64,000 nt of DNA, from the NCBI GenBank assembly GCA_003344405.1, contig NOWV01000124.1:124001-188000 (forward strand). The letters run 5' to 3'. This document shows, one piece after another, positions 1-64,000 of this stretch; position 1 is the first letter of the stretch; every line of letters begins with the position of its first letter. The translations under genes were made by a program, and so were the position numbers. The notes below the pieces were generated by a model that saw nothing but the letters and a program-made list of their open reading frames with translations, did no database searches and was not told where the DNA came from. This DNA comes from Trichoplax sp. H2. Taxonomy: Eukaryota.

Positions 1-3000
1 TTTCAATCTTGCTGATGCCTACTGATATTAAAATACACAATGTTAGGGATTCTTATAACTTTATTTCTCTGTATTTGTAACTCCGAGCAGTCGTAAATGG
101 CTTCCAATGACAATAAGACGAAACGAAAGGAAAGATATGGATTTGTTCGATTATTATTATTAATTCGAAGCGAATAAACTATTGATCAAATACTCTTAAT
201 AGGAAGAACAACAGCTTCAGGAAGTATGACTAAAAATAATAAGATGATAATTAAAATTAAAAACACTGATTTATGAGCATGAGGCAAAGCTAACAATTGT
301 AAATACAATAATTGTGCATTCGATCCATTTTGTATCAATAACTCAAATCCAGTCAATAAATATGTATGTTACATGGGCACCAGATGCCATTGTATTAGCC
401 AATTGTACCATGTAGCTATAGCTGCTAATGATGGATAACACCATGACTACTTTAAACAATATTTAAATATTTTAAAATAGCCAAAATAGATCACCTATGT
501 TATCTCTTCAGCACGTTAATTAATTTATTTTCGTTCCATATCATCTATATATTGATTCTCTGCGAGTCTTTAGAGAAATAATTTGCTTTTATAGGATCAA
601 ACAAAAATTGAATCATCGTGTTCTTTTCGTTTTTATCGATCACAGATTACTATCAATTTATGATCGAGGTATATACAGTAAAGGGAATTGAAATTCTACC
701 ATCCTGCTATATTAGAAAATTTGAGATTCGATATAGACTGTTAGTACCAAGGCTATTTCTTTGTTGATGGATTCTACTTTTACTTTCTAAATTTAAAATT
801 TTACAACTCTCGTTAATATGAGGACTAAATTTACCCTCAGAAATATTCAAATGTTTATTTTTCTCAATGCCATGTATTATAGCTATCATTAATTACTCAT
901 GTTTTTTCCTAATGAATAACAAGACATTGACAAACTAAAACATAACGCCACATATTAACAGTGACAAAATATAGCATTAAAATAGATATACTTAATTATA
1001 CCAAAACGTCACTTAGCGATTATTTACTTTACCATTCCAAGATGACCACTAAAATAAAATCACACCTCGCTGTTCCTGGGTTATTGATATGAATAGCAGC
1101 ATACAAAATTGAATAAATTTTCGGTAATTATATTTAATGTCTTTATGTTTTTGTGTAGAAATTTATTTTAATATTAGGTCAATAAAGGGCTTGTACCATA
1201 ATTATGTTACGGCTAATATCCAAATTCTATTATGATATACGGGTATATTCGTATTTATTATTGGAAAACTAAAGATTTTTTCTAATAATTGTTTATAAAA
1301 TATACTATATATACTGAAGTAGGCTGCTTATCCTATCGAAATCAGCAAGATTGCTCTCTCTTATAACTAATCTGTTGCTTTTACTGATTTATACTGTCTA
1401 AATGGATATTTAAAAAATATCGATAATACAGATTTTAAACGATAGAAAGGTAGATAAAAATACTACTCTTGTATTCTTATAGTCAATTATATACGTGCGT
1501 ATTCGTATATATCATAATATTTGGTTATTGTTAAACAGTTGGGTTATTAAAGAGTCATGGACTTTAATACTGTCTTATTATGCTATTAACTCCATTGTTC
1601 ATTTATTTCTAGACTTTCACGAAAGCTCTTTTGAACTGAAAAATTGCTTTCCAACTTTGAATTTAGTTCAAGCATTTTCCTATAAGATTAATATTACAGG
1701 TTTACCTCTTCAAAATCCCAAATTTAAAATGCCGTTTTGTAATGTCTTTATCCTATCATAGTTATAGATTAATCCGATACTATATGATGATTCTAAAATT
1801 AGGGTAGAAGACATATCCAGGTAGATTTAGGATAAATTATCCACGCCATTTACGCTCTTATATCTACCCAGGTATTTTATAAATTTCTTCCACTCTAACT
1901 CAAGGATTTACTCCTATAAAGTACTTTTCAGTATGTCATACTTACAAATTAAAAATGAATTCGTTGATTATTAAGCTGAGTCAAAAGTATCGGATATTCT
2001 GATTGCTTGTAGGGTCTCCATGCAAAAATTAAGTGTATAATCCTGCAGACTGCTATCATCTAAACTCTATAACAAGAATAAGAATCTTCAGTTCAATTTT
2101 AGCGCATTTGCAGCATTATGCTATTAAAGCAATAGAATGGAATTAAGCGATCTAGCTAACAATAAAAATTCTTTTTATGTGTCTCGTTTTTATCTCCTTT
2201 AAGCAAAATGAAATTTAATGACGATTAGTGAAATCAATTGCAAAAATTTCAACGATTTAATCTGACGTTGGAAATGCATTATAGATAATTCAGTTATGCA
2301 TAGCAGAGTCGTAAATCAACACCTATGAATGGATAATCAGAACGTGATGGTAACATTATTATCTTCCTCACGGATGCTACTTATAACTATTTTATAACAT
2401 CCTTCATTGATTTATAGTAAATAAAATCATTATTATCCATGATAAAAAATATAGAGAAGGTAAATAATGTAATAACCTTAGGTTATAAGTTCCCGTCATA
2501 ACTTTTGACGCCTACTAAGAATTACTTTCTCTACTAGAAACATCTTACAGAGAATTTAATCATGAAATCCAGTAAAATTCCTTTGCCAAACAACTAGCTT
2601 TCTTTATAATCAAGTATTAGCCCCTTTAAAAAAGAACTACATCGTTATCAGATCATATTTGGATCTGTAATTATCATATTTGTTGAGGATATACAATTCA
2701 TTTTAAAGCTACCGAACTATAGTTGATTCTTTTACAAATGACAAAAAAGTTACTATTGTATCATTAGCGTAGTATTTAAATTTGTGAAAAAACCAATCAC
2801 GAAAATTCCAAAGTTGTAGAAAATTAGAACTTTATTAGATCTAATACAAAGACTAGCTACACGCAGCTCTACTCCAATCCAATATAACTATTCAAGGACT
2901 TCTAGAAAGAATGAACTGAACAGTCTAAAGTTGCCAGCTTATATTCATTTCGTAGCAGTTACAGCCACAATCAGCATAGCAACATTCTACCTTAATTTAC

Positions 3001-6000
3001 ACATTGTCAAATTATTATTAGCGACAACATTTTACAGCGAATCATCATTAATCCGATATGGAAACAACTAAAGTGTTTCCGTAAATATTATTCTTAGCAG
3101 TCAAAGTATGGCAAACTAAGTGTTACGTTTCTAGTAACATAGGATAGTACACCTGGGTCTAAGGGTAATTTATACTTTATTTAATCAGCCTTGGCATGCT
3201 AACACTTATGTTAACCGAAAATCCCCCCAACTCAGCGTTACCGCTGTATTGATACCTTTACCTAGGCGCGTACAATCTATTACAATAGCTGATACCGAGG
3301 TACATCTGTACCGTACACTACAACATTTCAGTTTTGCTAATGCTACTGTACCTGTACGTAACACTAAGCATATCTTAATATATGAATTACAGTTCTATTT
3401 TTACCTCTAGCCTTAATAAAACTAAACACCTTACTATATATAATCATCTAAACTATAGCATAGAATCTACCATTACAGTCCGTGGTAGCGAGCTACCAAA
3501 TACGCCTTAAGATAAATATAGAAAGTTACGCTTCCGTACATCTTACTAACATGGCTAAAAGTCTAGAATCACAACACTAAGTTTCGTTACAGAATTGCTT
3601 TTAGCATGTTATAGAGCGATAAAAGTAACAAGTAAGCTTACTATATAGATAGACTATATCATTCATGAAAAAAGAAATTGGCTGCATCCCGGAATATTTA
3701 ATGTTCTCATTTATAGAAAGGTATTTGTGACGTTAAACGGTTCTATATTCTCAAATTCCTGAAATCAATCCGTGAATTATCTAAGTTATTTATTGAAATT
3801 GTATATAGTTCTCGTCTCAATATTGATTTGATTAGCTATATAGCTTTCATTCAGTAATTTACAATATGTTTTATCAATAATAGAACGGGATATTTATCGT
3901 AACATAATTCATAACAATAATTTAATATCCTTTGTTTTAAGACGAAATAGGAATTTAAATTTTTTTTCGCTAGCGGATGTTATACTTTTGGACGTCAATA
4001 AAAATTTATGATCGAAGTATCTTCAATAGCAGGCATACCATATATATAATGGTCGAATCAAGTTTAAAATTAATCATTAACTTTGTGGAAGCTTTATAAA
4101 TTGCTTTGGTAACTTTATAACTAACCAAGGCAATCTGGTTTACTTCAAAAAGCAGCCAACAACTTGGTTATTTTATAAAATGATTCGTAAGCTATATAGA
4201 ATTTGCAATGATTTGATCACTTTATAAGGTAATTCACTACTTTGTAAAATTATTGGTTCAGTAAACTTAAGTTAGCATACCGTAGTTTTTCCTTAACCTT
4301 TGGAAAATTATCATCATAATAGGTAAGCCTAATCTTTACAATAACAGAATTGTGCTCGTCGGTATTTATGTTGGTTATTGATGCATTTTACATTTCCTTC
4401 AAATTTTAATAACAATGCTAAGACAACATGCTTTAATTCTCTATTAAATAGAACAAAACATTTGCATTAGAATTACTCTGATTTTGATGTGATATTTAAT
4501 TGACTTATAGAGTTTGGCAATACTCGAATGCAGTCTATCATCGTGTAACTAAGAACAGCTCCTTCAACGAGAATTTACGAGAATTTTTTATAACTTAAGC
4601 AATCAAGTCAGCAGTGTTGCTAAATCATCATTTATTCTTAATCTATCTTTTACATAAAAATTATGTATTCGTGATGAGACTGCTGTCTAATTTTATCAAT
4701 AAAATTATTATTATAATTATTAGTGTTTTACTGATGCACCTCATATTCGATTATAATGGCAGCTACGTTTGATTGTGTTGGTAGCTATATTTAATATATT
4801 TAAGTTACTAAGAATAGATATTATCGTGATACTAATATTAGATGATTACTTTCTACTATATTAGAAATTGTCAATGACTAATATTGACCAGCTGACTATT
4901 TATGGTACTAGATTTACATGATATGCAATACTGTAATTATAAAGATGCTTAATACTGAAAGTTACTGGGTATTAATAGAAGTGTATTGATATCTTAAGTA
5001 GAATGATTCGGATTGCAGACGATAATGATTCCTATTGAGGAAAAGTGTTTAGTTAGATGACTCAAGTCTGATTGTGGTCATAAATGGATTTGACGAAGTG
5101 TATTTAAGAACTGCGGAAATGAGCTCACATTAGAGACTTCATTTCACTTTGAGCTCGGAACACCATAGACTAGATTCTTGTAGTAATTAATTATTTGTAA
5201 TGAAAATGATAAGTGTAGAGATCAAGCTACAAAACTTTAACAAACTTTGATTCTACTTTCGTTGCACTCCGGTCGACTTAACGCTAATACATTGACACCA
5301 AATAAAAATTTGGGAAAATAACCAAACAATAATTTATTACAAAACAAAAATGGAGAGAAGTACAGTATAAACTGAACAACCTTACAAATACTTAGCTTGA
5401 AGTATTAATAAAATAAATAACAGACTTAAAAACTGTCAACGACCAAACAACCTTTCAAAAAGAAGAACGTTTTAACTTACGACAATTCGACCCCAAAGGC
5501 CTTTTAAATTCAACTAGTTATTCAAATAAAATCTTCTTCTACTCTCACTCTAAATTTTCTAATTGCACTATCATTTATATCACAGTAATCGCTTTATAGG
5601 CTTCGTAGAGCCGTCAGAGGTATTTAAAACTAAACATTTGCTAACCAATCGCTCTCAAGATCCGTTTTAGAAAACTACTTTGCACCATTTAAGAAAACAA
5701 AAATCACTCAAAGCTCAGACACAATTTACCCTACGATTCCTTTACAAAACACTATAAAACCAATAAGCTAACTATAAAATACATCAAACTTCACTTCCAA
5801 CATAATTTCTGTCATTAATGCACTATAAAAGTCTAAAATAATTAACCTTTAAACATCAAGATTTAGTCATAAAAATAACATTCTAACTACTTAACAATCA
5901 ACACAACTTCTGCCAATTTCCATCTTATTTTCTATTTTCCTAACTAACTTTCCTAATGTGACTTTCAAGTCACGTCATAAAATTCCAAAGTTTCAAATTC

Positions 6001-7975
6001 GTAACAAAAAGTTCAAATTTCAAAAATCAACTCTTACGATATTTTTCATGAACAAAAATCCCAAAATTAAAACACAGGAAAATTATATCAGACATAAATT
6101 AAAACAGGAAAATTATATCGGACATAAATTTGACCGGTTCCGAAAAATCCAGATTTTATAAAGATCACAGTAATTGCTTATCAAACAATTTTATATGACT
6201 ATTACGACTACTTTTCTGACATTAGTATCGCTGAGTATTGACAGTTGATGTTTTAGCGTCAGATTGTACGGTAACTGTACGATTGTAGACTATACTACAG
6301 TACTTTACCGTCATGTTATAAATTCCCTTTCTCTAAGGATAGGGTTTTGTTACTAAGTCAAATTCCTTTACAATTTAAATAGACGATGAAACGCCCTTTC
6401 TTTAGATTAGGCAATTGCTCTAGGGCTACTTCTATAGTAATCTATATAATACCTATATAATTCTAAATAAATCTATAATATAAATCTATATAATTCTAAA
6501 TTATAAATCTAAATTATAAATCTATATATTTTAATATTTGTATCACTTTATTACGCTAATACAGATAGAAGCATATTATAATGTGGAAAATCTAACACGG
6601 CACTGCTGCACATTGCACTATGATTAAGAATTATCACTGATTAACGCCAGATATCTTGTCATCATGGATAGCTGCAGCCTAGTTAGATTAATTTTGTTAG
6701 GATTGTGAGATATCTCCTAGTCTGAAATATGTGATATCCGAAATTGTATTACTACTAGCCAAGGTAACCAAAAGTTTATAGAGTAACTAATGTGTTCGGT
6801 ATTCACATCATCTAATCTTGCCGATTTATGTATAAGATTTCTAATGATAAAATGAATAATTGTTGTTGTTCATAGTATTTAAGAAAGAATGTCATTCCAT
6901 TCTGCAATAATATAGTAGATAAATGAGAATGACTGCCTTGTAATTTTGATATATCCTAAATGAAATATCTACTTGCGTTATTAATCTGTAAAGACAATCC
7001 TCTAGAGCAGATCTGTCTACCTATAACTGAAATCTATACAAGAGTATACCGATTTATGATACAGTTATGTCATAGAGTGCATAAGAAAGGAGAATATTAG
7101 ATTTTGCCTTTGAAACAGTAATACAATATGATTGTGTACCATAGTAAAAATAATAAATTGCTATTTGTGGCGATCATATTAATCATTCGTAAACCTATCT
7201 ACAGAATTTCATAGGATGAATTCTTACACAGTACTGTAATATAAATTTAATCTTTGCTCGTTCTTAATTACATGCCAATTCTACAATATATTCGATTTCT
7301 ATTGATTACTCCACTGCAATGCTCTTTAATTAATTATCACTTTGATTAAATACGCTCCAAATGGTAGTATTTCTATTTTGCAATAGCAAGAAGGAAGCAA
7401 TTGACAGTAGTAAAGCTATATGAGAAGGAATCAAATCGATCAAATCTAGAATTTGCCGCTGGCTGAAACGTAACATTTCTTTTCTTCTTCTCAAATAAAT
7501 TCAATTAATTGATCGTCATAGCAATTGTTGAATCAATTTTTCTGTTTACTTTTTCAACCAAATACAATAAATTAATTAAAGAGAATTAGTTTAGTAAAGT
7601 TGGTAATATATTAAGATTAGTTATAACTAGTCTTTGTTTAGCAATGGTTAATGGAAACTGAAATTGATGTATACTACAGTTGCATATGACACAAAGATGA
7701 GCTGAAATTATTGATATCGTAAACTTATTAGGAGCCAAACCAAAACTCTAGAGAATCTACTTTGTTTCATATAGCGTGATGATTATAGAATTGTAATCAC
7801 CCTAGATCTGGCAATAATAGCGTTTGTTCACCTCCGCTAGCCATTTACGGATAGAATTGTCGATAAGAGATTAAATCTACCTTGCCCTGCTCTTTATTAT
7901 ATTATTGGTAGGATTTCTTTTTATTACTTTACGAAAAGAATTGAATATGCAATATGACAGGCTAAAGAAGTTATA

Positions 7976-8940
7976 CTAAAGAGCTAAAATTTTTCGCATT
8001 GTTTTAAAGAACTTTGCCTGAATATATTTATCAAATTTTATAATTATTAATGGATTAAGAATAGTAATATTAGCAAGAGTAGATATACAAATAGCCGAAA
8101 TGATAAATAGGGCTATACTTTCATTTTTTACTTGTCGTAACGGTTTTTGAGTTATTGCTTGTACAATGTTAAATATACAGAAAGGCCAAATATTAATGAT
8201 ATTGTAAGCTGAAATATTTATGAAAGCTCTGAGATGCTTTTGTTTTTGCGTTAGTTGCGTTTGTCTTCCATTAATATAAATACCTTTTGGGCGTACAAAA
8301 ATTTGCTGATGAACGATTATTCGCCGATATGTAATGAAAATGAACAACGATGGTAAAATAATGGCTAGAAATGAGTGTAATATCATCAAAATTGAATCTG
8401 TTATAGTTATGATCTTATCGTCACAAAATGTTGTCTCTTCCTCGTAAACTCCATTGTTCTTGGTAAAGCAACTATAATAGAAAACAGCAATAGGACTATT
8501 TCACTCATAAAAAAGATTTGCTTTTTATGACGACGATAAAATAAATTGAGAGGTCTAACGATTGCAATATAACGATCAAGACTAATTAAGCATAAATTGT
8601 AAATGGATATGCCAAGAGAAGAGAAGGGAATTTGTTGAATAGGGCGGCAAATCAAGGTTCCGTAACTGTAGCTGATCGAAGTTGATATAGTGAAGCTGAA
8701 GGCAAATATAGCTGTTACATTTGTAACGATATCAGATAAAACCCCTATCATCACTAAAGAATAAGTTGTTTTATAGACATGACGATTAGTAGCCAAAATG
8801 TATAGTAGGATAAGATTGATCAACAAACCGATAGTATTTAGCGCTATGCCTACTATTCCAAAATATACAAGAAATTGACGGAGATTTAGCCTGTCCGTTT
8901 CTACAGATATATTGCTGTAATTACTACTATTATTATCCAT
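7976..8940 (-). pseudogene. Rhodopsin-class (class A) GPCR, intronless, split by a frameshift (pseudogene or sequence error)
   Basis: ORF 8407-8940 gives N-glycosylation sequons and TM1-TM4, with a TM3 Cys and ISLDRY. ORF 7976-8389 gives TM5-TM7 (IWPF, LNPLI..KFD). Near 8455-8462 a frame change restores NGVYEEETTFCDDKIITITDSILMILHS, an ECL2 with its conserved Cys leading into the second ORF. Confidence 0.85.
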
Positions 8941-10379
8941 ATATAAGAGGATAGTATAACATCAGTTAACTGCAAATAAAATTTGATTCAGGTAATTCGA
9001 TACGTATTCCAGAAATTAGTTTAAATCCTTGAAGATATCAAAGATATGAAAATGTTATGGAAATTAACATTAAAACCTAGATATGAATTATAAAATAACC
9101 CTAATAGTTGAGATTTTTGTGCTTGTTTATGAGAAATGAAATAGCAAATTCTTGGTGGTAAGGTCATAATATATTAGATTAGAAGAGGAAAACTTCTCCA
9201 ATTGGATTATAAGACATTTTGCTAGCACTTATCGAAGGTAATTAAGAAGGATGTGTTGATCAATTCAGCTAAGAAATGGCATCGTCAGACGCGGTTAAAG
9301 CCAATGTAACCGTATCACCGCTTCGTATTATAAACTATAATCGATTCGGAGACAAGCATAATATAATTTAACGGAAGTACGCGAAGAGATAGGTATATCG
9401 CGATTGAGTTTAGATTGCTTTCTATACTGACGTCATTCTTATTGAACAAATAGAAATGCGTTGTTAATAACCAGTGAAAGATTTAATCTATTGATATGTC
9501 TGATAGCACAAATTGAACTGCCAAGATTTCCGATAACATAGTTTTACAACTGTATGAGTATATAAAGAATCTATTATCTAGTTCATAAGCAGAATAGCTT
9601 GCATCTATGCCGATACAATGGACATATAGAGATTGAAAGTCCAAAGTCATTCGCTGTTATTGACTGGAAAAAAATCCTTAAGAAATATAGTACCATCAAT
9701 GAGTCAATCGTTGGTAATAATTAAAATAGCAGAACAACATTTACTTTCTCTTCAAAATATTAATATATATGAATACTGAATTGAAATTGCGCGTAGCAAT
9801 CATTATAAGTACTCTCTGAGCTCTTAATATGCTGTCGAACGGATACTGTAAAAACGGTAAAAACCGTACTGTGAAAAAAATTGAGATATTGTATCAGTGT
9901 CTTTGAGATAAATTAAATCTTCTTCTAATGAACGAATAAATTAATTTAGATGAACCTAGTTCTGCAATCAACTGCCATTATTTCGAAAACGGTTGGAGTT
10001 GCATATAGAACCAACTAATCCTTTTACAATGCATTCGATTAGAGTATCCTCAAGGTTTATGAATTACTGTACTTCAGCAACAACTTTGATTTTATCGTCT
10101 CACTATTGGTTCCGTAAGCTAACTTCCGAGCACAATACCCAAACGGATACGCCTATTTATAACGAAATTAGTCTTTTAAAGAGTATTCTTATTAATTAAG
10201 CGACTGAAATTTAATTCTACATATTCCAAAATTAAGTTGATTTGAGCTCAAAAATGGCCATCAAGAAGCCATTTCACTTTCATTGATCATTCGTGTACTG
10301 TACAGTACTATCATACAGTACAGAATACACGATACTGTAAACTGTACACTGTAACATGCCTTAGGAGAACAAGCCTTCT

Positions 10380-10710
10380 CGTCGGATGGACGGACTTATT
10401 GTACCAAATGAGGCCACCAATGTTAAAAAATGACTACTTCGTACTTACGGTAGTAAGTATGGATCTTCCATGTCTGCTTTCTAAATCTTTGGTACGAACT
10501 TCAATAATACTTACGATCTTATATAGCTATTTCCAAGCAGAAATTGACTAACAGATAATAAGATTCAGTGTAATATTACTTAATTTAGTAAAAATCAATC
10601 AAAACTAAATCGACCGTCTGGATACTTTAGTACCACCATCATAATCCTAACCAAGTGTTTGCCACCATATTTGAACGTGATGAGGCAGAAAGTGTCTGTC
10701 TGTCCAATAG
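10380..10710. mobile_element. Dispersed repeat / putative non-autonomous TIR element, copy A
   Basis: Colinear diverged similarity to 24665-25365 in several blocks (gacggac..gaggcc..aaaatgactactt; tcttccat; caagcagaa; tattactt..aaatcgacc; gatgaggc.gaaa..gtctgtc.gtcca). Ends are inverted: tggacggac versus gtctgtcca. Confidence 0.6.
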
Positions 10711-11086
10711 TGATCCATCCGGGTCTCCATCTAGTGCATGAGTACAGTACAGTACAGTAACACTCTGCAGCAAAGTACTGTTGGTACAGTAAAGTAGAGA
10801 TTGGGTATAAGTGTATAACGCGACAGCGTTACCTTGTAATGTACACTGTGCAGCAACGGCGGATATATTGCAACTGGCGTGAATGCTGTAATGTCCATCT
10901 TTTTTCACAGTTAATTGGTAATTTGATTATGGAGGAATTTCTGCTAGATTGAATAATATGCACTGATATGGCGTTAAGTTGTTAGGCATTGCTCACGATT
11001 TCCCTGTCTGACAATTGATGTTTTAAATTCATGATTCTTATACTCAGATATCTTGAAGTTATTGCTTTCAGTAAGGGAGATTGAAG

Positions 11087-11815
11087 ATGTCGAAAAGTTC
11101 GTTGTATCCTTTTTTAAAGCAGACATACCGTAGATATGCATGACAGTACTACGTGATTGATTACAGATTCCTTTACAACATTTAATCCGTGGCTAAGTCT
11201 CTGGTTTAATCAAAAATTGAATGCTTGTCTGATTCTAAATTTCTTCATCATTTATTCATTGAACACGTATGTCGTCATATTCTTAACACGTATCAATCCT
11301 CTAGCCAATTAACTGTCCCGTTTCCTGATAGCAAGACAGCAGCAATTGCTTATAGGACTCTAACTGTCGACAAAGAACCCAAACGTAGCTCAGCAGTCAA
11401 AAATCTACAATTAAACGACAATCAATTGCTTGTGTCAGTATTAAAGTAGGATGGTCAACAAATTACTCTCATAGTTTATAAAATACTAAGAATTATTTCA
11501 TGCTGTAGACTAATAATGTGTTGGTATAGCGAGTATTGCATGGCTACCTTCAATTCTCTTGATGTTAAGTTACTCCGGATAGGAATCAACAATGAAGCAG
11601 TATTAAAAATACCTACTATACTTCAATTAATGTATACTTCAGAGTGACTAAATGTGTTGTAGTATAACCATTGATCGCTATTCGTACATCATTTTTCTTC
11701 TCTCACCGACAGGCAATTTAACTCACCTGATCCAAGATCATTAAGAGTTGGAGTCAATTCGTTTTTGGATTTGTTAAAGTTAACCGTCGAAACAATTGAA
11801 CAATTTGGAGAGTAA
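11087..11815 (+). CDS. LAGE3: KEOPS/EKC complex subunit Pcc1 (LAGE3 homolog), 3 coding exons: 11087-11103, 11305-11433, 11713-11815
   Basis: The spliced product MSKSSFQLTVPFPDSKTAAIAYRTLTVDKEPKRSSAVKNLQLNDNQLLVQFNSPDPRSLRVGVNSFLDLLKLTVETIEQFGE* has the Pcc1 motifs (VPFP..A.IA...L.VD.E; LR...NSFLD.L.L...T...F). Exon phases are compatible. Confidence 0.92.
11104..11304 (+). other. U12-type (minor spliceosome) GT-AG intron
   Basis: Donor GTATCCTTT matches the U12 consensus RTATCCTTT. A TTCTTAAC branch site at 11280-11287 lies about 17 nt before the AG, with no long polypyrimidine tract. Removing the intron restores the Pcc1 frame. Confidence 0.88.
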
Positions 11816-12876
11816 AAAGTTGCCAGACTATTCCGATAGGCATCGATCTCAACTACAGTAGCAAATATTTGGCCTCTTATTTATCGGACCTTATAACACA
11901 AGACCGCTCTAAGCATTCCGATCCCTTGCGATCAGCTCATTACGTGTAAATCGTGAAGATACGACTAAATGATACCGAGTGGATCTTTTGTATGATAAAA
12001 TTTGGTAATTTTTTGCACTAGCTTTGTAATATATGATCCTGATACATTGTAAAATTACCGTACAATATAAGCATACATTATCATGGACTGTTAAAGTAAG
12101 AAAGCAAGACAGGCAAGATACTGTACGCCGATTCTGGTATTGTTGAAATTAATTAATTATAATTGATTATAGAAGAGTTCAATAAAAACACCCATCTGCA
12201 TTAATATTCAAAGCCTGTTTAATACTACACTGAAAAATCACTGCCGTTTATTGAACGGTCTGCCAACAATCCTTGCGTTTTGTTACTACCGCAACCACGT
12301 TATACAGTCGCTCGTTAAATATATAATTATGGCAATTATCGTAATTTTGGACTACTGCTTATATGCAAAGCAACAAACGCTCGTATTGACCTACAATTTA
12401 ACGATATATTAACCGAACAAAATTTATTCTGACGCTTGCAATATGCAGATTTAAAATGGTACATCATACAGTGCTGACATTTAAACTTGAATTGATTTAA
12501 CTTAACTTATAAATTATAACAGGTAGTTCACAAGTTCTTCGATAAAATATATCTGTTGAAATGGCAATCATACAAGTGGCCTTTTACAAATATTTCTTCA
12601 TAAATCAACATGGTTAGCGTACTATTACGAGAAAACGCTGCTGTAGTGCCGTGATTGTAGCTAGCTACATATAATACAAATCTATCGAACATTATAACCT
12701 TTAAAATTCATGACTTATTCCAATTATCGGCTATTATCATTTATAGAATACTATATTCACTTAAGCAAGCAACTTAACAAGGAGCTGGCGAGTGTTTTGA
12801 TATTAGATAAATGGACACGTTATTAACTACAATAAATTTAAAATACTAATCCTTATACGAGTGTATGTCGTATGAT

Positions 12877-15800
12877 TTAACCACTACACATCAAACAGGC
12901 TTCCTTATTTTCGAGAGAGCAAACCATCGCACTTTCTCTATCTTTCTGCAATTTTTCTTTATCTACAGTAAATTGTATAGCACTGGCCGCCGGCTTTGTC
13001 CGTAAATAATACATGCCAGTCTTCAGGCCCTAACACAATTACAGCAATGTAACATTCAATCGCATTTTATAAATAGCCTATTTAGCTTTCGTAGAACCCT
13101 TTAAATAGAATTGTGCGTCATTCTATATTCATACCTTTTTCCAGGCGTAAAAATGCATGCTGGTTAACTTCGCAAAATTGGGCTCAGCAATATGTACGTT
13201 AAACGATTGACTTTGATCAATGTAAGCTCCCCGATCAGCTGCCATATCGATCAAGGTTCTTTGAGAAATTTCCCATACGGTTTTATATAACGCTTTAATA
13301 TCATCTGGTATGTTGTTTATTTTCTGTGATATAAAACAATCTATACATTACTTTCTTGATTTCCGATGAAATACTAATATCATATTCAACTTATGTCTTT
13401 CCAATTTAATATTAGTACATAGTACGTACTTGAATAGAGCCGTTATTAGCAATAAGTTCATTTTTCATCATATCATTCCAAACACCCATATCCGTTAAAT
13501 CTTTCAGCAAATGCTGGTTGACCACCTATTTTCCAAAGCGGTAAAAATTTTGAACAGATTCATAAAATAAGATTATGTCCTATAAATGCTGTATCTTAGT
13601 GTTAAAACTAATATATTGTACATTGAAACGTCAAGTCCGCTTAAAAAATTATAAAATCTTATAATCATTGCAAAGTAGACTATTAGAATAACCTGGAATT
13701 CTCCTGACAAAACACGTCTAGAATAAATATTGCTTGTATACGGCTCAATTGATTCGTTATTACCAAGGATTTGAGCAGTAGAAGCCGTTGGCATTGGAGC
13801 TAATAGTAAGCTATTTCGTAAGCCATACCTATTGCATCAAATAGGGATGGTTAATAAAAACACTCCATGCACACTACTCCAGTTGACTAGCAAAAGTTTT
13901 ATGTTGTAGAACATACTTTTTGATGTCTTCTTTTAACGAATTCCAGTTCCATAAATCAGTCGGTTGCTTTTCCCACAAGTCAAATTGTAATTGCTAAAAG
14001 ATATTTCAAAAATGCCATTGTCAATGTCGTAAGTACACGAGCAAGGCAATATGATAGTATCCGTAATCATTAATTCCGACGAATAGCTACTAACCCCTTG
14101 ACTTGCTGGAGACCCCTCATAGGTTTCGTATGGACCAACTTCTTTTGCTAGCTCACAGCTAGCCTAAAGTAAGTTAGATATGTAGAATTAAATTATTGCA
14201 TAACGTAATCCACCACTACGTTCAGTATTCTACCTGTAGAGCACCATAATAAATACTTTCAAAAATTTTTATATTCAAGTCGCGAGCCTCTGGTCCATCG
14301 AACGGGAAACGCATTAGAATAAAAGCATCAGCTAATCCCTATAAGAAATTGCATAACCAAAATAAGATAGATGATAATATATAGAAATTAAGATATAATG
14401 TAAATACCTGAACTCCAATCCCGATAGGCCTATGTCTTTTGTTAGATTTCTCAGCCTACAAAAAATAGCATTCGTATAATACATTATTTCGCAATTATTC
14501 AAAGAACATTTATACGATAAATTCCACTATCAGTCAATATATTAAGGCAACACTATCGATTTACTTAACGTTTACTAATATATTAATTGCTATTCATAAT
14601 TCGCGTAGCCTACCTCCGGTACAGGATAGAAGTTAATATCTATGATTTTGTTCAGATTGCGTGTAATTACTTTAGTCACTTCCGCCAACTTATGAAAGTC
14701 AAAGGTTTTGTCAGGTCTTACGAACCGAGGTAAAGCAATCGAGGCGAGATTACATACTGCAACCTGTAAGATTGTCATATTTTTACGTCAGTTAACGGAA
14801 TAAAGATGTCAATCCGATCTAATACTCGCTAATAATTCATGTACCTCATCAGGGCTTGTATATTCTATAATTTCCGTACAAAGATTGCTGCTTTTGATTG
14901 TGCCTAAATTCTATAGAACGACACATCGATTGCTGTTACATAACTGTTAGGCAGAATTGAATATTAACGAAAATCATGTTGACAATTTGTAACTACCATA
15001 CGAACCTTTTGATTACTTTTACGATTGCACGCATCTTTATATAACATGTAAGGAGTACCAGTTTCTACTTGGGCTTCCAAGATTGCGAACCAGAGTTTTT
15101 GCGCTCGAACTTGTCGAATAAACTTTCCAGCGTTTTCATACCTGTACACGTTAATAAAAAAATAATTCTTGTTATATTATCGTCGTTAATTACAGTATTG
15201 CGTAGAATGAATGCACCCAAGCATTAAAACGTACTCTGTATATAACTTTTCAAATTCTTCGCCATAAGTATCATGTAAACCTGGACAATCATTCGGGCAC
15301 ATTAACGACCATACTCCATTTTCTTCAACTCGTTTCATAAACAAATCCGGCATCCACATTGCATAAAACAAATCTCGCGCCCTCTATACACGATATAATT
15401 ATAAGGTAGTTTTAGAAACAATGTGCAAAATCATTCGATTGCTAATTAAACAAGCTATAATTTACCTGCTCTTCTTTTCCAGTATTCTTTTTCAAGTCTA
15501 GAAAATCAAAAATATCCGGATGCCATGGCTCTAAATAGATTGCAAAAGCTCCAGGGCGCTACAAGATAGCATGCAATTTTAGCTGTTAGTTAATCTAAAT
15601 CATATTCGAATCCTTAATATGTAGTATGCTAGTTTTTACGATACCTTATTTCCACCCTGATCAACATATCTTGCTGTATTGTTGTATACTCGAAGCATTG
15701 GCACTAGTCCATTCGAATGACCATTAGTCTGTGGCAGCATGAAACAAATCGTAAAGACAATGTTAGCGAGGGAATTTTGTTGGATTACGTAAAATAGAAA

Positions 15801-18800
15801 CTAGCTTGGAAAGTAAAAGGACAATACATACCCCTGCAATATAGCTTCCAGATGATCTAATACAATGCACACTTAAGCCAATCCCACCAGCAGATTTAGA
15901 AATCAAAGCGCACTGTTTAAGTGTATCATATATACCCTAAAAGTACAATTTCAACCACCCAATTTAGATAATGCTATAGCTAAATGTTGTATGTAGACTA
16001 CATACAGTACCTCAATACTATCATCCGACATTGTAAGTAGAAAACAGCTAGATAATTGAGGTCTGCAGGTACCAGCATTAAAAAGCGTTGGCGAAGCGTG
16101 TGTAAACCAACGTTCGGACATTAAATTATATGTCTGAAAAATCAACTTTTAATGTTAAAATCGCATATCTACTATAAACTAAAATACATTCGACAATTGA
16201 CTGTAATATCTGTGATTAGAATTTTAAGGCTACCTCAATTGCACCATCGATGTCTTCCCCGTGGATACCAACAGAAACACGCATTAACATATGCTGGGGT
16301 CGCTCAGCCACTAATTGTTAAAGAATTTAATCATGATATTAATATACAGCGATTTCATACTTGAATAGCTCCATTTGTAAATGATTTGAATTATTTTAAG
16401 TTCACCTTTTTTATCAATTTTCAACAAATACGATCGCTCTAGCGTCTACATAACATAAGTGTGAATTTGATTATTGAAATATTCTCATTTAAGGCTGTGA
16501 CCGAATAATATGCTTATAGTGATGTGATGTTGGTAACAAAATCAGTAATTGCGATGGAGCCGTTGTAGATCGAAAACTGCAGATTAGTTTATCATTTATG
16601 ACAAAACTTCAATGTGATGAAATATCTTGATTGATTCCTATACATACGAGTATTGTAGTCACATAATTATAAATAGTAGGCTTAACATCAGCATGATTAT
16701 TGCTTCGGTACATACTAGGACCAGATATCACATTCGGTTTAGAAATGTATGATGACTTAAAATCTAAAATGCTACCGCTTGAGCAGTTCAGAGGAACAGC
16801 CATCAATGTAGTTTAGCGAAGTAATAAATTAAAATATCATAATAAAGAAGATATAGTGTAGTATTAACGGCAAGATACACTGTATAGTATACATGCACTG
16901 ACCTTAAAGCCAAAGAAGTTGTAGTTGTAGTCACGATCGTAAATAATTGCAGAATTTAGGCGCTATAGTAACATGAATGTTCATGTGGTGTAAATATTGC
17001 GAAAAATAGAAATGACTGCATACTTTGTAAATAATTACCTCACAATGCTTAGTTATGATTTCGTGAGTTTCTTTAGAAATCATTGGTGAATGCTTGCCAT
17101 TCTTGGGGTTAACATAATTGTATAATTCATCCATGACAACTAAAATAAGGTAAAATATTATATCAGTCATGTTTTAGTAAGATCAAGGTACTCTTAATTG
17201 ATTAACAATTCATTTGTAGCTACAGTATAACTATCTTGCAGATATCATAGTTAACGTACCACTGAAAGTTTTTTTCGTTTCTTTATGCAAATTAGAAACT
17301 GCAATACGAGCAGCAAGAAGCGCATAATCAGGATGGTTTGTAGTCATTGACGCGGCAATTTCAGCGGCCAGGGTATCTAGTTCCACAGTCGTCACACCGT
17401 TATAAATACCAGCAATTACTTTCATGGTTATAGCAGCCTACAGAAGTCAAATTTATGTAAGAGTGAGTTGAAACATACATACGCAAGTCGGCCGTTTCTA
17501 TGCTCAATTATTAATAGAACAAACTACGTAAGAATGATCATCGTAGCCACATGTCAACTAATACATATTTAAGCATTTCTTGGAAAGTAGCCAATTCGGT
17601 GCTACACCGATTAGCCATATAAAAAGAAACATTTTTCAAATTTCAACCATAGAGTTACTAAGAAAGATACTGTATCTATTTTTAGTTTTTGCTTTCAACA
17701 TAAATAATAGTATTTAATTAGATAAATTTTCACTTTTGTTACAGCTACAAAACGATAAGGCATTGAACTAATAACGAAGCAGAAGCGATTGTACAATTGC
17801 ATATACTGCATGACAGACGACAGTTTACTTCATTATTAAAGTATTTTCTTACAGTTTAAGACTCAAAATTGTGAGTCTCCTTACTCATACTCTACTATTA
17901 ACTTGGCTGTTTATTTAAAGCTCTTCTAGTTACGATACAGCAAGTCTATTTTATTTTATCTAGACTCAAAGAAAAGATCGCTTTCCTTGCATAACTTTTT
18001 GATTCTAATTACACATCCTTTTCTTTCCACGATACATTATTTTATTGCATAGTAGTTGTTTTATCTAAGGATGCATTAACCTTGATATTACGATACAGTA
18101 TGAGGGAAAATCTAAATTTCTCCATGCGAATAGCGTATCTGGAAGTTATGTGAAAGCGCTTGAAACCACTCGATAAATCATAATTTGATCTAAAATGTCC
18201 AATCATAAACTATTCCAAAAATTTTCTTCAGCAAGGTGTGAAAGACTGTTTAAATATCGGCGCCAAGTTAATGGCGCCAAAGCGGTCAATCCTTCAGCTA
18301 GAAACAATAAGTGTTTCATACTGTAAGGTACAATACGATGCTAAATGAAACGTTTGGTACACTGTACTGTACCGGTGTGATTTACCTCCACTCGTGCAGT
18401 GCAGTACAGTATGTTTACGGTGCAGAGATTGTTGCGAGTTGATATTTGGGATCAATTTCTCCTGTCTGATCTACAACTTTACTACAGTAATGCAGCTAAT
18501 GCTTATTCATCTTTGCCAGTTTACAGTACTGTACTTAACTACTCATTAATACAGGCGGACGTGGAATGTATTTGTAGGGGATTAAAAAATCGCACCTTTG
18601 TCTCCCCCCTACAAATCATGCTATAAATTCCTCATACATGGCATTAAACTACTTGCAGGCAATCCAATTTAGATGAAATTATGCTGTAGAAAGTACAACG
18701 TGGCAAGTTCACTTTGGTGTTTTGCACTGGTTCATCCTCGATGATAGATTTCGTCAATTGTGCTGCTGAAAATATTACTTGTTGGACTGACAATGGTATT

Positions 18801-19256
18801 GAAACAGTGAGTAGCTAAAAATACATGGAGAAAGATACTGCAATCTGATCTAAGAAATGTTACGCTAGTTAAGATCACGAATATGTGTCATTGGTGAATG
18901 CATCATGATAAATAATACTATAGTATGATTGAAGTTGCTAACAAGTCAACAAATTGAAGCAATTTTGTACGCTAGTGCGATTGCCATTAGATAGTCCAAC
19001 TTACCGGATCGACATGGTCGTTGTTTAAATTGTAGCAAAGCTTGGATACTCTGCTTGTTATTTTGTCAAACATGACTTTTTCCTTTCGACCGTCTAAAGA
19101 GAGAAATTGTATAAATGCATTTGGATTAAGTACGCCGACTTGGTCGTTGTACGAATTACTCTAGTCTAGATCGCTTCAATGTTAGCATTCATCCACATTA
19201 CTGCCAATTAGAAAAGTCATTGTAGCATGCTTACCTCTTTTAACGACATACATCAT
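12877..19256 (-). CDS. RRM1: Ribonucleoside-diphosphate reductase large subunit (class Ia R1), multi-exon
   Basis: Exon 1 19235-19256 (MMYVVKR), exon 2 19005-19093 ([16 protein letters not shown]), then from 17437 [26 protein letters not shown]. Internal motifs [56 protein letters not shown]-terminus ACLMCSG* with stop at 12877-12879. Introns are canonical GT-AG. Confidence 0.97.
16743..16805 (-). ncRNA. Intronic H/ACA guide RNA hairpin, predicted to target U6 snRNA U31 (SNORA79/ACA65-like)
   Basis: Lies in an RRM1 intron (16447-16902) on the sense strand. Lower stem TGATGGCT/AGTCATCA, pocket GTTCC / TTTTA, upper stem TCTGAA/TTTAGA, ACA box 14 nt after the top of the pocket. The pocket is complementary to conserved U6 UAAAA-U31-U-GGAAC. 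Confidence 0.72.
18249..18281 (-). promoter_or_regulatory. Tandem E2F-type sites with a CDE/CHR-like arrangement in RRM1 intron 2
   Basis: Minus strand reads TTTGGCGCCA (18272-18281), then TTGGCGCCG followed closely by TTTAAA (18249-18254). CpG-containing motifs are rare in this background and RRM1 is a known E2F target gene. Confidence 0.55.
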
Positions 19257-19529
19257 GGTGATTTGTAGCTGAAAGAAAATTCAATGGGGAAAAAATGAAT
19301 TTTTTTCAGTGAATTGAAGGCTAGTTAGTGTCTACAAGTTACTACACCAAATCACGAATGGCCTGCGAGCAATCTTTCGTAGCCAAGAGTGAGCACTTGT
19401 TGCCCCGGTCGGTTCAAGCCTTTTATACGTATATCAGGTGGGGTTGTACCGTACAGCACGTCAGCCTCCCACTGCCGTCCTTAGTTACCATGTTTTGCCT
19501 CATTTTCACTCAATCACTGACTCAGCCGT

Positions 19530-19810
19530 TCTGCATACTACAGTATACTGTACTCTACACGTACTGTACACTGTACTGTACAGTACTGAAGCTTGACTTT
19601 TACAATACTGTACACACAGTACAGTATTGTACAGGAAGTTTTATTTTTGCCTCCAAAAACTGAAGTTGGCGCCTTAAACGCGTCCACCAATCATCTTTCG
19701 ACTTTATATGCATAATCATGTTGAATCACGATTGGACATTGAACAAAGAGGCATTGTTGTTGGATAGCAAGACGGTCCGATACGGTATAGTCCGGTACGG
19801 TACGGTATAT
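19530..19810. promoter_or_regulatory. RRM1 upstream promoter region, possibly bidirectional
   Basis: TACAGT/ACTGTA cluster at 19535-19632, E2F-like TTGGCGCC 19666-19673, ACGCGT 19678-19683, oppositely oriented CCAAT boxes at 19687 and 19731, and CGGTA repeats 19773-19807. Confidence 0.55.
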
Positions 19811-19899
19811 TACTCTAGTTCCAACTGGTCTATGCTACCCAGCTCAAGTAGTCATGCAAGTTATAACATTTGCAATCCAATTTGCTTGCTTTACGAAAA

Positions 19900-22800
19900 A
19901 TGATGAAAGTCATTAAACTCCAATGGAACTCCAACGGATCCATTGTAACTAAAGTAAATAAATTAAATTAACAGTTCAATATTGTTGCCGTATAGCCCAA
20001 AATAATCCACTTCCCCGATGAAATGGTAGCCAATGAATCTGCGATGTTGTTGTTCGTTCACATTCTTACTGTATGGTATAGGTTAGCCAGCGGAATGTCA
20101 GCCGGGCTTTTCTACACAAAATGTGTCAATCGATGACTTTACGCAAAAATATCCCCAGTTTAGCAGTATTCTCCGTTGAACCATGATGGTATTACCCCCC
20201 TAAAATCGGCTTCTACTGTATGTCTATAGATAAGAGTAGATGTAGTCATCGGCTTAAGCAACATGTCAAACTATAGCAATAACAAATAAATATTTCCAGA
20301 ACAATCTGCAGGAGACATGAAACTGCAAACAATATCCCCCCATTGCCGGCGATGTTCAAAGTTCTTGGTGTCAAAATCTCCCCACAATGCAGTCGTCCTT
20401 CTTCAACAAATAATCATCAAATCAATACGTAACATGACATTAGTTGCAATTCAATGAAATACATTATTCCGTTGCATGCCTTATTAAATTGACGTCCGTA
20501 GCCGTAGGTAGAATGGATTAAACAATCACTTGGTGGAAACAATATTGTATCGTATCACGAGCCTAACAGTTAATTATTGTGTCAATACAGTATTCAAGAA
20601 AAACGGACGTCTCGGCGGTTTTCTTGAATTCTTACGAATTGATGCATGTATAGAGTAGAATGGACAGTAATCAACAATACTCGATCAACCTATTATTCTA
20701 GTGTACGTTAATTCAAGTTCTATTGCTCTACAGAGAAGACTTTTCACTAAAGAGTCCACCCTTAATGCACAATAAGTCTGAACGAAAGGCCAAATGTGAC
20801 CTTTTTACGTTATGTATTACTTTAGTTTGTGAAAACAGTATTGTCAATCAACGAGTGGACCATCGGATACGATACAGAATAACCTACTCCTATACTGTTT
20901 ATATAACTTGCAGCTATCGAAGAGACTAAATAGCCGATCTCGAATTTCCATCTTTCCCATTAGTCGTAAAACATTTTCTATGCTATAACAGTCATAGATT
21001 CATGATTGAGTTATTCATAACTCTCCACGAATCTTCCCCAGTGATCAACGCACGAGATTTTAGTCCAATTGTAGTAAATGATGTAAAGCATCATACCACT
21101 TGTCGTCAATAGTCTATCATCATGATATAACCGTCAGTCATCCAGATTATTATGGCGTTCCACTATCTATGTCATGCATTCATACATTTGTTGCATTTTA
21201 TACGATTAGCGAATGGCATAGTTTTGGCAATATTGCAATAAGAATTATAAATTAGCGAAACCAGTGGAAATTCCACGAAATATAGTACGATTTGAAGTTA
21301 ATCGCATTAATATAATTTGATTATAACTGGAATCAATAATAGTGTGCTTATTATCATGTCCAATTGATGTTAACTCTTCATTGAGCTTTGTGTTAACTTT
21401 ACCACAACATTTTCGGCTAGCAAACTTTTCGCGATGAAAGGCTTCACGAAGTCTAATTACAAATCTAGTGGTAGTACGGGCAATCGTCAACCTACGCAAA
21501 GTATTTCATGCTATGATAAAATGACTAAATGAATAGCCTTCAAAAGTCAAGTTATGCGACATCTCTTCCTATTTTGCAACGATTCTGTCAGGTTAAATAA
21601 AATTCGATTACAAAATCAGCATACAGTACTGTAGTTTACCATTATCATCAGCACTCTATTGTTAGTATGCCATTAATAATCTCTGCATATTGTACTGTAT
21701 ATTCGGTATATTCCGATGCTATCAGTAATAATTAGTCAGAGTTTAATGCTGACTAGATATCAATAACAAATTTAGTGATACTACATCATTCTATTAGTAT
21801 AACCTGTCCCGATAGTGCAGTAGCTGCAATAAAAGCTAATAACTACTAGAATAGCAAGTCCCTGATCATTCATTTACCTATTATTAAATGCTCTAATCAT
21901 TCCATGCAGGTCATAAAGTACTGCTGCAACTACTAGAATAGCAAATCCCTGATCATTCATTCACTTATTATTATTAAATACTTCAATCATTCCATGCAGG
22001 TCATAAAGTATTGCTGCACTTTCCTTTTACAACAGATTTTATTTTAGAGCACGAGAGTAATAATAGAAACAGAAATAATTGTCATTTAGATAGAAGTACA
22101 AGTGGTTCACTTTAACGAGCAAGTGAAAGACTGTGCTACCACAGTACGCGATTCAATTTTATATTTATCGTTGTGGCTATAACTCATTCACTAGCTTACG
22201 GAAAATGTAAGTATCATCAGCGATATGTCGACCAATGAGCCGACGAACGCAACATATTCCGGTATTATTGAAGAGTAAACACACAACATACACGTATGTT
22301 CCAACCATTGAGGTAAATGGAAAGAACTCTATGGTTTCAACTTCCATTTACAGAGAGCTCTTTCATGGGGCTATCACCTTCAAAGTTTGCTGCAGTAATA
22401 ACAAGTAAGAATTTTGTTTGCACACTACCGTACGCATTGCACTCGCAAATGAAGTCTTATTGTATTAAGCCAGCAAACTAACATTCATCATGGTGCACAT
22501 AACATTAGCTTAATCAAATTTTCCTATCGATTAACATGCAGTATGAATTAAGTAATGCTACGGAATCTTATACCATGAAAATAGCGATAACTACAAATCA
22601 CTTGATTTGATTTCGCCAATCCTACACAGCAAGTAAATCATCCTACAAAATTAATAACTGTAAACTAGACGTACGGTACTCTACCGGCTTCAGCACGAAA
22701 GGTGTGCAGGTATTCCTACATTTGCATAAAGTAAAATTGCCCCACAAGAGTAATAAGTAGAATCGTTTGAGAAGACCACTAGCGAATACCGTAAATACTT

Positions 22801-24580
22801 TATTTTAAAATTAGAAGTCAACACCATTAACTGCTATCACAACTTATCATGTCAACTCGTATATTGTAGTTGTTGCAGTAGATAAATATGTTACATAAAA
22901 GTAGTCTTGAAATGTTTTCATATAATGATTGCTGTAGCCTGTATAGTAAAGTCAAATTACGTCATCATCGTAATATATCATGTTAAAGATTTAATGACCA
23001 AATTTAAGCCACAATTACCCGATAGGCGATGTGCTGGTACTGTATAGTTTAGTAAGAAATTAATTAGTTCATTAGTTGTACTTGTCTATAGATCATACAA
23101 CCAGATCTTCATCAGTGCATGGCTACTCTCGTATTTCGTTAACGCTAATTAACGTATGAATCCTCTTGCTGAATCCTGTTAAGCAATTTCACGTCTACCA
23201 ATTCGTGTGCAATAGAATTGGTTAAGTTTCATACCTATTTGCCTTGACTTGCAGCTCTAACATTTCATTTTCACGAAGTAAAGTAAACGCATTCTATGGG
23301 AAAGACGCAGATGTACTGTATATAGGACGTAAAGATGTTGAAAAACATTTAAGTAGTGTTCTACTTATCGTCTATTCAGCCATAACTATCAAATTTTATG
23401 AAGTCCAACTTTATTACAGATGATCCTCGCACAGGACAACAGTTACTGGAAGATAACAAATCCGAAACACAACTATCATAGACTCCTTGATATTTTAATG
23501 TAGTGTACTTTACCGTCAATCAAATAATTAAGCTATTACAGATGCATCAACGAATAAGATAAAAGTTAGAGGAAAATAACAAATTAGCAGCAGAACTATC
23601 ATAGACTCCTTGATATCTTACTGTATTGTGCTTTACCATCAATCAAATAATTAAGCAGTAAAACAGAGTCAACCGTCAGTTACAATTATTTATCATTAAA
23701 GACTTTTAGTTAGTTCTTATCCATTTGCCTCGATAATCTGATATGCTTAATTACAGTATCGTTGCAATTGGCTCTGACTGCAGTCACTGCACCACTCAAA
23801 AGCATCGTAAGCCATCTTGTAGATCCTATTTTACTAATCAAACAGCACTACAGTAGCACGATATGCATAATATCTTTTCTATTTACTACGATATAGAGCT
23901 AAAGGAAAGAACAAAATGAATACTTTTTCATTCCTGCCTATCCATGACCATCTACACTATCGATAACCGATTCGACTCCTTTTCCAATTGTTTTCAACAA
24001 TCACTACGGAGCTTTTTGATATCATTTTGCACTTGTATTTCTAGTTTCAACTTTCTCAAGTAAGCGTATCATGGCAGACTCGATCGAATATTCGATCTTG
24101 TTGCTTGTCATCACAAACATCAAACATGTCTATGAAATCATTTTGTGTGCAATAAACGGGGCTACAAACATCAAGATGAATTCTGTGTAGCATGGAAGAC
24201 ATTGCACTTACATTTTTTTACTGTCCCTGCTTGCTTCAAGAGAGTTGCACATAAGAGCAAACATGCCGCGCAATCCTCCAAGTTTTGCAGGTAATTAATG
24301 CCAATTGGACACGAGTGATGCTCCTTTTGTATAGCATCGGATGTCCAAAGCACAGTACGCTTTACCAATCTGTCGACGCCTTACTATTCCCTATATCACG
24401 TTGACTTGAATTGTACAGTAGGTTAACTTACTATCATGATCACGCCGAGGTCGAACGTGTCACCATCGAACAGTTCGTGCGTGCTTCAACACGTTCCAGT
24501 CGACCGTTACTCGGTGTCACTGTCCCACAGGGTGACGGTGATTCAAAATTACGTCATGGTTACTCGAGTACCGTTCCATC
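19900..24580 (+). ncRNA. Candidate large, highly structured non-coding RNA divergent from RRM1 (boundaries approximate)
   Basis: No credible ORF or exon chain over about 4.7 kb. Many local stems, multibranch junctions, long-range helices and pseudoknots are visible by eye, and most wobble pairs are G-U on the + strand (A-C on the - strand). Transcription is not demonstrated. Confidence 0.5.
21841..22017 (+). repeat. Two-copy tandem duplication, ~88-bp unit
   Basis: aactactagaatagcaa.tccctgatcattcatt...aatcattccatgcaggtcataaagta.tgctgc occurs twice in direct succession. Confidence 0.9.
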
Positions 24581-24664
24581 CGTATGTCCGTATGCCATCA
24601 TTCATACGTATGATACCATACAGTACAGTACAGTACAGTACTATACTGTACTAACTATAGTTTT

Positions 24665-25365
24665 GAGATATAGACAGACGGACACTGGTTTCCAACGGAG
24701 GCCTTCAATATCGGAAAATGACTACTTAATTTGGTTCTTCCATCTCTATTTTCGAAATCATAAGTACTAATTTAAAATTGCGTTTACAGTCTTGACTGGA
24801 TCAACATCAACATGCGATTCCCCTACATTACATGTATAAAATACGATACAGCAGATTCCAATATTATACTTGTAATATAGGAGAGTCGTACAATATTGAT
24901 ATTGACACAGTCGATTCTAACCATATCGTATTTGCGAATTTGTATATTGATCCTAAAACTCTTTTCAAGCAGAACTTTGTAGCAGATACAGTACTCAATT
25001 AAGCAGTATCCTTCAACGTCTACTCGCAACCCGACTTGAGGGCAAGATTCGGGTTAACCATTTCTGTGGGTGATACAGTGTTTGTAGAGCGATTGCACTC
25101 GTTTCGGGTTCGAAAATCAACAATTTAATCGAGTTCGGGTTGCGTTTTCACTCCATTGCAGGACTCTGAAATTAAAGTTAAGATTCAATCAATGTACGCT
25201 GCACTTGAACACCATGACTGCACAGTGCACAGTAGTATTACTTCATTTAAAAAACATCAGCCAATTCAAAATCGACCATCCGAATAGTAAAGTACAGCCA
25301 TAACACGGAGGTTAGGTACAATATTTTGACGGGATGAGGCCGAAAAGGTCTGTCCGTCCACGGAT
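24665..25365. mobile_element. Dispersed repeat / putative non-autonomous TIR element, copy B (longer)
   Basis: Shares ordered blocks with 10380-10710 and has extra internal sequence. Inverted ends agacagacggac versus gtctgtccgtcca. Confidence 0.6.
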
Positions 25366-26175
25366 GATCTGGTTCATAGTTAGTTAGTACGGTTGAACAG
25401 CAAAATAGAGTAGTCGGTCTACACATCGCCATTACTGCATGATGGAGTAAGAGTAGCAGTACAAGTTCTAAAGATGACTGATTCAGATTAATGAGAGATA
25501 CATATAAATTCAGAATGTTTTATAACCTACTAGATAAACTACAACAGGAGCAACTATAGCTGGCAGAAATCGATTTAATTTTCCTTCATCATATTTATTG
25601 ATTTCCTAAATGTAAGATATTACATACCAATATAGTAATCACGGTAGTAAATACCACTACTGAGGTATAAACGGTAAAAATTGCCACCTCAAAATAATTA
25701 ATTTATTCCTAATTTAACAATTATAATGATAACATTGATCGACAATATGAAAATTAAACAGCTTTATCCTCCGAATACAAGCATTTATATTAGTAAACAC
25801 AATAACGCCTCCAATCGAGACTCATTAACAAGCATAGACTGCTGCCGTATACTCAGATAAACAATGCTAAGAAAAATAGTAACTGTTAGATTATTCAATG
25901 CAACAGCATTGGAAATATTAAATTATTTTACTTCTTTTGTAGCCGTCATTTAAATGGCACGATTAAAATTTACAAAACGCTTTGCAAAACCTATCTTTCA
26001 GCAAACTATTCTATAATATAATTAAAAGTTTTATCTTTGCCTTAGGCGTATTAATTAGTTCGATGCGCTATCGTACTTTGCGCTAATTGTCGAAACAAAG
26101 GCACTTAGCCAGTAACAATCGACTACAATATATTACAATATTGTAAAAGTATCAACTGTTTTTTACATAAGCCAG

Positions 26176-29100
26176 TTAAACATTAAATTCCGATACTCTC
26201 CAAAACAATACTGACAATCCTTTGGTATTTTTAGGTAATTTTTCATCATCCAATTGCTGCTTGGAACTATTCTTAAAAGTTCGGCAGCCACGACCACAAC
26301 TCACAATAAACACACTGGCAACTCCTTCAGCATAAGACGCACTATCATCTTTGCCATGACTACTACATCTTGACAGCGTTGGAGAGTCGAAACGGCAACC
26401 TGACCCTGCGTCAGATGTATCACTATCATATGCTGATGTGGTAATAATAACACTAAGCATATCGACGGAACCATAATGACCGCAACTGAGCAACGTTATG
26501 GGAGGACATTGTTCCAAACAAGATGTAGTGATCGTAATATTAGGTAAAGGTAAATTCAGTATAGCTCCCATATTAGTACCAATCCATAATAAATCATTGT
26601 AGACTAAAAGCGAAGTTACTTGAATATCATTTCCCATATCGTAGAGACTTTGCATGCCGTCGCTATCGATACCTAATAGTTATTAATTAGTCAGCAGTAA
26701 GTAATTTAATAGAAAGATAGCAAAAATGTAACAGCCATCTTGTATCAAACTAACCTGATAATACATCTGGAGCTGTATCGATAACTAGTAAACGCTCGTA
26801 ACTAATTGCATGAAATAATCGAAGAATGGAATTGCGCGAAAAAGAGACCCAAACACCGGTCTTGTAGTATATCATTTTATCAATTTTACTATCTTTCTTA
26901 ACATTGATGATAATACTTGCCTAAAGAACACATTCAACATCCAGTAAATCAAGACATTAAGGATAGCGATGATGCAAATTTACAAGAAATTGCCCTTGTT
27001 AATATCGAATAACCGCAGTATGTGCAATATCTACGCGCTGCTTACCTCTATAGATAGTGTTTCAATGTTGATGACTTTTATATTATTTTCGCAGCTACAC
27101 CAGATAGTATCTAGGGCGTCGATCATATACGTGATTGGAGTCTCAAATAAATGTATTTTAACAGCGTCGTGATTATCATTATTCCCAGATCCTAAAATAC
27201 ACAAAAAATTCGCGTCAACTATTCCAATACTGAAATTAAAAAAAATGAGCTATATTCCAGTTTAAGCCTATCTCTAGTTACCAAGATTATATACAAGAAG
27301 GTTGCCACTTGTTAATGACAAAAATACTCTATTCTTGGTATATCTACAAATAGATAAAAATGATTAATCAATAAAAGCCTAATACACGCCACTACTGCAG
27401 TATAAATACTTACAATAATTTATTTAAATTAATTAATTACGGTATGAATTGCTACTTACAGGATAGCAGTTATCGGTGCATCGTGCTGAAATATCACTTC
27501 TTTCTTTTGATCCTTTAAATGGCAACTTAAAATGCGAATACTATTACAGTGATAATTATAATAGTACCGACACAAATAAAACGAGTTAGAAGTGACGACA
27601 AATACACAGAAAAACGGTAACATTTTTTAAAAAGTTTTGCAATCCAACTCACCTCCCATTGTTTAAAGCTATCCATAACGTATTTCTTCCTTCCATATCG
27701 TCCAACCAGACGAATAATTCTTTTGTAGTATCATCCAATGAACCATAGTATGACTCTCTATCGGTATTCAATTGGGGTGATGCAGGTTCACGATCTGTAT
27801 AGTATTTACTCAATTGGCTTAATTTTAAGGATTCATTACCAAATGAATCTGGCGCATTAACTTGATTATGTGTCGTAGATTTCGCATTGTCTGCTAATTC
27901 ATTTAATGAATTTACACAATTAAAGATCTTTTACTTTGTAGTCAAAATAAAAATTTTGTAATCATCATTGAATGAAGCAAAACTACTCTACCTTCAATAG
28001 CATTAACTGCATTTGGTGTCTCGTCTGTCGATGAATTCAACTCTGAGGATGTATTTCTTTCCAAGTCATCTTTCATCGCGTTATCATCATTTGAATATGT
28101 TATTTCCATGAAGTTATTGCTAGGCTTACAATCGGCTTCAATGGTACTGACAATAATTTTGTCAGCTTGTACAGTGATATGAGGCTCATTGAGTGATGAT
28201 AACGAGTTGTTATCGTCAGTTATAGATGTCTCAATGGTTTCAGTACGATTACTTATGGAATCGACTTGGAGCTCTTTAACACTTTTCGCATGATTTAAAT
28301 TTGCTATCTTTACAATATCATTTGTGAACTGATCATTGCTATCCTCTGTCATATGTATGTTCGATCTAAAATTTAAATTGAAAGGTGCACAGGCTAACGA
28401 AGTTACACTTTCCTTCATGTCAATCACCTTATTGCATATAATCTGATCAGATTTTATAGAGAGACAATGAATTTCAGTCCTATTGGAATTGCCAAGTGCC
28501 ATCCATACAGCGCTATTCTTGTGTAAATCCTGTGTACTTGATCCAGTAATATTATAAATCATTGAATTGGCCCAACGAATTACCTACATGTAGTAGATAA
28601 TATTCAGTCACCAATACTGTCTTATCATACAGCAATGACAAAACTACTATACTGTTATTAGATGTTATTAGAATCATTACCTTTAAATTTTCTTGTTCAT
28701 TAACATCAGTATTTGGAAATTCCCAAGTACGGTCCAACTTAGGCAGTGCTTTTCTTTCCTCATCGTCATCTATGCTCTCTAAAACATCAGCAAAACTCAT
28801 TCCTTGAGCAACATTGAGCTAGTTACGTTGCTAATTACACATTTATTACCTAGACGCTTTAAAAGATCCGCAAAATCATATTTCCATGATGATTTGGCTT
28901 CAGGAGATTCAAAAGAGAACGAAAAAGTTGCTTCACTACCATCCCTAATCCAACCAAATCCGTGAAAAAATCAGTGCATCAAAATTAAATGTAATCGCCT
29001 CTTAGTCACTTAAGATGTTCTAGAGTATTTACCGGAAATTGATAGATAATTCTACCAGTGTAAATAGTAGACCGGAAGTGTTTTGTTTTTGCTCCGCCAA

Positions 29101-32100
29101 TTGATGCTTTTCCAGCAGATTTGCAGCTTGTTGCAATTTTTGCGCTAAATCTTCCGTTAGCTTCTGTGAGCAATGCTGCAGTTCCTATTAAAAGCATGCC
29201 TCGAATTAGCTGGCAGTATAACGAACAGATAGAACCAAAGAAACTGATTTAACAACCTTATGGTTGCAGTTAAGAGACTCAGAGAGTGTAGTAATTTGCC
29301 GCATAATATGTAAATCATGTTCAATTTCTTTTATTGCGCTCTTATCAGTCAATATACGAGAATTTTGCCCTACTGTTGCAGTTGATGGCGCTAAATAAAT
29401 AAAACGATAGATAGCATTTTTAGTAAATCCCTACAGGCTACGCGTATTATTGACGATTATTTTATTTTTCCAAAGTTACTATTACGATCATTGCATACCT
29501 TGACAAATGCTTATATCTCGCAAAGGCGCCATCCATTGCAGCCTATACTTAAATGTCTCACCGGAACTCATTCTTTGCATTAAATCGATATTGAGATAAA
29601 GTAGTTAATGAAGTAGCCTAACAAGCGATCTGAAAAGTTAAACTGTGATGATACCGTAAGTCTATACCTTTTAAATGTGCCAGCTCTCCGCTTAACAACA
29701 CATACCAACAGATCGGAAAAGAGAATTAAACTCCTATCCTTCCTAACTATACCTTTGCCCTTATTAATACATATCGAAAGACCGAAAGGTTAAAAGTATA
29801 GCCAAAATTAAGCTAAAGTAATCTAGTAGACTTACCAATTCAGATACGTTATCGCGTCTTATAAAGTGTCTTCCTGGTGATGCAAGCTATCCATATGAGA
29901 CAAACAATGAATATCAATTTTAATAATTGAGAATCACACTCGTAGAAATGTCGCTAGTTTCTACATACATGTGGAAAACCATCGATAAGGATTTCAATAT
30001 CACGAATTTTCTCTTCTTCCTTTTTATGCCTTTCCCTTTCTACTTTAACTTCATTCATAGAATCAGCAAGCTTTCGCAACTCTCTTAATGCAACCTTTAA
30101 ACTATCGTAATCGTGATGTGATAGAGGCGTATACTTTAACAATTCCTAATAACAACAACTTTATACGTCAATATTCAGTCCATACACAATAAGATTGAAT
30201 AATTTGTCAGCAATATGCAAGAAAATTTATCCAAGATAGATAGCTCTAGCTTCAAAAAGAATGGTCACCTTAAGCACCAAAACATATCGCGGGATTCTCT
30301 GAACGGGCATAATCATAAGATCTTGTAACGTTAATTTTTCTTTATGTTCTTTAGCACATACCTAGTAAATGACGCGTAAGATATAGACAATACGTCTTTA
30401 AAATTTCAATCTTGACTTACTTCTAAGAACTTTTGGAATCCTTCATTTGATGAATAGGCAACTGCTAATGCTTTTCTAGCTCTTGAAAAATTTATAATAA
30501 AGTTACTGTAGGCGTTAACCAGGATAACCTTGGTAAACTAAAAAAAAGCAAACCGATCCTATTAGTAACAAGTAAAACAGTACGAAGTAACGAGCGGATA
30601 ATAATAATTTTTAAGAATAGCTCATTGCCAGAAAACAAGTAAACTGTTAAGTAACATACACTTTGAAGGAATAAATCTCCTATCCTCCTTTTATTGTCGC
30701 TAGTTTCTATTCGACGGGCCAACTGATCGAGGAAAAAATCATGACACAACAAAATTTCCGGTACTTGATAGAATATGGCATTGATTAAGTTCTTATTAAT
30801 GACGATGTTATTGCTAGGATCCTTAAGAGTATTATAATAATCCTACAAAATACGGAATATGATCATCCAAAAATGTAAAAGCAATATATATTGCAGATAG
30901 GTGATTAACGCATAAATCTGATCAAGGTTAAACCAAGAAATTACATTCTACTAGCAATTTATCCTGCCTAGGTACATGTTACAGTACGTCAATATAGCGT
31001 AAAGTAACAGAATCTTTTGTAGTAAAAGTATCAGTTATCAACTGTAACTCATCCTATTTATACTTTACTTTAATTTACTTTAAGTGGTCCTTTAAATACA
31101 TTAGTAACAGAAATTGTCTTTTTCTTTAATTAAAATTATCATGTGATACTAGTAGTTCAAAAGTTGTCGAGATTCACAATAAGTTAATTCATTAATAAAG
31201 TATATAACAGTAAAAATCTTAATGTGACTTATATGGATAAAAACATGGATTAATAGTCACATGCCGTATACCTGCTTCAATGTCCGGAGAGCTGCTACGT
31301 AATTTATTTCTGTTTCTAAAAGATTTTGTAAGATATAATGTCTAGTATCCTTGAGAAAATAAATAAGAAAATTTCAGTAAGCAGGTCGTATCACTGATCT
31401 TTTCCAATTCTACGCTGGTAATCAAGATGTACCTCAATAGAGCTTATTGAGGTCGCAGCAACTGAATCCTCAGTGTTTTTATTGGTCTTATCATTTCCCA
31501 TATTTTTAATATTTGGATCTAACGGTGGTGGAGTGTCAGCAACATCATCTTCTTTTGAGTGTTGCTTTTTTGAAGTTAGTATAGGACTGCTGCTACTTGA
31601 ATTTGTCACCGAACGACCAGATACACCATGAAGAAGTATTTTACGAATCGACGGTCGTGATTTCAATTTGGGATAATGTGTTGGCACCTTAACGGCGTCA
31701 TCATCAAGAAGCAGTTTAGCTGAAAGAGCTTTAGTAAGTTTCTTATGTGTATAACTCAATGGAGAGCCTTTCTTATTTGGAAGTAAAGCTAAATCTTCTG
31801 CACTTTCAAATTTGTGAGATTTATGTCTACGACTGCCATTTCTGATTTTGGCATCAGTAGTATTGGTATCATGGGAACCATTATTTCGAATAAATGCGTT
31901 TGCATCTCCGAAACTACCACTGGACCTCATTATATCATCAACAGGTTGAATAATTGCTTGACGAGGTACTTGATAATCGTCAGTTGTAGTATCAGCTTGA
32001 GCTCGATCTCTTAAATTGTTTTCTACCGGTTTATTACTTCTAATATCGCTAGGTACACAATAATAATGTTCCTCATCGACTTGTTGTTTCTTTACTTTGC

Positions 32101-32555
32101 CGTTAGGTTCTACATCTGTTTAGGGGAAAAAATAGAAATACGCAATAGTTTTATTGATAGTTCAAGAAACTATTCAATTATAACTTAATCGTAATCTAGA
32201 GTAGCAAGTTGTCAATATTATCTTTCCATTTTATCAACAAGTGAGTGAAAACTAGTTGTGCTTCAGCAAGTAATTACTTACCTAATTTGCTGTATAATTT
32301 GTGGCGTAACGTAGGACTTGTATGCGCTGAATGAGACTTTTCTTTAGGGATCTTTTTCGATAGTAATTGGTTAGCCGAACTTACAATTAAGGAATCGGAT
32401 ATTAAACTCCTTCGATTATGTACTGCTTGTAATACTTTATCACGTCGAATTTTATTCTTGTCAGAAACGTCCAATGATTTTCTATTTTCTGCCTGATTTA
32501 CTAATTTACTATCGTCATGGCGTGCTCTAACCGAATATTTGGAGTACAATCCAAC
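26176..32555 (-). CDS. ARHGEF17: Rho guanine nucleotide exchange factor, ARHGEF17/ARHGEF10 family (DH-PH plus C-terminal beta-propeller-like region); well-supported core, 5' exons lie further upstream
   Basis: Spliced DH domain DTRHYILQNLLETEINYVAALRTLKQ..AIFYQVPEILLCHDFFL..FTKVILVNAYS..KEKLTLQDLMIMPVQRIPRYVLVLKELLKYTP. PH domain RHFIRRD..KDRSLILFSDLLVC. C-terminal repeats VWVSF, LLWIGTNMG, GHYGSV, FIVSCGRGC, VLFWRV. The DH sequence looks closer to ARHGEF17 than to ARHGEF10. Confidence 0.88.
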
Positions 32556-33399
32556 CTATATAGAATCAAAAGGAGAAAAATTCAAGCTTCAATTGTGTCC
32601 ACTCTTTATGTCATATACGATGTGGAACACTTTAATAACAACACACATTTCGGTTGAAAAATACGATAATAATTATTATTCATCACAAGTTGTCATTTTT
32701 AAGTTGACTACAGTTATCTCCCATTTTATCGAACTTCAAGAATGTCCAAAACCTCCATCAACATTGACTGTGCGTATAGTACCGGCGAGATAATAATCAT
32801 TGCAGAAATAGAACAAATATCCTAGTGCCAGAAATTATTGCAAACGTTATGATGATCAGCGTTACTGTCGTCTCTTCAAGCTCAAGACTGGCAATAATGA
32901 CAAACTCGTTACTCGTCATCATCGTGTATGGCATGAGAATAATTTCAAGTTAACAATATTGCCTTTCACCGCTGCATTAGGTTATGATATAGTTTAAAAA
33001 TTTGCATATAGAGGCGTTTAGAAGTAGTAGAAATTGGATCCATAATTATAAATCCACATTTTTGTAATTACAGCTAAATTAATCTAATTCATGAATATTA
33101 CAACAATCGAGTTCTTCCATCGACGTATCGATTGCTCATGTGTAAATTGGATATTATTTTGACATCTTACGCTTATTAAAGCGTTCATAGGTCATATTTT
33201 GAAGGGTGTATTAATGGTTAAGGTAAGAGAGAAGTTTCTAGCTGAATTTCTATCTACATTACTACACTTTCAAATGATCTACAAGGATAGAAAATGATGT
33301 TAAGACACGCTGCTTGATCCCTACAGTATGGCTAACGTACAGTGAGGAGATCACTTTATAATGTCTTCAAGTTTATCGTCATCAAATGGTGAAAATAAA

Positions 33400-34860
33400 C
33401 GGCTTCCATGGCTAGCATATATCATCAATTCGGTCGTCATGAATATTAGAGTAGGCAGGCCATTTTACAGTTGGACTTGCATGCCTGGATAGAGATGGAC
33501 AGGAAGAAAAGTCCTCATTTCGAGGTGTTGCTCATGAATTGTCCACAGTGAGGGCTGTATTACTGACAATCTTGAAAGTTTCTCGTTATCAAATCGAGGC
33601 ATAAACTACATTAATGGCTAGCAAAGAGTCCATAATAACGTTAGTGGTCATTGATGTCAGAAATCAAGGATATTTTCCATTTAAACCTACATTCACTAAC
33701 AAGGGTGTAAAGTGATTCTATAAAATCGTCATCTTCGTACCTACTATATGAATGAACAGTGATGATATTCCTTTCCATTATCTCCCTTTTTATCAACTTA
33801 TGGAATGCATTTTCGAGTCACAGATATCAGGAGAAGACAAACTTTCTATTTCAACCCACATTTTACTTTACTGTACTTGTAGAAAGAATTGGTAAGGATA
33901 AAAATTGTCGTTTGCTAACTATTGAAGTTCATTTTCGACATGTTGCTGGCGATTTCCTGTATGAATCAACAGTAGCGATATTCCTTTTACATTATCTTCC
34001 AAGTGCCTTGTTATCAAATTATGCAATGAATTCCATCGTCATGGATATCAGAAGAGAAGGAAATTTTCGATTTCAATCTACACTACTTTACTCTACACGT
34101 AGATAGGATTTGACAAGGATAAAATCATCCATTGCCCGTTACTCAAGTCCATGTTTGATATCTTACTGATTACCTACAGTACGAATCAACAGCGAAAATA
34201 TTACTCTAGGTCTATCTAGAATTTGATTGTCATCAAATCATAACCTCTTTCGATGGCTAGTATATTGTACATCATAAATTGTGTAGTCATTGACATCAGA
34301 GTAGAAGGAAATTCCATGTTGAAACCTACATTAATGGACGATAGAATGGATTGACAAGGATAACGATTGTCCTTTTCCATGTGTTGCTGACTACTTATTG
34401 TAGGAATCAACAGCGAGAATAGAACTGGGCATGTTGATGGTCATCGAATTAAAGAATAAACGCTTTCCATGACTAGTAGACATCATCTATTCCCTTGTCA
34501 TCTATATCGAAGGAGAAGGGAATTTTTTCCAGTATTTGAACTTGCATAACATGAAGAAATACCAGGAATTGACAAGGATCAAAGTCGTGATTGGCTCACT
34601 ACTTGCTGTACGAATCGACAACCAAGGTAAAGAATCAACTCCTTGGGTAGCTAGTAGACATTATCCATCCCGTAGCCATCGATAGTCGAGAAGGAAACTA
34701 ACTTTGCATTTGAACCTCATGACTACACTGTACCGTAGACGCATCCATCGACAGGATATTGCCGTCCATGTTGAAAGATTATCGTTATCAAACTAAAGGA
34801 ATACGAGTAAATTCTTTCCAGAACTACATCATCGATTCGGTAGTCATTCATATTACAACT
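33400..34860 (+). repeat. Old degenerate tandem repeat, ~200-bp unit
   Basis: Recurrent block catcat..attc..gtcat.gatatcaga..agaaggaaatt..ttgaacct..ttgacaaggata near 33420, 33640, 34030, 34280, 34490 and 34670. Confidence 0.65.
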
Positions 34861-34989
34861 TGATTAATGTTGATGTGATTGTTTAACAAGTATATCTCCA
34901 CTATGCAAGGTCGATAAATCAGTCATAAGTTTGTATTTCTAGCTATGCGACTTAACATCATTCCTCTATCCCTAACACCTCAAAGAGCA

Positions 34990-36730
34990 TCGATATGATG
35001 ATCGATGGCCATATTGGATAGTAGGTCATCACGATAGGTTACGTCGTGGCTAAAATAAAAGTTACTTCCAGCTATGCTATGCTACTACAGCCAAGATCGT
35101 TCCTTTAACTACAACATAGTAAACAGACTCGACGATCGTCATGCTCAAATTAATAAGTCAACACGATTGGCTACATCGTGGCTAAAATCAAAGTTATTTC
35201 CAGCTATGCTATGCTACTACAGCCAAGATCATTCCTTTAACTACAAGTTAGTAAACAGATTCGACAGTGGCCATATTGGATAGTAGGCCATCTAACCACT
35301 ATATAGTAAACAGACTCGACGATGACCGATCGCCATGTTCAAATTAATAAGTCAACACGATAGGTTACATCGTGACTAAAATCAAAGTTATTTCTAGCTA
35401 TGCTATGCTACTACAGCCAAGATCATTCCTTTAACTACAAGTTAGTAAACAGATTCGACAGTGGCCATATTGGATAGTAGGCCATCTAACCACTATATAG
35501 TAAACAGACTCGACGATGACCGATCGCCATGTTCAAATTAATAAGTCAACACGATAGGTTACATCGTGACTAAAATCAAAGTTATTTCCAGCTATGCTAT
35601 GCTACTACAGCCAAGATCATTCCTTTAACTACAACCTAGTAAACAGACTCGACGATGACCGATCGTCCTGTTCAAATTAGTAAGTCATCACGATAGGTTA
35701 CATCGNNNNNNNNNNNNNNNNNNNNAACTAAAGGAATACGAGTAAATTCTTTCCAGAACTACATCATCGATTCGGTAGTCATTCATATTACAACTTGATT
35801 AATGTTGATGTGATTGTTTAACAAGTATATCTCCACTATGCAAGGTCGATAAATCAGTTACAAGTTTGTATTTCTAACTATGCGACTTAACATCATTCCT
35901 CTATCCCTAACACCTCAAACAGCATCGATATGATGATCGATGGCCATATTGGATAGTAGGTCATCACGATAGGTTACATCCAAAGTAAAACATATTTATA
36001 ACTATGCTAATGCAGTACAGATCATTCCTCTATCTACAACATCGTAAACAGACTCGACACGATAGCCATCTTGGATAGTAGGTCATCACCAACGGTTTAC
36101 ATTGTGGCTAAAACTTATTCGTGGAAATGCTAGTACAGTAAAAGATCATTCTTCTATCTACAACATCGTCAACTGACTTGACACGATGGCCATATTGGAT
36201 AGTAGGTCATCACGATAGGTTACATCGTGGCTAAAATCAAAGTTATTTCCAGCTATGCTATGCTACTACAGCCAAGATCATTCCTTTAACTACAACCTAG
36301 TAAACAGACTCGACGATGACCGATCGTCCTGTTCAAATTAGTAAGTCATCACGATAGGTTACATCGAGGCTAAAATGAAACTTCTTTCTAGCTATTGCTA
36401 CTACAGTAAAAATCATTCTTCTACCGACAACATAACAACTAGACTCGACGATGACCGACCATCATGTTGATATTAGTAGATTATCACCCTAGGTTGCATC
36501 ATGGCTAAAATAAAAGTTCATTCTAGCTATGCAGCTACAGTAAAAAATAAAAAACATTCCTCTATTTGTAGCTTTACAACAGAGCAAACAGACTCGATAT
36601 AATGGCCAATCGCCATGTTGATATTGGTAAGTTAGGATGATAGGTTACATCGTGACTAAACTAAAAATTATCTCTAGCGATGCAACCACAGTCAAGATCC
36701 TTTCCCTATCCCTTAACACAGTAAGCAGAC
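34990..36730 (+). repeat. Tandem satellite array, ~120-bp core unit with higher-order variants, interrupted by an assembly gap
   Basis: Repeated gataggttacatcgtggctaaaatcaaagttatttccagctatgctatgctactacagccaagatcattcctttaactacaa..gtaaacagactcgacgat, with near-identical copies in 35150-35705 and degenerate copies toward 36700. Confidence 0.92.
35706..35725. other. Assembly gap (20 N)
   Basis: Run of n characters inside the satellite. Confidence 1.
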
Positions 36731-37129
36731 TCCTTACCTTATCCGAATGATCGCGTGATGTATTGGAATCTGTAACAAATCATGGGAGAATATCATTAGT
36801 TGTTAGCCATGGTTGATTATAAAGTTTAAATATACAAATTTCATTTTGTGATTAATTTAATGATAACCAAGCATCATCGTGACGACAGAATAACAACGTG
36901 ATCAATATTGCCAATATTACGCGTCTTTCTAAAAATGGTAATAATCATGGCAGTTGGAAAAGTATTTATCATCCACCCGTGGCATGATTACTGTGTATCC
37001 CCATCAAAATAATTAGATGTGATATAAACGAGTAAAAAAATCAATCAATCTTCTATCGACAACCATGAATAAAATTGGTAAGAAAGGAAAGTATGCTGTA
37101 AAAGTGAGAAAAGGAGCTTTGCGTTAGTA

Positions 37130-37575
37130 AGGAAGAAACTGCATTTTCATCCTCGTATTCACACTATTTTAGAGATTTGATGCAATCCAAACTGGTTAAA
37201 AAAAAAAATCATCCTCTTCCATCTGCAACTTTGACCACAAGAGACAAGGAAAGAGAAAGCGTTTGTAAAATTAGAAGTAATCCGTATGGAAGAAATTTCA
37301 TTTTCATATTCAACTCTATTTTAGTGATTTGATGCAATCCAAATTGGTTAAAAGAAACAAAAAATCATCCTCTTCCATCTGTAACTTTGACCAAAAGAGA
37401 CAAGGAAGGAGAAAGCGTTTGTGAAATTAAAAGTAGTCCGTATAGAAGAAAATTCATATTCAGCACTATTTTGGGATTCCATGCAATACAAACTGATTCA
37501 ATAGAAAGAATCGTCTTCCACCTACAACTTGGACAGCAATAGAGAAGGAAGGAAAGAGTTTGCACGCTAACTGAG
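37130..37575 (+). repeat. Degenerate tandem repeat, ~160-bp unit, about 3 copies
   Basis: ctattttag..atttgatgcaatccaaa.tggttaaaa..aatcatcctcttccatctg.aactttgacca.aagagacaaggaa recurs near 37165, 37315 and 37465. Confidence 0.85.
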
Positions 37576-37814
37576 AAAGGAGATTTTAGTCAGTTAGAGA
37601 AAAACTGCGTATTTATCAACCCCGTTTTAAGTAGTACTACAGTTGCTTTTTCAACTCTATTCAACTCGACGAATTTTCTTTCCTTCGTGTTTTTTCTTAT
37701 AAACATCAGTTTCTTAGTGCATCGTGATTCTCCATGTTGTTGGAGAAGAGCTTGAACACGCGGGTAGAGAAAGTAGGATGCGAATCCAGTAGGGAGGACA
37801 AGACTACGACTTAC

Positions 37815-38002
37815 CCACAGTCGATCTTCGAATAGCAAATGCTGATGCATATTCAACGCTTTCGGCAAGTTGCTGGGTCTCGACAGCCACTTTTTCCTCA
37901 TCTTTATGATAACTAATAACTTTATTCCGATGTTTTTTACTTCTCAAATGAAACATTTTGTTCCACGGAGAAAATTATTGCAAGACCAATCAATTAATTC
38001 TA
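37815..38002 (-). CDS. Probable upstream exon of the ARHGEF17-like gene (5' UTR plus candidate ATG at 37901)
   Basis: Strong acceptor ttttcttttcttgtag| at 38003 and donor TGG|GTAAGT at 37814. The frame MRKKWLSRPSNLPKALNMHQHLLFEDRLW ends in phase 0 and joins in frame with the exon starting at 32555 (VGLYSKYS). Confidence 0.5.
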
Positions 38003-38854
38003 CTACAAGAAAAGAAAACTACTGCTTTAAATGTGGATGCAAAAGACCGCCATGACGACAAGCCTGGAAATGGATTAATTTTGCGGGCCGCAAGCAAGAT
38101 TGTCAACGATGGCTATCCCTTTGGCGGACAAGTGAACTAATAGGCTTGAAAGAATTAACACTTTTCAATGGCGTTAAGCACTATGTCAATACCAATTGGC
38201 TTGTGAGTCTATCCAATCGACACCAATTGGTGTCGAAGAATTGCAATCTACGTCTTATTGACAGACCGAAAGCGATAATTTCTTTTCTGTGTCGATTCCG
38301 CGTTCGAGGATGGAATGGCGACAAACTGTTTTCAATAGCAATCTGTCCAATTCTTCAAGTCACGAAGGATTGAAGATGGAAGAGTATGAGAACTCGAGCA
38401 TCAATAGCGCCAAGTGGTTAGAGAAATAAATGACACAATCGCTGATAGAAAGGAATCCACCTTTTTAAAACTCTCCACTCGCTAGAAGGAAGAAGAAGGA
38501 ATGACCATCCGCCAAGCTCAAGACTGTACTAAAAAGATTGTATCTATCCTACTAAATATGTCGTCCTTCTCCACAGATTGGTTGTTTATAGCAATTTCAG
38601 TCAACAAGTAAGTATCCAATTACCCTTGGCACAATCCGAGTTTCCTTTTCTATCTGGATAATGGATTGAAAGCAAGTTTGCTAATGGCTACCACTGTTCC
38701 TAATGGGTAGCTAAAGAAATGCTAATGCTCTCTTTAATTTTTTTTCTCCGATCACGTCGATCACGTAGGCAACAAGGTGGATGGGAAAACGCTATTTAAC
38801 AGATCATAATGGATTGAAAGTTGGTTTTGAAATTGACTTTGCAATGGTAATAAC

Positions 38855-40060
38855 CAATTAGACTTAATTTCCACTAGAGTGATCAATCAATTCGACTTAA
38901 TTTGCGCTAGACCAAGAACGAATTGAAGGTGATTTCCACTTGGCTAACAACCAAATTCGACTTGATTTCTACTAGACGAAGAATCGATTTGATGTGATTT
39001 CCACTCGGCTAACAATCAATTTGGCTTGATTTCTATTAGGCTAGCAATCAATTTGACTTTGATTTCTACTAGACGAAGAATCGATTTGATGTGATTTCCA
39101 CTCGGCTAACAATCAATTTGGCTTGATTTCTATTAGGCTAGCAATCAATTTGACTTTGATTTCCACTAGACTAACAACGAATTGAAGACGATTTCTACTT
39201 AACTAACAACCAAATTCGACTTGATTTTCACTAGACTAAGAATCAATTTGCTTTGATATCTACTGGACCAACAACGAATTGAAGGTGATTTCCACTCAGC
39301 TAACAACCAATTCTACTTGATTTCCACTAAACTAAGAATCGATGTGATGTGATTTCCACTCAGCTAAGAATCAATTTGGTTTGATTTCTACTAAGCTAGC
39401 AACCAATTTAACTCTGATTTCTACTTGATTTCCACTAGACTAAGAACCAATTTGAAGTGATTTCCACTCAGCTAAGAATCAATTTGGTTTGATTTCTACT
39501 AGGCTAGCAACCAATTTAACTCCGATTTTCACTAGTCCAAGAACCAATTAAAGGTGATTTCCACTAAACTAAGAATCAATTGGACATTTGGACTTGATTT
39601 CTGCTAGACCAAGAACGAATTGAAGGTGATTTCCACTTGGCTAATAACCAATTCCACTTGATTTCCACTTGACCAACAACGAATTGAACGTGTGATAATT
39701 TCCACTTGGCTAACAACCAATTTGACGTGATTTCCACTCGGCTAACAACCAATTGGACGTGAATTCTACTAAGCTAAGAACCAATGGGACTTGATTTCCA
39801 CTAAACTAAGAACCAATTGGACGTAATGTCCAATATTGGCTAAGAACGAATTGGACTGGATTGCCACTAGCCGATAATGAATTTGACTGGATTTCAACTT
39901 GGGTAGTAACTAATTTCTATTTGATTTCCACGTAATAAATGTCAATTCTACTTGAATTTCACTGAACCAACAATTAGAATTAATCACTTGGACGTAATTC
40001 CCAGTGAACGAAGAAATCAATTGGACTTCAATTTCAACTTGACGAAGAACTAATTGAATA
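38855..40060 (+). repeat. Minisatellite, ~32-bp unit, with local ~97-bp higher-order repeats
   Basis: Consensus close to aacaaccaatttgacttgatttccactagact repeated over about 1.2 kb. A near-exact ~97-bp duplication lies around 38965-39155. Confidence 0.92.
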
Positions 40061-40974
40061 TACTTAATGTTTGCTCTACTTAGCAACGAATCTTTACTTC
40101 TAGCAGACAGTAGTCCATTCACAAAGACAGTCTATGTAGGAATAATCCATTCATTCAATAAGCCACTATCCCTCTTGACGGTATGGGATCATTCCAATTT
40201 GAGGAGAAATTCTTTCATCAATGACAAGCCTTGAAAGGTGAATTAGGAAGTTTTTTTTTATCAAGATGAATGGGGGCATCGACACCAAGGCATGGAGCCA
40301 TTCAATGATGTCCGATAGAAATGGGAAAATGGCAGCGGTATATCCTGATCGGCTAACTCACTCGATCACCACTAGCACCCAATCTATGCCTTCTTCTACG
40401 CTTGTAAAATAAATTGAAATACAATATTCAAAGAGGGAGAACTTATCTGATAGCAATCATCGACCGGCGTATCAAGGTTAATCGTTGATAAATTAATCAA
40501 TCCACTATAGCCATCAGCAGTTGGTATGCAATGAGTCACGGCGAAAATTTGTTTTTGGGGGCCTTGACAGGAATGGCAGCACTACTGGACAGTCTTCTCA
40601 ATCCGATAGGATTTCTTGCATGGATGCTTTGGCTATTGGAAAGGCGATAAGTGATCAGAATAGCTTGTAGAAGATCAAGCAAGTTGTGCTCTATTTGTCA
40701 ACGTCGAAGCATGTTTCATTAGTCTGTCGTTGATTTTGCTTGTCAGGTTGGCATGGAGGCATTTCCTCATTAACCCTGGCAATTCCTTCACTGCCTTTGA
40801 GGCAAAACCTGTTGAAAATCCTTACCAATCCCAATTGTGCTTGAACTCTCTTGCAATAGCACAATTAAGGCAATGAGATCTCAAGGGCTCGTATGGGCAT
40901 GAGGAACTGTAGGTGTATTAAAATAAAGTAAGGATAGCCAAACAAAACGTCAATGGTCCAATCGAGGTCTTTAC

Positions 40975-41590
40975 TATTCTCTGATCAAGTCATTGAGAAT
41001 GGAATTGGGTAAGTGAATTGCCCCTTTCCTATTCTGCCAACTAGATTGTTAATTCAGAATGGAAATTTTGCAAATCCATTCTCCATTTCCTATTCTATTG
41101 ACTGGATTGTTGATGGAGAATGGAAATCTTGCCAACCCATTCTCCATTTCCTAGTCTATCAACTAGATTGTTGATTCAGAATGGAAATTTTGCAAATTCA
41201 TTCTCCATTTCCCATTCTATTAAGTGGATTGTTGACGGAGAATGGAAATCTTGCCAATCCATTCTCCATTTCTTATTCTATTGACTGGATTGTTTTATAG
41301 GGAATGGAAATTTTGCAAATTCATTCTCCAGTTTTCTATTCTATTAGTTGGATTATTGATGGAAAATGAAAATTTGACAACTCCATTTTCCATTTCTTAT
41401 TCTATTGACTGAATGGTTGATGCTGAATGAAAATTGGGCAAATCCATTCTCCAGTTTCCTATTCTATTAGCTGGATTATTGATGGAAAATTGGGCAAATC
41501 CATTCTCCATTTCGTATTCTATTGACTGAATGGAAATTGGGCAAATTCATTCTCCATTTCCTATTCCATTGACTAGATTGATGATATTGA
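40975..41590 (+). repeat. Tandem repeat, ~61-bp unit with an internal inverted repeat (gagaatgg/ccattctc)
   Basis: ggattgttgatggagaatggaaat.ttg.caa.ccattctccatttcctattctatt.act is repeated about 10 times, with two alternating variants. Confidence 0.9.
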
Positions 41591-42339
41591 AATGCATCGA
41601 CAAGATAGATACAACATGACTACCTACTCTAGTAGCATAAAGTCGTGGATTGACTGCTTATGGTGATGGATTATTATTCCCTGTTGAGAGTAGATTTGCT
41701 TGCTTATGCGGGTTATTCAATGCTAATTTACAGCATAGAAATACAATCAACAACATGTGCCAAATATTCTTGATACATTTATTCCCATCATCATGCGAGT
41801 TATGGATTTAAAACGGAATTGGTGCTATAAGAGCGAGTGCCAAAAAATTGGCTCTATCCATTGGCTTCAAGGAATGAAAATTACAGACTTATCGGATTCA
41901 ACCAATCTAACCGTCTATCCAAAATTTAGTCATTTTTTCATGTTAATGACTAATTTAGGTTCCCGACCGGGTATTTCAATCAAGCTAGAAAAAGATAGCC
42001 AATTGTCAACGGAGCATTGGATGTCTTGAAGGTTATGCATTTCCAATGGTGTTGTGCTAGGAGAGTTAGTGGCAAGAAATTGGCTACCCATTGGTTTCAA
42101 GGAAATAAAAATTCTAAATCCATTAGCATTGGCTAGTTGGAATGCATACAAAATTCAGCCTCTGTTTCATGCTGATGGCTGATTTAGGTTATTCCTAGAA
42201 AATGGTAGAAAATTCACCTGTAAATGTAGTCTTATTCAAAGCTGTAAAATGGTATCAAGTTGTCACAGTTCATTTTTGAAGATGGCATCGTTGGTCTCCA
42301 CTCATAGGAAAAAAAAAATTGTCTCTGTCAACTCGTATC

Positions 42340-43390
42340 AAATCAATCAATTTCAGTCCAGGTCTATTTTCATAAGTAATACCACCGAGGTTAGCTAATC
42401 AAAAGCAATTAAAGGGAGGAAAGGACGAAAGAAATTAAGAAATGTCTATTTGAAAATAAATAAATCCGATCATTCAAACTCGGTTGACTCATGTCAATTC
42501 TGTAAAATATTGCATTCATGTCCGTTTTCACAGGCAATGCCACTCCAAGTTGGCTATTAAAAGGTAGGAAATGACTGAAGAATAAAAGTGTGTCTTTCAT
42601 GAATTGGGTAGTTCTAATGGAACTCCCTATTCGGTTGACTAACGTAAAATGTACAAAATTCAACCCGTGTCTGTTTCATAGGCAATGCCACTCGATGTTG
42701 GCTATTTAAAGGTAGGAAATGATTGAAAAATAAAAGTGTGTCTTTCATGAATTGGGTAGTTCTAATGGAACTCCCTATTCTGCTGACTAACGTAAAATGT
42801 ACCAAATTCAACCCTTGCCTATTTTATAGGCAAGGCCATTCGATGTCGGCTATTAAAAGGTAGGAAATGACTGAAGAATAAAAGTGTGTCTTTCATGAAT
42901 GGGGTGGTTCAAATAAAATTCCCTATTCTGCTGACTAAGGTAAAATGTACCAAATTCAACCCCTGCCTGTTTTATAGGCAATTTCTTTGACTGAAGAAAA
43001 AAGTATCTTTCATATTATTGTATTGGGTAGTTCCAACTCTGTTGACTAACGTAAAATGGACAAAATTCAACCTGTGTCTCTTCCATAAGCAATGCCACTC
43101 AATGTCGGCTATTAAAAAGTCAACAGTAATTAACGGAAGGAAATGACGAAATGAATTGGATAGCTCTGGTTCTGTTGATTCATGTTCATCTATGACATTC
43201 AATCCATATTCTCTTTGATAGGCAATGCCACCCGATATTGCCTATTAAATAGTCATTAACGATAGGAAATGACAAAACTGAATTGAATAGGCCCCAAATT
43301 TGTTAACTCATGTCAAATTTGCAAATATTCAATCCATGGCCTCTTTCAAAGGCAATGCCACTCGACATTGCTGATTAAATAGCAACGAAA
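42340..43390 (+). repeat. Tandem repeat, ~147-bp unit
   Basis: aggcaatgccactc.atgttggctattaaaaggtaggaaatga recurs at about 42532, 42680 and 42827, with degenerate copies to about 43380. Confidence 0.9.
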
Positions 43391-46300
43391 GGTAAGAGAC
43401 GTGACTCCAATATGCCTTTAGTCCAACTAAAACAAATGGCATCGTTCTCGCTCTGTTGACTTTGGACTTGAAGATGAATGGACAGTTGTATGAAAACATG
43501 CCATCGATGTTTACGGAGTAAGTACTCACTTTGAAAGAAGAAAATGGATAGTCCAGGCTTATTGATTGCATAGCTGTCTCCTTTTTTTGAACCTACTGGA
43601 TAGCGAGATTTCAGTTATCATCGATGATGCGTTGATGATAAAATGAAAAAGAGACAAGACAGTTTATCGGAAGCTATTCTATAAAGGAAGAAGATTATTG
43701 CCATCAAAAGTAATCATCCCTGCAGGTATTGCAATCAAAATCAACATATGGAATTATTGATTTAATTCCTCTTTCCACTCTGTTGCTCATTTTAAAATGA
43801 AATCCATGCAAGAGAGTGGTCGATGATATAGCATATTTCCTTGAATAAATAAGATACGCTGTGCTGTAGTCCAATAATCCATTTCTTCCCCGGATCAATA
43901 CCAACTTTTTGACAATTGCCAATCCAATACCAACATTGGCTAGAATCAATAGGGTCGCTATGGTGAATCTTATACTATGCAGAAAGGCGTTTTGTCTTTC
44001 TTTGTGTTCTTCAATGTCTCCAGGCCTTACTGCAAATGCTCTTCACTTTCATATGGATTTCCAGAATAACGTAGAAAGCCAATGGACGGCCGATAAGTCT
44101 TGCTGTCTCTCATCTCCAAGAAGACATGTTGATGGCTTGCCTTGACAATCATGAATAATTGAATAAATCTTTGTAAGAGTCAATCAATGAAGGATATTCC
44201 TTGCTTTCTCTTCTCCATTGATTCATTCGATGGATGAGTAGAAATTCAATAGGGGCGATTGAAAATTGCCCTTGGCTATCATTGAATACGTATATTTTGT
44301 AATGCTAGCATGGAAAGGCGTCGATATGAAGCCTTCCTGTAGAAATAGCCATTCGATTAATCATGACTTGTGTTTCGTCCTCTACAATAACTTGTATTTA
44401 CTCAAATTAGACGAGATGAACATGGACATTGACTATAACCCAAAAATAAATAGAAAACATGGCGAGTTGAAAACTGGCGTCGATATTAAATATGAACACG
44501 GCCAATGGATCAGGGATCGTCTTGCCCTTGTCTCCAATAACTTATACTCACTAAAATAGTGTAGGGGGAGATGGAAGTCGGCTATAAAATAAGCTTTATA
44601 ATATACAGCTCAAAACTAGCTTAGCTATTCAATATACGCGTCTTGTAGACGCTACTCATTAAATCATGGATCACTTTTTAATTTTGTTTTCAATAACGTC
44701 TACTCGCTGAAAGAGTGTCGGAGGAGATTGACATGGTCTATTCAAATGGATAGACAGTCTAACTGGCGCAAAGACTAACTAGAGAAATGGCCCATGAATC
44801 ATGAACAAGTCTTTCTTATAAGTCTTACCTTTTCATCTCCAATGAATTATTTGTACTGACTAAAGTACCTGTAGGACGAGATCCACATTGACATGCATTT
44901 AGGAATAGTGGATGTGATTGGCATTGGAATGGATTAGCCCACTACAGTTAGTTCTACAGAAGACTACAACAGTCTCATTTCTTGTTGCTAATGAAATATG
45001 AAGAAAGAAATTTATTCATGCCAACTTTTCATTACAATATTGCATGTCAATCACTTTCCATTGGCTAACCTGCTGGAGTAGATAGAGGACTAATGTCCAT
45101 TGATTGATATGGATAATTAATCAATGTAATCTAATCCAAGTAATCATGTTGTACGCTAATCAACTTAACCCCCCGAAATCTCCACTCTACTGTCTCCAAC
45201 CAGCGTTGTTCACCATTAAGTTAAGTTAAATGTTGAATCAAATACATGGCATTGCTATCCGTTGAGTATTCATGTCGAGTACAAGACTGTATAGATGGTC
45301 CGTGAAATATGTCGTATCCTATTCTGTTAGTAGACCACACTTTGGAAATCAAGATTGCATTGCAAACTTACCACAATGTTGGGTTTTCACTCGCTGTAGC
45401 TTGTCCAACTTGCTGCTAATGGATACGATCAGTCGGTGATGACTTTGATAGACGAGCTGTACAAGGATAAAGGAGCGATATCTCAATAGATCTGTTGCAA
45501 TCAAGAAAATACAAGTTAATGAAGTGAACAATTGCTAAATAGGCTCATTTGCGCTGTATCTTTATTAACTAAAATCACGGTAAAACAACAAACAAATAGT
45601 ATCCGTTTCGACGTCTTCAATAGGCCCGCAGCAAAAATAAACTAGAAAAAGATCATCGCTGTGTCGACTTGAAATCACTATCTTTCCAGAGAGACTAGAC
45701 TGCACATGCTAAGGATGGTTTATTGGGTAATTTGTGCCATTCAATCCCTTGAAGAATACGATTTTATTGAAATTGAATTACTCCATTACATGTTGTCATT
45801 TGGCGATGCCATTACTGTAGTGCATGATGGAAGAAAAGGATCAGGACATCGTCGACGCCTGCAACATTGCGAAGTATTGTTCATCGTCGAAATGCTTGTC
45901 ATGCATCACGAATTAGCCTGGTAACTACGGTCATGGAGAGTTCAACTCATGCACTATTTAAGCCAACTATGGTGTAGTGCCGCTACCTAAAAGAATACGC
46001 CATTAAAGCACAAACATGGACAGTTGAATTGATGGATTTTACTGGTATGTACAATTTATCCAGCTACGGCATAATGCCGCTACCCATATCATCATTGGTG
46101 GCGATCCACACATGCATAGGCTAAAATCGACTTCAACAACTATAATCATCATCATCATCTACTTTAATCTCACTATATTATAGTCCATTGGATGCCATGG
46201 CAGTTTATTGATGATTGATCAATGTCGACCAGCAATCATCGCTTAGTGCAATTCGTCTGCTGTTTTTGTCGATCACGATGGCAAGCAAACAGGCTCATAG

Positions 46301-47981
46301 CAGCGACGCAGTGTTGGAAAGTATCAATTTAATTCAATTAACTAATGATTTATAAATGATGTGTATAATTACATATCGATCTTTGTCAGCGGATAACTAA
46401 AAAGAATGACCGTAAGCTTAAATCCCATTCTTGTTGACTAAAAGGACGTAGAAATTACCCATGTCGAGATTTTTCAGCATGGTGTCATGGCGATAATTTA
46501 CTAAAATGTACGTCAACTAAAGTTAGTCAAGTCGAGCATGAAAGAAAGGATCGCCAAATCGCCCCCGATTTAGCGTTGAAACGTTGGAATCGAGAAGTAA
46601 TAAAACAGATTATCCACTAGTCCTCGCCACCTTACATCAAGTTCTTCCAATATTTAGATGAAACCGTAGCTAAATATTCTCAGAACTTTATGTAAGGTGG
46701 CGGGGCTGTTGTCTACCGTAGGCTAAAGACAGACTCATTCTTGCACTTGACTACCGAATATTACCATACATACGATTCATATTCGTCTGTACACGATCAT
46801 GGTAGGCCTTTTCTGAAATCAAACATCTAATAAGCATGTTCAACTCCAATTTGATTTATTGGATCCCATTTCTTTCCCTTATTCAGGAAAAATGGTGAAA
46901 GCGCTCTGTTGTTGGGTATTGAAGAACTATCGACGGTAGACTAAAGGCAAAGGGATTGATGATGACTATGCATTAAGTTGATAGGCATTTTCTTAAATGA
47001 TTGCGTCGTTGAAAAAGGCCTTGCATGTCCTTTAGGGATGTTACTGCCGGAAATCACTGTGTTTGAAACGGACTTGTACAATAAATGATCATTGGGCGAT
47101 GTTATTGGCAGTTTTAAGAGTAGAAATGATTGTTTTTTTCGCCTCTCCCCCTTTCCTCATTTTCATCATCATTTGTACTGGCACAGCGTGATGTTCTTGT
47201 TGTTTCATTTCTGTCGAAAATAAAATGATAACCTACTAGTTGATTGGATTAAACCCAATGACTGTATATACAGGCTCTCCCATGATTAGAAGGAATTTTT
47301 CCCTATTCTAGCACAGTTATGGCTACTTTGCAATCCTACACATGGATTAAAAAGAATACCCTGGCCTTGCCGCCCATGGCATGCATTCAGTTGATGGCGA
47401 TGATATTGAAGTAGTGCAGTCGATGTGGAAATGAATGGAAAATGGAATGGGGAATAAAGCATTTGCTGAGACAGAAAACAATGTTAAAATAAAAAGATTC
47501 ATTCATGAATGGAAAATGGATCATGATGCAATCAAAGTGATTGTCCTGTTTGTCAAATAACAATCAAGGCAATCCATATGTGGTTATCGATCGGTGGGGA
47601 AAGACTTCTTCGCCATGGATGAGAAACGCTCCATCCACTTCATCATCGTCATGTTATTCTCCATCTTCTGACTCAATGCTCGACGCCCATGTCAACGATG
47701 ATTGCATGGTATACACGTTAATTAGGCCATCCAATTGATTGATGCATTTTAATTCTATAATTCTATTAGTGATTAGTGACGGTCCAACCTAAATCAGCGA
47801 TCGATTGCGATGATGATCGTTTCCACTTGATGTACTATTGACCCTCAGCTGTGAAAAAAGGGAAAAAATAGAATGCCATCCAAAATGGAAAATTTAACGG
47901 TACCCATCCATTGCGATGGTCTTGCCATACGCATAGTTAACGATGATGAATGCCGTTGCTTCCCCTTTCCCCCCCCCAAAA

Positions 47982-48356
47982 AAAAGTAAAAAGTAAGGAA
48001 TCCAATTTCCGCCATGGATTCCATAAAGCAAGGCGTTGAATTTCGTCGTCTTATCCAAATACTGTAGCCATGTCATGACTATTTTATCATTTGCTCGCCA
48101 TGTATTGAAAACAATCAAAACAATCCTATTTTAATATGATGATAAGATAGATAGAAACGATAACGATAAAAAAAGTAAAAAGTAAGGAATCCAATTTCTG
48201 CCATGGATTCAATAAAGCAAGGCGTTGAATTTCATCGTCTTATCTAAATACTGTAGCCATGTCATGACTATTTTATCATTTGCTCGCCATGTATTGAAAA
48301 CAATCAAAACAATCCTATCTTAATATGATGATAAGATAAAGAGAAACGATAACGAT
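47982..48356 (+). repeat. Two-copy tandem duplication, ~189-bp unit
   Basis: aaaagtaaaaagtaaggaatccaatttc.gccatggattc...aatatgatgataagata..gaaacgataacgat occurs twice, nearly identical. Confidence 0.92.
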
Positions 48357-49300
48357 GCTACTACGACGTCTATCTTTCATCCACGTACCTCTTGATGGCG
48401 ACTGGTTGTGTAATGACTTGGGGCTCAGAAACGTTGAAAATGGGCAAGAAATGGCTTGAGAATATGCGCTTGAGAAAATCCTTGTCCCGTGCCGGCAAGA
48501 GTATTGATTGCATCGATTGCCGCTGCAAATACCCGATATATATTCTATAGGGTATATCATTAATTTTCCCTCTATTCTACTCTACTCGACTAACGGTATG
48601 GTAGGTCAGTAGCCGTCTTCCCACACCCTGACTCAGTCGGCTGGTGCATGCACGCCTACCGTGTCAGACCGACGTTATGTCAACAAACGACAAGACAGTA
48701 CTGTACTATAAGGAAATGACTCGAGCTTGTAGAGGAGAGACGGAGATAGCGCGATTCTGCTTGGAGTACACGTGTACGCTGATCGATCAAGCGATTTTTG
48801 TAGGGAATACTCCATCCAAATTGCCCCCCCCCTCTGTGTATAAAAGTTGTCACTGTTGACTTGAGCAAGGCTGTCAGAATAGGGTGACAATAGCTATGCA
48901 CGGAGGGGAAATTGGGATGCAGTAGTCCCTACTTTTGTATAGCACAGGGAGAAGAAACGGTCGCTCACTAGATTCAAAATGGAGCATCCGGCTATTCCGT
49001 TGGTTATTTCAATGGAAAGTCGATCTGAAACGATATCCGATACTTTGGACGATTGTCATTAAGATTAGCGACGAACTTAGCGTACTAAAAAGGGGAGAGG
49101 GGTGACTATTCTGCTGGTCATTTCTATCTGAAACGATATACAATACTGGATTTTCGATCTGGAAAGGACATGACTGCCTTTTCTACCATTGACATGATAA
49201 TGAGCAGCTTGATTGGTTTTATACAATGTACCTGCGTATAAATAGAATGACCAGAAAAATGATTTCTCGTCCCTCTCTCTTTCTACTGTACAGTGCATTA

Positions 49301-50203
49301 GGCCCGTTTATAATAACCCCGATTACTCAGCGTAAATAGCTTCAACGATGATGGAATACTCTAGGAGTCGTTCGAGCTATTTACGCTGAGTAGCGGAGTG
49401 ATCGGGGCTATAGCTTAAACGATGGATGATATAATATTCTTCAAGTCGTTCGAGCTATTTACGCTGAGTAGCGGAGTGATCGGGGTTCTAGCTTAAACGA
49501 TGGATGATACAATATTCTTCAAGTCGTTCAAGCTATTTACGCTGAGTAGCTGAGCAATCGGGATTATAGCTTAATTAAGCGATGACACAATATTCTAGCA
49601 GTCGTTCAAGCTATTTACGCTAAGTAGCTGAGCAAATGGGGGTTATTGCTTAATTAAGCGATGACACAATATTCTAGCAGTCGTTCAAGCTATTTACGCT
49701 GAGTAGCTGAGCAATCGGGGTTATAGCTTGAACGATAGATGATACAATATTCTAGGAGTTGTTCAAGCTATTGACGCTGGCTGAGCATCTGAGTGATCGG
49801 GGTTATAGCTTGAACGATAGGTGGTGCAATATTCTAGGAGTCGTTCAAGCTATTTACGCTGAGTAGCTAAGCAGTCGGGATTATAGCTTGAACGATAGGT
49901 GGTACAATATTCTAAGAGTCGTTCGAGCTATTTACGCTGAGTAGCTGAGCAATCAGGGCTATAGCTTAAAACGATGGATGATACAATATTCTTCAAGTCG
50001 TTCAAGCTATTTATGCTGAGTAGCTGAGCAATCGGGGTTATAGCTAGAACGATAGATGGATGATACAATATTCTAGGAGTATTTACGCTGAGTAGCTGAG
50101 TAATCGCGGTTATAAATTCAACGATGGCACAATATTCTAGGAGTCGTTAAACCTATTTACCCTGGCTGACTAGCTGAGTAATGGAGGTTATTCTGAACAG
50201 GCC
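49301..50203. mobile_element. MITE-like TIR element with an internal ~78-bp tandem array (about 11 copies)
   Basis: Left end ggcccgtttataataaccccgattactcagc matches the reverse complement of the right end (ggcctgttcagaataacctccattactcagc). TA flanks both sides (49299-49300, 50204-50205). Internal units start at 49367, 49445, 49523, 49601, 49680 and onward. No ORF. Confidence 0.82.
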
Positions 50204-50352
50204 TACTGTTCAGTGTACAGTATACAGTACACTACAGTACATGAAATCGACTTTGGCTCCATGGCTTCTCCTTATTTTTAAGGACGAGTGCTGTCATCGC
50301 TACAGTACGGTACTGTAGCACTACAGTGTAAGTACCGTACCGCCTTGCAAAA

Positions 50353-50364
50353 TTCCCGCGAAAA
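50353..50364. promoter_or_regulatory. E2F-binding site in the DCTD promoter
   Basis: TTCCCGCGAAAA (reverse complement TTTTCGCGGGAA) fits the E2F consensus. It lies just upstream of the non-coding first exon (donor AAG|GTAAGG at 50484). Confidence 0.65.
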
Positions 50365-50580
50365 TGGAACCTCCACAAAGAGAATAGGCGTACCCTAACG
50401 CCTGGCAGAGATTGTTACTGTCCATTCAAAAAATCAACTTGGCAACCTAATCCGTTCTCATCCACTTTTTCTCTCTTTCAAAGGTAAGGTTGGATTGTTA
50501 TGAGCAATGATTATCCTTTAGCTCAAGCAGATGAGCTATAGTCAGTGTACTTGTTCTTGTTTTCATCGGTTTAGACAACG

Positions 50581-52222
50581 ATGAATCCTACCAACGGAGA
50601 AGAGGTCGTCAAGAAGAGAACCGATTACATCTCGTGGGAAGAATATTTCATGGCCGTTGCCTTTCTATCATCGCAACGTAGCAAGGATCCTAATACGCAA
50701 GTTGGAGCATGTATCGTGAATCAAGAGAATAAAATTGTAGGAATAGGTTATAATGGTATGCCTAATGGTTGTAACGATGACGCACTACCTTGGGCTAGGG
50801 AAGCTTCCAATGCTTTGGATACCAAATATCCGTACGGTAGGTCGTATCATCCTCCAGTTTGTCATCGACATCATCCATGCTGTTGATGATACCATCTATG
50901 TTGTACTCATTCATTACTTCTCCTCTCTTCAAGCTAGTTTGTCATGCGGAAATGAATGCCATCTTGAACAAGAATTCATTCGATTTGAAAGGGTGTATCA
51001 TCTATGTTGCTTTATTTCCATGCAATGAATGTGCCAAGTTAATCATACAATCAGGCATTAAAGAAGTGGTCTTTGTATCCGATAAATATCATGATACCGC
51101 TGCATCCACAGCATCCAGAAGACTACTCGATCTAGCTGGTGTAAAGTATAGGTAAGTAGCCTTCTAATGCTCTAGTGTACACATAATGACCACTATTCAA
51201 TCAATCAACAAACAACACTGACAGCAACCACTTTATTCCATTCATCATCATGCCCTTCCCTCTATGTATACGAGCGTATGAACAAAGTAGGAATGATTTA
51301 CTTCAAGAGTAACCAGCAGCTGCCCTATCCACTGCATCGGTATTACTTCATAAATAGTAGATGGAGATAGGATCGTAATACTGACAGCAACCACTTTATT
51401 CCATCCATCATCATGCCCTTCCCTCTACGTATACGAGCGTATGAACAAAGTAGGAATGATTTACGTCAAGAGTAACCTGCAGCTGCCCTATCCACTACAT
51501 CGGTATTACTTCATGAATAGTAGGTGGACATAGGATCGTATTACTAGCCATGATCAAACTATACAGTAGATCATGAGTTAACGTATTGGCCACTCAATTT
51601 TAGCTGTCTTTAATCTTGAAGAAAGCACTACACAACTCTTTTTTTATCTATAGTATAGTATAGAAAGTATAAGCGAGGCTTGCAACGTATGATCAAACAT
51701 TAGATCAAGAGTCAACGTATTCATCATTCAATATTAGTTATCTTTATCATAAGGAAAGCACGCTACTTCTTCATAATTTAAAGTTCGACCATGACTTGCT
51801 CGAATATTACTGTCTTTATCTCCATAAAAATACACGCTATTGCTTTATTAATCTCATAGAAAATACAGCAAGGATTGCCAATCTTGATCAAACTTTCAAT
51901 CAACAGTCAATGTCCTGAGCATTCAATTTTAGCCATCTTTATTTCGAAAGAAAGTATAGAACTACTTTATTTACTGTATAAGAACATACATTTCCTCAGT
52001 AATGATTACAACTCACGGTCAAATTTTCCATCAGAAGTCAATATATGATCAGTAATGTTTAACCATCTTGATTTTAAAGAAAGGATAGCATTATTTCATT
52101 AACGGTATAGAAAACATTAGTGTTTCGTGATCAAACTTTGGATCGCTAACTTTCAGCTATCTTTATCTTGCAGAAAGTATACTGGCTGCGTTTCCTCTAT
52201 TACGATCAAGTTTGACTGTTAA
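50581..52222 (+). CDS. DCTD: dCMP deaminase; coding exons 50581-50836, 50938-51151, 52174-52222
   Basis: [46 protein letters not shown], zinc-binding VCHAEMNA and [10 protein letters not shown]. The last exon gives [16 protein letters not shown]. Phases are compatible. Confidence 0.95.
51217..52180 (+). repeat. Tandem repeats filling the last DCTD intron: a ~162-bp duplication plus a degenerate ~115-140-bp array
   Basis: actgacagcaaccactttattcca...ataggatcgta at 51218 and 51380. Then tgatcaaac..caattttagct.tctttatctt..gaaag.a recurs about 6 times up to the splice acceptor. Confidence 0.8.
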
Positions 52223-52654
52223 ACGTCCATCAGGTTGTCAATTTCTTCCATTCCTGTATTAGTAATATATATACAATCCATGAGCATTTGTAATATAAGT
52301 GCCTATTTTATAATCATCGTCAATAGACCAGTAGTTAAAGCCTACGCATAATTTCTTATAAATTCATCTATAATATTGAAAGGATTCAAATGCAGAGATA
52401 TCATTCAACCAGAAAGTGCTTAGTGCTAAACTGAAAGTCAAAAGTCAAAGCTGCAACCAGTACTAATGTAAAAAAATGTTCATCTGTACAATATGCAAAT
52501 CGGTTTAAATAATATTTTCTACTTAGATACACCCATAACTTTCTTTTTGCATACTTTTGATGCTTTCAATGTATTACTATTCTCTACAAATATCCATGAT
52601 ATACATACATGAAGAATGTCACTGACACCCTAAACAAGTTGTAAAATCTAATCA

Positions 52655-53010
52655 TTGATATGTTTAACAATCTTTTAGCATCCAGCATTAATGGATGGCT
52701 GACTTACTTTATTGTCGATTTATGTCTCATCTCACTTTGTATCCATACTGTATAATTGCTTACGAGATTTTTGCTGCTCAACAATCTTTGAGCATCCAGT
52801 ATTAAATTGATGCCCACTTACTTTTTAGAAGATTTATGGTTTTGTCTCACTTTGTACTCATACGGTATAACTACTTTCGAGAATTTCTTGTGCTGAACAA
52901 TCTTTTAGCATCCAGTGTTAAATTGATGGCCCTCTTACATTTTTGTAAATTTATACCTTTGTCTCACTTCGTACTCATACTGTATAATTACTGGAGAGAA
53001 TTTCTTCTAC
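52655..53010 (+). repeat. Tandem repeat, ~120-bp unit, 3 copies
   Basis: aacaatcttttagcatccag..ttaa..tgatgg...tctcacttt.t.ctcatac.gtataa at about 52666, 52780 and 52896. Confidence 0.85.
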
Positions 53011-53394
53011 TTTGGATAGGGCAATCGAAGGATATAATTTTTATTTTAACTTAGCATTGATTCACTATGTTAGGAGTACATCTGATTGCTATTGGAAGCA
53101 ATTATTATCGCTTGGGTTGATAAAATAAGTTTTCGTCTATTAAAATAAACATGAAAAATGTATATATCTATTTCATAAGGCTTATTTTTATTGATATGGG
53201 CAAGAATCTGCCATGTTACAATTAACAATGAGGCAACACGTAGTTTCCACTTTTAACCAAACAGCTTGAAAGCAATGTTAAATGATCCTGGCTCTACTTT
53301 GGAAACAATAAGGCAAAGTAACAGCGTGAAAGTAGTACTGTTTATTAAAGTCTTTAACTGATTCGAATACATTTCATATGCATACTCGTATAAG

Positions 53395-53900
53395 GAAATC
53401 AATTGGCATACTTTCTGTCGATACACATATTCTGTTATAAGTTTGATCTAAGACTTACAGTAGATACGTAAAAATCTGGCAAATAGTGCTTTCATTGTGG
53501 TGCTTATAACAGTAAAAACTAATTGCATAAGATTGAGATGGTCTTGAACCAATCCATAGGGTTTGATAGGCATAGGAGCCGATCAATTGCCCAACTTTCT
53601 ATAGATGCGCATATTCTACCATATAATTGATCAGCTTTTACACCGAGTAGACATGTATAAATCTGGGCAAATAATGCTTACGTTTGTGATGATAAAAAAA
53701 GAAAATGACTTTCAATAATACTTAAGAGTTGTACTTAGCTCAATCCAATAGATAATAAATGTTATATGCATATTTGGAGATCAATTGTCCAATTTTAAAG
53801 ATGTGCATATTTTGCTATCAATCTGATGTGACTCACAGTAATACGCAAAATTCTGGAAAATAATACTATATTCTTATTGGTAATTGATAGTATTCAAAAA
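53395..53900 (+). repeat. Degenerate tandem repeat, ~190-bp unit, 3 copies
   Basis: atcaattg.c...tttct...gat.cacatattct....tgat...agtaga.acgtaaaa.tctgg.aaata.tgct at about 53398, 53582 and 53780. Confidence 0.7.
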
Positions 53901-54536
53901 TTAATTTCGTAATAGTTAGAATTGCGTTCTAATCTATCAGCTAGAGTTATCACCTAAATACAGCGATTCTCCTGAGTAAATTAATGATGATTCTATTACA
54001 ATCCACGCAGCATTTCTACAACAACTTTTCTACATCAGAAATTTTAAATTATTTTCGTTGGGTATTCATTGGCATCAAATGCCATATCACCATGGCATTC
54101 TAACTTATTACCATTCTACGAACAAGATCAAAAACGGATTCAAATGACAAATCTAGGTATTGTATTAATGAACTATTGTAATGCAAAATTGAAGGCCAAT
54201 TCTTCTACTCAAGAACTACGCAGAGAAAAGTGATTAAATCTTATGCCTAGACATTGTGCCTTATCATGTGTTCATGCTTGATTCTTAAGATGGAACGTGA
54301 ATCATTTCTTTCCACCAAGACTGCATTACTGTATCTCAAGAGTATTCATAAACCATAACCTTAAAGGATAAATTTGAGCATTTTATTGTTATTGACAGTA
54401 CAACAAGTAGAGCAAATGAGTTGATGAATGTACTGCACTGTTGTTAGTTACTTCATGCAAAACCACTACAAATCTACAGACAACTTGAAAACCACAAACC
54501 ATATATAATTTTTAGGTATCGGCTACGAGAAAAGGC

Positions 54537-55297
54537 TTATTTTTTCAGAGTGATGTATGCTCGCTTAGCACTTTGATACAACACTTGTTCAATCTTAAAT
54601 TTGGTTCGAGCAACTAAAAGCATATCCGAACTGTTAGCTAAATCCCGCAATTGATCCGCTACACACAACCCAAATCGATTAAAATCATCCATCGGTTCAC
54701 CGTCTTCTGATTGCCATTCTTGAATAAGTTTCATAGCTTGAGCAACTAAAACACCCTCTATTTTAGCATTCTTGAATTTCCGTTTTCCTTTCTTCCTGTG
54801 ATGCTTAGGTCGAGTTGCTATTGACATCCCTTCTTCTATTTCTGATCCATCAGTCAATGAAAGCTCGCTATTCCATTGCTCTTCTGTAGTCTGTAAGTAA
54901 GTTTTGCAACTTAGTGTACTAGTAATGGCACAACCAATTTTAAGTTGAAGCATGCCTTTAATTTTGGTGTTGATTCCACCACTTCCCAAGGTGATTCTTC
55001 CAAAGGCTGACACAGACATATATTAGAAAAGACAACGATATGACATTGCAAATGTACATCATACTATTTCTATCCAAATCACTCATTACTGTAGAAATTG
55101 CTTCGACTGACGCTGATTCAATTCTTGTTGAGGTCAAAGAATCATCACTTGGCTACACAATGTGGTTAAAAAGAAATAACGATCTCGATCTTTACAATGC
55201 AAGTAGCTACTGCTCAAATTATTTTCATAAAGCCTACAGTTGATGTTGCTGATGTCTTCCTTCGTAATGAGGCTTTCTGCACATAGAATGCCATCAT
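54537..55297 (-). CDS. Protein with a C-terminal BESS-like motif (MADF-BESS type); exons 55238-55297, 55090-55152, 54537-54890; N-terminus uncertain
   Basis: C-terminal DDFNRFGLCVADQLRDL..RTKFKIEQVLYQ resembles the BESS-like tail of MADF proteins. A basic patch RPKHHRKKGKRK could be an NLS. Phase-0 GT-AG introns join MMAFYVQKASLRRKTSATST|PSDDSLTSTRIESASVEAIST|TTEEQW. Confidence 0.6.
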
Positions 55298-57233
55298 ATG
55301 AAATTGAATCACTTTAGTTTTATTTTAATGCCTATTCTTATTGCCTGTCTAAAATCATTTGGTGCAATACCTGCAATGTTTTTAAGGCCATCAAGAATCG
55401 CTAAAATGAATGGTTTGGTTGATGACTTTAGATGTATAAATAGAACGAGGCCACCAATAAAGGACAGTGGAGAGCCTAGAGTACCGTACTGCTATTACAT
55501 AACTACATTAGAATTTAATTATTGCTTTTGAAACTACAATCCTCTAATCAACAAATTTTTTGAAATAAATTTATATTGTAAGCAGTTTCCAGTTCATTAA
55601 TCTATTTCTAAGTTTTCTATACGCCTACAGATTTAGACTACGAAAAAAATTGCAACGTCATCCAATTTGTAAGTTGTCGAATACAAATTAGTTACTACTC
55701 ATTCAACACCACGGTAAATCAGCCTGCTGTGCTATAAAAGTAAATGGCTGCTCAAGTCTTAGTTAAACTTTAATATACGAGTATATTAAATTAAGCGATG
55801 CGCCAAAAATTGTCAAGTATAGGCTGGAAAAATAAAAGACACAGTAAGAATTACTACTGTAAGCGATCAGAAAGTCTTCTCTCATTTTACATCCGTATAT
55901 ACGTAGAAGACGGTAATTATTGCATAATTTGCATTTGAAATCAGACACAACAATAACTCTAACTTATAAAACTAAATCCAAAGTCATTCACCTACTTCAA
56001 AACTGAAATAGTTTCTTGAATAGAATCAAGCACTAGTGTACCTGCTAAGCATGGCATGTTTTGGATCTGCAATTAGTATAACAATAACTGTAATTCATAA
56101 AACTAAAACCAAAGTCATGTACCTGTTGAAAAGTTGAAAAATAGCTTTACTACTTCAATAGAATCGAGCAATACTGTACCTAAATTGAGAAAGCCAATCT
56201 TTCTTCACCTGTGGTTCATAACATGATCTATTAGCATGCTTAGCTAGATTGAGTTTCTTAGACTCCAATTAATTAATTATAAATAATAAATAAACTATCT
56301 CATATGATAGCAATTCCAGAAAATATTAGATATTTGTCGAAATCATTTAGCTTGTATTTCTTCCATTTATCATTCTGATATTACGCAAAATACAGGGTTC
56401 ATTCCAGTCTATCGGATAGAAATTGCAAAGTATGCAATAATTATAATTTACTATACTATCACATCAATCTACAATTTTCCCTGCTAGATCTAAATCTGCA
56501 TAGTTTAGACTGCCGATTGCTTGGCACTATTAGGCTACTGTTAAAGTTTTAATAAAGAAAGCTAGCGGTATATTAATTCATACTTTTAAATCTCTGTGCA
56601 TTGATAGATGATAAAAATCGTACAACCTGTGCAATGTACATTACTTCTCACTTTCTTATCGCCCTACATGTACACAAGGATTTTATCGTGTTACTAGTGC
56701 AGAATTAAATTAAATAAATATTTAAACAAACTTATTTACGACATTTTGGTGCTTATTCCGGTAATATTGCCTGCGCAAAGTTCGCTATAAAATGTTGCTG
56801 CCATTTATTAGCCTGTAAATACAATTTCATCAGTTTGTTGTTCATGGTGCTATAGGCTCCATACCTTATCTTACATTATAATTATTGGAATTAAGAATAA
56901 GCACAATTTCTTCTTCGCTTAGTGCAGAGGTACCCTATCAATACCTAATTACAGTTATTAATTAATTGCTTTTCATGACGAGTAATGACAATAGATTTTA
57001 TACTAATATAGCAGTCCTGTACACATTCTATACCTATGGATTTCCTACATTGGCCCCACAGAATTACTGTACACTAAGGCTATAAATAACCAAGGTATTC
57101 CTCTCCGGCGTTAGAAAGCCAAAGTCATTAAGAAAGCAGTTACAAGGTAGAAAGAAGCAATTTTACCCAACTCACATACTATTAGTCTTATTTTTGATTA
57201 CACGATCAAGCCTGTCTGCAATATTCATCCATC

Positions 57234-59218
57234 ATGAAGAACTTAGTACTATTCCTCGACATTCTCTTCCTTCTCATCGTTTCCTTGGCTGTGACATCTA
57301 TAGGTAGGTTTACTAGGCAGAATTCAAATACCGATAATAATTCAATTTGGTTCTACTCTTACCTAATTTCCTACTATATTGTGCTTATGTTTGCGTAATA
57401 AGTAAAAGCCCTTCCACTATACTATGAAGATGGACAATCCCATCGCATTTATCTATATCATACTGAGCTTGTGCTTGCAAAGTTGAGTAAATATAGTGCG
57501 TTTCGACTACTGAATCTTGTAGTATTAATCGATTCTTTTTCCATGATAACCTTGAGAATGTGTTCCTGTCATTGTTTGCACAGTAGAGTAGATATAGTAC
57601 TTTTTAACTGCTCAATCATGTAGTATCCAAATTTCTTCCAACACTAGTACATAAAAGTGTATAATTTATCGCTTTTACTTAAATTATTATGTTAAGTTAA
57701 TGCTTGCAAAGGAACGTAAGAACTGTTCAATTGCTAAATCAAGTAATACTAAAATTCCTTCAATTATATCGTGAGGAGAATATATAATCTATTATTTCTA
57801 CCTTAATTATACCGAGTTTATGTTTGCAAAGTTAAGGCGATATAGTAATTTTCAGCCGCTAGTTTATGGATAGTCAAATTTCATATCCTATACAGAAAGG
57901 AAATTATAATAGTCAATCGTTTAGATAATTTAGACTTTGGAAAACTTAGGTCTGAGTAATTAGAACTTCACGTCCTGCCAGAAAATAAATTTTAAAAGGC
58001 AGCCACTTAAAAAGTTATTACGGTTTTGATAGGAGGTGAAATATCCAAGCTCGAATGTACGTTTGAAAGAAATTTTTGTAAATGGCATCATTCGGCAATC
58101 GGTCACTTTGATTGGGTACGCCATAAGGGAAAAACTCCAAGCTCTCGAACTGGACCCTCCAATGATCACACGCCATATCCTCGTGCTCGTAGGATATTTT
58201 TGCTTTCATTTCAATCATTTTGTTTTTAAGGATGATAGCAGAGTTACCTTAATCTATGCTAGATCAAGTTTTTAAAATAGAAACCATGCCTAACTATAAC
58301 GATTTTGAAACTAGGCTACTATGCATACATTGAAACATCAGCTCCACGAAAGGAACTAGACTTTGCGATGTTAAAAAGTGGACCCTTCCATGTCAAAGAT
58401 AAATGCTGCTTTTCATTATGGTTTAATGCCAATGGTGAAGATGTGGGTAGTTTAATAGTATTGGATGGTAATAGCAATATTGCAAACTTTCTGGGGGATC
58501 GTGGTAATGTCTGGCGGAAGATGAAGAAAACGCTTTCAGCTGGTCCTCATTCGGTAAGCCATACATAACTTGACGATGAATACCTCCTTCGACTCAAACT
58601 TTCCCTTTTGCTTATAGCTAAGTATTATAGGTGTACGAGGCAAAAGTTATCGAGGTGATATAGCTATAGATGACATCGATGTCGTTGAAGGTTCCTGTCG
58701 TAAGTAGCATCCATTGGATTGAAAATTGCTTTACACCATTTTAATTCTATATCCATTATTGCATTACAATATTTGGTAATTTATACATACGTCGGTGTTG
58801 ACGTTAATGTATATATATATGCAATTCCATATCGTATACAATCTGTAGTTATCGTTTTTATGTTAGTTATTGCAATACAAATTTTCAGCGATTAAATCGT
58901 GATTTGTTGGTCATTAATGCTTATTTATTAATGATTGACTCAATAGCCAAGTCTACTTGCTCAGATCAACCATGTGTGGAAGGTTTTTGCATTGGAGTAC
59001 CGGGAAAGATTTCTTGCGTTTGCAATCCAGGATATACTGGCAAATATTGCGATACCTCAATCAATGCTCTTCAGGATCAGTCTTTAGCCTTGACAACAAC
59101 TTGCCAAAAGAATCGTTGCAAAAATGGATTTTGCATCGAAACTCCAAGCAACTCGACGTGTGTTTGCAATCCTGGATTTACAGGAGATCGTTGTGATTCG
59201 CGTAAAGATAGTAATTAA
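57234..59218 (+). CDS. Secreted MAM-domain protein with two EGF-like domains; exons 57234-57303, 58033-58188, 58315-58553, 58618-58699, 58947-59218
   Basis: Signal peptide MKNLVLFLDILFLLIVSLAVTSIG. MAM motifs CTFERNFCKW, TPSSRTGPSNDHT, YAYIETS, GDRGNVW, GDIAIDDI. Two EGF repeats ending CVCNPGYTGKYC and CVCNPGFTGDRC. Confidence 0.9.
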
Positions 59219-62200
59219 ATATATCTCCCTACAATTGGCTCTAATCTTTATGAGAATCATATCAGCAAAGGATTAAAATAAAAATTTAACCGAGACATGA
59301 TACAGTAATGAAATAGTTTTTCTATTGCCTAAAGATACTTTTTGTTTGTTGTGAAAGATTTCTCGTATTCAATGCAACGAGAGTCGTCTTTCAAGTCTTG
59401 ATTATCATCATTCAAGTATTTCTTGAGTAGATTGAACAGTGCAGTATCGATGTTGTTTGATAAAAGCATTATGTGAAATTATAAAATATTAATACATGGT
59501 TAATCATCCTTGGATGACCAGCTAAATTTAACGCTTTACTTGTAGAACCGTTGCGAATGATTGAATAAACGTTCTTCTCTAATAACATCCATTCATTCAG
59601 GCTCCGTAAATTTGTTGGTAAACTTGAAAAATTTCATTTGTGAACTGTCAGCAATTGAATACAGTAGAGTCCATATATAATATACGAGGATACAGTAGGT
59701 TTATCTACGATTTATGTAAGATATGGTTTTATTAACAAAGTTGGGGAAACGGATGTGCACAATGAATAATTCTATTCTGCTGACTAGCTATAACTAGGTA
59801 ATGATAGAGCAAATCATCAAGAATAGATTGAATTCATGGACCAACTAAATATAGCTGTTAACATCTTGACTTGTAGAGCAATTCTGAATGAATGACAAAT
59901 AATATTGCTCTAATAATGAGCAGACTCTATTCATTTTTTTCCCTGAAATTTGCAAAATCTCATCTATGAGCCGTCATCCGAAATAGAAAAATCCATAATT
60001 ACATAGGCAATGGACCAATATTATTAAGTCGAACTACGACAGTATGTAAGACATGGTTTCATAAGTAGAGTTAAGAGAAAAAATGAATACGCACAGTCAA
60101 TTGTACTCGCATCCTACATTACTAAACGACCATAAAGTTGGTCGGTTTATGACGCTAGCAAAGTTGGGGAGAAGAAGATGCACGTAGTCAGTTTTATCCG
60201 ACTGACTAACGATCTACAGGAAACGACGTATCATTTATAAATCAATTATCAAGGATAGATTGAATTGAAGGACTAACGAAATATAGCAATTACGGTAACT
60301 TCTTGGATAAACTTGTACAGTGATAGGAATGAGCAAATAAACATTATTCTTTAAATAATGTTCAGACTCTGCTAATACTATGGTATAAAAATCATCAACA
60401 TGGAGTATGATACTCCATGTTGCCGAATTTAGTACCATGGTGTATAATTTATCTCTAAACTTGTCAGATTTCCTTGGTCACCTGCCAATAGGAATAGAAG
60501 AATACGCAATGGACTAGCATAAAAAGCAGGTCGATCGGTGATGCTGTGGATGATACGATTTTAGTAGCAGAGTTGTGGAAAAAAAATATATACTCTCAAT
60601 TCTGTGTTACTGACTAGCTATGGCTAGGGAATAATATAGTAAGTAATAATCAGATTACAAGAGAATTCATGAATTTACTCGAAGTGGTAATCTACGAAAT
60701 AATAACGACATAAGCTGGGTTTGAAAAAAATAGAAAATGGTATATAGTCGTGAACACTGTCGTATAGTAAGAGCTTTGAAGTCAGTAATCATTACTTAAT
60801 TATTGGATTGGAAGATATCTCCATAACGGTAAAGATCGATTCGTTTTGTTGTACCTATGCTAGATACTGCCACTGGATGGATTAGTTCAAGCTCATCATT
60901 GAAATAGGGCATATCATTAGCTTGGTTTGAAACCAATCGAGAAGATATACCGTGGATTAAATATCAGCTTCCAAAAGGTAACTAATCATGCAGTACCGTA
61001 ATGCTTGGAAAAGATTTTGTCAGTTATTTTAATGGCTATCAGATGGTGAATATATTCTTGTTCTTATTGCTACATGAAATCGGGCACATAGGCTATCCTC
61101 TCATAGAATTAATTAATTATTGAGCCCTATTCTACGTAATATCCAGATTCAATTTTACGTCAAACACATTTATTTTACTTTATACTTTATTGTATTAACA
61201 GTAATTCCTTTCAACAGTTTCCTAATTCATATATATTTAACATTATACAAATAACATATTTAGTAAAGATTGATTCCCTTAGTCGTGTCTTGCTACCTGC
61301 AACGCAATTCAGCATTAACAGTATCCACAATGGCTAGAATAAAGTCCTTGTTGTAAATTCATTTTACTATACGCTTGGCCAGTAATTTTCGGTAGCCACT
61401 GCTTCTTCAGGGATTACTTTTATTCTTAAAGAAAACTTATGTTATGGCTGTATTCATTTTACTTAATTATGTAAAGTTGAAGCATGATGGTAAAGATTTA
61501 CTTGTTCCATCTGGTTGCATTACCTGATAGAACAAAATCCAGCGAATAGGATTTATTTTCGTAGACAAGGTGTTTGTTTGCTCATTCAAAGATATTCATT
61601 TGAAGTATAAAGGTAAGAGCAAGAATTAGCTTGAATTGAGGCCTATGCTTGCTGATCTATTTCTACCAGTTTTATAAGCCCAAGAAAATCTCATTACGCT
61701 GAAATTTACTATGCCTCATTGTCTTGCTCTACCATTGCCAATCATTTCAAAAGTCATCGTCTGTCAAAAACTTTTTATTTTCATTCGATGACATGCTTGA
61801 TTGAAGATTTAAATTCATTTTACTTTTATCGTGGAAGGCATACAACCAGAGCATAACGGTAAGATTTGCTTATTCCTTTGCCATGGTTATTATTCCTGAT
61901 TGCCGACTGTCGCAATGATATTCTCATTCGATATCATATATATCCCGGTACTAGTAATGTATTATGCTATATTAAGATTAGTTAATAATCCAAAACGCAT
62001 TATGATAACTAATATACGGTGGTGGACATACCAAGTTAAGATTAGCAGGTACTGTAAGATATCGACAGTGCGGTGCAATGTCCTTAGTACTGTGGTCAAT
62101 TCTATGCCAATCATGATAATGTGTCTAAGGATCGCTTGCATATGTAAGCAAAGCTTGCTCTGTCGATAACAACCGTTATAAGAAAATGGAACTATCAAAA

Positions 62201-63652
62201 TGGCTGTGTAGAAAACTTTATAAAGATTGTATGTTTATTCAATTTTTATCAGAATATTACATGAAATCAAAATTGAAAGGCCCAGTGGCCACCCTTAGCG
62301 ATATAACGAATACTATTTCAAAAATCAACACTCTGTAGAAATGACTACCTTAGAGCTATTCGTTTTACATGAAGAAATCTTTAGGTAAAAAGTACTATAA
62401 GAATCTTATACTGACCTATTGAAATCAACCCATATTCAGAGTCATCTAACAGTAGTATAAATACCCCCGCCCTGCTCGTTTCAAGGGAGGGCGGGTGCGA
62501 ATAGTAGTTGCTCAAGCATGGTGCAAGACTCTTATAGTGAAGAATAGTCTAATATATTCAGTTATCTGCGGAGTTCAGTTGGGAAATCAAGTTGGCGTAT
62601 ATCACTAACATAGAAACTGGAGATACTGGGAGAAGTAACTCGAGCTATTATAGTTGCACGAGAGATTCTTTACTTTGTTAATAAACGTTTCATTTGTCGC
62701 CAAGAGAGCGTTGTGATGGAAGGTCACGTTCAATAATTATTGCGAAATAATTTCAATACAGATATTAATTGAAGACAGTTAAGTCAATTTATTCGCTAAT
62801 GTTTAATTTTTCTAAGAAATTTAGATTGCTGCACCAAAATTCAATTTTTATCTCAATTATGTCGTCTAAATTAAATTACGCGTATTATCGATAAATTACA
62901 ATTATTAATCTATGTGACAATACAAAAACTATATAAAAAGACAATGTTTTAACCTTTAGTAGGTCATGAACTATTAGAATACCAGGTATATTTCTAGTGA
63001 TCCATGAGTAGATGTACCAGTTGTAGCAATCTTCTATAGTATATTACAGTTACAGTAGGCAATATCTTTGCTACTTTTTATAATACTGTATCCCAGTATC
63101 CAAACTACTAGGAAAATTCCTACAGGGCTCCGGCTATACTACTACGAGACCCACATATATGATTCTATTAATACAATTTACTTTTATTTAAAGTTACCGA
63201 TTCTCGATTCCAATACTTTTGACCTTCCAACTTATTCTAAAGTGTCTCAACTTGCAACTTACGCTCTTACGCTTTAGCATGACTGTCACTCGTCTACAGA
63301 TCAACTAACTACTAAACCTAAAGTTACATGATATTATATACAGTAGTGTACTACAGATCGTAATCCTACATGCAATCGGGATCGCTACAATTCTTATTAT
63401 TGTACTACTCGTATATCCTTCTGGCATACCATCCGATTAGTAATGCGAGTATAATCACATTCATACTCACTTTTCAGTGTGTAATAGGGTTACTATAACA
63501 ATCGTAAACAATCTTAGCATTATGGTAGTATACCAGAAAAGCATATAATTAACTAAAGTACACTATACTACTAAACACGCACACTTCTTTCTCTAGTTAT
63601 TACTTCATATTTAGCCATTAATTTTATATTGAGCTAGAAATCTAATCTAGTA

Positions 63653-64000
63653 TTAATAATTGTACATCGTTGCGGATACTAGAATGGATCGTCGGCGATA
63701 TTCGGTAGCGGTCTTTCGTGTGATACACTTTTGTAGGTAATACCGAGATTTCTTCTTAATATTATAATCAAATTTCAGATATAAAAATGGATTTATCACG
63801 GAAATACCAACCGTTGTGGAATATGACACAAATGCAAGCACATAATATACCATATTTTCATCTCCCATCTGTCGTAGTGATTTTTTTGTTATGGCTATAG
63901 CTATTCCTGTTGCAAAGTATGGCCATGTTATCAATAAATAAGATGCAGCAGTGGCAATCAAAACTTGATTAAATTTTTTTTTTTTCATGTGCAAATTAAT
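63653..64000 (-). CDS. Rhodopsin-class GPCR, C-terminal part (TM6-TM7 and tail); the 5' part lies outside the window
   Basis: SYLLITWPY (TM6 WxP) and VINPFLY (NPxxY), followed by KFD. Confidence 0.85.
   Translation of the reverse strand: MNLHMKKKKFNQVLIATAASYLLITWPYFATGIAIAITKKSLRQMGDENMVYYVLAFVSYSTTVGISVINPFLYLKFDYNIKKKSRYYLQKCITRKTATEYRRRSILVSATMYNY

Follow-up and report, generated by a model that had tools for sequence, protein, structure and literature searches.

A probable homologue of the SNORA79 5' guide domain within a ribonucleotide reductase large-subunit intron of the placozoan Trichoplax

The H/ACA RNA SNORA79, or ACA65, is listed as a guide for U6 snRNA, with its 5' hairpin assigned to Psi31 and its 3' hairpin to Psi86 (PMC1636440, PMC7960923), and the human RNA is hosted by the gene GTF2A1 (PMC1636440). 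We note that the assignment of ACA65 to Psi31 is itself a prediction, for which PMC7960923 cites a mapping paper and a predicting paper only; the initial annotation of the locus studied here had named SNORA79/ACA65 as the predicted U31 guide, in agreement with the listings in both sources. The modified site is older than the vertebrates, since U6 of C. elegans is modified at the equivalent position (PMC1276797). Few pseudouridylation guides are traceable by sequence past the vertebrates. According to Hertel et al., blastn recovered two U6 genes from Trichoplax, both in keeping with the metazoan consensus, and only U17 could be unambiguously named there after a search with all 94 human H/ACA RNAs (PMC2655684).

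The locus described here lies on the minus strand of a 64,000-nucleotide stretch of the Trichoplax sp. H2 genome (the window), and all features given below are on that strand. We read positions 16743..16805 as a homologue of the SNORA79 5' domain that has an altered architecture and was previously unlisted. In full, the element is probably the placozoan homologue of the SNORA79/ACA65 5' guide domain, lying within an intron of a ribonucleotide reductase (RNR) large-subunit gene and in the sense orientation; it would form the sole domain, or the one at the 3' end, of an RNA guiding the U31-equivalent position of U6.

The minimal RNA predicted from the sequence, the fold and the SNORA79 model (16743..16805) is composed of an H/ACA-type guide hairpin followed by U, ACA and three more nucleotides. 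In the MFE fold the 5' strand of the lower stem, UGAUGGCU (16798..16805), is paired with the 3' strand, AGUCAUCA (16750..16757), i.e. 16798-16805 with 16757-16750. The pocket has the 5' strand GUUCC (16793..16797), which is unpaired in the MFE fold and equal to the Rfam consensus, and the 3' strand UUUUA (16758..16762), placed by the fold and the model alignment. The same two sources define the upper stem with its loop (16763..16792; 6 bp + 4 bp) and the 8-nt loop itself, CAAGCGGU (16781-16774). A single U (16749) precedes the ACA box (16746..16748), and UUU (16745-16743) follows it.

A guide domain of the box H/ACA type generally has a lower stem, an internal-loop pocket and an upper stem, with a box located 14-16 nt from the top of the pocket. 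The hairpin has this general guide-domain layout, i.e. a lower stem of 8 bp, a pocket of 5+5 nt, an upper stem of 6+4 bp and ACA at 14 nt, the distance being the sum of the 3' pocket (5), the lower stem (8) and the spacer (1) according to a geometry script. Both stems are free of mismatches in the fold and in the alignment. The MFE fold of 16805-16743 is exactly this two-tier hairpin at -19.1 kcal/mol, and none of 200 shuffled sequences folded equally well (z -3.18). The H/ACA hairpin with the pocket GTTCC/TTTTA and an ACA box at 14 nt, as initially annotated, is thus borne out by sequence, fold and geometry count alike. Our own grammar for H/ACA hairpins gave on average about 58 matches in each shuffled intron, and the stem total of the real hairpin was reached in 29 of 200 shuffles; it was too loose and was therefore used for geometry only, never for significance. 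A reading of UGAUGG...CUGA within the hairpin as C/D boxes was rejected, as the SNORA79 family consensus has no CUGA there; the sole C/D match of an Rfam scan of 1 kb is on the opposite strand with an E-value of 6.6.

The comparison with the Rfam model of SNORA79 (RF00600), which the initial annotation had proposed as a check, gave 39.5 bits and an E-value of 6.4e-5 for the 1 kb around the hairpin. When the hairpin was compared by itself, it scored 37.6 bits over model positions 1-59. Among all 4227 Rfam families RF00600 is also the top match of the whole window (39.5 bits, E 0.0041). The gathering score of the family is 55 bits, so a default Rfam scan, which applies this threshold, is empty at the locus. 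The score falls short of 55 because 74 model positions, i.e. the second hairpin, are missing; they are deleted in the alignments of both the 1-kb and the window scan, and no separate match to the second half of the model was found at E-values up to 10 in the 1 kb or up to 1 in the window.

Up to the box, 40 of 62 aligned model positions are identical, as counted by hand on the alignment. All 10 pocket bases, the flanking bases and the closing pairs equal the vertebrate consensus, and the lower-stem core UGAUG/CAUCA is common to the hairpin and SNORA79. The 5' lower strand differs from the consensus uGAuGacc at pairs 6 and 8, both of which still pair; compensating changes, each from c-g to U-A, are present at lower-stem pair 8 and upper-stem pair 3. 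The AAG of the terminal loop is aligned with the conserved AAG of the model. The proposed homology to the SNORA79/ACA65 5' hairpin with an identical guide pocket is thereby backed by the alignment. The 16-nt string given in the initial annotation as the 5' end of SNORA79 is the window's own sequence; 13 of its 16 positions agree with the Rfam consensus.

The host gene (approx. 12877..19160) encodes a class I ribonucleotide reductase large subunit of the RRM1 type, as judged from exon ORFs, Pfam domains (ATP-cone, Ribonuc_red_lgC) and protein identity, one of its exons being 100% identical to Trichoplax RNR large-subunit proteins. The hairpin is within a GT..AG intron of 457 nt (16446..16902) and on the same strand as the gene; the four neighbouring introns measure 76-121 nt. 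Spliced contigs joining 16445 to 16903 define the intron, whose splicing is shown by contigs in three of the four runs examined, and together with ORFs they define the upstream (16903..16962) and downstream (16406..16445) exons. The RRM1 intron named as host at the outset is therefore confirmed. It had also been called unexpected: it does differ from the human host GTF2A1, but a change of host is ordinary for snoRNAs, and according to Hertel et al. the Trichoplax snoRNA host genes are not conserved in human (PMC2655684).

Four runs were examined in the form of assembled contigs; X19 and X20 are certain to be RNA, whereas the RNA label of X16 is a guess. The contigs of X19 and X20 do not cover the intron, a gap that carries no weight as evidence. 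In X16 a 513-nt contig ending in adapter spans 16426-16920 at a depth of 12.9, as compared to 184 for the spliced contig. This contig enters both exons and therefore represents unspliced precursor or DNA, not a processed small RNA. Separately, X16 has no comparable contig over the four neighbouring introns, which is at most a faint hint. The sequences of X1 and X16 are identical across the hairpin, and these two runs differ little anywhere.

The pocket was compared with the U6 stretch UAAAA-UU-GGAAC given in the initial annotation, which we take to be its putative target context. GUUCC is antisense to GGAAC, 3' of the target, and UUUUA is antisense to UAAAA, 5' of it. In the mechanism that we propose, the intron would be trimmed after splicing to the part shielded by the H/ACA proteins (dyskerin/Cbf5, Nop10, Nhp2 and Gar1), which would place the 3' end of the RNA three bases past ACA, at 16743. 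GUUCC and UUUUA would then pair with U6 snRNA on both sides of the uridine equivalent to vertebrate U31, leaving this uridine and its 3' neighbour unpaired at 14 nt from ACA, and the uridine would be converted to pseudouridine. Expression, processing, the U6 target and the modification are in this sense predicted properties of the hairpin.

The sequence following the hairpin is ACAUUU, so that an H box (ANANNA) is absent at this place, as it is from the next 20 nt; the early description of the box as ACA rather than H was accurate. The downstream 92 nt fold worse than shuffled sequences (z +1.56, 193 of 200 as good), and the upstream flank folds no better than shuffles in either of two comparisons (z -0.15, 88 of 200 as good; z -0.41, 70 of 200). 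Since neither flank folds better than chance, we consider the U86-guiding hairpin absent. A scan of the window for short U86-guide motifs gave a single match, in a receptor exon, where 0.41 were expected and at least one was present in 34 of 100 shuffles. The absence of this hairpin, which the initial annotation had likewise failed to find, thus holds in the model alignment, in the downstream fold and in the motif scan. Because ACA and not a hinge box follows the Psi31-type domain, and because the U86 hairpin is absent, this domain appears to be the 3'-terminal or the only one.

The motif AAACUA (16809..16814), identified in the sequence and by the grammar script, fits ANANNA and is located 3 nt upstream of the hairpin, which therefore may be the 3' (ACA) domain of a two-domain H/ACA RNA of about 140 nt. 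Such an RNA would consist of a 5' hairpin (16881-16815), AAACUA as the hinge H box, the U6 hairpin, ACA and UUU, and the Psi31 domain would have exchanged both its place and its partner as compared to vertebrates. The presence of ACA, and not ANANNA, 3' of the hairpin is what is seen at the 3' end of an RNA, and the 147-nt stretch folds into two adjacent hairpins (z -2.46, with 4 of 200 shuffles as good). The length would fit the 140 nt given for human SNORA79 in PMC1636440, the other H/ACA RNAs listed for Trichoplax are of two-hairpin size (PMC2655684), namely a candidate of 111 nt for which two targets in rRNA are given, and PMC6984369 argues that the domains of snoRNAs evolve independently. 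On the other hand, the candidate 5' hairpin (16815..16881; lower stem 4 bp, upper stem 5 bp), found by the grammar script and the MFE fold, is weak, AU-rich and uncertain, and the upstream part alone stays at the shuffle level given above. The basal stem in the 147-nt MFE fold overlaps part of AAACUA, and by a hand count the upstream internal loop is 19 nt from the box, i.e. outside the 14-16 nt rule. AAACUA itself may be due to chance, as ANANNA arises fairly frequently in A-rich sequence; by a rough estimate its chance occurrence in an A-rich hinge is about a quarter. We hold the two-domain arrangement tentatively, as a quite conceivable one. It also qualifies the initial description of the element as deeply conserved with a different architecture: a placozoan homologue with an altered box is indeed probable, but the RNA may be of ordinary two-domain build, with the hairpin as its 3' domain.

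The hairpin may also constitute the mature RNA by itself, in which case the product would be about 63-66 nt long (16808/16805 to 16743), i.e. a stable animal RNA with one ACA-type guide domain, comparable to those of Archaea or trypanosomes. The hairpin with ACA and three nucleotides is self-contained and canonical, both flanks fail to beat shuffles (upstream z -0.15, downstream z +1.56), and the whole second hairpin is deleted in the RF00600 alignment, all of which are in line with such an RNA. The H/ACA RNAs known from animals are two-hairpin molecules, and a convincing second hairpin is not present here; those of vertebrates and yeast are known to need both hairpins in order to accumulate. 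One-domain H/ACA RNAs are described for Archaea, trypanosomes and the human AluACA RNAs in PMC6984369, but our literature search turned up no single-hairpin modification guide in an animal. Moreover, little can be concluded from AU-rich flanks that lack a significant fold, and the contigs show no RNA ends. We consider a stand-alone hairpin RNA rather unlikely.

It may further be argued that the hairpin is left over from an ancestral snoRNA as a decaying half which no longer gives an RNA product, or that its resemblance to SNORA79 is due to chance. The score below the gathering threshold and the missing second hairpin are compatible with this, the contigs give no expression evidence for a small RNA, and the sequence comes from one genome lineage only. 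The E-value of 0.0041 across the window speaks against it, and all functional elements are intact, which is not expected of a relic drifting in an AT-rich intron. As a control, exact matches to the stem and pocket pattern of the hairpin were collected from metagenome contigs (48 loci). Not one of the 48 satisfies even two of the three structural criteria, all three of which are satisfied in the window, i.e. the pattern elsewhere is without the structure. These loci were rejected as homologues and all judged to be chance matches on the ground of the structural criteria; the 10 most promising of the 48 were run against Rfam and none of them matched SNORA79. A relic or a chance resemblance seems improbable to us. 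Far less credible still is a 5' domain placed as in vertebrates, with ACAUUU as a degenerate hinge and a diverged 3' hairpin reaching to ACAAUA (16656-16651) in an RNA of about 155 nt: UACAUU is aligned here with the model hinge UAaAUu, an ACA is present 92 nt downstream and the loose grammar offers, at 16714-16660, a hairpin with a lower stem of 6 bp that includes three G-U pairs and an upper stem of 4 bp, but ACAUUU breaks ANANNA at the final base, the fold of the 92 nt downstream is poorer than that of shuffled sequences, the candidate hairpin means little because of the many grammar matches in shuffled introns, and its pocket bases mismatch the U86 context, with the U86 motif scan at chance level.

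We therefore return to the homologue of the SNORA79 5' domain as the preferred reading. Its conservation would be deep, because the host differs from GTF2A1 and the organism is a placozoan. If it is correct, a U31 guide domain that is nearly base-for-base the same in a placozoan and in vertebrates would place the origin of both the guide and the U6 modification in early animals. It would also support the suggestion that evolution acts on, and moves, single hairpins and not snoRNAs as a whole (PMC6984369), and it would offer a simple test case for the use of one-hairpin H/ACA RNAs in animals. A stable Trichoplax RNA of about 65 nt that guides U6 with one hairpin and ACA, and stands alone, is a doubtful proposition in our view; if it exists, no modification guide with a single domain would have preceded it in animals. 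The U31 and U86 hairpins would then seem to have originated separately and to have been joined only on the line toward the vertebrates, and a single hairpin would seem sufficient for an animal H/ACA particle to assemble and survive. Half-conserved guides such as the Trichoplax hairpin are hidden by two-hairpin filters or by the Rfam gathering score.

SnoReport expects two hairpins. The filter of Hertel et al. removed candidates that were unrecognised by SnoReport (PMC2655684). Their Trichoplax snoRNAs (U17, U71? and a novel 111-nt H/ACA RNA) are like the hairpin in coming from the same organism and in being borne by introns or host genes, whereas ACA65 is missing from their Table 3 and main text (PMC2655684). 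If the hairpin alone is the RNA, it resembles the single-hairpin guides of Archaea and trypanosomes and the human AluACA RNAs in having one domain with a 3' box (PMC6984369). Their sequences are unrelated to it, however, and the one-domain RNA of Trichoplax is a putative form. Trypanosome H/ACA RNAs use AGA as their box, and archaeal ones carry a K-turn. The Drosophila scaRNA pugU6-40 is, like the hairpin, an invertebrate H/ACA guide for U6; it targets Psi40 (U40) with experimental support, whereas the Trichoplax hairpin is a predicted guide and no sequence relation between the two was seen. The CAB box consensus of scaRNAs is of the ugAG type and is located in the terminal loop. In the hairpin, the loop AAG that is aligned with the AAG of the model does not amount to the full CAB consensus. 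Among the RNAs that coprecipitate with WDR79 are ACA65 and other guides for U6 (PMC3884663). As compared to SNORA79/ACA65 itself, the Trichoplax element has no U86-guide hairpin, carries ACA instead of the hinge box, is hosted by the RNR large-subunit gene and not by GTF2A1 as in human, belongs to a placozoan, and scores 39.5 as against 55 bits. The two nevertheless share the first hairpin with its UGAUG/CAUCA core, the GUUCC/UUUUA pocket and its closing pairs, the AAG in the loop and the 14-nt spacing, and both are encoded by introns in sense orientation.

The minus-strand RNA from 16805 to 16743 reads UGAUGGCU, GUUCC, an upper stem with its loop, UUUUA, AGUCAUCA, U, ACA and UUU. Folded for minimum free energy, a 78-nt stretch around it gives precisely the two-tier form of an H/ACA hairpin: a lower stem of 8 bp, an internal loop of 5+5 nt, and an upper stem of 6+4 bp with an 8-nt loop. 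Its energy is -19.1 kcal/mol; 200 shuffles average -10.45 (z -3.18), and not one folds as well. The spacing from pocket to ACA, counted by script, is 14 nt (3' pocket 5, stem 8, spacer 1). Fold and spacing bear out the initial annotation, which had described a hairpin with a GTTCC/TTTTA pocket and an ACA at 14 nt; its coordinates comprise the hairpin, the ACA and three further bases, which is the expected 3' end for such an RNA.

The SNORA79 (ACA65) model RF00600, the check proposed at the outset, matched 16805-16733 with 39.5 bits (E 6.4e-5, 1 kb searched) and was the best match in the window (E 0.0041 for all 64 kb and all 4227 Rfam families), but this is under the RF00600 gathering score of 55, and a default (gathering) Rfam scan of the whole window gave no match. 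The shortfall is due to the second half of the model, with 74 positions deleted; the hairpin by itself scored 37.6 bits over model positions 1-59. A manual count of the alignment gives identity at 40 of the first 62 model positions, among them all ten pocket bases and both pairs that close the upper stem. The lower-stem core UGAUG/CAUCA and an AAG in the loop are also identical to the consensus, whereas U-A replaces c-g at lower-stem pair 8 and upper-stem pair 3, and G-U replaces a-u at lower-stem pair 6. Unchanged guide bases with compensated stems would be the look of a conserved guide, the comparator being the consensus only, so that this is no covariation test. On the sequence evidence the homology of the hairpin to the SNORA79 domain is well supported; the locus as a whole does not qualify as a member of RF00600 and is a homologue of one domain of RF00600. 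The short U6 target motif is UAAAA-UU-GGAAC, as in the initial annotation. Because the pocket is identical and U6 nearly invariant, the hairpin is predicted to be a guide for U6 U31.

As a control for chance, the pattern TGATG-3N-GTTCC-(24-38N)-TTTTA-3N-CATCA was searched; the window has a single copy, 100 shuffles have none, and metagenome contigs have it at 48 loci. Three structural features were scored: pairing of the three free stem positions (4/48 loci), an upper stem of 4 bp or more abutting the pocket (0/48), and an ACA or ANANNA box at most 2 nt after the stem (7/48). The window hairpin has all three; none of the 48 loci has even two, and we regard them as chance matches rather than homologues. 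Ten of the 48 were submitted to Rfam and none matched SNORA79 at E up to 5. The contig of one chance match, L013, carries at 177-282 (minus strand) an unrelated, near-threshold match to the Rhizobiales sRNA Atu_At1 (57.3 bits, gathering 60).

Exons of the ribonucleotide reductase (RNR) large subunit lie in stop-to-stop frames on the minus strand, four of them with the Pfam domains ATP-cone and Ribonuc_red_lgC. Proteins named from Trichoplax adhaerens and Trichoplax sp. H2 share 100% identity with a 72-residue RNR exon, and no other named match exceeds 88%. Spliced contigs from three of four sequencing runs (X16, X19, X20) join 16445 to 16903 and skip 457 nt bounded by GT..AG in minus-strand orientation, so the hairpin is intronic, in sense orientation, and starts 97 nt past the 5' splice site. 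Exons, domains and contigs confirm the proposed host, an intron of an RRM1-type gene. The four neighbouring introns measure 100, 95, 76 and 120-121 nt, so that the host intron exceeds them four- to sixfold.

The same intron has, at 16538-16600 (minus strand), a C-box-like AUGAUAA (16595-16589) and a D-box CUGA (16545-16542) about 50 nt apart and about 96 nt upstream of the 3' splice site. These boxes may belong to a second small RNA of C/D type, though with a mismatched C box, a poor terminal stem and no same-strand Rfam match. The nearby genes are of animal type by Pfam (rhodopsin-family receptor, RhoGEF with WD40, EGF). Exons with WD40_2 and RhoGEF at 26176-32119 (minus strand) apparently form a single large gene adjoining the RNR gene. 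The receptor (7tm_1) spans two overlapping frames at 7976-8961 (minus strand), with profile positions 2-127 in 8407-8961 and 123-259 in 7976-8500, suggesting that a short intron or frameshift lies near 8407-8500. Elsewhere, a mir-101 match at 19531-19598 (minus strand; 25.2 bits, gathering 60, E 0.24) was rejected, since it falls on a tandem repeat (unit TACTGTACACTG, period 12 or 23) and is a palindromic simple repeat, not a microRNA. Translations of 'CTVQYCTV' type recur at about 10250-10930, 18290-18550, 19325-19690 and 24405-24770, which suggests a dispersed repeat, and 21841-22018 is a tandem duplication (90-nt unit, 2.0 copies, 89% matches).

All four runs are contigs, from which RNA ends and levels are not readable. 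X19 and X20, which are certain RNA runs, contain the spliced form only. X16, RNA by guess, has a spliced contig of depth 184 and a 513-nt contig of depth 12.9 over 16426-16920; the latter reaches both exons, ends in adapter, and is an unspliced precursor or DNA rather than a processed small RNA. Its depth is about 7% of the spliced form and no such contig exists for the four short neighbouring introns; slow removal of the long intron, or the way contigs are assembled, may account for this. X1, probably DNA, covers the whole region. Both runs that cover the hairpin are identical there, and the 1.5 kb compared differ little (three substitutions, one 3-nt insertion and one 5-nt deletion at 16519).

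The hairpin is followed by U-ACAUUU where the SNORA79 model has the hinge UAaAUu, i.e. a single base separates a hinge-like from an ACA reading. Rfam E-value-threshold searches found no match to the second half of the model anywhere in the window, and a short-motif scan of the window for a U86 guide gave one chance-level match, in a receptor exon. The failure of the initial annotation to find a U86-guiding hairpin is thereby upheld: judging from folds, boxes and model scans, the U86 hairpin is absent and the hairpin is ACA-terminal. The different architecture also claimed there holds as regards the missing U86 hairpin and hinge box, but the mature RNA could take several forms. Tentatively, the hairpin may be the 3' domain of a two-domain RNA, behind a weak and probably non-guiding 5' hairpin: AAACUA (16814-16809), three bases ahead of the hairpin, is an ANANNA motif at the place of a hinge box, and the fold of the 147 nt from 16884 consists of two adjacent hairpins (z -2.46). 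However, the predicted U6-guide hairpin supplies most of that energy, AAACUA is partly taken up by the basal stem of the 5' portion, and the upstream 97 nt, which reach back to the splice site, are about as stable as shuffles (z -0.15, 88/200 as good; best 70-nt candidate hairpin z -0.41). A lone hairpin RNA is somewhat doubtful; no animal single-hairpin guide beyond AluACA is described among the literature matches listed, mostly abstracts. A relic or a chance structure is improbable. The vertebrate order, with the hairpin as 5' domain, is very improbable, as ACAUUU fails ANANNA at its final base and the 92 nt downstream, as far as the next ACA (ACAAUA, 16656-16651), are less stable than their shuffles (z +1.56, 193/200 as good).

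Hertel et al. searched all 94 human H/ACA RNAs against Trichoplax and dropped candidates unrecognised by SnoReport, which left U17 as the sole unambiguous H/ACA RNA (PMC2655684). ACA65 is absent from their Table 3 and main text; the supplement may list discarded candidates. No placozoan or other invertebrate SNORA79 homologue is described among the literature matches listed, mostly abstracts. Hertel et al. also report two Trichoplax U6 genes by blastn, with snRNA structures that fit the metazoan consensus (PMC2655684). In vertebrates, the snoSeeker table gives SNORA79 (ACA65) as 140 nt, hosted by GTF2A1, and targeting U6 Psi31 with the 5' hairpin (5+6 nt) and Psi86 with the 3' hairpin (5+7 nt) (PMC1636440). 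A review table also names ACA65 for both sites, its Psi31 entry citing only mapping and prediction papers (PMC7960923); these tables agree with the initial annotation on the predicted Psi31 guide. ACA65 is reported to coprecipitate with WDR79 (PMC3884663). The RRM1-type host does differ from GTF2A1, as "unexpected host gene" had implied, but a changed host is ordinary. C. elegans U6 is described as having a single mapped pseudouridine, equivalent to vertebrate position 31 (PMC1276797), and the site therefore predates vertebrates.

Follow-up and report, generated by a model that had tools for sequence, protein, structure and literature searches.

The lincRNAs and the PROMPT or upstream-antisense RNAs of animals form a class of intergenic or promoter-upstream non-coding transcripts. 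In the SRG1–SER3 type of arrangement of yeast, upstream non-coding transcription in tandem modulates the downstream promoter. In placozoans, Mutator insertions are reported to be frequent at housekeeping promoters, with a loop-anchor motif in their terminal repeats (PMC12221973). Catalogues of lncRNAs are reported for sponges (PMC4540969, PMC4707743), and no placozoan catalogue is present among the matches listed for the Trichoplax lncRNA literature.

The region studied here, positions 19900–24580 of a 64-kb stretch of Trichoplax DNA (the window, that is, the whole stretch analysed), is a single-copy, AT-rich, non-coding intergenic spacer with a GC content of 0.34–0.39. The genes on both sides of the approximately 5-kb spacer lie on the minus strand, with a RhoGEF/PH/WD40 gene to the right and RRM1 to the left. 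The RRM1 coding sequence starts with the ATG at 19256, and its exon 1 ends with a donor at 19235 (19235–19256, minus strand), as read from the sequence and from a joint 19093>19235 with CT..AC ends in sequencing run X5; Pfam detects Ribonuc_red_lgC and ATP-cone on the downstream exons. The 3′ end of the RhoGEF/PH/WD40 gene, comprising the last exon and the 3′ UTR, occupies 25570–26679 on the minus strand, with a match to WD40_2 (Pfam, E = 1.6e-11) on 26179–26679. An X5 contig stops at 25574, a minus-strand AATAAA is located at 25594–25599, and the poly(A) site of this gene is near 25570. The region is very probably an ordinary intergenic spacer of this kind, transcribed without splicing and no more structured than sequence of the same dinucleotide composition.

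The spacer resembles the lincRNA and PROMPT class in being transcribed and unspliced, in lacking an ORF, in its low-to-moderate abundance, in its position beside an active housekeeping promoter, and in showing no detected conservation or structure. It differs in that a strictly divergent origin is unsupported, as a contig bridges the proposed promoter. With the large structured non-coding RNAs (rRNA, RNase P/MRP, group II introns, telomerase RNA and Rfam families) it shares only its length and the lack of an ORF, whereas it has no Rfam match, a plus-strand folding z-score of approximately 0 at 150, 300 and 600 nt, and tandem duplications inside its body. The SRG1–SER3 arrangement would be matched only by a minus-strand RNA, with an upstream start running into the RRM1 promoter (contig 19475–20064); the distance here, approximately 5 kb, is far larger. 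The Mutator-derived elements of PMC12221973 are resembled in that a cluster of a high-copy motif lies at the RRM1 promoter and at a second promoter-like patch, and in that RRM1 is a housekeeping-type gene, but the spacer lacks a transposase as well as long terminal repeats, and its body is single copy.

The original prediction had read the region as a highly structured, approximately 4.7-kb lncRNA on the plus strand, transcribed head-to-head with RRM1 from a CCAAT promoter acting in both directions. A structured non-coding RNA is expected to have, on its transcribed strand, a folding energy clearly below that of dinucleotide shuffles, to exceed both chance and neighbouring DNA in the number or length of its stems, and to match a curated covariance model. 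Minimum free energy (MFE) z-scores against dinucleotide shuffles were determined for each strand in segments of 150 nt (30 shuffles), 150 nt with an offset, 300 nt and 600 nt. On the plus strand, the mean z of the candidate at 150 nt is −0.06 (n = 30), or −0.19 with the offset (n = 31); at 300 nt it is −0.10 (n = 15) and at 600 nt +0.06 (n = 7). None of the 30 segments of 150 nt falls below a z of −2 on either strand. The 150-nt controls from the rest of positions 1–38100 (n = 223) have a mean z of −0.21 on the plus strand and −0.15 on the minus strand, against which the candidate gives MWU p-values of 0.62 and 0.31, respectively; the plus-strand controls reach −0.22 at 300 nt (n = 47) and +0.33 at 600 nt (n = 8). 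Excess secondary structure is therefore absent from the plus strand, which behaves like shuffles and like the rest of the window at 150, 300 and 600 nt, an outcome that the prediction itself had named as refuting it.

On the minus strand, the mean z at 150 nt is −0.18 (n = 30), or −0.48 with the offset (n = 31). At 300 nt it is −0.50 (n = 15), compared with −0.05 in 47 controls (one-sided MWU p = 0.054 before correction), and at 600 nt −1.21 (n = 7), compared with −0.19 in 8 controls. This tendency is faint and weak, and is not significant after correction for eight tests, yet it is not zero. Folding energies clearly below those of shuffles were thus found on neither strand, and neither differs significantly from the controls. 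Segments of 150 nt have an average MFE of −23.7 kcal/mol on the plus strand and −28.8 kcal/mol on the minus strand.

The strings from which stems had been drawn are real: all 15 are present at the places cited, with ATGGCATAG starting at 21213, one base away from the cited position (~21212). The stems are not almost continuous beyond expectation, as had been proposed, with 47 perfect stems of at least 7 bp within 150 nt, where a set of 194 dinucleotide shuffles gives 45.5 ± 6.8. Stems of at least 8 bp (18 versus 11.9 ± 3.2) and at least 9 bp (7 versus 3.2 ± 1.8) are approximately 2 s.d. above the shuffles, but are no more numerous than in control segments. Eight other 4.68-kb pieces of the window contain 51–105, 15–26 and 3–8 stems of at least 7, 8 and 9 bp, respectively, such that the candidate ranks lowest of the nine pieces for the shortest class and mid-range for the other two; an excess over both chance and neighbouring DNA was found in no class. 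The five hand-picked examples have z-scores of −2.10, −0.80, −0.67, −1.78 and −3.39 on the plus strand and −1.48, −0.95, −1.50, −2.23 and −1.55 on the minus strand, which are modest values given a choice from 4.7 kb; the value of −3.39 belongs to a 28-nt GAAA hairpin at 23333–23350 and, together with the reality of the quoted stems, speaks for a structured plus-strand RNA.

The strand preference of the wobble pairs is the reverse of that described, since G–U-tolerant stems of at least 9 bp number 66 on the plus strand and 100 on the minus strand. The GC skew of the spacer is −0.10 on the plus strand, and this excess of C over G accounts for both the surplus of G–U stems and the lower MFE on the minus strand. 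Eye-picked stems in AT-rich DNA and an apparent G–U strand asymmetry thus arise from base composition alone, and the stems seen here would be the chance yield of 4.7 kb of such DNA.

Rfam gave no match at the gathering score in the 64 kb, and at a permissive threshold only two sub-threshold matches in 19300–25700, both outside 19900–24580 (mir-101, 25.2 bits versus a gathering score of 60; MIR6217, 20.7 versus 110). The candidate therefore matches no family and no curated covariance model. Elsewhere in the window, ARAGORN places a single ‘tRNA-Asn’ within a tandem array (39668–39752); this call has no Rfam support and is irrelevant to the spacer.

The absence of a credible ORF, as originally described, is borne out. 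Sixty-one stop-to-stop frames of at least 40 amino acids overlap 19500–25200, the longest wholly inside the region having 86 amino acids (21245–21505, minus strand), and a 121-amino-acid frame at 24405–24770 lacks a Met. None of the six read-through frames of 19850–24750 has a Pfam match at the cut-off. An unannotated protein-coding gene, encoding a micropeptide or assembled from several short exons, could draw on the best-supported transcribed unit (23427–24297), in which the ATG ORFs reach 48 amino acids. However, a search among proteins of 26–84 amino acids gave no homologue of the 48-amino-acid ORF, the RNA contigs follow the DNA colinearly, and, repeat artefacts aside, no splice joint lies inside 19650–24600 among the joints listed, so that no spliced transcript joining exons into an ORF was found among them. 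Such a gene is exceedingly improbable; a coding signal is absent from the spacer.

RNA cover was read from assembled contigs of sequencing runs, which carry no strand and differ from the window by less than 1%. The RNA kind of X5 is a guess from its record, and X15, which comes from a different study, is declared as RNA. In X5, RRM1 is represented by a spliced contig (depth 184; four joints with CT..AC ends), and the depth is zero in three bins, 17601–18701, of the RRM1 intron that this contig splices out. Across the spacer, colinear unspliced X5 contigs span 19475–24245, with pieces at 19475–20064 (depth 14), 20479–21168 (15.8), 21374–21865 (7.2), 21950–23315 (25.7) and 23427–24245 (64.6), and all 14 bins of 19436–24573 are non-zero. 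X15 contributes pieces at 23649–24001, 23997–24208 and 24179–24297 at a weak depth of 4–7, which counts as no higher than that on RRM1 intron pieces (3–4.5). Together the two runs place 19475–24297 under colinear contigs that do not give a strand, and single out 23427–24297, likewise strandless, as the unit with the highest depth and with cover from two studies. X15 is without cover over most of 19803–23472 and X5 has gaps between the pieces listed, neither of which was counted as absence. The spacer is thus present as RNA, as judged from contigs only and with the kind of X5 guessed from its record. Of the highly structured non-coding transcript originally proposed, transcription is supported by X5 and weakly by X15 (23649–24297), and the non-coding character stands, whereas the high degree of structure fails.

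Carry-over of genomic DNA into the libraries would also produce such cover, and the guessed kind of X5, the equally low X15 depth on RRM1 intron pieces and 23649–24297, and the behaviour of X4 are in its favour; X4, with a similar share of words (0.59), is DNA-like, having a flat depth of 5–14, a covered intron and no RRM1 joints. In X5, however, the intron bins 17601–18701 are empty and the intron is spanned by a contig joint, whereas 14 of 14 candidate bins have depths of 7–65. This nine-fold range contrasts with the flat profile of the DNA-like run X1, and the segment covered by X15 is the deepest segment of X5. Carry-over is accordingly a very unlikely source of the signal.

The cover also bears on the proposed start of a plus-strand transcript. 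CCAAT boxes are indeed present in both orientations upstream of RRM1 (CCAAT at 19687 and ATTGG at 19731), and they and the RNA contigs over the region are consistent with the original reading. However, X5 contig 19475–20064 crosses the proposed bidirectional promoter and, although strandless, is a poor fit to a clean head-to-head start near 19850, which is therefore not supported. Plus-strand AATAAA signals at 19957, 20285, 21596 and 21828 would tend to cut the transcript short, and the uneven depth (7 to 65) is unlike that of one single transcript. With plus-strand z-scores at zero on every scale, stem counts at chance, G–U stems favouring the opposite strand and Rfam without a match, a structured plus-strand lncRNA is extremely unlikely.

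A minus-strand lncRNA that is unspliced and functional is unlikely, but several features of the profile favour it. It would start in a patch at ~24300–24600 and run towards RRM1 in tandem from upstream, with read-through as a possible means of modulating the RRM1 promoter, and might have weak structure. The putative promoter, at 24301–24600, is marked by the palindromic CCAATTGG (24301–24308) and a local rise in GC (0.393 in 24001–25000), and adjoins a sharp fall in X5 depth, from 64.6 to 8.7 between bins 23840–24206 and 24207–24573. This fall, at 24245–24300, lies beside the palindrome, the GC rise and an (ACAGT)n cluster, a combination that recurs at the RRM1 promoter. Leftwards, the depth steps down through 64.6, 25.7 and 7.2; minus-strand AATAAA signals at 23410 and 22038 lie near the left ends of the pieces with depths of 64.6 and 25.7, a third (22799) is inside the latter, and contig 19475–20064 enters the RRM1 promoter. 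Any folding tendency is confined to the minus strand, on which G exceeds C in the spacer as in both flanking minus-strand genes.

On the other side, the contigs are strandless. The contig ends are off the expected distance from the hexamers, with 23427 before, not after, the signal at 23410, and the depth rises again to 14–16 left of 21200. The RRM1 intron has almost no GC skew (−0.015), which makes skew a poor strand marker and weakens that argument, and the folding tendency is not significant. Contig orientation was rejected as a guide to strand: the five listed candidate pieces of X5 are ‘+’ and its RRM1 and RhoGEF-gene contigs ‘−’, yet contigs of the same genes are ‘+’ in X15. The poly(A) hexamers and the GC skew are suggestive of the minus strand at best, and are not decisive. 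A fuller version, in which such an RNA from a second, RRM1-like promoter patch (~24300–24600) would read through approximately 5 kb into the RRM1 promoter and couple or gate RRM1, with a real, if weak, minus-strand folding bias, is unlikely.

The spacer is bounded by two (ACAGT)n repeat clusters. The RRM1-proximal cluster, at 19539–19640, is of a type that is high-copy in the genome, as seen by TRF, 7-mer clusters and X1 depth (3046 in bin 19436–19802 versus ~70 elsewhere, with heterogeneous loose ends), and it contains the sub-threshold mir-101 look-alike (25 bits versus 60). The distal cluster, at 24617–24650 (X1 depth of 8336 in bin 24574–24940), is 95% complementary over 19 nt to 19570–19588. 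Similar microsatellites occur at 10295–10781, 21623–21698 and 50224–50316. Joints 1958x>2462x that skip ~5033 nt were considered as a deletion or circle and rejected: their sides measure only 18–24 nt, lie in the high-copy repeat and carry many different inserted letters, and the joints are mapping artefacts of (ACAGT)n.

The inverted 19-nt arms, at 19570–19588 and 24621–24639 and 5032 nt apart, could be taken as the ends of a decayed, non-autonomous Mutator-like transposon at the RRM1 promoter. The high genomic copy number of the end motif agrees with this, as would the reported frequency of Mutator insertions at placozoan housekeeping promoters (PMC12221973) if their loop-anchor motif were (ACAGT)n. 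However, the arms are a recurring, near-palindromic pentanucleotide microsatellite, for which an inverted match is expected by chance, and no longer terminal repeat was found. The six frames of 19850–24750 contain no transposase, remnant or Pfam family. The body is single copy, with a flat X1 depth of 69–99 compared with 66–74 in the flanks, and no second copy elsewhere in the 64-kb window. Such an element is highly improbable.

The spacer looks unconstrained. It contains two local tandem duplications, of 90 nt × 2 (21841–22018, 89% alike) and ~122 nt × 2 (23412–23656, 83% alike), and X1 differs from the window at 27 positions in 3957 nt of the candidate, compared with 21 in 2470 nt of two RRM1-body contigs (16500–17991, introns and exons 3–5; 18009–18986, intron).

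On the preferred reading of an ordinary transcribed spacer, the DNA gives rise to an unspliced RNA without a meaningful ORF, most abundant over ~23430–24300, that represents intergenic, promoter-upstream or lncRNA-type transcription at a modest level. We infer that this RNA is a by-product or an ordinary lncRNA without a structure-based function. For an early-branching animal, a densely structured 4.7-kb RNA outside the known classes would be remarkable, but the evidence does not back one. For annotation, the locus offers an unannotated non-coding transcript unit near 23.4–24.3 kb and a possible promoter-like patch near 24.3–24.6 kb.

The highly structured RNA of about 4.7 kb predicted at 19900–24580 is not a real feature; the real part is a single-copy, non-coding spacer that is transcribed and unremarkable. 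The eukaryotic DNA of the window is AT-rich, with a GC content of 0.28–0.42. To the left lies RRM1 on the minus strand (ATG at 19256), whose exons match Pfam Ribonuc_red_lgC (E-values of 2e-20 and 1e-16) and ATP-cone. They are spliced in a contig of X5, a run taken from its record to be RNA, at 16962>17039, 17139>17260, 17436>19004 and 19093>19235, with CT..AC intron ends corresponding to GT..AG on the minus strand. To the right, a large minus-strand gene (25570–32500) encodes Pfam RhoGEF, PH_19 and C-terminal WD40_2 domains, an ARHGEF10/17-like architecture; its mRNA contig in X5 stops at 25574, approximately 20 nt beyond a minus-strand AATAAA (25594–25599). Because both flanking genes are on the minus strand, the candidate is a spacer that separates the RRM1 promoter from the 3′ end of its upstream neighbour. 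The RhoGEF/WD40 mRNA, ending at approximately 25570 in X5, reaches approximately 25162–25310 in X15 (a library from a separate study, declared as random-primed RNA), which suggests alternative poly(A) sites. Just past this 3′ end, the depth of the DNA-like run X1 is 373 (24941–25307) and 140 (25308–25674) versus approximately 68 elsewhere, suggesting a dispersed repeat or transposon fragment; no second copy was found within the window.

The folding energy of the plus strand, proposed to be highly structured, is indistinguishable from that of dinucleotide shuffles at 150, 300 and 600 nt, the outcome that the original prediction had itself named first as counting against it. In non-overlapping 150-nt windows (30 shuffles each), the mean z-scores on the plus and minus strands are −0.06 and −0.18 for the candidate (n = 30) versus −0.21 and −0.15 for controls from the remainder of 1–38100 (n = 223); none of the candidate windows falls below −2, versus 9% and 8% of the controls (MWU p = 0.62 and 0.31). 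Candidate windows offset by 75 nt (n = 31; candidate only) give −0.19 and −0.48, with one window below −2 on the plus strand and three on the minus strand. The corresponding means are −0.10 and −0.50 at 300 nt (n = 15; controls −0.22 and −0.05, n = 47), and +0.06 and −1.21 at 600 nt (n = 7; controls +0.33 and −0.19, n = 8). The minus strand shows a small but consistent tendency to fold better than shuffles, which grows with window size and is strongest at 600 nt. At 300 nt, its one-sided MWU p value of 0.054 fails correction for the eight strand-by-scale comparisons, and the tendency is a weak, unexplained and non-significant lead.

All 15 of the sequence strings quoted in the original prediction are present where it placed them, as are both CCAAT boxes; the structure read from its stems did not hold up. 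Perfect inverted repeats within 150 nt were counted in 19900–24580, in 194 dinucleotide-preserving shuffles and in eight control segments of 4.68 kb. The candidate has 47 stems of at least 7 bp (shuffles 45.5 ± 6.8, mean ± s.d.; controls 51–105), 18 of at least 8 bp (11.9 ± 3.2; 15–26) and 7 of at least 9 bp (3.2 ± 1.8; 3–8), making it the lowest of the nine segments for short stems and unremarkable for long ones. The claim that wobble pairs mostly work as G–U on the plus strand only is reversed, with 66 G–U-tolerant stems of at least 9 bp on the plus strand and 100 on the minus strand, which also folds approximately 5 kcal/mol lower per 150 nt; both differences arise because the plus strand has more C than G. 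The five showcase hairpins have plus-strand z-scores of −2.10, −0.80, −0.67, −1.78 and −3.39 and similar minus-strand values, as expected for the best five chosen from 4.7 kb. No Rfam model reached gathering score anywhere in the window. A permissive threshold added only two miRNA-like matches below that score; both lie outside the candidate, and a palindromic (ACAGT)n repeat (19531–19598) accounts for one of them. By energy, stems and Rfam, the candidate does not belong to any structured-RNA family.

The absence of a credible open reading frame was confirmed. The longest stop-to-stop frame fully within the region has 86 aa, and a 121-aa frame at 24405–24770 lacks a methionine. A Pfam search of six frames of 19850–24750, with stops read as X, found no family at cut-off (sole entry 13.4 bits, E-value of 0.084).

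X1 behaves as genomic DNA, with flat depth, covered RRM1 introns and no splice joints. Its depth over the candidate (69–99, versus 66–74 in the flanking genes) identifies a single-copy sequence and rules out a high-copy transposon; no resembling sequence was found elsewhere within the window. A recognisable transposon is likewise rejected, as there is no transposase, the region is single copy and the 'arms' are microsatellite only. Two young local tandem duplications are present, at 21841–22018 (90 nt × 2) and 23412–23656 (approximately 122 nt × 2). Between X1 and the window there are 27 differences over 3,957 candidate positions, and 21 over 2,470 in two RRM1-body contigs (16500–17991, introns and exons 3–5; 18009–18986, intron); these give no sign of special constraint, at a divergence (<1%) that affords little power.

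Partly palindromic (ACAGT)n-type pentanucleotide clusters mark the RRM1-side edge (19539–19640) and the other edge (24617–24650), with further clusters at 10295–10781, 21623–21698 and 50224–50316; across the window the 7-mer is found 44 times, versus 7.6 expected, grouped in five clusters. Genome-wide, the repeat is present in very many copies, with X1 depth reaching 3046 and 8336 in the edge bins versus approximately 70 elsewhere, and with heterogeneous loose ends. Joints skipping approximately 5033 between the edge clusters are repeat artefacts, with sides of only 18–24 nt and varied inserted letters. The clusters lie in GC-richer, promoter-like patches. Placozoan housekeeping promoters are described as often bearing Mutator-derived terminal repeats with a chromatin-loop (loop-anchor) motif (PMC12221973), to which the clusters may be related. 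Distinct tandem arrays (34791–36700, 38859–39931, 40996–41585, 42509–43397, 47979–48356, 49307–50191 and 51214–51539), with periods of approximately 32/65, 61, 78, 135/194, 148, 163 and 189 nt, occupy much of 34.8–51.5 kb, where GC reaches 0.40–0.42 and a 20-N gap lies at 35706–35725. An 85-nt tRNA-Asn(gtt) called by ARAGORN inside the 32/65-nt array (39668–39752, minus strand) is probably a false positive, because no Rfam tRNA match reaches the gathering score.

To the extent that contigs can reveal it, the spacer is transcribed, as had been proposed. X5 covers all 14 bins of 19436–24573, in pieces at 19475–20064 (depth 14), 20479–21168 (15.8), 21374–21865 (7.2), 21950–23315 (25.7) and 23427–24245 (64.6), all colinear with the genome; no splice joint inside the region is among those listed. 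X5 depth here spans nine-fold while the adjacent 1.57-kb RRM1 intron is empty (zero in bins 17601–18701) and joined across by the contig of spliced RRM1 (depth 184), a pattern that contaminating DNA does not produce. Judged by their word shares (0.57 and 0.56), two sister runs of X5 probably have matching cover. X15 covers only 23649–24297 (depth 4–7), the deepest segment in X5, with a trace in bin 20537–20903 (mean depth 1.6); its support is weak because it also covers RRM1 intron pieces (depth 3–4.5). X4 behaves as DNA and adds no support. The best-supported transcript unit is approximately 23.43–24.30 kb; the longest ATG open reading frame within 23380–24320 has 48 aa, with no homologue among proteins of 26–84 aa.

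Contigs carry no strand, and the arguments on this point are indirect. They lean against a plus-strand transcript starting at the CCAAT region, head-to-head with RRM1: the X5 piece 19475–20064 spans that region, plus-strand AATAAA hexamers occur at 19957, 20285, 21596 and 21828, and depth peaks at the far end, dropping sharply at 24245–24300. This drop adjoins a patch that resembles the RRM1 promoter region and comprises a CCAATTGG palindrome, a rise in GC and the second (ACAGT)n cluster. Transcription starting there on the minus strand and ending near minus-strand AATAAA at 23410 and 22038 would account for the leftward depth steps, but contig ends fit the hexamers imperfectly and depth climbs again left of 21200; a third such hexamer (22799) lies within the 25.7-depth piece. 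The minus strand has about an even chance of being the source, the plus strand is a distinctly less probable one, and several units on both strands are unlikely. No placozoan lncRNA catalogue is among the literature matches listed. In its likeness to intergenic or promoter-upstream non-coding transcription, the spacer works like the ordinary case.
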